The notes under the pieces were generated by a model that worked only from the letters and a program-made list of their open reading frames with translations, ran no database searches and was not told the origin of the DNA. From NCBI GenBank assembly GCA_030619345.1, contig JAUXBO010000001.1:1-28033 (forward strand): a stretch of DNA of 28,033 nucleotides, written 5' to 3'. Positions 1 through 28,033 of the stretch are shown here, one piece after another; the stretch's first letter is position 1; each line of letters begins with the position of its first letter. The translations under genes were made by a program, and so were the position numbers. The DNA is from Candidatus Zixiibacteriota bacterium (lineage in GTDB: Bacteria; Zixibacteria; MSB-5A5; GN15; FEB-12).

Positions 1-2
1 CC

Positions 3-3000
3 GGGTTCCTTATTACAGGCGATAGTTGCTCAATTTACAACAACGATTTTCACGATAATTCGCTTTTCGGTGTTGATGCTCTGAGCGGCCAGTATTGTCT
101 GTTCGTCAATAACATTTTCAGTGATGACTTGCCTACATCTACCGGTTTGAGAGCCGACGGCAGTTGCACCATGTCCTATACATTGTTTTATAATATGGAT
201 ACTCCGTTCACGGGGGGGGTGAGTTTTTCGGCCGATCTGTGGTACGATGATCCGCAATATGTAGACGTTGCTGGTGGGAATTTCCACCTCAGTTCCTACT
301 CTCCAGCGATTGATGTGGGTAATGATGTCGGTTTGCCTTATAACAATAGCGCTCCCGATTTGGGTGCCTTTGAAACCAGTCCACTGGCTACGATACAGAT
401 TATTCCGGTTCTTGACAGTTTGAACGCTGATTCAAATTATCAGTTTGATATTGTGGCTCTCGACTCTTCTGGATTCCCGACTGATCCCGGGATCATTGAC
501 TGGTCGCATACGTTTTCATCAGGTCTGATCAGTTCTGGGGGACTTTTTGCTCCCGACCTGACCGGTAGCGGAATCGTGACGGCCCAATCGTTGACATACC
601 CAGTTTCGGGATCGACATCCAGTATGTCAGTTGTAGCGGGAGCTTTGGCGACGCTTACCGTTTTTCCTGATAGAGATACAATCTCAGCTGATTCGACCCG
701 ACTGTTTACAGCGGTGGGAGTTGACTCTCACGGGAATAATACGGGCACAGTTGGAAACCTAACGTGGGTTGTGAACGGAAATATCGGAACAATCGACAAC
801 ACCGGACTATTCGATGCCGGTCGGGCGGGAGTTGGATTCATAAATGTTCTTAGCGACTTGGGGCCGAGTGGGTCAAGTGACTCTATTATCGTTGTACCGG
901 GAGAATTGTCACAGCTTTCTATATTGCCACAATCGGCTATTGTTGTTCAGGCGGAAGCGCAACAATTCACAGCCCGTGGATTAGACAACGATTCCAATTT
1001 CGTGATTGACCTGACCGCCGGATCATCGTGGACGACCAGTGATCCCGACGGGGGTGTTGATGGTTCGGGATTATACACGGCCGGGAACATTGTTTCTCCA
1101 CCCGTATACTACGTCAAGGCTGTCAACGGCCCGTTATCAGATTCAGCTGAGGTAACGGTTATCGCCAGCGGAGCGATGACCTATATAAGAATTGAATTAG
1201 CAGATTATTCTATAGTAGATGACACCAGTCTTACGACAGACAATGACACGACCATATTTTATGCTCGTGGTTACGATGCCGGATGGACTCTGATTGGAGA
1301 TGTTATTGTCGATTGGTCTCTTACCGGTGCCGACACAATTGGCGTTTTGACTAACGCAAATGCGGCCTCAACCAATCTGATTTTGACAACACCGGGTCAG
1401 TCGATTATACAGGCTCTGTACAGTGGTTCACTGACTGACTCCACCGGTGTGATTACATGCACCCCGGGAGTAGCCAATCTAATCACGGTTGTTCCCGATA
1501 CCGTTACTCTCACAGCAGGTGATACTCTGGATTTCACAGTAGTGGTAACCGACGCCGATGGTAATGATCCGTCTCCAGGAGTTGTTCCCAGTTGGGATGT
1601 TAGTGGTGGAATTGGGACAATGCAGTTGTCGGGACAATTTGCCGCGCAAACGGCAGGAACCGGTTATGCTGTCGCCACCACTGGCGGACTTGCAGATACT
1701 TCCGGCGCGATTGTAGTAGAAGCGGGACCGTTGAGTAGTATTGTCGTGCTTCCGGACTCTTCTCAAATTACGGTTGATAGTAGCTTGCAGTTTACGGTTA
1801 CGGGAAGCGATGATTATGGGAATGACCAGTCTGCAGGAAATATTAGTTGGTCGCTGACCAATCCGATCGGCACAATTGATGGTACCGGCCTGTTTGTTCC
1901 ATCTGACCTTGGGATAACCCACGCTATTGCGACCTCGGATCTTGGGCCGGTAGACACTTGCGCCTATCTGGAAATTACTCCCGGACGGTTGGTAACTTTG
2001 ACAATCAGTCCTGATTCGGTTGATCTACTCAGTGGCGACGGCCAGCAGTTCACCGTATCGGGCACGGATGCTTTTGGTTATTCAACAGCTGTGGGTGGTA
2101 TAACCTGGTCGGTCCTCGGAGGCATTGGCGACATAGTTTCTTCCGGCGAATTCACGGCCACCACTGTTGGAAGCGGCCACATAATGGCGGTTAGTAGTAT
2201 CGACGCTGTTTCCGATACGAACCTTGCAGTTGTTGTTTCCGCAGCGGCTCCGACAAGACTGAGCATCTCACCGGACGAAGCAAGTATTGCGCTGGGCGAT
2301 TCCCTTGAATTCCATGTTGACGCCTATGATCCAAATTTCAACCCGGTCGATCCGGGGCAATTGTCCTGGAGTGTAATTGGCGGAATAGGGTCAATTGACA
2401 GTTTTGGCAAGTTTACAGCTTCTTCGCCCGGTACCGGGCAGATTGCTGTTTTCAGCACGACCTATAGCCTGAGTGATACCAGTTCGTTTATAATTGTCGA
2501 AGCGTTGGTGGTGACGACTTTACCATTGGGGAATCAGGTCGTGCTATCCGGCGACACTGATCTTTCCATATTGAGCTTTGAGATCAGTAATTTGTTCTCT
2601 GTCGACAAAACAGTCGAAGGGTTCACATTCAATAGTCACGACCACGGAGTTGGAACCGAGTTAGAGATGCTGAATAACATTGACTCTATTCATCTCTATG
2701 TAGATTCGATACCCGATAGCATCCTTAGCAGCATCGCCCTGGATTTCGAGACTAACTTGCTAACGTTCTCGCCGGTGATAATCCCGACCCTCGGAAGTAG
2801 AACCTTCAGAGTACTTGCCGATGCCAGTCGTTTTCCGCACGACGGTGATTCGGCTGATCTCATTCTCATACCGTCATCTGATGTAGTTGTGTCTGATGGT
2901 TCGGTGGTCTCGGGACCGGATACGGTCAACTCTCTCGGGTATTTGATTTTTAACGGGCTTTCTTACAATCAGATTGATCTTATCCCCGCTGGTCTGGATT

Positions 3001-6000
3001 CCATTATGCCCGCAGACAGCATGTACAACGTGATGACTATTGATATACCTCGGAACGGCTACTCTACCGATACCCTGGAGTTATTCAGTATAATAGTGGA
3101 CGCAGCCTCCGGTGGTACTGTTGACGAACTGGATTTCGATTCGCTCGTATTATATGCCGATAACGGTGATAACAACTGGGATGGACCACTGCTGGAGTCC
3201 AGATTAGGTATCCTGGCCTTCACTGGAAGCCGTTGGATCAGAAGTGGTCTTACCCTTGAGCTGGGCACGCCAATCACCCGGCTCTACGTTGGTGCCGTAC
3301 TATCGGAACGACCGACGCGAGGGGCTGTTGCAGCGTTTGGTATTCCCTTGAACGGAATCGAGATGGCGTCCAATAATGACGGTCCTATTGACTCCGAGGT
3401 CAGCGCCGTGGATAGTATCGTAATTTCCACCACCGAAGCGTTCTCGGTCTCAGCCATCGAAGGAGACATCCAGCGGCTTGTTCCGGGAGAAATATCGGAT
3501 GCTTTGATGACCATAGAGCTTCAGAATAACTTTGTTGATCCATACGTGTTGGACAGTCTCATTTTTGATCTTAATGTCAAGTCTGCCTTTTTTGAAGCTC
3601 AGTCTACAAAAGACAGTCAGTTCGACAGTCTGATACTTGTGTCGCACCAGATTTCCGATCTTGGCCAACTCCAGTCCCAGGGGACAGTTATTTCGTCAGC
3701 GTCAGCAGTCGGCGGTATTGCAGCATTTGACTGCAACAGTTTGACCATACTGGGAAGTGGTGATCGTGTGTATTTGAGTGTGATTGCGGCGATAAGTCTG
3801 GATTCGGCCAGAGACGGTAATCTTGTAGACATGTCGCTTCCTGATTCCACTCGAATTGTGTTGACTCCCTCGAGTTCCATAAAAGCCACTTACCCATTAG
3901 AGGGGACCACCGGACATTACATTGACGGTTTCCCTCTGGCGGCCACGATTGTGCACGAACTGGCGGCCCAGACCATTTTTGGTGGACAGTCACGGGTACC
4001 GGTTTTGGACTTCGAACTTCCGGGTAACGGTTATAGCGTGAATGAAATACTCATGCTTATGCGCCTGGTAAATGTCGGTACTCTGGACGATGGTGTAGCG
4101 ATCTCCTTGATGCAACTTTGGTATGATTGGCAGTCCGACGGCTTCACTACCGACGATTCTCTCATAGCTGACTTCAGTTATTCGGGGGGTGAGTGGTCTA
4201 CCGGGCAAGTTACTTATCCCTTTCTGCTACCCGGTCATAGTAGATTTATAGTTACCGTAGGTGCCGCTAGTAATCAGTTCACCGCCGGAACATTCCAACC
4301 TGTTGTACCGGTAGGTGGGGTAGTTTGTTGGCAGGGTCGGGATGGTCCTGATGATGGGGTGATATCAAACAGCGAAACACACCTGGTGATTCCGACTGAT
4401 CGGGTCACGGTGATTTCAATGCCGGGTGTAACAAGAAGCGCCTATCCGGGTTCTACGATCAACCAATTGCTTACATTTGCTCTCTACAATGGTTACGTGG
4501 GTATCGACTCGCTTTCTGTGGAAGCAATCACGTTCACTAATATTTCCAAGTCTCAATCAGGCGCGGTGTGGGCGGACAGTTCCTTAGCGCAAGTATTTTT
4601 GCACTTTGATATCGATAGCAATCGCATCTTTGATGATACCGACAGCCTGATCGGTACGGGATATTTTGCGGGCGGCAGATTGAAAATGAACGGTCTAAAC
4701 ATACTCTTGCAACCCGAAAAAATAAGCTCCTTCTTTATTTCCGCTGATCTCTCTCTTGCTCAGATCGACTCCGACAGTTTGGCTATATCAATTGAACAAG
4801 CTTCTGATTTTGTTTTCTCGGACACCGGTTCTGTCTCTGTTAATGGCGATCTGCCCCTTACCAGCGGCGGCTGGAACATTGTCGACGGCTCAGTTTGGGA
4901 TCAATACCAGTTAATAAATCTGCCGCCAAAATCTGTGATGCCGGGAGATACGGCTGTATTGTTAATGGCTTTCAGGCCGCCAAGTAACGGGAATCTATCT
5001 GACACCCTTATTTCACTGGTGGTGGAAAACGCCAATATATCAAATATCGCCGATGATAACGATATCAACAACATGAATCTGTGGATCGATCTAAATGACA
5101 ATTTGACCTTTGACTCCGGTGATAGTTTGATCGGCTCCTTGAATTTTCACGCAACGGGATATTGGGTCAGTGCAGGATTACAGTTGGAAATAGGCCGAAC
5201 TCCACCGCTGCTGATGTTGGTTGCCGATATTGCACCGGGTGCTGTCCCCGCCCACAAATTCCGTGGGAGTATTCCCACCGGTGGTTGTTTTTTTGAATCT
5301 TCAAACGACGGACCCCTCGATCAAGCTCTAGCAAGTAATAGCCAAGTTACAATTTCAAACGCGGCTCTGGCGGTGTCGCTTCAGAATCACCCATCTCGAT
5401 ATACGGTCGGACAGTCTGTTCATCATGTACTGACCGTGACCAACCTCGGTCTGACGTCATTGGTGGATGTCTCAGCTTACTCAATTATCGGAGACTCCTC
5501 GTTGGTGATCATCGACAGCAGCCAAAGTGGTCCGCTACCGCTCGCGGTTGGAGCTTCCACAGATTTTAATTTCTATTACACAGCAGTTGACACCGGCATA
5601 CTTGTCTGGCAATTCCAGGCAACGGCAGACGCTACCGGAGATTCCTCGATTGTACTTGCTACGGACTCAGTAGAGTTCCAACGAGCTGTAACCGGCGTTC
5701 CGATTCAGTTTGTAAACAGTATTCCAACTTCGGTTACCAAGGGGCAGACAAATATATTTCCGTTCAGTCTCATTGTAGACCATCCGAATACTGATCTTTT
5801 TGCGGCCTCGATAAGGCTGGACAGTTTGACTCTGCGGGTGGAAGATGGCTCAGGCAATGGTCGTCGAGCAGATTCAGTTCTATCACGACTGGTACTTGCT
5901 ACTGGCTATACTAATCTGACCATAATGGAGACAATTCCTGCCACCTCGGAACTAACCCTGATCTTCAGCGAACCGGTAGTAATTGATCCTTCGCAACAAC

Positions 6001-7994
6001 GGAGTTTCTCGCTTCTGATTGATATCGACAGCGCTGCCGCTGCCGGTAGTTTTGCGATGTCAATCATGGGCAGTTCCTCAATATCAGTAGTGGATCACAA
6101 CAGTTCGCAGCCGGTGAGCCTTGATCCCGGTCTCCAGTTCCCGATGGTGACCGCTTCCTGCCGGATTGATAATCCGTCGGCCAAATTGCTTCTATCCTCA
6201 GAATCTGTCCTGCAGTCCACGGTCAATTATGGCCAGGACGATCTGGACCTGGTGAAGTTACTGTTTACGCACCCCGGTGAATCCGGAAGTTCGCCTATTC
6301 AGGTGACTTCGGTTACCGTAAATTTTGTAGACAGCCTGCTCAGTCCAATTATTGCGACTCACCTGATCAAGCGCCTTCAGATTCGCAGACAGCAGGTCAT
6401 AGTGGCTGAGGTGACTAGTTTTGGAAGTTTAACTGATTCGGTTGAGGTCGTTCTGAATTCGCCTTTAACACTCAATCCGGGTGAGCGGGATTCGCTGGTC
6501 ATTCGAATATCAGTCGACGATCAATCGATATACAATAATTTTGGACTCGTCGTTTCCGACAGCACACGCTTTGTGGTAAGAGACCTGAGTTCCGGTTCGC
6601 TGATTGATATTGCGACCGATACAACAAGTCTGGCGACTGGTTCTGTATTTCCGATTTATTCCGGCAGCGCCCGACTCATGCAGCCGGCAGAAACGGCGGA
6701 AGTTTGTTTGACCTCGTTACTTCCGGAGGCTGTGGTCGGTGGCAAAGACAGTCTGGCGATGGTTGAAATATCTGTCGAATATCCGTCTACTCCCGATCAT
6801 TCTTCCGTTATCATTTTTGCGGCCAATGTCAACGTAATGGACTCGCTCGGTCGGCCTCTGGACCCGGATCGACTTTTTGACCGTATTGGTTATGCCGTTG
6901 ATGGACAGACTCCAATCTATCAATCGTTTGTCCAGTTAATCAATGGTTCCGCTCACTTTACTTTTGGGAGCGGTATCATATTGAATCCAGGCGACACCAG
7001 GACGATTTGGCTGATAGCTGACATTGAAGCCGATGTTCCTTTTACCAATTTTGCGATCTCAATCACCGAGACCAATGCCATGATATTGAGAGATGCCACA
7101 GACACAAGCGGCAGTCCCGGCTATCTTAGTGCCGGTTCCTGCAGTGGGCAATTCCCGTTTGTCACCAATACTGTTGACATTTTCCTTCCCGCAGGTCGGC
7201 CTTCGTTTGAAATTGCAAAACTTCCGGTTCAGGTAGCCGTCAAGGGTCAGGAGATGCTTAAAATATTCGGCGGAAAACTTAAGTACGAAGGCTCCGGCGC
7301 TCAAGGCGACATATCGGTAGAGGGTATAGGCGGCAAACTGACCCGGAGACTCCCCGATGGTTGGCAGATCACAGCCCCTGAGCAAGCTCTCTCGAAAATA
7401 AGCGTGATGGTCGATGGCAAGTCCGCCTTTGAGGACTCTCTGTTCTCCGGTGACAGTCTGCAATTAGACTTTGTTCAGCCGTACACGCTTGCCAGTGATA
7501 AGGAGATCGCTATCGAGATTTTCGTATCGCTAACGGAAGACTTGTCGCTCGGCAATTACTGCCTAAAGTTTGATGACTCCGGCTTTATCAAATTGTTAGA
7601 CAAGAATATTTCCAATAAGATATTTGCTTCAGGGAACGAGGAATACCCTCTTTATGCAACTGAAATATCAGTTCTCGAAGCAAACCTCCAGGAATCATTT
7701 GTCAACTACCCGAATCCATTCCATCCGTCGAATGGTGAACATACTACCTTAGCCTATGTACTGCCCGCCGATGCACATGTCGACATTGAGGCATTTACCA
7801 TCACCGGACAATTAGTTGCCGTAATAGCTGACAACCAGTTTCGTTCCGAGGGTGCCCATTCCGAAGATGTCTGGGCGGCGCTTAATGATCGCGGTCTCGA
7901 AGTAATCAGCGGCACTTACTATTGTCGCATTACGGCCCGTTATAGTTCCGGTAAAGTGGAAGAAGTTCGCAGGAAGATAGCGGTGATTCGATGA
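3..7994 (+). CDS. Giant repeat-rich secreted/surface protein, 5'-truncated at the window edge (>=2663 aa): end of a right-handed beta-helix, 8 Ig-like repeats, 3 doublet repeats, an Ig-like domain, 4 further beta-sandwich repeats and a C-terminal T9SS type-A/FlgD-like sorting domain
   Basis: The frame is open from nt 3 (GFLITGDSCSIYNNDFHDNSLFGV...LFVNNIF), so the TTG at 129 is not the true start. The N-terminal part has beta-helix-like NN ladders and the 'NFHLSSYSPAIDVG...PDLGAFE' cap typical of secreted beta-helix proteins. The C-terminus reads 'FVNYPNPF...GTYYCRIT...RKIAVIR'. The protein is Ser/Thr/Asp/Val-rich throughout. Confidence 0.9.
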   Translation, partial: GFLITGDSCSIYNNDFHDNSLFGVDALSGQYCLFVNNIFSDDLPTSTGLRADGSCTMSYTLFYNMDTPFTGGVSFSADLWYDDPQYVDVAGGNFHLSSYSPAIDVGNDVGLPYNNSAPDLGAFETSPLATIQIIPVLDSLNADSNYQFDIVALDSSGFPTDPGIIDWSHTFSSGLISSGGLFAPDLTGSGIVTAQSLTYPVSGSTSSMSVVAGALATLTVFPDRDTISADSTRLFTAVGVDSHGNNTGTVGNLTWVVNGNIGTIDNTGLFDAGRAGVGFINVLSDLGPSGSSDSIIVVPGELSQLSILPQSAIVVQAEAQQFTARGLDNDSNFVIDLTAGSSWTTSDPDGGVDGSGLYTAGNIVSPPVYYVKAVNGPLSDSAEVTVIASGAMTYIRIELADYSIVDDTSLTTDNDTTIFYARGYDAGWTLIGDVIVDWSLTGADTIGVLTNANAASTNLILTTPGQSIIQALYSGSLTDSTGVITCTPGVANLITVVPDTVTLTAGDTLDFTVVVTDADGNDPSPGVVPSWDVSGGIGTMQLSGQFAAQTAGTGYAVATTGGLADTSGAIVVEAGPLSSIVVLPDSSQITVDSSLQFTVTGSDDYGNDQSAGNISWSLTNPIGTIDGTGLFVPSDLGITHAIATSDLGPVDTCAYLEITPGRLVTLTISPDSVDLLSGDGQQFTVSGTDAFGYSTAVGGITWSVLGGIGDIVSSGEFTATTVGSGHIMAVSSIDAVSDTNLAVVVSAAAPTRLSISPDEASIALGDSLEFHVDAYDPNFNPVDPGQLSWSVIGGIGSIDSFGKFTASSPGTGQIAVFSTTYSLSDTSSFIIVEALVVTTLPLGNQVVLSGDTDLSILSFEISNLFSVDKTVEGFTFNSHDHGVGTELEMLNNIDSIHLYVDSIPDSILSSIALDFETNLLTFSPVIIPTLGSRTFRVLADASRFPHDGDSADLILIPSSDVVVSDGSVVSGPDTVNSLGYLIFNGLSYNQIDLIPAGLDSIMPADSMYNVMTIDIPRNGYSTDTLELFSIIVDAASGGTVDELDFDSLVLYADNGDNNWDGPLLESRLGILAFTGSRWIRSGLTLELGTPITRLYVGAVLSERPTRGAVAAFGIPLNGIEMASNNDGPIDSEVSAVDSIVISTTEAFSVSAIEGDIQRLVPGEISDALMTIELQNNFVDPYVLDSLIFDLNVKSAFFEAQSTKDSQFDSLILVSHQISDLGQLQSQGTVISSASAVGGIAAFDCNSLTILGSGDRVYLSVIAAISLDSARDGNLVDMSLPDSTRIVLTPSSSIKATYPLEGTTGHYIDGFPLAATIVHELAAQTIFGGQSRVPVLDFELPGNGYSVNEILMLMRLVNVGTLDDGVAISLMQLWYDWQSDGFTTDDSLIADFSYSGGEWSTGQVTYPFLLPGHSRFIVTVGAASNQFTAGTFQPVVPVGGVVCWQGRDGPDDGVISNSETHLVIPTDRVTVISMPGVTRSAYPGSTINQLLTFALYNGYVGIDSLSVEAITFTNISKSQSGAVWADSSLAQVFLHFDIDSNRIFDDTDSLIGTGYFAGGRLKMNGLNILLQPEKISSFFISADLSLAQIDSDSLAISIEQASDFVFSDTGSVSVNGDLPLTSGGWNIVDGSVWDQYQLINLPPKSVMPGDTAVLLMAFRPPSNGNLSDTLISLVVENANISNIADDNDINNMNLWIDLNDNLTFDSGDSLIGSLNFHATGYWVSAGLQLEIGRTPPLLMLVADIAPGAVPAHKFRGSIPTGGCFFESSNDGPLDQALASNSQVTISNAALAVSLQNHPSRYTVGQSVHHVLTVTNLGLTSLVDVSAYSIIGDSSLVIIDSSQSGPLPLAVGASTDFNFYYTAVDTGILVWQFQATADATGDSSIVLATDSVEFQRAVTGVPIQFVNSIPTSVTKGQTNIFPFSLIVDHPNTDLFAASIRLDSLTLRVEDGSGNGRRADSVLSRLVLATGYTNLTIMETIPATSELTLIFSEPVVIDPSQQRSFSLLIDIDSAAAAGSFAMSIMGSSSISVVDHNSSQPVSLDPGLQFPMVTASCRIDNPSAKLLLSSESVLQSTVNYGQDDLDLVKLLFTHPGESGSSPIQVTSVTVNFVDSLLSPIIATHLIKRLQIRRQQVIVAEVTSFGSLTDSVEVVLNSPLTLNPGERDSLVIRISVDDQSIYNNFGLVVSDSTRFVVRDLSSGSLIDIATDTTSLATGSVFPIYSGSARLMQPAETAEVCLTSLLPEAVVGGKDSLAMVEISVEYPSTPDHSSVIIFAANVNVMDSLGRPLDPDRLFDRIGYAVDGQTPIYQSFVQLINGSAHFTFGSGIILNPGDTRTIWLIADIEADVPFTNFAISITETNAMILRDATDTSGSPGYLSAGSCSGQFPFVTNTVDIFLPAGRPSFEIAKLPVQVAVKGQEMLKIFGGKLKYEGSGAQGDISVEGIGGKLTRRLPDGWQITAPEQALSKISVMVDGKSAFEDSLFSGDSLQLDFVQPYTLASDKEIAIEIFVSLTEDLSLGNYCLKFDDSGFIKLLDKNISNKIFASGNEEYPLYATEISVLEANLQESFVNYPNPFHPSNGEHTTLAYVLPADAHVDIEAFTITGQLVAVIADNQFRSEGAHSEDVWAALNDRGLEVISGTYYCRITARYSSGKVEEVRRKIAVIR
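384..2507 (+). repeat. Eight tandem ~87-aa Ig-like (Big_2/intimin-like) protein repeats
   Basis: Each unit follows roughly L-x-I-x-P-D-x6-7-(Q/E)-F-T-x-x-G-x-D-x-x-G-N...W-S-x-x-G-G-I-G-x-I-x-x-x-G-x-F-x-A-x-x-x-G. Units start LATIQIIP, LATLTVFP, LSQLSILP, MTYIRIE (divergent), ANLITVVP, LSSIVVLP, LVTLTISP and PTRLSISP. Confidence 0.8.
2508..5360 (+). repeat. Three tandem ~320-aa doublet (A+B) protein repeats
   Basis: Motifs recur at a ~320-aa period: PRNGY (3048), PGNGY (4020), PSNGN (4980); NDGP (3375), RDGP (4338), NDGP (5304). LxL(Y/W)xD plus acidic D-x-x-(F/W)-D loops and a conserved W recur in each B unit, and the A units end in (D/N)G. Confidence 0.75.
5688..7676 (+). repeat. Four ~165-aa beta-sandwich protein repeats (C1-C4)
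   Basis: Units begin VTGVPIQF, NPSAKLLL, QPAETAEV and LPAGRPSF. They share 'V-x-x-G-Q/K', 'P-x-x-(I/L)-x-P-G-(E/D)' (PVVIDPSQ, PLTLNPGE, GIILNPGD, PYTLASDK) and a terminal F/Y-P (QFPMVT, VFPIYS, QFPFVT, EYPLYA). Confidence 0.65.
7698..7994 (+). other. C-terminal T9SS type-A-like / FlgD Ig-like sorting domain of the giant protein
   Basis: Sequence FVNYPNPF-x-...TTLAYVLP...VDIEAFTITGQLV...W...NDRG..VISGTYYCRI...RKIAVIR matches the YPNP...G.Y...K pattern known for type-A CTDs. Confidence 0.8.
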
Positions 7995-9997
7995 AGGGTA
8001 GAATTATCGTATTCATTATGGTGGCTTTGTTAGCTGCACCTGTCTGGGGTGGGGAGGCCGGTACAGAGTCTCCATTTTCGATGGGGGCGGGTGCGGCCGA
8101 TATTGCTCTTGGTGGTTCAGCAGTGGCCAGTTCGGCCGGTTGGACAGCGTCCTACTGGAATCCTTCACGATTGGCTTCGATGGAGCAAACAGAGCTGGGT
8201 GGTTTCCATAGTCGTCTGTTTGACAGCGACGTTTCTTATCAATATCTGGGCATCGTACACCCGACGCTGGACCTCGGTACTTTTGGCTTTGGACTTTTTA
8301 GATTGGGGATTGGCGGTATTGAAAAAAGAGATGCCTCCAATCTGTATCTTGGTGATATTGAGGACAATCGACTTGGATTGTATCTGGCCTATGGGCGAAT
8401 GATTTCGGATTATCAGATCGGTTTGGCTCTGTCGATGGAACATCATTCTATCGATAACTACAAATCTACATCATCACCCGGTGCTACAATTGCTGTGTCG
8501 CGGTCATGGGAGATGGACGGGCGGATAAGAGGGGTGAAGGCGGCTCTGGTGCTGCGCAATGTCCTGAGTCCTTCGATGAAACTGGACAATGACGACGTGA
8601 ACTTGCCACTGTCGACCGATGTTGGTATCAGTGTTCCGGTACGACCTAAAGTGAGTTGGGATCACTTGGTTTATTTTCACTTAACTTTGAACAAGGTTGA
8701 CGCTCTGCCAGCGAAGATATCTACTGGTATAGAATACAATATTGGGCAATTGCTGGCTCTGCGTGGCGGCGCAAACGGCGGAAAGCTCACCGCCGGTGTC
8801 GGCATCAGAATCCGATCAGTCGGTTTTGATTACGCTTTCGTGGATCGTGATCTCGGTACGCTGCATATGTTTAACTTGACCAGTGTATTTGGAAAGAGTC
8901 AATCAATCAAACGGCAGGAACGCATAACTCGGCGCGAACAAGAATTCAATGATCTGATGTCCCAGCAGTTGACCGCCAGCAACGAGAAAATGTTATCGCA
9001 ACTGGTCGATCGCGGCGAAATGGCGCTTGATGGTGGTGATTTGGAACAAGCCGAAAGCCAGTTTGACCGGGCGCTGTTCCTGGCCCGTGCCTCCGGCTAT
9101 GATACGACTCAAATATTTGCCACGCTCGTGGACGTTCGTAATCGACTGGACGAAGTAGGGCGTCTCCAGCAGTACAATGCTCATCTGGATTCTGCTCAGG
9201 TGAATATGGCCGCAGGTGATTTTCTTGCTACGCGGTATTATGCATCGTTGGCTCTCAAGTATGTTGATAATTCCGAACAGGCCCGACAATTGATCGAAGA
9301 AGCCGAAGAAAACCTTCACCGCGAGAGCTCCCGCGAGGAGCTTATCAAACAGCGCATTCTTCTTTCGGATTCTCTCGTCAGTTACGGACGGACAGACGAG
9401 GCGATCAGCATTCTTTTGAGTCTTGTTGAAATTGCGCCCGATGATAACACAGTCTTGATGGCTCTTCGCAGAGCACAATTTGAGCGCCTTCGGGCCAAAG
9501 CTTCCCAAGCCTACAACGACAAACGCCTCACCAATGCCATCGTTAGCCTCGATTCCGCATTAGGTTACTTCCCCGGGCATCAATGGTGTGAAGAGATGAA
9601 GAGCATGATCTTCGGTCAAATCAAAGTCAGCAAGAACAAGGGAACAAAGTCAGTCCAACTGAAAAAGACCGTGTTGAGTGCGGAACTGCGAAGAGAAGTT
9701 GAAGACACCTACCAAAGAGGACAGCAGTTGTTTACCTCCGGCAACATGACGGTGGCAATTGAAAACTGGGAGAGAGTGGAACGGATTGCGCCCGATTATG
9801 CCTCGGTTCGAGAGTATCTCATCAATGCCTACAAGTTTGTTGGAGTCGAATTGTACAGCCAGGGAGACCTTACACAGGCAGTCGAAATTTGGAAGAGGGC
9901 GGCTCAGCTGCGGCCGGATAACCTGGAGATTGGGGAATATATAAAGAGAACTGAAAACGAAATCAGAAAGCTGAAAGAATTATCTTATGAACCGTAA
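7991..9997 (+). CDS. PorV/PorQ-family outer-membrane beta-barrel (approx. aa 21-301) fused to a C-terminal TPR/coiled-coil region (approx. aa 302-668)
   Basis: Signal peptide MKGRIIVFIMVALLAAPVWG. PorV-like N-terminal motif 'GAGAADIALGGSAVA...ASYWNPSRLA'. Alternating beta-strands end 'GFDYAF...LHMFNLTSVFG'. TPR-like helices follow (e.g. 'TYQRGQQLFTSGNMTVAIENWERVERIAPD', 'LYSQGDLTQAVEIWKRAAQLRPDN'). ATGA overlap with the upstream stop. Confidence 0.8.
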   Translation: MKGRIIVFIMVALLAAPVWGGEAGTESPFSMGAGAADIALGGSAVASSAGWTASYWNPSRLASMEQTELGGFHSRLFDSDVSYQYLGIVHPTLDLGTFGFGLFRLGIGGIEKRDASNLYLGDIEDNRLGLYLAYGRMISDYQIGLALSMEHHSIDNYKSTSSPGATIAVSRSWEMDGRIRGVKAALVLRNVLSPSMKLDNDDVNLPLSTDVGISVPVRPKVSWDHLVYFHLTLNKVDALPAKISTGIEYNIGQLLALRGGANGGKLTAGVGIRIRSVGFDYAFVDRDLGTLHMFNLTSVFGKSQSIKRQERITRREQEFNDLMSQQLTASNEKMLSQLVDRGEMALDGGDLEQAESQFDRALFLARASGYDTTQIFATLVDVRNRLDEVGRLQQYNAHLDSAQVNMAAGDFLATRYYASLALKYVDNSEQARQLIEEAEENLHRESSREELIKQRILLSDSLVSYGRTDEAISILLSLVEIAPDDNTVLMALRRAQFERLRAKASQAYNDKRLTNAIVSLDSALGYFPGHQWCEEMKSMIFGQIKVSKNKGTKSVQLKKTVLSAELRREVEDTYQRGQQLFTSGNMTVAIENWERVERIAPDYASVREYLINAYKFVGVELYSQGDLTQAVEIWKRAAQLRPDNLEIGEYIKRTENEIRKLKELSYEP

Positions 9998-11573
9998 TGC
10001 CAACGAGGTTTTCCAACAGGAATGGCCACATCCCTCCGAATTCAAAAAATCGATCCGGATGGAGTTTTCCATCTACATATCATCTATGATTCTGCTTCTG
10101 ATGATCATTGCCGGATCGATTATTACTGACCGGTACATTGATGTTGTGACGCAGGCGGCAGCTGACAAACTCCTGGTTCAGGCCCGTTCGTATTCCGGAC
10201 CGGCCGGGAAGTTGATAATCTCCACAACTGGACCAGACGCCTTGTTGCTGAACAATATCTGCAAGAAACTAGCGGCAGATAATTCTGATATCACCTGGGT
10301 CAGTATTACGGGGCGCGAAGACGTTCTTCTGGCCCATACTGACATTAGAAAAGTTGCGACCGGCGGTCGGTTGGCTCCTGTTGTCGGCGGTGAATATCCT
10401 TCGCTGTTAAGAGACGGGGAGGGATTTAAGGTAGAGGCTGAAGCCATCAGAATCAGTGTTCCAATTACCGAAGGTGAGGTTCTGGTGGGACATCTTCACC
10501 TGGTTTCATCGGCTGCGAAGATTGCCTCGGCTCGCAAGGACTCTATACTGGCGGTAGCTACAGTTTCCATTTTGGTACTCCTGTTCGGCCTGCCGCTGAT
10601 AATGATAGGGCTACATCACAAGCTTCGCCCAATCAGTATCATAACGGATCATCTTAAGGACATTAAGTTTGATAACATCAAACTGGACATCCCGGTCAGT
10701 GGTCGAAATGAGCTTGGCTACCTGTCTGAGACTCTCCGAGTGATGGGCGGGAAACTCAATGCTGTCCAGAAAGAGATGATAGAGTCGGAGAGAATCTCCA
10801 GAGAATTCGAAATCGCCAGAGAGATTCAAGCCAGTATTCTCCCATCTTCCATTCCGACAAACGATGATTATAGTTTTACCGGCTTTTACCGCAGCGCCAA
10901 AGAGGTGGGAGGCGACTACTATGACTTCATTAAGTTGTCAGACAACAAAGTTGCCTTTCTGGTAGCAGACGTTTCCGGGAAATCGCTGCCCGGAATGTTG
11001 GTTATGTTGCTAACCCGAGATATTGTAAAGAATCACTGTTATAAAACGCTCGACCCGGTATCTCTTTTGTGCAAGGTCAACAGTGAACTTCTTGCCAATA
11101 TGAAGAAAGGGATGTTCGTCACGATGTTTTACGGTGTTTTGGACTATTCGTCCGGCTTGTTCCGTTTTGCGTCGGCTGGCCACAACCCACTTATTGTTAT
11201 GAATGATCACGAAGAGCCTCGCTTGATAAAAACCAAAGGCTTCCCGCTGGGAATGGTACCTTCGGATAAGTTTGACAATAGAATCGAACGGGGAGAACTG
11301 AAGCTCAAAGCCAAAGACTGGCTCATTCAGTTCACCGACGGAATCAATGAAGCTCAGGGCCGGGACGGCGAGGAATTCGGAATGGACCGCTTGGTCAGCC
11401 AATTGCAAAGTACGGCCGCACTAAGTCCGGAGCAGTTGATTGAATCAGTCATTGCAAATCTTGACCAATTTGTTGGCGAGCAGCCTCAATTTGATGACAT
11501 AACTCTAATTGCCCTGAAATTAAGTACAACATCTGTCGATAAAAATGTTATGCAGAAGGAAGAGTGTTATTGA
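9987..11573 (+). CDS. Membrane sensor / HAMP / PP2C (SpoIIE/RsbU-family) Ser/Thr phosphatase
   Basis: Two hydrophobic segments (approx. aa 27-47 and 187-209) flank a ~140-aa extracytoplasmic domain. HAMP 'LRPISIITDHLKDI...RNELGYLSETLRVM'. PP2C motifs intact: EVGGDYYD, ADVSGK, FTDGINEA, FDDITL. Start overlaps the upstream gene by 11 nt. Confidence 0.92.
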   Translation: MNRNANEVFQQEWPHPSEFKKSIRMEFSIYISSMILLLMIIAGSIITDRYIDVVTQAAADKLLVQARSYSGPAGKLIISTTGPDALLLNNICKKLAADNSDITWVSITGREDVLLAHTDIRKVATGGRLAPVVGGEYPSLLRDGEGFKVEAEAIRISVPITEGEVLVGHLHLVSSAAKIASARKDSILAVATVSILVLLFGLPLIMIGLHHKLRPISIITDHLKDIKFDNIKLDIPVSGRNELGYLSETLRVMGGKLNAVQKEMIESERISREFEIAREIQASILPSSIPTNDDYSFTGFYRSAKEVGGDYYDFIKLSDNKVAFLVADVSGKSLPGMLVMLLTRDIVKNHCYKTLDPVSLLCKVNSELLANMKKGMFVTMFYGVLDYSSGLFRFASAGHNPLIVMNDHEEPRLIKTKGFPLGMVPSDKFDNRIERGELKLKAKDWLIQFTDGINEAQGRDGEEFGMDRLVSQLQSTAALSPEQLIESVIANLDQFVGEQPQFDDITLIALKLSTTSVDKNVMQKEECY

Positions 11574-12337
11574 TGTCCGTTGATACCAGAAAAACTCCGA
11601 TGCTCGAACTGCCGGTAGATGCCGGGTTTGAGCGGCAGCAGGAGTTCATAGTCGAACTTAAAGAGTCAGTCAAACATGCTGTAGGCGAACTGTTTGTGGA
11701 CTGTTCAAAAGTTGAGCAAGTTACTTCCACGCATGTCAATATCCTGTGGCGAGCGTATTCGATCTGTAAGGATTCCGGCGTCAGGATGATATTGAAGAAT
11801 CCTACCGAGAGTGTTGTACGGGTCCTCAGCATACTCGACCTCCGTGAGATGTTCTTGATTGACGAAAGTAATGATTACTCCAAAGTCAGTCAGGAGGGAA
11901 CACAGAAGCCCCAGACTCTTGACAATCTCCTTTCAATGAAGATCAAACTCGAATCCAGTGAGATTGCCACCGGTCTAAAACGCGTGCAGGAATTTCTAAA
12001 AAGCGTACCTGTAACTTCAGCCTGTTCTGTGGAAATAGAGACTATATTCTACGAGCTGGCTACCAATGTACTTTTGTACAGTAAGCTAACCTCCAGCGAT
12101 CTTCTGGACTGTTCTGTCGAAGTGACCAAGAATAGAATTACAATGAAATTCATTGATTCAGGTGTGCTGTTCGATCCCTCGACTGCTGAAATACGGTACG
12201 ATCCCAAGTCAATGATTTCCAATTACCAGAAGCGTGGGTTGGGGCTGGTAATGATACGAAGAATGGCAGATACCATTAGTTATGAACGTCGGGATGACGG
12301 TGTGAACATAGTTACAGTGATGAAAGACTGGAGATAA
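11573..12337 (+). CDS. Fusion of an N-terminal STAS domain and a C-terminal RsbW/SpoIIAB-like Ser kinase (HATPase_c_2)
   Basis: STAS 'LFVDCSKVEQVTSTHVNILW...LKNPTESVVRVLSILDL'. GHKL boxes: ELATN, DSG, GLGL. Likely start is the ATG at 11573 (TGATG overlap with the phosphatase stop, AAGGAAGAG upstream) rather than the GTG at 11564. Confidence 0.85.
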   Translation: MSVDTRKTPMLELPVDAGFERQQEFIVELKESVKHAVGELFVDCSKVEQVTSTHVNILWRAYSICKDSGVRMILKNPTESVVRVLSILDLREMFLIDESNDYSKVSQEGTQKPQTLDNLLSMKIKLESSEIATGLKRVQEFLKSVPVTSACSVEIETIFYELATNVLLYSKLTSSDLLDCSVEVTKNRITMKFIDSGVLFDPSTAEIRYDPKSMISNYQKRGLGLVMIRRMADTISYERRDDGVNIVTVMKDWR

Positions 12338-12340
12338 CCG

Positions 12341-12679
12341 ATGTCGGATAGCAAGATAATTCAGCAGCAAGTAAACGACAATTCGCTCAGAATAAAAACG
12401 CCAGGGGTACTCGACAATAGCAATGCCCATGAAATGATAGAGATACTAATCGACGCCCACAAGCGTGGTTTTGTCAACATCGTCATCGATATGAGCGATC
12501 TGGGTTTTATCTCATCTGCCGGAGTGGGATCTATACTCGGTACCGTGGAACTTTTCCGCGAAGTAGGTGGGGATATCATTTTGTGTAACCTGACTCCTTC
12601 GGTCGTGCACGTGTTTGAGGTACTCGATCTGACTGATTATCTAACCGTGCGGAGCGAATTGAAAGAAACAATCAGATAG
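12341..12679 (+). CDS. STAS-domain anti-sigma-factor antagonist (RsbV/SpoIIAA-like)
   Basis: 'IVIDMSDLGFISSAGVGSIL...GGDIILCNLTPSVVHVFEVLDL'; the Ser equivalent to SpoIIAA Ser58 is retained. GGAG RBS at 12330-12333. Confidence 0.92.
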   Translation: MSDSKIIQQQVNDNSLRIKTPGVLDNSNAHEMIEILIDAHKRGFVNIVIDMSDLGFISSAGVGSILGTVELFREVGGDIILCNLTPSVVHVFEVLDLTDYLTVRSELKETIR

Positions 12680-12692
12680 ATTATGATTACGA

Positions 12693-14378
12693 GTGGATAA
12701 GATGACTCCTGATACAAAACAACTATTTGAGAATTATGCAGCGGGCGGATATGACGAAGTCTCTTTTCAGCGCAATTTGATGGCGCTTGATGCGCTTTCA
12801 AAGCTCGCCAGACAGTTTTCCAACCAACCACACCTGGAGCACTTGTCATCGTTACTGTTGCTAACATTAGCCGGGCAGTTTTCCATAAGCAGCGCCTTTG
12901 CCTTGTTCTGCGATCCCGGGTTGTCTGATTCCGGCCAGGCCTACATGGGATTTGGTAAACTGAAGAACAGCACTGTTCTTGAGAAAATGGTCATACCCGT
13001 TTGCATTCGCGAACATTTTGTTACCAATCCTGATCCGGTGCTGGTGGATGAATACGAATCGCTGGCTGAATGCGGTGAAATTCAGGAAATCTTCCAGACG
13101 AACAATATCAAAATCATCGTGCCGCTGGTGCACAACGACAGTCTGATCGGTATTATCGGTCTGGGAGAGAAAGTCACTAAGAAAGAATTTGAGCCCAATG
13201 ACCTTGACATTCTGTGTACACTGGCTCATTCGATTACTCCCTTTATCTCAAATTCTATCCTGTTCCGTGAATTATCCGACCTCAACTGCTGGTATGTTGA
13301 TATTTTAAATTCCGTCAAACAGGCCGTGCTTATTTTTGATAGCAACTATCGGTTGAAGTTGGCAAATCTTTCAGCCATAAGCATTTTGGAAAAGCTGCAT
13401 GGCAACGCAGCCATTTACGCCACCCGTAAACCCTCGATTGATGAGCTATTGACGCAGTCTGCATTTCCGGGCTGGCATAGTCGTCTCGAAACTGCAAATA
13501 GTACGGGGATGAGCAGAATGCTCGAGAGTATGGTAGCCTATGTCGGGGATGAAGAGCTCATTTTCAACGTACACACGGGGAGATTCAAACGGGACAATCA
13601 AGGCGACTACGATATCTTCGTAACCCTGGACAACATCACCGATCAGAAAGCAAGCGAGCAACGTCTGTTTGAGGTAGAGAAATTCGCCGAAAAGGGTGTT
13701 ATGGCGTCGACTATCGCTCACGAACTAAACAATTTCCTGGGACTGATCCTGGGTGGAACTGAGTTGGCTGGAATGGCTTTGGCCAAGGGGAACACAGACA
13801 AAGTGGCTGCTACTCTGGAGAAGATCAAAGGAAACGTGGGGAAAATGGAACGTTTCACGGCTGGACTGGTCGACTACACTCGCCTGAATACCAAAAAGCA
13901 CGAGACTAACTTAAATGACATAATCTCCGATGTACTGTCTTTTGTCGCCGTGCAGAAGAAATTTACCCGTATTACGATTACCACTGATCTGGCGAAAGAT
14001 CTCCCGTCTTTTACTCTCGATGCCGATCAGATGTCTCAGCTTATCATGAACCTTGTCAACAATGCCGCCGATGCTATCAAGGAGTCGGGGAAACCCACTC
14101 GCCGGATATCCGTTTCCACCAGATTCGAGAATATCTATGCTGTTCTGATCATTTCTGACAACGGAACGGGAATCAAGCCTGAGCTCAAAGAGAAACTCTT
14201 TAAGGCTCACTTTACGACAAAAGAAAAGGGGCATGGATTTGGTCTGGTCACTTGCTCAAAAATTATCTATAATCACAAGGGCAAAATTGACATTGAGACT
14301 GAAATTGGAAAAGGCTCTACTTTCATGCTATCTTTCCCCATCGCCCAATCCACTGCATCCGATTTATCAGACAGTTGA
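12693..14378 (+). CDS. Cytoplasmic GAF-PAS-like sensor histidine kinase (start may be the ATG at 12702)
   Basis: GAF 'IVPLVHNDSLIGIIGLGEK...DLDILCTLA'. H-box 'STIAHELNNFLG', N-box 'QLIMNLVNNAADA', G1 'ISDNGTGI', F/G2 'HFTTKEKGHGFGL'. No evident signal peptide or transmembrane segment. Confidence 0.92.
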   Translation: MDKMTPDTKQLFENYAAGGYDEVSFQRNLMALDALSKLARQFSNQPHLEHLSSLLLLTLAGQFSISSAFALFCDPGLSDSGQAYMGFGKLKNSTVLEKMVIPVCIREHFVTNPDPVLVDEYESLAECGEIQEIFQTNNIKIIVPLVHNDSLIGIIGLGEKVTKKEFEPNDLDILCTLAHSITPFISNSILFRELSDLNCWYVDILNSVKQAVLIFDSNYRLKLANLSAISILEKLHGNAAIYATRKPSIDELLTQSAFPGWHSRLETANSTGMSRMLESMVAYVGDEELIFNVHTGRFKRDNQGDYDIFVTLDNITDQKASEQRLFEVEKFAEKGVMASTIAHELNNFLGLILGGTELAGMALAKGNTDKVAATLEKIKGNVGKMERFTAGLVDYTRLNTKKHETNLNDIISDVLSFVAVQKKFTRITITTDLAKDLPSFTLDADQMSQLIMNLVNNAADAIKESGKPTRRISVSTRFENIYAVLIISDNGTGIKPELKEKLFKAHFTTKEKGHGFGLVTCSKIIYNHKGKIDIETEIGKGSTFMLSFPIAQSTASDLSDS

Positions 14379-14406
14379 TCTTGTCCGATAGTCCTGCGAC
14401 ATTCTA

Positions 14407-14514
14407 TTATTTGTCAGAATTATAAGGGGAGAGGGCAGTCTGTCGGTGACGGTCCGCCACAGCAATTAAGCTCGATGCAGCGGTCGCCAAAATAAAGACG
14501 GCCAGAAATTGCAA
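14407..14514 (-). CDS. Putative 35-aa small membrane peptide MQFLAVFILATAASSLIAVADRHRQTALSPYNSDK (TTG start)
   Basis: Perfect SD AAAAGGAGGT (complement of 14521-14530) lies 6 nt before an in-frame TTG. About 20 uninterrupted apolar/small residues are followed by a charged tail. The ORF is fully intergenic. Confidence 0.5.
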   Translation of the reverse strand: MQFLAVFILATAASSLIAVADRHRQTALSPYNSDK

Positions 14515-14624
14515 TACACTACCTCCTTTTCCAATGCCGGATATGAAGCGGAACCTCAAAAGAACAAACTGCTGTCCTTCAACCTTATAGTAAAAACTCC
14601 TAATCGGCAAATCACGAAAAGGGC

Positions 14625-14653
14625 TTGAAATAGCTCCGCTTTCGGCTTAACTT
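14625..14653 (+). promoter_or_regulatory. Candidate sigma70-type promoter for the peptidase operon
   Basis: TTGAAA (14625-14630) - 17 nt - TAACTT (14648-14653); strong RBS GGAGGT at 14698-14703 before the ATG at 14708. Confidence 0.4.
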
Positions 14654-14707
14654 TTAATACGTCTAATCTTGAATTACCAAACCGCGTGATCAGTTCGGGA
14701 GGTATTT

Positions 14708-16720
14708 ATGAAGCAAACCGGCAAGCTTTTCGCGTTCTTGCTATTAGCAACTCTGTCTGTCAGTTTATCAGTACACGGCGACCCCTATAACTATCTGTCT
14801 CCCAATGAAATAAATGAGCGCTTGAAGTCTCTCAAGACCGCCTCGGGAGTCAGTGCTACAACTCATTTACTTGCAAAGACCGCAGGGGAACGGGAACTTC
14901 TTCTGCTTGAAATCTCCGGCGGCAATCCTGAAGGCTCTGCGATTTTGGTTGTGGCTAATATGGAAGGCAACTATCCGCTTGCCAGTGAAGCAGCCGTTAG
15001 ATTGAGCGAACTGTTGGCCAACGACTGGCAGGAGATGCTCAATAACCATAAGTGGTATATTGTTCCGGTGGGGAACCCGGATGGATACGCCCGTTTCTTC
15101 TCAAGCCCGTCTTCAATCAACTATACAAATAATCGTTCGGTCAATTCGGACATGGATGACGCTTTTGATGAAGACGGCCCAGAAGATCTCAATAAAGATG
15201 GTTTTATAACCATAATTCGTCAGCCGCATCCGGAAGGAAAGTGGATCGAAGTCGAATCCAATCCGATGCTGATGAAGAAAGCCGATGCCGCCAAAGGAGA
15301 AACCGGGAAGTACCGGATTTTTCCTGAGGGCATTGACAACGACGGCGACGGCAAAATTAACGAAGACGGTCCCGGTGGTGTGAATCCGGGACATAATTTC
15401 CCCCACGACTTTCAGCACTATACTTCCACCGACGGCCTCTTTGCGGCCAGCGAAAACGAAGCGCGTGGGATTCTGGAGTTCTGCTTTGAGCATACCGAGA
15501 TAGCTATGGTTATCACGTTCGGTCGCGTAAACAGCCTCAAGGAAGTGCCCAAGTCCGGTCGCAAGGCTGAAGCAGATCAGAGCAAATACAAAGTCCCGGA
15601 ACGTTGGGCAAAAAGAATTGGACTCGATCCAGAAAAAGAGTATCCAATCAAAGACCTGCTGGCTTTGGCCCGCGATTATACCGGCTATAAGGAGTTAACC
15701 GAAGACCAACTATTGCAGTGGTTGGGCGTTGGGGCCGCAGTCAATCCCGCAAAGGGAGACCTTTCGTACTGGGAAGAGATCAGCGAGAAATACAACGAGT
15801 TCATAAAAGAAGCGGGACTCGACGGTAAGCGGCTTGATCCACAAGGGTTTTCTTCCGGTTCTATAGAAGAGTGGTCGTACTATCAATACGGGGTTCCGAC
15901 GTTTGCTATGGATTTCTGGACCTTACCGGAACCAGAAAAAGAGGAAAAGAAAGAAGAACAAGCGGGAATAACACTCGATTCACTTGAAAACATGACCAAT
16001 GATCAGTTTATCGAACTTGGTGAAGAACGAATAGATGAATTTCTTAAGGCCAACGACGCGCCTTCGATGTACACGGCCACAATGGTTATCAGTGCCCTTA
16101 AAGGCGGAATGATGGATACCAAAAAGATGGCCAAGTTCATGCGGAAAAATAAAAAGAAGGATGATGCAGGTGGCGCCGATGAGGAAGACGAAGCGCTTTT
16201 TGCTTACCAGCCCGATGCGTTCATTGCCTGGCAGTCGTATAATCATCCCACCCTCGGTAAAGTTGAAATAGGGGGACAGAAACCGTATGCGCAGCTTCTT
16301 CCGGCATCGGACGAGGTAGACAGCCTGTTAAGCAAACAACTCTCGTTTGTCAAGGAACTGGCGGAGAGGCTCCCCAGTCTCTCTATCAGCCGAACGGTGG
16401 TTGAAGCGGTTAGCTCGGATGTTTATCGCCTCGATGTTTGGGTGGCGAACAACGGATTCCTGCCGTATCCAACTCATCAGGGAAAACGAAGTCAGCGGCC
16501 CGCGCCTCCGGCTTTGACGCTCGATGAGAATAACCTTACCATTCTCGAAGGTTGTGCACGAAAACCCCTGGGATTGATCGACGGATCAGGTGGCGTTGAA
16601 AAAGTCACCTGGCTTTTGCAGGGAGTAGCAGGTAGTAAAATCAAATTGAGTTTGCAGTCTCTAAGCGCCGGTACTGACGAACTGACGATAACCCTCACCG
16701 AAGGGGAGACCTCACGATGA
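14708..16720 (+). CDS. Secreted M14 (zinc carboxypeptidase)-fold protein with degenerate active site (probable pseudo-peptidase)
   Basis: Signal peptide and M14 scaffold collinear with the downstream paralog. HxxE is replaced by EGNY (14963-14974), NRN by GHN, the third Zn His by Gly (ITFGR) and the catalytic Glu by Asp (AMDFW). Acidic DxDGDG inserts and a C-terminal Ig-like domain are present. Confidence 0.85.
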   Translation: MKQTGKLFAFLLLATLSVSLSVHGDPYNYLSPNEINERLKSLKTASGVSATTHLLAKTAGERELLLLEISGGNPEGSAILVVANMEGNYPLASEAAVRLSELLANDWQEMLNNHKWYIVPVGNPDGYARFFSSPSSINYTNNRSVNSDMDDAFDEDGPEDLNKDGFITIIRQPHPEGKWIEVESNPMLMKKADAAKGETGKYRIFPEGIDNDGDGKINEDGPGGVNPGHNFPHDFQHYTSTDGLFAASENEARGILEFCFEHTEIAMVITFGRVNSLKEVPKSGRKAEADQSKYKVPERWAKRIGLDPEKEYPIKDLLALARDYTGYKELTEDQLLQWLGVGAAVNPAKGDLSYWEEISEKYNEFIKEAGLDGKRLDPQGFSSGSIEEWSYYQYGVPTFAMDFWTLPEPEKEEKKEEQAGITLDSLENMTNDQFIELGEERIDEFLKANDAPSMYTATMVISALKGGMMDTKKMAKFMRKNKKKDDAGGADEEDEALFAYQPDAFIAWQSYNHPTLGKVEIGGQKPYAQLLPASDEVDSLLSKQLSFVKELAERLPSLSISRTVVEAVSSDVYRLDVWVANNGFLPYPTHQGKRSQRPAPPALTLDENNLTILEGCARKPLGLIDGSGGVEKVTWLLQGVAGSKIKLSLQSLSAGTDELTITLTEGETSR

Positions 16721-18444
16721 AAAAACTCAGCTTAATTTTTGCCATAATCTTATTGTGTATGTTGGCCACCTCCGTAAGTTCTGAGAAACTACGTTTGACT
16801 TTTGACCATTTCTATGACGGGCAGGCTGTCATAGACGCCGTTCATGATCTGCACAAGGCTTATCCCAATCTGACGACATTACAGTCCTTGGGCCAGAGTG
16901 AAGAAGGACGCGATATCTGGCAGTTAACCATCAATAATCCCAAGACCGGCAAGGACACGGAAAAGCCCGGCATTTATGTCGACGGTTCTATTCACGGTAA
17001 CGAGATCCAGGCGACTGAAGTCTGTCTTTACCTGGTCTGGTATTTACTGGATTCTTACGACAGCAATCCGGTAATCACCAAGCTGGTGGATAGTCGCGCT
17101 TTCTACATTATCCCGATTGTAAATGTCGATAGCCGGTGGCATTTCTTTACCGATGCCGGCGATTATAATATCGGGCGCACGGGCATGGTGCCCTACGATG
17201 ACGATCGCGACGGCCTCCTTGATGAGGATGGCCCGGATGATATTGACGGTGACGGCCAGATTCTCCGCATGCGGATTAAGGACCCATACGGTAATTGGAA
17301 AAGCCATCCGGACGACGCCAGAGTAATGGTCCGGGTAAAAGATGGGGAACAGGGCCAATGGACCCGTCTGGGTTCTGAGGGTATTGACAACGACGGCGAT
17401 GGACAGATTAACGAAGATGGGCCCGGCTATCTGGATATGAACCGCAATTGGGGCTTTAAATGGCAGCCTCCCTATGTTCAGTCAGGCGCAGGGGACTTTC
17501 CAATGTCCGGCAAAGTAACCAGAGCCGTGTCGAGCTTCATTTTATCTAAACCGAATATCTGCTTTAATTTTGCTTTTCATAATTCCGGTGGTCTGATTGT
17601 CCGCGGACCGGGATCAAAACTGGCCGGAATGTACCCACCGCAGGATGTCAAAGTGTATGATTACCTTGGACACGAAGGCGAAAAAATCCTCCCCGGATAC
17701 GAATACATAATTGGCGGGCAGGATATGTACACGACCCACGGAGACTTTGATGAGTGGATGTATTCCAACCTCGGAATCTTCGGATTCGTGGGCGAACTAT
17801 TCATGAGTGAACAGGAGCGCTACCGTCTTCTCAAGAAAAATGCGGACAAGGACGAAGAATGGTTTGACGGTACCCCGGCAATTGAGAAACACAAGTTCGA
17901 CGATAACGTCAATCAGGGGCAGATGTTCTCGGACTGGAAAGAATTCGACCATCCGGTACTTGGGAAAATTGAGATAGGTGGTTGGAATACATTTACGACC
18001 CGTATCCCGCCTCTGTTTATGCTCCCGGAGATGGTCCATCGCAATGCCTCGCTCGTTATTTTTACTGCCCAGCAGGCTCCCGAAGTGAATCTTGAATTGA
18101 TCGACATAACCGACATCGGTAATGGGCTTAAGAGAGTACGGGTTCGTGCCCACAATGGCAATGCTATACCCTCACTGTCCGCTCAAGCTGTAAGGAGAGA
18201 CATCTATCGCAAAGATATGTTCGAGATTACCGGCGGTTCCATAGAAGTTGTCTCCGGTGGTATTATCAGCGACCTTCACATGGATCGTGTGTCTCCAAAA
18301 CGAAATCGGCCCGAAGTTATCTTTTCCAGTGTTCCGGCTTTTGGAACTTGCGAAGTCCAATGGATCGTCAAGGGGAGTGGCTCGGCCACTATCAGTTACT
18401 CGGCTATTAAGGCCAAGAATTTGAAATTGAGTATTAAGCTCTAA
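16717..18444 (+). CDS. Secreted M14-family zinc carboxypeptidase, catalytic residues intact
   Basis: Signal peptide; 'DGSIHGNE' (16993-17004), 'DMNRNWG', 'FAFHNSGG' (His 17578), 'FVGELF' (Glu 17794). ATGA overlap with the upstream paralog. Confidence 0.92.
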   Translation: MKKLSLIFAIILLCMLATSVSSEKLRLTFDHFYDGQAVIDAVHDLHKAYPNLTTLQSLGQSEEGRDIWQLTINNPKTGKDTEKPGIYVDGSIHGNEIQATEVCLYLVWYLLDSYDSNPVITKLVDSRAFYIIPIVNVDSRWHFFTDAGDYNIGRTGMVPYDDDRDGLLDEDGPDDIDGDGQILRMRIKDPYGNWKSHPDDARVMVRVKDGEQGQWTRLGSEGIDNDGDGQINEDGPGYLDMNRNWGFKWQPPYVQSGAGDFPMSGKVTRAVSSFILSKPNICFNFAFHNSGGLIVRGPGSKLAGMYPPQDVKVYDYLGHEGEKILPGYEYIIGGQDMYTTHGDFDEWMYSNLGIFGFVGELFMSEQERYRLLKKNADKDEEWFDGTPAIEKHKFDDNVNQGQMFSDWKEFDHPVLGKIEIGGWNTFTTRIPPLFMLPEMVHRNASLVIFTAQQAPEVNLELIDITDIGNGLKRVRVRAHNGNAIPSLSAQAVRRDIYRKDMFEITGGSIEVVSGGIISDLHMDRVSPKRNRPEVIFSSVPAFGTCEVQWIVKGSGSATISYSAIKAKNLKLSIKL

Positions 18445-18463
18445 TCTGAACAGGGTAATTTTG

Positions 18464-18487
18464 AAGGGGCGGTCGCGACCGCTCCTT
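18464..18487. other. GC-rich palindromic stem-loop (REP-like / mRNA-stabilising), no U-tract
   Basis: AAGGGGCGGT-CGCG-ACCGCTCCTT: 10-bp stem including one G-U pair, 4-nt loop, between the peptidase and RND genes. Confidence 0.6.
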
Positions 18488-18555
18488 ATGACTGGAGAAA
18501 ATATCTTAGATCATTGTTTACTGACGTTGGTCTAAGTCTACAAAAGGAAAACTGG

Positions 18556-19689
18556 ATGTCCCGATTGATTAAGATCATAATTCCGGTCGCAATACTGGCG
18601 ATAGGTGCCGTGAGCATGTTCACCCTTTTGGGACTGAAAGAGGATCCTCCAAAACATACATCCGTGATTCGTCCTAAGCTGGTTGGCGCTGAAGTTGTTC
18701 GGCTTCAATCACTCCCCACAGAAATCAGCGCTCTGGGAAGGGTTACTTCGTCACAGCCAGTGGAGCTTGTCAGCGAAGTCCCGGGAATGCTCAAGAACGG
18801 TGATGTTGGTTTTATGCCGGGACAGTCGTTTACAAAAGGGCAACTCCTGGCGAAAATCGATGATCGCCAGGCCAGACTGAGGCTCAATAGCAAGAAAGCG
18901 GAGCTATTATCGGCTCTGGCTTTGTTTCTTCCCGAGGTCAAAGTGGAATTTCCAAACGAATATTCGGTGTGGGAAACATATTTCAAGAATTGCGAATTTG
19001 ATTGTTCACTTGAGATTCTGCCCGATGCGGCGAATCCAAAAATCAAACTGTTCCTTTCACGGTTTAATATTTATCAACTCTATTTCGCTGTTTTGGATCT
19101 TGAAATAGAACTTGAAAAACATTTTTTTCACGCCCCTTTTGACGGCTCTATCGTTACTGCAGAAAAGAGAGAAGGGGCCAATGTCCGCAGCGGGACCAAG
19201 ATTGGTCAGATCGTGAACCTGATTGATCTGGAACTGGAAGTCCCCATCGCTGCCGAAGATATCGAGTGGTTGGATTTCATGGCCCCGGTATTCCTAACGT
19301 CTACCGAGCTTACCGGGCAATGGACTGGCCAGATAAAACGGGTCGGCAGCGCCATTGACATCCGTACTCAAACCGTACCGGTTTTTGTAGAGATTGACAA
19401 TGAGCACTCTGATGAGATGAGAGAAGGACTTTTTCTGAACGCTTTGATTTCAGGTCAGATTGTAGAGAATGCTTATCGCGTTCCCCGCCGGGCAATCTAT
19501 GACGAGTCGACCGTTTATCTGGTCGTCAACGGCAAGCTGGCTAATCGCCACGTGGACATTGTCAGGCGAGTTGCTGACGACGTTATAGTCGTCGGTGGTC
19601 TCAACAACGGTGACACCCTGGTAATCGACATGATGCAGGGAGTTGTTGCTGGAATGCCAGCCAAAGCCATTCTGAACATGGAAGGCTAA
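18556..19689 (+). CDS. RND efflux periplasmic adaptor (membrane fusion protein)
   Basis: The ATG at 18556 with AAGGA RBS is preferred over the TTG at 18514. N-terminal membrane anchor, lipoyl-like 'LVSEVPGML...GQSFTKGQLLAKID' and 'HAPFDGSIV', 'VPRRAIY...VIVVGGLNNGDTLV'. Confidence 0.92.
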   Translation: MSRLIKIIIPVAILAIGAVSMFTLLGLKEDPPKHTSVIRPKLVGAEVVRLQSLPTEISALGRVTSSQPVELVSEVPGMLKNGDVGFMPGQSFTKGQLLAKIDDRQARLRLNSKKAELLSALALFLPEVKVEFPNEYSVWETYFKNCEFDCSLEILPDAANPKIKLFLSRFNIYQLYFAVLDLEIELEKHFFHAPFDGSIVTAEKREGANVRSGTKIGQIVNLIDLELEVPIAAEDIEWLDFMAPVFLTSTELTGQWTGQIKRVGSAIDIRTQTVPVFVEIDNEHSDEMREGLFLNALISGQIVENAYRVPRRAIYDESTVYLVVNGKLANRHVDIVRRVADDVIVVGGLNNGDTLVIDMMQGVVAGMPAKAILNMEG

Positions 19690-19701
19690 GAAGATACTGC
19701 C

Positions 19702-22700
19702 ATGCGAAATGTAATCTCTTATTTTATTAAGTATCCCATCTGGACTTCGGTGATAATGTTCAGCGTCGTACTGTTTGGACTGTTTTCGCTCGGACAGATG
19801 CGCTACTCTTTCTTCCCTGAAACCAAGCCGGACCTCGTCATGGTCCAGGTTGCCTACCCGGGCGCGTCTCCTGACGAAGTTGCCGAAGGGGTGGTCCTCA
19901 AGATTGAGGAGAACCTTGACGGCCTTGAGGGAGTCGAGCGGGTAACATCTCTATCGCGCGAAAATTTTGGAACCGTAACAGCGGAACTCATTAAGGGAGC
20001 AGATATCGATGAGGTTCTGGCTGATATAAAAAACGCAGTTGATCGCATTAGTTCATTCCCTGAGGATGTTGAACAGCCGGTAATCTTCAAGCAAAGATTC
20101 CGCACCCGGGCTCTTTCGATTATCCTTTACGGCGAGACCGACCTTTACAACATGAAATACATTGCCGAGCAGATGCGCGACAATCTTCTTGAATCTGACG
20201 CGATCTCGCAGGTAGCTATTGAAGGACTTCCTGATCTTGAAATTTCAATCGAAGTTTCCGAAGCTGACCTGCGCAGGTACCAGTTAACATTCGATGAGAT
20301 CGCAGTTGCCGTGCGAAACGCTAACGTAAATATTTCAGGCGGAAAATTTGAAACGAGTGACGAAGAAATTCTGATCCGTGCCTGGGGTCGTAATTACTAT
20401 GCGGACGAACTCAACGACATTCCCGTTCGCGGCAATCCCGACGGCTCCGTTATTTTTCTGGGCGATATTGCCACGGTCGAAGAACAATGGGAGGACATCC
20501 CGGATAAGTGGCTGTACAACGGTCGAACTGCTCTGGTTCTCAATCTTGATCAGGCCGAGAGCGAAGATATAATCGGTATCGCCGAACGTACAATCGCCCA
20601 CATTACCGAATTTAACGACAGTAATGAAAATGTAATGGCGCTCGTGCTTGATGATCGCACAGTGCCGCTTCGCCAGCGTCTGGAACTTCTTGTCAGAAAC
20701 GGTCTGATCGGACTTCTGTTAATTATCATCGCCCTGGGTCTTTTTCTGAATCTCCGACTCTCATTCTGGGTGGCAATCTCGATTCCGTTTTCGTTCGCCG
20801 GAATGTTTATTGTCGCCTCTATGTGGGGTATCACGATAAATGTTATATCACTGTTCGGTATGATTATCGTGGTTGGTATTTTGGTCGATGACGCAATTGT
20901 TGTGGGCGAAAATATCTTCACCAATTTTGAACGGGGTAAATCTGCTACCCAGGCGGCCATAGACGGCACTATGGAAGTTATCGCCCCGGTAACGACCTCA
21001 GTGCTAACAACTATTCTGGCGTTTCTTCCTTTCTTTTTCCTTGATGGTATGTTAGGTAAATTCATCTGGCAGATGGCTCTTGTTGTTAGTGCATCTCTAA
21101 TATTCTCACTCATTGAGGCCTTCCTGATTCTGCCATCTCACCTTGCTCACTCTAAAGGCCTCAAGCCGCATAAGGAAGATCATCCATTTCGTAAGAAGAT
21201 TGAAAAAGCGATTAGATATCTCACTCACGATCTCTACGGTCCTTTCCTGAAGCTAACTCTAAAGCACAAGTGGATAACGATTGTCACCCCCGCAGCATTG
21301 ATTTTATTTACTGTTGGTTTGATCGGCGGTGGTGTTATTGGCCTGACGTTTTTCCCGTTTGTCGACGGCGATACGATACCTGTGAACGTAACTCTGGTAT
21401 CCGGCCGTCAGGAATTCGATACCGATTCACTCTTGCAACAGATAGAGGCAAGATGCTGGGAAGTGAATGAGGAGATAAAATCAGAAAGAGCAGACGGACG
21501 CGATGTGGTCATCGGTATAAGTAGAAACCTCGGCAGCAATGATCTCGGCGAATCCGGTTCACATGCCGGTCAGTTGATTCTACAGCTTCTGGACGGTGAA
21601 ATCAGGGAGATGGACAGTTACCTTATCAGCAACCGTCTCCGCGAAAAAGTAGGCTTGTTACCCGAAGTACAAAACATGACTTTCGGGAGGGCCTTGCATT
21701 TTGGAAAAGCGGTGTCGATTAGCTTACTCAGCAATGACTACGATCAGTTGGAGAAAGCCAAGAATCTCCTCATCGCGGAAATAAAAGATTTCACTTCCTT
21801 ACGGGATGTCACCGATTCAGACCAAAAGGGCCGCAGAGAATTCAACATTAGCCTCAAACCCGCCGCCCACGCGCTCGGCCTGACTCTTCAAGATGTTGCG
21901 GGGCAGGTGCGTCAGGGTTTCTTCGGTAAAGAAATCCAACGGATCCAGCGCGGGCGAGATGAAATAAAGGTCTGGGTCCGCTATTCTGATGCCGACCGCG
22001 GTTCTCTGAGTTTGATCGACCAGATTCGCATTCGTACGGCCGATGGACGTGAATTCCCCTTTGGCCAGCTTGCCGAATACACCGTGGAACGAGGTATCAA
22101 TTCGATCAGCCATCTCAGCCGTATGCGTGAAGTGAAGATCGAAGCAAACCAGGCCGATATCTCCGATGATCTCCCGCCGATTATCGCCGAGATTCGAGAA
22201 GACGTCATTCCCCGGGTGCTCGGTCAGGATCAGGGCGTTCGGGCATCATTTGAAGGACAGTCTCGCGATCAGGCGAAAATTCAAAAATCGATGCGTACTG
22301 CATATCCGCTGGCCATGCTTGGAATGTTTATTCTGGTTGTGTTGGTTTTCCGTTCCTATTTGCAGGCGTTGATAATATTTTCGTTGATTCCAATAGGATT
22401 GATCGGTGCCATCTGGGGACACGGCATCCATGGCCTGCAGTTAAATATGCTCTCGTTGTTCGGGTTTATAGCCCTTAGCGGAATTATCATAAATGACAGT
22501 ATCGTCCTGATCGATCAGATAAATCGTTATCTTCGTCAGGGGCAAAAAGTCTACGATGCTGTGTACAACGCCGGACTCGCCCGCTTGCGGCCTATTCTGC
22601 TGACCTCATTGACTACGGCGCTCGGGCTGGCGCCGCTGATTCTGGAGACCAGTCGTCAGGCACAGTTTTTGATACCAATGGCAATATCGGTTGCCTATGG

Positions 22701-22863
22701 GCTAATTTTTGGAACGTTTATACTTCTGATAATTCTTCCTGCTTCGTTTCTGGTGATAAACTCCATAAGACGAAATACAACCGCACTTGTACAACGACGA
22801 TCAATCACGCCTGAAGAAGTCGAACCGGCCATCCGAGAATTGGAAATGCCCGGTGTAGAATAA
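19702..22863 (+). CDS. RND efflux permease (AcrB/AcrD/AcrF family), 1053 aa
   Basis: Two large periplasmic loops and multiple TM segments; 'GILVDDAIVVGEN' (TM4), 'GIIINDSIVL' (TM10), 'RLRPILLTSLTT' (TM11), 'PMAISVAYGL'. Confidence 0.95.
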   Translation: MRNVISYFIKYPIWTSVIMFSVVLFGLFSLGQMRYSFFPETKPDLVMVQVAYPGASPDEVAEGVVLKIEENLDGLEGVERVTSLSRENFGTVTAELIKGADIDEVLADIKNAVDRISSFPEDVEQPVIFKQRFRTRALSIILYGETDLYNMKYIAEQMRDNLLESDAISQVAIEGLPDLEISIEVSEADLRRYQLTFDEIAVAVRNANVNISGGKFETSDEEILIRAWGRNYYADELNDIPVRGNPDGSVIFLGDIATVEEQWEDIPDKWLYNGRTALVLNLDQAESEDIIGIAERTIAHITEFNDSNENVMALVLDDRTVPLRQRLELLVRNGLIGLLLIIIALGLFLNLRLSFWVAISIPFSFAGMFIVASMWGITINVISLFGMIIVVGILVDDAIVVGENIFTNFERGKSATQAAIDGTMEVIAPVTTSVLTTILAFLPFFFLDGMLGKFIWQMALVVSASLIFSLIEAFLILPSHLAHSKGLKPHKEDHPFRKKIEKAIRYLTHDLYGPFLKLTLKHKWITIVTPAALILFTVGLIGGGVIGLTFFPFVDGDTIPVNVTLVSGRQEFDTDSLLQQIEARCWEVNEEIKSERADGRDVVIGISRNLGSNDLGESGSHAGQLILQLLDGEIREMDSYLISNRLREKVGLLPEVQNMTFGRALHFGKAVSISLLSNDYDQLEKAKNLLIAEIKDFTSLRDVTDSDQKGRREFNISLKPAAHALGLTLQDVAGQVRQGFFGKEIQRIQRGRDEIKVWVRYSDADRGSLSLIDQIRIRTADGREFPFGQLAEYTVERGINSISHLSRMREVKIEANQADISDDLPPIIAEIREDVIPRVLGQDQGVRASFEGQSRDQAKIQKSMRTAYPLAMLGMFILVVLVFRSYLQALIIFSLIPIGLIGAIWGHGIHGLQLNMLSLFGFIALSGIIINDSIVLIDQINRYLRQGQKVYDAVYNAGLARLRPILLTSLTTALGLAPLILETSRQAQFLIPMAISVAYGLIFGTFILLIILPASFLVINSIRRNTTALVQRRSITPEEVEPAIRELEMPGVE

Positions 22864-22873
22864 CCGGGCGCAG

Positions 22874-22907
22874 AAAAATAAAGGCGGGTCTGTTTCCCGC
22901 CTTTTTT
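22874..22907. terminator. Bidirectional intrinsic terminator between the convergent RND and DUF1573 genes
   Basis: AAAAATAAAGGCGGG-TCTGTTT-CCCGCCTTTTTT: 9-bp stem, T-tract on the plus strand and A-tract on the 5' side. Confidence 0.85.
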
Positions 22908-22915
22908 CTTGCCGA

Positions 22916-23632
22916 CTATTTCTGACTCATTGCTCGCACCGTTCGCTTGACTGGTATGCTGAATCTTGATCTTTTCTCATCGTCGATCTCTATTGTGAAC
23001 GATTTTTCAAAAGATTCTCCCACAGCCTGTTTATTGAGTAATACCGTTCCTTCACCCTTCTTTCCGGGGGCGATTTTCTCTGGCAACCTTATTTCCAGCA
23101 GATGCTCTGGCGCATAGATTAGTGTTGGTCGAATCTCCCGGTCGGAGACATTTTGCAGTGTGAAAGTTATTCGGTCACGGATTTTGTCCGTGAACTGGGA
23201 CATATCCAGTTTGTAGGGCGCAATGATCACGGGATAGGTCGAATCAGGACGCGATACAACGTGAGTGATGATCCTCACGCGTCTGTCTGGTCCGCCCTCG
23301 TTGGTTGTAATCTTGGGGGATTTGGTAATCCGGTTGCGATAGGTTTTGGTAGAGAATATTATCTCCAGACGGGCACTGTCACCGGGTAACAGCACATCTT
23401 TTTCCAGTGGAGCCTTAGTACAGCCGCAACCGGGGATGATTTTGATGATCCTAAGAGTATCATCGCCGGTGGACTTCAGCCAGAAGCTGTGACTGACCTT
23501 GGCGTGCTGGGGAGCGTAACCAAAGTTAAATGAATCCGGTGATATTCCCATTTGTGGTGCACCTGTGACAGTAGCGGCGGCGGCAAGTACCACCATGATG
23601 CTGGCGAGTCGGGATAGAATCTTCCTAGTCAT
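22916..23632 (-). CDS. Secreted DUF1573-domain protein with a second Ig-like domain
   Basis: Signal peptide; 'FNFGYAPQ...HSFWLKSTG...LRIIKIIPGCGCTKAPLEK..LLPGDS' is the DUF1573 GCGCT signature; AAGGA RBS upstream. Confidence 0.85.
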   Translation of the reverse strand: MTRKILSRLASIMVVLAAAATVTGAPQMGISPDSFNFGYAPQHAKVSHSFWLKSTGDDTLRIIKIIPGCGCTKAPLEKDVLLPGDSARLEIIFSTKTYRNRITKSPKITTNEGGPDRRVRIITHVVSRPDSTYPVIIAPYKLDMSQFTDKIRDRITFTLQNVSDREIRPTLIYAPEHLLEIRLPEKIAPGKKGEGTVLLNKQAVGESFEKSFTIEIDDEKRSRFSIPVKRTVRAMSQK

Positions 23633-23670
23633 AATATATATCCTTCGTTTTGTTTTCTGCCAATTATGGG

Positions 23671-24279
23671 TTACAATATTCTCTGGTTGTCCTGGCTGTT
23701 GGTCACGGGTCGGATACTGGTTTTTACATCTTGTGTCTGCATGCGGGATACGGCGCTGACAACCAGTCGTGCCTCGGATTCGGTCTTTAGATGAACAATA
23801 TTAAAGTGACAGGTAGTATCGCACTGGAGCAGGTGGATGTCGGCGTCGGATAACCCCAGATTCATCAGAAGGTCGCATATCTGATCACTTCCTTCAACAT
23901 ATTCCCGTTCGACTCCGGACACCATGACCTCATAGCCGATAATTGTATCAACCTGCCACGGCCACAGGGCGGCGACTACTACCAACAATGCTGCCGCGAT
24001 TCCGACGGCCGGACGCAGCAGCCACCACTCTCTCGCCGGTAGCGACGGTAAAATCACATCCCTCTGCAATGAATCTCTCATCGACTCAAAAGATGCCACC
24101 CCATTAACAGCAGTAGTTCTTTGTTTCCTCATCAAGTGATTCAAGAGTATTACTGCCTCTACTTCCCGAGAGCATTCCGCACAAGTCTCAATGTGCGTCA
24201 GTGTGTCTTCAGGCAACTCGATTCGATTGTATGGGGTTCCGATTTCTTCTAGTCGCCGACGGATTTCGCGGCAGCGCAT
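23671..24279 (-). CDS. Zinc-finger (ZAS, HxxxCxxC) single-pass anti-sigma factor
   Basis: 'MRCREIRRRL...HIETCAEC'; TM 'AVGIAAALLVVVAALWPW'; ~90-aa extracytoplasmic domain. GAGGAGG RBS lies inside the 3' end of the sigma gene (31-nt overlap). Confidence 0.85.
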   Translation of the reverse strand: MRCREIRRRLEEIGTPYNRIELPEDTLTHIETCAECSREVEAVILLNHLMRKQRTTAVNGVASFESMRDSLQRDVILPSLPAREWWLLRPAVGIAAALLVVVAALWPWQVDTIIGYEVMVSGVEREYVEGSDQICDLLMNLGLSDADIHLLQCDTTCHFNIVHLKTESEARLVVSAVSRMQTQDVKTSIRPVTNSQDNQRIL

Positions 24280-24827
24280 GGAGCCTCCTCGGTTGTTCTC
24301 TTTATCTTCCGGCCAACTCTTTCGGCGCGGCGAATGAATTTGACCAATTTGTTTTTCATCTTTTTACGGGACCTGTGTAATTCCACTTTTATAGCGCTCT
24401 CAGTTTTCTTAAACATCTTGGCCAGTTCCGTAACCGACCATCCTTCCAGTTCATACAGCGTGATCGTGGCTCTTTCCGAGGGGCTAAGAGCCTCAAAAGC
24501 TCGTTCCAGCCATCGTTTTGCTACCAGAGCATCTTCCGTATTGGCTGATTCAAAATCAGCCAATAGCTCTTCGGTCAGGACCGTTCTTTTTCTCCACCAG
24601 GGTTGTCGAAATCGACTGCAGTAAGTTGTTACCACGATTCGGTACAACCAGGCTCGAAAAGAATTTGAATCGCGAAGATTTGCGAACGCTTTCAGTCCGA
24701 TTATCAGTGCATCATGCAGCAGGTCATTGCCGGAATCCGGATCGCCGGTCAACCGACAGCAATAGGCAGCAACTGCCTGGTAATGTGGTCTAAGCAGTTC
24801 CCAGAAAAGCTCGTTATCTTCGTGCAT
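24249..24827 (-). CDS. ECF RNA polymerase sigma factor
   Basis: Region 2 'GNDLLHDALI...SFRAWLYRIV'; region 4 'LSPSERATITLYELEGWSVTELAKMF...AIKVELHRSRKKM'; no regions 1.2 or 3. Confidence 0.93.
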   Translation of the reverse strand: MHEDNELFWELLRPHYQAVAAYCCRLTGDPDSGNDLLHDALIIGLKAFANLRDSNSFRAWLYRIVVTTYCSRFRQPWWRKRTVLTEELLADFESANTEDALVAKRWLERAFEALSPSERATITLYELEGWSVTELAKMFKKTESAIKVELHRSRKKMKNKLVKFIRRAERVGRKIKRTTEEAPCAAAKSVGD

Positions 24828-24835
24828 TCGTTATA

Positions 24836-24863
24836 AGATGTCTGAGATTTAGGTTTAGTTACA
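24836..24863 (-). promoter_or_regulatory. Candidate ECF-type autoregulatory promoter giving a leaderless or near-leaderless sigma mRNA
   Basis: Minus strand TGTAAC - 17 nt - CATCT, ending 8 nt before the sigma ATG; no SD is present. Confidence 0.45.
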
Positions 24864-24973
24864 TTTATTTTCATAGTCGGGACAATAATCCGGAATAGAA
24901 TACGATTGCCGACTCGTAGGTTATACAAAGATAGAATCAGTCCGTTGATAATCTCTAATCTAAGGAGAGAGCC

Positions 24974-25024
24974 ATGAGACGTTTTTCGATCTCCAGAGTA
25001 GCTCATTGTTGTTCATGCGGTTAG
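24974..25024 (+). CDS. Putative 16-aa Cys-rich small/leader peptide MRRFSISRVAHCCSCG
   Basis: Strong SD AAGGAG (24962-24967) lies 6 nt before the ATG; three Cys codons in the last five codons; TAG stop at 25022-25024; followed by a terminator-like hairpin. Confidence 0.5.
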   Translation: MRRFSISRVAHCCSCG

Positions 25025-25069
25025 AGCGATTTCTGGACAGGACTGAAAGCTGTTCGCTAATTCCTACAG

Positions 25070-25101
25070 GCCGGAGAACAGAACTGTTCTTTCCGGCTTT
25101 T
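25070..25101 (+). terminator. Intrinsic terminator-like hairpin downstream of the small ORF
   Basis: GCCGGAGAACA-GAAC-TGTTCTTTCCGGC-TTTT: 11-bp stem with a 2-nt bulge and a short T-tract. Confidence 0.6.
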
Positions 25102-25213
25102 CTAATACCGGAGAAAGCTCATCTCAATCGTGGAGTATGAGTCTCTATTTTTTTGGTTCAGCGGGAACTGCACGTAAGGGCCGATGGTTTAAATTGTGTG
25201 ATGACAACGGATA

Positions 25214-25540
25214 ATGGCCACCAACCAGATACCCTTAGGTTTGATTGTGACTGATCAGGAGATACTAAAAAAGCTGAGAGATTTCCCTTATCTTCGGGAA
25301 TATATCCAAAAAATCCCGTCCAACTGCTGGCCTTTGTTGCTTCCTGGCTCGGCTTGTGATTTTAAAGAACTTGAGGATGCGATTCGCGAATGTAGGGCCG
25401 AGGAAGAAATTCGAAATAGCGTTATGTCGGTTCAAATGAGGTTTGGGCTTCCGCTCCGACCGAATTTGAGTGTCCGGGAGACCTTGCTGCGTTTGAGAAT
25501 TCAAAAACTCAAGAAAAGACATCGGCCCCGTCGCAAATAG
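25214..25540 (+). CDS. Hypothetical protein, 108 aa, basic C-terminus
   Basis: ATG-initiated ORF filling the intergenic gap with plausible helical composition; weak RBS and no recognisable family. A minus-strand ORF of similar length overlaps it. Confidence 0.45.
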   Translation: MATNQIPLGLIVTDQEILKKLRDFPYLREYIQKIPSNCWPLLLPGSACDFKELEDAIRECRAEEEIRNSVMSVQMRFGLPLRPNLSVRETLLRLRIQKLKKRHRPRRK

Positions 25541-25547
25541 ATTACCG

Positions 25548-25576
25548 TTGACATCCCAGTTCGGAGCGCTAATACT
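25548..25576 (+). promoter_or_regulatory. Candidate sigma70 promoter immediately before the GNAT gene (leaderless or very short leader)
   Basis: Perfect TTGACA (25548-25553) - 17 nt - AATACT (25571-25576); ATG 9 nt further on with no SD. Confidence 0.45.
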
Positions 25577-25585
25577 GTTCCTGCA

Positions 25586-26350
25586 ATGCGACACCCATTA
25601 GAATACAAGATCGTCACGGCGGCCGAGTCTCCTGACTTAGTAATGAAGGCAAGCGAGCGAATTGACCGTGAATGGCCGGAGTTTATGCTCCACGATCCGG
25701 CTGCAGATTTGCTCGATCACTGTTACCGCGAGTTTGCAGAATGCCAGTTTGTTGTCGTTGAAATTGGCACTAGTCAAGTTGTGGCGTTGGGTAATTCGAT
25801 TCCGCTGGCCTATGACGGAGCCATCAGTGAACTTCCTGAGGATGGTTGGGATTGGGCGATCAAAAAAGGATTTGCCGACCTGGAAACCGGGGGTACTCCG
25901 ACTTTGCTTTGTGCCCTTCAGATAGTCGTGTTCGGTGACAACAGGGGAAAAGGGATAAGTCGGCGAGCAGTCGAAGAGATGAAAGAACTCGGCAAGTCCA
26001 AAGGCCTTCGGGGACTACTGGCTCCCGTGCGTCCGAATCGAAAGGCCGACTATCCTCTAATCTCCATAGACGATTACATAACCTGGAAGCGTGACGATAA
26101 TCAACCGTTCGATCCCTGGCTGCGTGTCCATCATAGTCTCGGTGCAGAACTAATCAAACCCTGTCATTCAGCCATGCGAATCACTGGTACGGTGAGGGAG
26201 TGGGAGAAGTGGACCGAAATGCAGTTCCCCCAGAGCGGCGACTATGTCATCCCCGGCGCACTCGTTCCTATTATGATTGACGTCCGGGCGGATTTTGGTA
26301 TTTATGTGGAGCCGAACGTCTGGATGTATCACCCGTCTTCGGATACGTGA
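25586..26350 (+). CDS. GNAT-family N-acetyltransferase (WPEF / FDPWLRVH / EPNVW subfamily)
   Basis: Acetyl-CoA motif 'LQIVVFGDNRGKGIS'; conserved 'EWPEFMLHD', 'APVRP', 'PFDPWLRVHHSLG', 'PGALVP', 'YVEPNVWMYH'. Confidence 0.88.
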   Translation: MRHPLEYKIVTAAESPDLVMKASERIDREWPEFMLHDPAADLLDHCYREFAECQFVVVEIGTSQVVALGNSIPLAYDGAISELPEDGWDWAIKKGFADLETGGTPTLLCALQIVVFGDNRGKGISRRAVEEMKELGKSKGLRGLLAPVRPNRKADYPLISIDDYITWKRDDNQPFDPWLRVHHSLGAELIKPCHSAMRITGTVREWEKWTEMQFPQSGDYVIPGALVPIMIDVRADFGIYVEPNVWMYHPSSDT

Positions 26351-26844
26351 ACGGGGAGAAGATAAGTTTGAACTTTGATCTTAGATTTATTCCTTTCACC
26401 CGTGATAACTGGGAGGAAGGACTGAAGCTGTCCGTACATCCCGAGCAGCAGAAATTTGCGCCAACAGTCGCTGAATCACTTGCCGCTGCCTATATCAAAC
26501 CGTGGGATGAAGAACTCGATCCGTACCTTATCTATGACGGAGACAAGTTGATAGGGTCTTTTTATCTGTCTTACACTCCGTCAACTAATGACGACTACTG
26601 GCTGGGGGGATTCATTATCGACAAGTAATACCAGCACCTTGGTTACGGTGAAGCGGCAGTGCTAAAAATGCTGGCTTTTGTGCCCAGGATGCACAACAAC
26701 TGCCGGGAAATACAACTCACTGTCGAAAAAGATAACGTTGTCGCACAGAAGCTCTATAAAAGTCTTGGCTTCGACGACACCGGTAAAGTCAACAAGTACG
26801 GTGAGATAGTCTATACGATTCCAGTTATTGATGCGCAGGAGTGA
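26347..26844 (+). pseudogene. GNAT-family acetyltransferase (spermidine acetyltransferase-like) interrupted by one in-frame TAA
   Basis: ORFs 26347-26628 and 26659-26844 share a frame. Reading through the TAA (26626-26628) gives ...GGFIIDK*YQHLGYGEAAV...LTVEKDNVVAQKLYKSLGF, a continuous 165-codon GNAT with motifs A and B. Confidence 0.85.
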
Positions 26845-26852
26845 ATCTGCAG

Positions 26853-28033
26853 TTACTTATCGGTTGTTTTGAATATGGCCACACCGGTCGAAAACGATAC
26901 CAGTCCAACCACAAGCAGTATTGACAGCGGCAGGGCCATTTCCTGTAATGTAAAGCCGCGCCAAATCGCCCCTTCAAGAGCGTAGATTCCCCACTTTACC
27001 GGGCTTATGTTGCTGATCGTCAGCATCCAGGATGGCATTGCCATCAGCGGTACCATCCCACCTCCAGTCATAGAAAAGACCAACAAGATTGCCCAACCGG
27101 CTCCTCCCACCGCCTGCTCAGTCTTTCCCATAACTGACATCAACATCATGAGACCGACGAAACAGATCGCGGTGCAGACAATCGCCAATCCTAACATAAT
27201 TGGATCAGGGGTTCTGACCGAAAAGATGAACTTGCCAATCGCCAGTAGGAGACAGCAGACCGTCACGGCAGCAATAAAGCAGGCGAGTCCCTTTCCTGCT
27301 AAAATCTGTCCGCGAGAAATCGGAGCTTGTCGAAGGCGCAACATTGTTCCGCTGGTACGCTCGACGACGATTCCGATAGCAAAGGCGGCTGTGCAGCCGA
27401 TCAAAGCCCAGAGAAGCGCCTGTGGGAAAGTGATTTCCCAGGCCGACCGTGGTCCCGTCTCGGTTCGTAAGACACTTTCGGTTTTGATTCTCGGTCCTTT
27501 CATGAATCCACCGGAGGATTCGGAATCCGAACTTGAGCCCGAACTCTGAGAACTCAGCGCCCCGGTATCGATCTGTTCGAGAAATCCACCTATCCCGGAA
27601 AGCATAGATGTGAGTGCATTCTTACCTTCCTGATTAATACTTGTATCGGTTTGGATGTTGCCGAGGATTTTCTGCACCTGCTTCTGACCGGCAGAGGGGG
27701 ACGAAAAAACATGCTGGATTTGAGCAAACCATGCCTGCATTATCAAGCCCTGCAGATAGCCAGCTTCGGCCGAGCGCGAAGGGTCCATTCCAACTATTAA
27801 GCTTGTATTCGTATCACCGTTAAAGAGATTCTCCATATCTCCAAAACCAGGTTCTATCTGCAGATAAGCGACCGCCTTACCCTGTCGAACCATCTGTTTT
27901 GCAGAATCCACGGACGCCCGCACGATAGTTAGTGAAGCCGATGAATCAAGCTTTGCTGTGAATGCACCTGAGGCATCACTGTTTGCACGATCGACGATAA
28001 CTACTTTCATCGAAGCGCGATTAGAACTGCCGC
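26853..28033 (-). CDS. ABC-2 type transporter permease, 5'-truncated at the window edge
   Basis: The frame stays open past 28010 to the window end (..GSSNRASMKVVIVD). 'IVVERTSGTMLRLRQAPISRGQILAGK' and six C-terminal TM segments ('GGGMVPL..MPSWM..ISNISPVKW'). Confidence 0.92.
   Translation of the reverse strand, partial: GSSNRASMKVVIVDRANSDASGAFTAKLDSSASLTIVRASVDSAKQMVRQGKAVAYLQIEPGFGDMENLFNGDTNTSLIVGMDPSRSAEAGYLQGLIMQAWFAQIQHVFSSPSAGQKQVQKILGNIQTDTSINQEGKNALTSMLSGIGGFLEQIDTGALSSQSSGSSSDSESSGGFMKGPRIKTESVLRTETGPRSAWEITFPQALLWALIGCTAAFAIGIVVERTSGTMLRLRQAPISRGQILAGKGLACFIAAVTVCCLLLAIGKFIFSVRTPDPIMLGLAIVCTAICFVGLMMLMSVMGKTEQAVGGAGWAILLVFSMTGGGMVPLMAMPSWMLTISNISPVKWGIYALEGAIWRGFTLQEMALPLSILLVVGLVSFSTGVAIFKTTDK

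Follow-up and report, generated by a model that had tools for sequence, protein, structure and literature searches.

Six co-oriented genes on a contig of a Zixibacteria MAG (cold-seep or marine-sediment; 306 contigs) stand in an arrangement whose conservation is far beyond chance, and the unit that they form suggests an undescribed link from the cell surface to cytoplasmic signalling. Its components are a giant protein bearing a putative T9SS sorting domain, an outer-membrane barrel fused to a TPR tail, a transmembrane sensor phosphatase, and a set of cytoplasmic switch proteins that ends with a histidine kinase. The window analysed here is the whole stretch of 28,033 nucleotides (GCA_030619345.1 JAUXBO010000001.1:1-28033). 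ORF calls and profile searches of that window confirmed all six genes, with domains and junctions as they had been described in an initial annotation:

3..7994, + strand: giant surface protein, 2663 aa, 5' end open at the contig edge
7991..9997, + strand: barrel-TPR protein, 668 aa, a PorV/PorQ-family barrel of the outer membrane with a fused TPR tail
9987..11573, + strand: phosphatase, 528 aa, an inner-membrane sensor phosphatase (SpoIIE family)
11573..12337, + strand: STAS-kinase, ATG start at 11573, alternative GTG start at 11564
12341..12679, + strand: free STAS, anti-sigma-antagonist type
12693..14378, + strand: histidine kinase, soluble, GAF-(PAS)-HisKA-HATPase

The junctions, in order, are -4 (ATGA), -11, -1 (TGATG), +3 and +13 nucleotides; the TGATG that joins the phosphatase to the STAS-kinase occupies positions 11571-11575, with GAAGGAAGAG upstream. 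Neither a response regulator nor a sigma factor is present within the six-gene unit.

Predicted architecture from surface to cytoplasm

The principal domains of the three envelope proteins were delimited as follows:

7692..7994, + strand: putative C-terminal T9SS sorting domain (CTD), aa 2564-2663 of the window frame, type-A-like, with an NYPNPF motif
8063..8890, + strand: PorV-like hatch and beta-barrel, aa 25-300 (NF033709, Foldseek)
8900..9994, + strand: TPR tail, aa 304-668, about 365 aa, all-helical
10128..10544, + strand: putative periplasmic Cache/PDC-like sensor, aa 48-186 (AF2 topology)
10614..10781, + strand: HAMP linker, aa 210-265, helices in the AF2 model
10824..11522, + strand: catalytic domain of the PP2C/SpoIIE type, aa 280-512, acidic motifs invariant

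The giant protein is cut at the contig end and, judged by a same-genus ortholog of 3147 aa, lacks about 484 aa; it comprises an N-terminal right-handed beta-helix and a Big_2 domain (both Pfam matches), together with approximately 2000 aa of repeats that have no assigned family. Its orthologs (33-68% identical) are found at 39 of 40 fetched loci. With regard to the earlier claim that it carries a CTD, TIGR04183 recognises 33 of the 40 orthologous domains (E <= 1e-3), and the CTD segment of the PorU model recognises every one of them. The window copy, in contrast, reaches 22.0 bits against TIGR04183, just under the cut-off of 23, and a Pfam profile search of it (including the PF18962 class) returned nothing at or above cut-off; it fits best to the CTD regions of the models for PorU, PorZ and M6i. 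Across orthologs the CTD averages 55% identity, versus 37-39% for the remainder of the protein. The host genome encodes a T9SS core, with an SprA_N match above cut-off, a PorU match of 610 bits and at least 31 Por_Secre_tail (CTD) domains, as well as stand-alone PorV/PorQ. Elsewhere, PorV is known to bind CTDs in transit, and PorU:PorV and PorZ:PorQ are anchoring pairs (PMC5562754); the CTD of PorZ stays uncleaved (PMC8545088).

The barrel-TPR protein has a signal peptide (aa 1 to approximately 21) and, by topology prediction, no other membrane segment. Its match to NF033709, the PorV/PorQ family model (81 bits, E 1.1e-22, aa 31-297), lies below the curated cut-off of 90, and that of a paralog in the same genome (109 bits) lies above it. 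The AF2 model (pLDDT 85) and a Foldseek search of the PDB confirmed the predicted PorV fold, which is FadL-like with an N-terminal hatch: the top matches are the PorV chains 8gl6_F (E 2e-10, TM 0.66) and 6h3i_F, and FadL/TodX rank behind them. The tail, originally put at about 370 aa, opens with a helix of 45 residues in the AF2 secondary structure, and contains TPR matches in Pfam (aa ~340-650) and Foldseek matches to TPR superhelices. It is predicted to be periplasmic because, as a rule, the termini of such barrels face that compartment. TPR domains are generic scaffolds, and an arm of this kind could instead dock to parts of the T9SS or of the envelope, which is a point against the coupling proposed below.

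The phosphatase consists of an N-terminal tail with an invariant WP, a first transmembrane segment (aa ~27-47), the periplasmic domain, a second transmembrane segment (aa ~187-209), HAMP and PP2C. In the AF2 model the periplasmic domain, bounded by the transmembrane helices, folds as two helices followed by five strands, a topology that appears Cache-like; a Pfam search of the window protein gave no match to a Cache profile for this domain, and the sensor of the paralogous phosphatase matches sCache_3_2 weakly (21 bits, cut-off 28.4). HAMP is called in the orthologs and in the paralog, and HAMP-like matches occur in the window protein. The catalytic domain scores 150.8 bits against PF07228 (E 5.6e-44; SpoIIE match at aa 319-512), and six aspartates (D310, D313, D328, D451, D503 and D504) are invariant in 40 sequences, comprising the window protein and 39 orthologs. 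Among orthologs the first half of the sensor (residues 48-120) is 57% identical, equal to the catalytic domain; this half-domain and the CTD are the best-conserved parts.

The STAS-kinase joins a STAS domain to a serine kinase of the RsbW type (HATPase_c_2, 51 bits, cut-off 27.4, aa 134-253) that matches the RsbW/SpoIIAB equivalog models weakly; in orthologs its fused STAS retains a VTS(S/T)H motif. The free STAS lies above cut-off for TIGR00377 (60.7 bits versus 53.45) and contains the canonical phospho-site F(I/L)SSAGVG, kept in all 14 displayed sequences (the window and 13 orthologs). No hydrophobic segment was found in either protein. The window carries genes for a PP2C, a predicted STAS substrate and an RsbW-type kinase, in agreement with the first reading of these genes as a candidate partner switch. 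The terminal histidine kinase contains GAF, HisKA (H-box STIAHEL) and HATPase_c domains; a single stretch (aa 53-73) is moderately hydrophobic and is taken to belong to the GAF domain, and there is no clear transmembrane segment. It is likely an output or integration module. The output is uncertain because this position in the unit varies in architecture (in some orthologs it is a hybrid kinase that includes a receiver domain) and shows poor co-evolution with the other genes (raw r 0.23-0.36).

Conservation and co-inheritance of the unit

Of 201 genomes of the phylum, 57 have an ortholog of the barrel-TPR protein, and exactly these 57 also have the phosphatase sensor region; the two are adjacent in 57/57, and the same two genomes (G104 and G138) have duplicated both. 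The order giant protein, PorV-TPR, PP2C, STAS-kinase and STAS is kept in all 40 fetched loci, which span dozens of genera and include closed genomes, and the histidine kinase comes last in 38 of them. The overlaps are maintained as well: the upstream CTD gene is ATGA-coupled to the barrel gene (-4) at 36/40 loci, and the barrel and phosphatase genes overlap by 4-26 nucleotides at 40/40, while the genes that flank these loci are unrelated. The original view of the six genes as a single unit, in which the barrel-TPR gene keeps its phosphatase and STAS neighbours, is therefore supported both by gene order and by co-occurrence.

The genome also contains a paralogous cassette that encodes a CTD protein, PorV-TPR, a kinase-Cache-HAMP-PP2C protein, STAS and a diguanylate cyclase, followed by EPS export genes. 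The two phosphatases are collinear homologs, periplasmic domain included (E 2e-61), and homology of the two barrel-TPR proteins covers the barrel as well as the TPR part. Because 19 of 20 other genomes preserve this cassette, the combination of a barrel-TPR protein with a membrane phosphatase is an ancient one. In another bacterium, the gene order is a TPR-only protein, a full-length homolog of the phosphatase, and then STAS, kinase and diguanylate cyclase. At locus L074, which is the duplicate copy in G104, a CTD stands in front of the barrel on a different passenger of ~2000 aa, the CTD being the sole part of the giant protein that is retained. Residual distance correlations are 0.19-0.30 for TPR versus sensor/HAMP and 0.27 for PP2C versus STAS, a weak mirror-tree signal computed from non-independent pairs.

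Proposed mechanism and alternative explanations

From these observations we infer retention of the cargo on the barrel, contact between TPR tail and sensor, an inward direction of signalling and an output from STAS to the histidine kinase. The T9SS would export the giant beta-helix/repeat protein via its C-terminal sorting domain, and the product of the next gene, a dedicated barrel of the PorV family, would receive and probably hold it, much as PorU is held on PorV and PorZ on PorQ. The barrel would carry its helical TPR arm of ~365 residues in the periplasm, where that arm may act as the outer-membrane partner of the phosphatase's putative Cache-like domain, such that the state of cargo and barrel (loaded or empty, bound or strained) would set phosphatase activity. 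The phosphatase would dephosphorylate the free STAS, and the RsbW-type kinase, fused to a second STAS, would phosphorylate it; by analogy with SiaABCD, HsbA-HsbD and BgrV-BgrR, unphosphorylated STAS or freed kinase might then modulate the soluble GAF/PAS histidine kinase.

That the six genes represent one conserved functional unit of Zixibacteria, working in the manner just described, is in our judgement an even call. The more specific idea that the giant protein and its private PorV-like barrel form a joint outer-membrane receptor, whose periplasmic TPR arm directly gates the transmembrane PP2C, is put forward tentatively, at somewhat less than even strength. Coupling of cargo to barrel and of TPR arm to sensor is supported indirectly by the conservation of the CTD and of the first half of the sensor, by the retention of the CTD at L074 and by the TPR-only protein beside the phosphatase homolog; for binding of the CTD by the barrel, the ATGA junction of their genes at 36/40 loci is a further indirect sign. 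The initial interpretation is accordingly upheld in its parts (a conserved unit, a PorV fold with a TPR tail, a sensor-HAMP-PP2C protein and a STAS phospho-site), while the coupling among them is a proposal. If correct, it would describe a route of trans-envelope signalling that requires neither TonB nor a sigma factor, and that would exist in Zixibacteria in two or more paralogous versions of ancient origin, one with a histidine kinase output and another with a c-di-GMP/EPS output.

Several other explanations bear on the same data. Next to no credence can be given to a chance adjacency, or an assembly artefact, of functionally unlinked genes: the fragmentation of the source MAG is the one point in its favor, and it was rejected on the strength of the 57/57 co-occurrence and the 40/40 gene order, maintained across dozens of genera and in closed genomes. 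A considerably more serious, if still rather unlikely, alternative is co-regulation in which nothing touches across the envelope: the Cache-like domain would sense a soluble periplasmic ligand, the switch would control expression or activity of the surface protein, and the TPR tail would merely dock the barrel to the T9SS, cell wall or cargo in the periplasm. The synteny data fit this arrangement equally well, SiaA-type membrane PP2Cs function with no outer-membrane partner, and the TPR proteins PorW/SprE are T9SS scaffolds. Furthermore, Cache/PDC sensors typically bind small molecules, which (with the weak sCache_3_2 match of the paralog) speaks for co-regulation and against contact between TPR arm and sensor. 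Less easily accommodated by it are the stop/start overlap of the barrel-TPR and phosphatase genes at all 40 loci, their perfect co-occurrence and co-duplication, the recurrence of the pairing in an old paralogous cassette and, elsewhere, as a TPR-only protein with a phosphatase, and the unusually strong conservation of the sensor's first half.

Two further schemes retain the physical connection. A secretion or assembly checkpoint, in which the TPR arm reports receipt of the giant cargo by the barrel and the switch feeds back on synthesis from the operon or from matrix genes, is a sub-case of the preferred explanation, with cargo occupancy rather than an external cue as the signal; we consider it unlikely. 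The Bordetella partner switch (Btr), which is coupled to secretion, offers a precedent for it, and the CTD and barrel are co-conserved even where the passenger has been replaced (L074). PorV also binds CTDs in transit (PMC5562754), and 8gl6 is the top structural match of the barrel; however, the output gene is a kinase with no known target. Signalling might alternatively run from the inside out, as in LapD/LapG/LapA, with conditions in the cytoplasm (phosphorylation of STAS, input to the histidine kinase) altering the HAMP and periplasmic domains of the phosphatase so that the latter grips or releases the TPR arm and thereby governs retention, exposure or release of the giant protein. The unit shares its parts list with Lap, namely a giant adhesin built of repeats, an anchor in the outer membrane and, in the inner membrane, a HAMP protein whose output domain is periplasmic; the GAF/PAS input domains of the terminal kinase could feed signals in, and the EPS export genes and cyclase of the paralogous cassette follow a biofilm logic. 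This reversal of direction is nonetheless quite improbable: a PP2C is an enzyme that acts on cytoplasmic substrates, its catalytic motifs here are invariant, as fits an output role, the unit contains no periplasmic protease or other effector, and we know of no PP2C that works inside-out.

Comparison with known systems

A literature search found no paper connecting PorV with partner switching, consistent with the initial view that no described system joins such a barrel to a partner switch. The cytoplasmic half of the unit resembles RsbU-RsbV-RsbW and SpoIIE-SpoIIAA-SpoIIAB in having a PP2C, a STAS protein with the canonical phospho-site and a GHKL serine kinase, and differs from them in the lack of a sigma factor, the transmembrane receptor phosphatase and the fusion of the kinase to an atypical STAS. 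SiaABCD of Pseudomonas aeruginosa likewise combines a membrane HAMP-PP2C, a serine kinase and a small STAS-like substrate, and the paralogous cassette even has a diguanylate cyclase. In SiaABCD, HsbR-HsbA-HsbD and BgrSTUWV-BgrR, the unphosphorylated STAS-like substrate switches an enzyme rather than a sigma factor, and STAS partners activate diguanylate cyclases (PMC8457831). Membership in SiaABCD was rejected, on the basis of a partial match to the SiaA model (53.7 bits, cut-off 700), a classical STAS in place of DUF1987 and a histidine kinase output; the unit may work like SiaABCD, by analogy, yet is no member of it. All three of these systems lack an outer-membrane barrel, a TPR protein and a secreted giant protein, each of which the unit possesses, and its kinase fused to a second STAS, its classical STAS substrate and its histidine kinase output gene set it further apart.

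On the outer-membrane side, the pairing of a CTD surface protein with a PorV/PorQ-family barrel, read here from sequence, recalls PorU:PorV and PorZ:PorQ of Porphyromonas gingivalis, and the PorV chains of the SprA-PorV translocon complex (6H3I, 8GL6) are the nearest solved structures to the barrel. Known PorV and PorQ proteins are stand-alone barrels of approximately 335-400 aa, whereas this one has a 365-aa tail of predicted periplasmic TPRs, its own cargo gene alongside and a linkage to a phospho-switch. In the SprB/SprF pairs of gliding Bacteroidota, the gene for a giant T9SS surface protein also lies directly upstream of that for its own small barrel; there, the CTD is of type B, the barrel is PorP/SprF and signalling genes are absent, in contrast to the type-A-like CTD and TPR-fused PorV/PorQ-like barrel of the unit.

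The envelope-spanning logic has parallels in LapA/LapD/LapG and FecA-FecR-FecI, where a component of the outer membrane or surface is linked to a signalling protein of the inner membrane that has a domain in the periplasm. The unit has no protein family in common with either: it lacks the c-di-GMP receptor and protease of Lap, as well as the TonB-dependent transducer, anti-sigma and ECF sigma factor of Fec. The mechanism that we infer for it is the one outlined above; the unit itself is a real, conserved and undescribed variant.

The six genes of the cassette

Contig C252 of a metagenome-assembled genome (2.28 Mb, 306 contigs, 85.6% complete) makes up the window. The DNA runs containing it are from metagenomes of cold seeps and marine sediments, and nearly all named homologs belong to Zixibacteria.

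Features of the window (ORF listing)
3..14378, + strand: six same-strand genes, as follows
3..7994: giant surface protein
7991..9997: PorV-like barrel with TPR arm (barrel-TPR protein)
9987..11573: membrane phosphatase
11573..12337: STAS-kinase fusion
12341..12679: free STAS protein
12693..14378: histidine kinase
14708-28033: downstream genes (two M14 peptidase paralogs, HlyD-type and large efflux-like genes)

The initial annotation had described this arrangement of genes, domains and junctions from the sequence, and the description was borne out: the junctions in gene order are -4, -11, -1, +3 and +13, and profile searches recovered every domain that had been named. In the giant protein there are traces of a beta-helix and of Big_2, and its end resembles a CTD, the C-terminal sorting domain of type IX secretion (T9SS); the barrel-TPR protein has an N-terminal PorV/PorQ family domain (81 bits versus a cut-off of 90) followed by TPRs; the phosphatase gives SpoIIE with HAMP-type matches, the fusion gives STAS and HATPase_c_2, the free STAS lies above the anti-sigma-antagonist cut-off, and the histidine kinase reads GAF-HisKA-HATPase. 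Catalytic and phospho-site motifs are intact. The giant gene is cut off at the contig edge; an ortholog from the same genus is 3147 aa long, with a Beta_helix domain at 411-540. The -1 junction is TGATG with a Shine-Dalgarno sequence, GAAGGAAGAG, upstream, and an alternative GTG start lies at 11564. Scans for promoters and terminators returned counts equal to the shuffled expectation and no informative signal at the junctions. The search for RNA runs containing the window found none; coverage was zero in three metatranscriptomes of the same cold-seep study and low in a DNA run.

Conservation across the phylum

Full-length barrel-TPR orthologs were found in 57 of 201 genomes of the phylum, distributed patchily over eight families. 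Throughout the 40 fetched loci the giant, barrel-TPR, phosphatase, STAS-kinase and STAS genes share order and strand, and the junctions are as close as those of the window, with a giant/barrel junction of -4 in 36, a barrel/phosphatase overlap of 4-26 nt in all 40, and overlapping phosphatase and STAS-kinase genes in 39. The histidine kinase comes last on the cassette strand in 38 of the 40; among the exceptions, the contig stops short of the kinase gene in one locus, the kinase lies 240-310 nt farther downstream in two, and its match is on the opposite strand in one second copy. The sixth gene also varies in kind, being a hybrid kinase of 699-1002 aa with a C-terminal receiver domain in some loci (noted at L042, L052, L053 and L065), as against the plain GAF/PAS kinase of the window. 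Three distant orthologs on closed or long contigs (39-46% identity) carry the same six genes between different flanks, and conservation of neighbours does not extend to the genes at 14708-28033, the flanks being different in the three orthologous loci examined with annotation.

A second search of the same 201 genomes, with a query limited to the phosphatase's N-terminal sensor part (aa 1-218), returned exactly the same 57 genomes, with every match adjoining a barrel-TPR gene, and two genomes (G104 and G138) hold two copies of both.

Second copies of the whole cassette
L074 (G104:C5)
L072 (G138:C1)

In L074 the upstream protein of ~2000 aa has the CTD alone in common with the giant, so that the passenger was replaced while CTD and barrel were kept. 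The initial annotation had called for a synteny search, and had set against its own proposal the outcome that barrel-TPR orthologs generally lack phosphatase and STAS neighbours; these neighbours are kept in 40/40 loci, and since the sensor part of the phosphatase occurs in 57/57 genomes, always beside barrel-TPR, that outcome is not what is found. Chance adjacency is ruled out by the order in 40/40 loci together with co-occurrence in the same genomes, and a functional link among the cassette genes is strongly supported by this comparative sequence evidence.

Constraint is distributed unevenly among the parts.

Mean pairwise identity by part, 38 orthologs
Sensor domain, residues 48-120: 57%
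PP2C domain: 56%
CTD of giant: 55%
HAMP: 53%
Free STAS: 49%
Barrel: 47%
TPR halves: 36-44%
Giant passenger: 37-39%
STAS-kinase: 30-34%
Histidine kinase: 31-43%

That the sensor is conserved like the catalytic domain is compatible with a constant partner, and the much better conservation of the CTD than of the passenger fits a specific match between CTD and barrel.

Secretion, predicted structure and the sister cassette

In the window's genome and in four relatives whose genomes are closed or almost so, SprA lies above its cut-off, the PorU sortase scores 610-690 bits, and there are 31-59 or more Por_Secre_tail domains per genome. Since the window's genome also has two stand-alone PorV/PorQ proteins (335 aa; 210 and 98 bits), the barrel with the TPR arm is a specialised copy additional to them. 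The last ~100 residues of the giant reach 22.0 bits against TIGR04183 (cut-off 23) and are matched better by the PorU, PorZ and M6-like models in their CTD segments; among orthologs, TIGR04183 matches the CTD at E <= 1e-3 in 33/40 and the PorU CTD segment in 40/40. In T9SS, PorU is held on PorV and PorZ on PorQ (PMC5562754), and the CTD of PorZ is uncleaved (PMC8545088).

The AF2 model of the barrel-TPR protein (alignment of 69 orthologs, pLDDT 85) consists of a short N-terminal hatch, a barrel at 67-300 and an all-helical region at 304-666 that begins with a 45-residue helix. In the PDB it is closest to PorV as solved in complexes of the SprA translocon (chains 8gl6_F, E 2e-10, TM 0.66, and 6h3i_F); TPR superhelices and FadL/TodX rank next. 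Hydropathy indicates a signal peptide only, and because the termini of outer-membrane barrels point to the periplasm, the TPR arm should be periplasmic. In the phosphatase, hydropathy and the AF2 model (40 sequences, pLDDT 83) place two transmembrane helices either side of residues 48-186; TM1 extends into a long periplasmic helix, followed by a second helix, five strands, TM2, HAMP helices and a PP2C fold. The periplasmic domain is, on this model, a Cache/PDC-like sensor; it matched no profile at cut-off, with a weak sCache_3_2 match in the paralog only. Neither STAS-containing protein has a hydrophobic segment, and the single moderately hydrophobic stretch of the histidine kinase (aa 53-73) is attributed to its GAF domain, not to a membrane helix. 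Separately, ahead of TM1 the short N-terminal tail in the cytoplasm carries a Trp-Pro pair (phosphatase aa 13-14, window 10023-10028) that is invariant in 40/40 aligned sequences (the window and 39 orthologs).

Two loci elsewhere preserve parts of this architecture.

Related loci
L079 (contig C218 of the window's genome, G000), 39-11270: paralogous sister cassette
L103:4985-11672: TPR-only protein and phosphatase, another uncultured bacterium

In the sister cassette the gene of a CTD-like protein overlaps, by ATGA, that of a PorV/PorQ+TPR barrel (611 aa; 109 bits, above cut-off); after these come a 676-aa membrane protein fusing RsbW-type kinase, Cache-like domain, HAMP and PP2C, then STAS, a GGDEF cyclase and Wza/Wzz-type export genes. 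This order is conserved in 19 of 20 other genomes of the phylum, and most of the 201 genomes hold weaker barrel matches of ~610-640 aa, the size of the sister-cassette family. Collinear alignment of the two phosphatases spans TM1, the periplasmic domain and PP2C to its end (28% identity, E 2e-61), and the barrel proteins are homologous in both barrel (E 6e-26) and TPR part (E 4e-8); the pair of barrel-TPR protein and membrane phosphatase was therefore duplicated and retained as a unit, with differing outputs. A nine-A run near the 3' end of the sister cassette's STAS ORF (L079:6627-6635) is not significant by count alone, 46/200 shuffles reaching nine.

In L103 a 645-aa TPR-only protein without a barrel lies directly upstream of a full-length phosphatase homolog (31% identity), with STAS, an RsbW-type kinase fusion and a diguanylate cyclase downstream and the housekeeping genes purA/serA upstream, so that the TPR-phosphatase link persists without the barrel. 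This locus came from a scan beyond the phylum with the phosphatase alignment, where the matches listed are mostly unrelated SpoIIE phosphatases aligned in the catalytic domain only; among them, 5/80 loci have a PorV or TPR match, namely three Zixibacteria-type cassettes (two under other submitter labels), L103, and a contig from Spirochaetes on which a PorV-like gene lies at a distance of 5.8 kb. ESM Atlas shape and feature searches suggest further fusions, of PorV-like barrels to TPR/HEAT in clusters that carry the labels Elusimicrobiota, Calditrichota and Eisenbacteria, and of barrels to FlgD_ig in WOR-3 and Krumholzibacteriota clusters.

A candidate relay and its place among known systems

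A trans-envelope relay, as the initial annotation proposed, is plausible. T9SS would export the giant protein, which its private barrel would hold; the periplasmic TPR arm would touch the phosphatase sensor; the phosphatase would reset the free STAS, which the STAS-fused kinase would phosphorylate; and STAS or kinase might then act on the histidine kinase, a step modelled on the STAS partners that turn on diguanylate cyclases, namely SiaC-SiaD, HsbA-HsbD and BgrV-BgrR (PMC8457831).

Mirror-tree comparison of the TPR halves with the sensor halves and HAMP gave residual distance correlations of 0.19-0.30. Six of seven correlations between the two sensor segments plus HAMP and the two STAS domains fell between -0.23 and 0.01, the sensor N-half and free STAS giving 0.19, and PP2C-STAS, an accepted pair, gave 0.27; the residuals are small, and the TPR-sensor co-variation is a hint rather than evidence. 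The histidine kinase co-evolves poorly with the other parts. As a rival reading, we consider co-regulation with no contact across the envelope possible but unlikely. Control from the inside outwards, in the manner of Lap, appears improbable. A checkpoint on cargo occupancy, a sub-case of the relay itself, would be a rather unlikely form for it to take.

Only a handful of routes are known by which information from surface proteins crosses the outer membrane of Gram-negative cells: Lap control from the inside outwards, TonB-dependent transducers, and lipoprotein sensors of the Rcs/Cpx kind. The cassette is a testable candidate for a new one, in which type IX secretion parts are combined with Ser/Thr phosphorylation; it widens the PorV-family repertoire to fusions with periplasmic arms, and offers a plausible input for the many sigma-less partner switches of uncultured phyla. 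The diguanylate cyclase that closes the sister cassette, next to genes for EPS export, suggests that T9SS adhesins are tied to biofilm-type decisions. Full-text literature searches found no paper combining PorV with partner-switching, or Zixibacteria with type IX secretion. The SiaABCD equivalog models scored below their cut-offs, so membership in that system was rejected. Unlike its sister, the window's cassette keeps the phosphatase separate, fuses the kinase to STAS and has a histidine kinase as its likely output; we class it as a variant of partner-switching signalling whose outer-membrane/T9SS input module is unprecedented.

Follow-up and report, generated by a model that had tools for sequence, protein, structure and literature searches.

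A PorV-family barrel with a predicted periplasmic TPR arm, encoded between a giant surface protein and a sensor phosphatase in Zixibacteria

Gene organization of the locus

The window (the whole stretch of 28,033 nt analysed here, from a Candidatus Zixiibacteriota MAG) opens within the gene of a giant surface protein, the cargo, and continues on the same strand with a gene for a 668 aa barrel-TPR protein (7991-9997) and genes for signalling proteins. The conserved order of this cassette is cargo, barrel-TPR, TM-periplasmic-HAMP-PP2C, STAS-kinase, STAS and histidine kinase. Its features are:

3..7994, + strand: giant surface-protein (cargo) gene, 5′ end cut by the contig start, at least 2663 aa
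7692..7991, + strand: type-A-like C-terminal sorting domain (CTD) of the cargo, last 100 aa
7991..8050, + strand: signal peptide of the barrel-TPR protein, aa 1-20, within a hydrophobic stretch (aa 1-24), read from the sequence itself
8063..8893, + strand: PorV/PorQ-family domain with N-terminal plug and 14-strand beta-barrel, aa 25-301 (NF033709, AlphaFold2, Foldseek)
8900..9994, + strand: predicted periplasmic arm (Pfam TPR matches, AlphaFold2, conservation by region)
9987..11573, + strand: inner-membrane sensor phosphatase (PP2C/SpoIIE), downstream in 47/47 loci
11564..12337, + strand: STAS domain fused to an RsbW/SiaB-like serine kinase (HATPase_c_2), in 46/47 loci
12341..12679, + strand: single-domain STAS protein, RsbV/SiaC-like switch protein, in 44/45 loci
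12693..14378, + strand: GAF-containing histidine kinase, last gene of the cassette, in 44/45 loci

As read, the cargo begins within a beta-helix domain, which is followed by Ig-like domains, and about 2000 aa of it have no Pfam match. It is a conserved ortholog that shares ~34% identity across ~2200 aa with the cargos of three further loci (L051, L058 and L059). The N-terminus of the window's cargo is missing at the contig end; complete orthologs carry Sec signal peptides. The cargo stop codon (TGA, 7992-7994) shares bases with the start codon of the next gene (ATG, 7991-7993), which bears out the ATGA overlap noticed in an earlier reading of the sequence alone, and a 4-nt overlap between the two genes occurs in five of five annotated loci. 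At its other end, the barrel gene overlaps the start of the PP2C gene by 11 nt (8-17 nt across annotated loci).

The sensor phosphatase consists of TM1 (~aa 27-50), a periplasmic domain (~aa 55-180), TM2, a HAMP-like segment and the PP2C/SpoIIE domain. Pfam scores are 151 bits for SpoIIE, 51 bits for HATPase_c_2 and 55 bits for STAS, and PP2C phosphatase, HATPase_c_2 kinase and STAS substrate together form an RsbU/SiaA-type partner-switch module; on the SiaA model itself the PP2C protein reaches 53.7 bits, far under the equivalog cut-off. The histidine kinase has no response regulator in the operon. The sequence-only reading, which dealt with the cargo and the barrel as a pair, did not extend to their invariant link to this membrane PP2C partner-switch module. 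The pairing of cargo and barrel with a sensor phosphatase and its phospho-switch partners suggests an undescribed link from a surface protein to intracellular signalling.

The barrel, its cargo and the T9SS of the host genome

The barrel matches the PorV_fam model NF033709 with 81 bits (E 1.1e-22) over model positions 9-323 of 326, narrowly missing the curated cut-off of 90. In the AlphaFold2 model (69 homologues, pLDDT 85), a helical N-terminal plug is followed by 14 long strands (aa 67-300), a 45-residue helix (aa 304-348) and TPR-like helices that extend to aa 666. The top Foldseek matches of the barrel were PorV structures (8GL6_F, E 2e-10; 6H3I_F, E 8e-9; TM 0.66), with FadL (E 1.3e-5, TM 0.50) and TodX (E 1.2e-4, TM 0.35) ranking below them, and in a sequence search of the PDB, PorV was the sole non-TPR match. 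The PorP/SprF family models (PF11751 and TIGR03519) did not match. PorV belongs to the FadL superfamily, and the appearance of FadL and TodX among the structural matches would be in keeping with a FadL/TodX-type channel for hydrophobic substrates that adjoins the cargo by chance. We consider such a channel extremely improbable because the PorV matches are clearly better, the PorV_fam model is covered almost in full, no FadL/Toluene_X match (PF03349) was obtained in Pfam at E≤0.01, and a CTD gene adjoins the barrel in 48/48 loci. The assignment to the PorV family rather than to FadL/TodX, made earlier from the letters of the sequence, thus stands.

The cargo also carries the type-A-like CTD ascribed to it: the ~100 aa C-terminal domain contains the NYPNPF and GxY motifs and scores 18.7 bits on TIGR04183, the model of type-A CTDs (PF18962 in Pfam), which is under that model's cut-off of 23. 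Higher scores were obtained with the C-termini of NF052323 (31.7 bits) and of PorU (NF033707, 23.8 bits). Column by column, the domain can be aligned with some 30 generic CTDs encoded in this genome, which share both motifs. It differs in subtype, with a C-terminal end ..AVIR and an extra insert, and most closely resembles the retained CTD of PorU; when a profile of 47 orthologous cargo C-termini was compared with the PDB, the sole CTD-type match was the PorU CTD of P. gingivalis (6ZA2), at a weak E of 0.018. CTDs that adjoin PorV-family barrels are likewise PorU-CTD-like and end in ..AV[IVL][RK], whereas generic CTDs end in KKMxLLK. This CTD type is encoded directly upstream of the barrel in 48 of 48 species-representative loci, in agreement with the proposal of a private barrel for one cargo, and this association lends genetic support to a barrel that would bind the CTD. 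Judged from these comparisons, the 668 aa protein is a specialised PorV/PorQ-family outer-membrane barrel that very probably serves the one cargo encoded just before it, the two forming a cognate anchor pair.

Profile searches confirmed that the window holds no other T9SS gene. The further suggestion of the sequence-only reading, a system outside the classical T9SS, had to be abandoned: the host genome encodes SprA (246 and 206 bits, on two contig ends), PorU (610 bits) directly followed by PorV, eight PorV-family genes and over 30 proteins with a type-A CTD (TIGR04183 scores exceed the cut-off for 30 ORFs). SprA and PorU were also found in all four closed genomes of Zixibacteria relatives, as strong matches with models from the same library. 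Searches with TIGR03525 (own genome only), TIGR03513, TIGR03517, PF12081 and TIGR03523 returned no GldK, GldL, GldM or GldN in this MAG and no GldL, GldM or GldN in the four closed Zixibacteria genomes, their sensitivity being unproven since the control panel contained no T9SS organism. A divergent energising apparatus may operate in Zixibacteria.

The same empty searches would suit a minimal CTD-dependent display without a classical T9SS, in which the barrel itself passes or displays the cargo, and there is a precedent in the small CTD protein PorA of P. gingivalis, which surfaces without the translocon (PMC7712824). PorA, however, has only 246 aa, and a barrel with 14 strands and a plug leaves far too little room for a chain of >2600 aa; together with the presence of SprA, PorU and PorV here and in 4/4 closed relatives, this makes a display of that kind very improbable. 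Export of the cargo through SprA is likely.

A TPR arm next to a sensor phosphatase

With 668 aa including a 365 aa extension, the barrel-TPR protein exceeds the usual size of single-domain PorV/PorQ proteins (~330-400 aa). The last strand comprises aa 289-300, G301 is invariant and helices follow, which matches the earlier placement of the barrel end at about aa 301. Because the number of strands before the tail is even, the tail should be periplasmic, a predicted location that agrees with what had been expected from the sequence. Beyond the long helix, the arm is made up of helical, TPR-like repeats (aa 349-668), which a disordered linker interrupts at aa 545-559. Its last block (aa 564-668) is the best-conserved part of the protein: identity is 56% in this block, 48% in the barrel, 50% in the periplasmic domain of the PP2C protein and 53% in the PP2C catalytic domain, so that the last TPR block and the periplasmic domain of the sensor are conserved on a par with barrel and catalytic domain. 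A tree from the barrel sequence alone placed TPR-tailed barrels on one side of a branch and tail-less paralogs on the other (support 90/96).

A second, SiaABCD-like cassette on contig C218 comprises genes for a cargo, a barrel-TPR protein, a kinase-sCache-HAMP-PP2C protein, STAS and GGDEF proteins and EPS export, in an order kept in 29 of 29 genomes. Within the host genome, the best non-self matches of the window's PP2C, barrel-TPR, STAS and kinase proteins all lie in this cassette, and the TM-periplasmic-TM module of the PP2C protein is homologous to the sCache module of its counterpart (hhalign 97%); the cassettes are paralogous as wholes. The C218 barrel scores 109 bits on NF033709, above the cut-off, and sub-threshold (20 and 27.6 bits) on the PorP/SprF models, and its orthologs are named 'PorV/PorQ family protein' by NCBI. 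Among relatives at 25-29% identity, the order cargo, barrel-TPR, sCache-HAMP-PP2C is kept while kinase and STAS fusions shuffle. PP2C neighbours are confined in this genome to the two tailed barrels; tail-less PorV paralogs that adjoin cargo genes are without such signalling neighbours.

From this organization we propose, with a probability of roughly 0.5, that the barrel is a dedicated PorQ/PorZ-like anchor and that its periplasmic arm connects the sensor phosphatase with the surface protein. The cargo would cross the inner membrane via Sec, then the outer membrane by the SprA translocon encoded in this genome, and its PorU-like CTD would be retained by the private barrel, in the way that PorQ retains PorZ and PorV retains PorU, keeping the giant protein on the cell surface; were the CTD cleaved instead, the barrel would be a transient carrier only. 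The C-terminus of the barrel is predicted to run on into the periplasm as a long helix and TPR array, and this arm would touch the Cache-like domain that the inner-membrane PP2C, encoded next, has in the periplasm. Whether the surface protein is bound, pulled, present or lost would then set the balance of phosphatase and kinase at the STAS switch protein, which would pass the signal to the terminal histidine kinase. For the physical coupling of arm and sensor taken by itself, we put the odds at slightly under even. The conservation of the operon fits co-regulation without physical contact equally well, and, given that the usual partners of Cache-like domains are small ligands, the sensor might do without the TPR arm.

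The latter property would also suit a barrel that is an export or anchoring helper only, with an arm that works in secretion or assembly by keeping hold of periplasmic cargo, by docking to SprA or by replacing TPR scaffolds such as PorW/PorE, and with PP2C, STAS and histidine kinase genes that regulate the operon or answer other cues, not physically tied to the arm. TPR scaffolds already exist in the T9SS periplasm, where PorW joins the PorK/N ring to Sov (PMC8754138) and PorE/PG1058 combines TPR, beta-propeller and OmpA_C domains (PMC5053529), and with GldK/L/M/N undetected in Zixibacteria some other organiser of export is needed. Such a role leaves unexplained, however, why an sCache-HAMP-PP2C gene directly follows the barrel-TPR gene, usually with an overlap, in three deeply diverged subfamilies in which the other signalling genes shuffle, and why tail-less PorV paralogs beside cargo genes of the same genome have no such neighbours. 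We therefore regard a pure helper as unlikely, if worth considering.

The synteny applies in the same way to a control from inside out, in which a cue from the cytoplasm or periplasm would be sensed by the partner-switch/PP2C module, which by way of the arm would make the barrel keep or release the surface protein; LapD/LapG control of the LapA adhesin would be a functional analogue. The wiring of the paralogous cassette to a diguanylate cyclase and EPS export, pointing to a biofilm or attachment decision, would fit such a control. Against it, the cassette lacks a conserved protease or other release factor, HAMP-bearing PP2C proteins normally signal inward, and the last genes of the cassette encode cytoplasmic outputs (STAS, then histidine kinase or GGDEF), which fits a flow from outside in. 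This direction of control is accordingly quite improbable, and we retain the anchor with a sensor-coupled arm as our preferred reading. An obligatory disulfide between arm and sensor was considered and rejected: the lone conserved C533 of the arm and C92 of the sensor's periplasmic domain do not co-vary, and nine orthologs keep C92 while having lost C533.

Relation to known systems

There are precedents for PorV-family anchors dedicated to proteins with a type-A CTD, namely the pairs PorQ-PorZ and PorV-PorU in the attachment complex of the P. gingivalis T9SS (PMC5562754), and retained CTDs have been classified as 'group III' (PMC7712824). The pair described here would resemble them in that a 14-strand PorV-family barrel holds one type-A CTD protein by an uncleaved CTD, the cargo CTD being closest to that of PorU, whose gene also adjoins porV in this genome. 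PorQ and PorV are stand-alone proteins of ~330-400 aa without a periplasmic domain, in contrast to the 365 aa TPR arm found here, and their partners PorZ and PorU belong to the T9SS machinery, whereas here the partner is a >2600 aa passenger and the pair sits in a signalling operon.

In P. gingivalis, the CTD protein PorA is bound to PorV and signals to the inner-membrane kinase PorY via an unknown mediator; the authors state that some factor has to span outer and inner membranes (PMC7712824). Our proposal shares with PorA-PorV-PorXY/SigP a surface CTD protein on a PorV-type barrel that would signal to an inner-membrane sensor. PorA is much smaller, PorY is a histidine kinase encoded elsewhere and no barrel extension is known there, whereas here a candidate bridge, the TPR arm, is part of the barrel itself, and the gene of a PP2C partner-switch sensor adjoins. 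We found no description of the cargo/barrel-TPR/PP2C system in the published literature. More broadly, and tentatively, PorV-TPR barrels might represent the outer-membrane half of an unrecognised trans-envelope signalling system, in which a giant T9SS-displayed protein would sense events outside the cell, such as contact or tension, and the arm would relay its state via Cache-HAMP-PP2C and a partner switch to a histidine kinase or to c-di-GMP/EPS, in phyla that appear to run SprA/PorU/PorV without a recognisable PorKLMN motor.

The F. johnsoniae PorV in the SprA translocon (6H3I; 8GL6 with RemA-CTD) touches the substrate CTD (PMC10994853) and is the best structural match to the barrel; unlike the barrel-TPR protein, it is a tail-less shuttle for many type-A cargos and is unlinked to a cargo gene. 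On the signalling side, the cassette resembles SiaABCD of Pseudomonas aeruginosa in its membrane HAMP-PP2C, HATPase_c_2 kinase and STAS-like switch (PMC7647112). SiaABCD has no outer-membrane or surface-protein partner, and the output of the window's cassette is a histidine kinase rather than a cyclase; compared with SiaABCD, the C218 cassette adds a diguanylate cyclase and EPS genes.

As in SprF-SprB and other PorP/SprF pairs, a giant surface protein is encoded beside its own outer-membrane barrel, but the barrel described here has no PorP_SprF match, the CTD is type-A-like instead of type B, and SprF-SprB includes neither a TPR arm nor a signalling module. Outer-membrane barrels with a periplasmic extension that relays a surface event to an inner-membrane regulator are familiar from TonB-dependent transducers such as FecA-FecR, where an unrelated 22-strand barrel carries an N-terminal signalling domain, the partner is an anti-sigma factor and energy is supplied through TonB.

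The barrel-TPR protein and its gene neighborhood

In the window, which is assigned to Zixibacteria by the names of its homologues and belongs to a 2.28-Mb MAG of 306 contigs (completeness 85.6%), six genes on the plus strand are tightly packed and separated only by overlaps or tiny gaps:

3-7994, + strand, ORF of the giant surface protein (cargo), 5′ end cut off
7991-9997, + strand, ORF of the 668-aa barrel-TPR protein
9987-11573, + strand, SpoIIE/PP2C protein (domain match)
11564-12337, + strand, fusion of STAS and HATPase_c_2 (domain match)
12341-12679, + strand, STAS protein (domain match)
12693-14378, + strand, GAF histidine kinase (domain match)

At the junction of the first two genes, the bases ATGA are common to the cargo stop codon TGA and the ATG of the barrel gene. 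Scanning window positions 7000-15000 for promoters and terminators yielded none above the shuffled expectation. Two adjoining, mutually overlapping M14 carboxypeptidase-like genes were also noticed at 14708-18444, the first with a partial and weak Peptidase_M14 match of 54 bits, the second with one of 135 bits.

The barrel-TPR protein begins with a signal peptide, matches the NCBIfam model PorV_fam over nearly its full length (E 1.1e-22, 81 bits, slightly below the 90-bit cut-off) and has several TPR Pfam matches at aa 340-650. Its AlphaFold2 model (69 homologues, pLDDT 85) starts with a helical plug at the N-terminus, continues with 14 long strands (aa 67-300) and a helix of 45 residues, and has TPR-like helices from there to the C-terminus. 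The top Foldseek ranks for this model were the PorV chains of the F. johnsoniae translocon structures, 8GL6_F (E 2.2e-10) and 6H3I_F (E 8.2e-9), with a TM score of 0.66 each, followed at lower ranks by FadL (1.3e-5, TM 0.50) and TodX (1.2e-4, TM 0.35). FadL/Toluene_X was not among the Pfam matches of the protein, and a family profile searched against PDB sequences found, apart from TPR matches, PorV alone. The sequence-only reading had proposed a PorV-like barrel, with FadL/TodX lipid transporters as the alternative; HMM and fold evidence together bear out the proposal and led us to reject a FadL/TodX identity, and on family HMM searches we rejected a PorP/SprF identity as well. Its fold, together with an HMM score near the threshold, assigns the protein to the PorV/PorQ family.

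Outer-membrane barrels with an even number of strands have both termini on the periplasmic side. Since the strand number here is even, the TPR tail should, by this general topology, lie in the periplasm. Conservation within the protein is highest in the last TPR block (aa 564-668), with a mean identity to the window's copy of 56% versus 48% for the barrel, and an FP(G/D)HxW motif in the arm is almost invariant. The only cysteine, C533 (window 9587-9589), is located in this arm and is kept in 81% of the orthologs.

Two paralogous cassettes

Four annotated loci from other MAGs, with barrel-TPR proteins of 39-46% identity, have the gene order of the window, namely giant protein, barrel-TPR, TM-HAMP-PP2C (an inner-membrane sensor phosphatase), STAS-kinase, STAS and PAS/GAF kinase, with overlaps of 4 nt between cargo and barrel genes and of 8-17 nt between barrel and PP2C genes. 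With HMMs from these four loci and the window, we scored 58 loci of GTDB species representatives. The CTD of this arrangement, here called type 1, was encoded directly 5′ of the barrel-TPR gene in 48/48 loci and PP2C 3′ of it in 47/47, accompanied by STAS-kinase (46/47), STAS (44/45) and kinase (44/45). The single exception to the gene set, CP070756.1 (613210-635222), is without STAS-kinase, STAS and kinase; its PP2C match stops early, with a weak CTD-like match after it, a pattern suggestive of a rearrangement. Labels of some loci (Ignavibacteriales, Calditrichota, Eisenbacteria) are insufficiently reliable, and we do not claim a multi-phylum range from them.

A second cassette, resembling SiaABCD (PMC7647112), is located on contig C218 of the same genome, in the order CTD protein, 611-aa PorV-TPR protein (PorV_fam 109 bits), HATPase_c_2-sCache-HAMP-PP2C fusion, STAS, GGDEF and Wza-like exporter. 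Among 61 Zixibacteria genomes that we searched, 47 contained this second type; its loci kept the order CTD, barrel-TPR, kinase-sCache-PP2C in 29/29 cases, and in two other genomes the arrangement runs on into an EPS locus. In the MAG, the PP2C, barrel-TPR, STAS and kinase proteins of the window all find their best non-self matches within the C218 cassette, and the TM-periplasmic-TM modules of the two sensors are homologous (hhalign 97%, E 9e-11); judged from these comparisons, the cassettes are therefore paralogous as entire units.

An exhaustive phmmer search returned 170 cluster representatives (E<=1e-30), including a full-length tier of 640-700 aa with 25-32% identity. Three distant relatives were looked up, and the giant protein, barrel-TPR and sCache-HAMP-PP2C were present in all three, with kinase and STAS fused to the PP2C C-terminus, separate, or fused together; one of the three has a cluster-mate with an Eisenbacteria name, and only one distant cluster is so named. 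An unrooted barrel-only tree of a small comparison set placed the TPR-tailed barrels on one side and the tail-less paralogs of the MAG on the other (support 90/96), which fits a single origin of the barrel-TPR fusion.

A possible link from cargo to phosphatase

The best-supported reading is twofold: the barrel would serve as the dedicated anchor of one cargo, in the way that PorQ anchors PorZ and PorV anchors PorU (PMC5562754), and the arm might connect the cargo on the surface to the adjacent membrane phosphatase through contacts that we propose here. The nearest functional precedent is PorA, a CTD protein bound to PorV and upstream of the PorY kinase via an unidentified mediator; how a surface CTD protein informs an inner-membrane sensor was the question posed in that study (PMC7712824). 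The periplasmic and catalytic domains of the PP2C protein are about equally conserved (mean identities of 50% vs 53%), and the sole periplasmic cysteine of this protein, C92 (window 10260-10262), is kept in 98%. C533 of the arm and C92 of the sensor do not co-vary, which makes an obligatory inter-protein disulfide unlikely; we rejected it as obligatory because nine orthologs lack C533 and keep C92.

The main rival explanation gives the TPR arm a role in export or assembly, comparable to that of the TPR proteins PorW and PorE (PMC8754138, PMC5053529), and leaves the signalling genes linked to it by co-regulation only. Another possibility is an inside-out model of the LapD/LapG kind. The anchor-and-arm reading would place a candidate surface-to-inner-membrane bridge within the barrel itself; the sensor gene comes right after the barrel gene and overlaps it, which offers a defined periplasmic domain pair for a binding test. 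As a hypothesis on function, this reading is the first for a cassette found in most Zixibacteria genomes searched.

Our literature search turned up no publication on the T9SS of Zixibacteria, 'PorV2', PorV-TPR fusions or PorV with PP2C/STAS modules. In NCBI records the second type is already called 'PorV/PorQ family protein', and the type of the window is annotated only as a hypothetical or TPR protein; what is new in the latter is the domain fusion and its strictly conserved signalling context.

Cargo CTDs and the T9SS of the genome

The cargo is a conserved ortholog (~34% identity across ~2200 aa), and its complete copies carry signal peptides. Its last 100 aa reach 18.7 bits with TIGR04183, below the 23-bit cut-off, score higher with the model of the PorU C-terminus and align cleanly with generic CTDs of the MAG. 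A profile of 47 orthologous C-termini gave one CTD-type match in the PDB, the P. gingivalis PorU CTD (6ZA2), at a weak E of 0.018. Several PorV-family paralogs of the genome adjoin CTD genes: a 907-aa protein precedes a 335-aa barrel on C74, an 889-aa protein precedes two barrels on C200, and PorU, PorV and a 1129-aa CTD protein follow one another on C88. Such barrel-adjacent CTDs have weak or absent TIGR04183 scores and share with PorU an ..AV[IVL][RK] ending and an extra insert, as opposed to the KKMxLLK ending of generic CTDs. They lie on one side of a weakly supported branch in the CTD tree (support 32/77, 38% of bootstraps); orthologs are included in the set, so this grouping is only suggestive.

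The genome encodes SprA, divided between two contig ends, a PorU gene directly 5′ of a PorV gene, eight full-length PorV-family genes and 30 ORFs exceeding the type-A CTD cut-off, which rules out that it is without a T9SS. SprA and PorU also occur in four closed Zixibacteria genomes (G012, G015, G106, G142). No match at E<=0.01 to GldL, GldM (two models) or GldN was obtained in the MAG or these four genomes, nor to GldK in the MAG, the sole genome searched for it, with a control panel containing no T9SS organism; the same model library finds SprA and PorU at 440-690 bits. These lineages may possess a T9SS whose PorKLMN motor and ring are missing or not recognisable; SprA, PorU and PorV seem to function in this phylum with no PorKLMN apparatus that can be detected. 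PorV-family barrels would have diversified outside Bacteroidota into cargo-specific anchors with extra domains.

Further PorV-family arrangements were observed in the MAG. A strong type-A CTD is carried by an M6 peptidase that adjoins a weak PorV-like 431-aa protein (C52:112-3150), an arrangement recalling the NCBIfam pair NF052323 (T9SS-dependent M6-like protein) and NF052325 (PorV2), on which we found no literature. On C32 (5044-11882), a SusC-like TonB-dependent receptor (1136 aa, CarboxypepD_reg and Plug) is encoded directly 5′ of a 337-aa PorV-family barrel, after which comes a 796-aa protein without Pfam match. The PorV right after PorU (C88:8589-11396) has 935 aa and matches PorV_fam in two pieces (model 2-40 and 43-324), between which lies an insertion of ~600 aa with a Reg_prop (beta-propeller) match.
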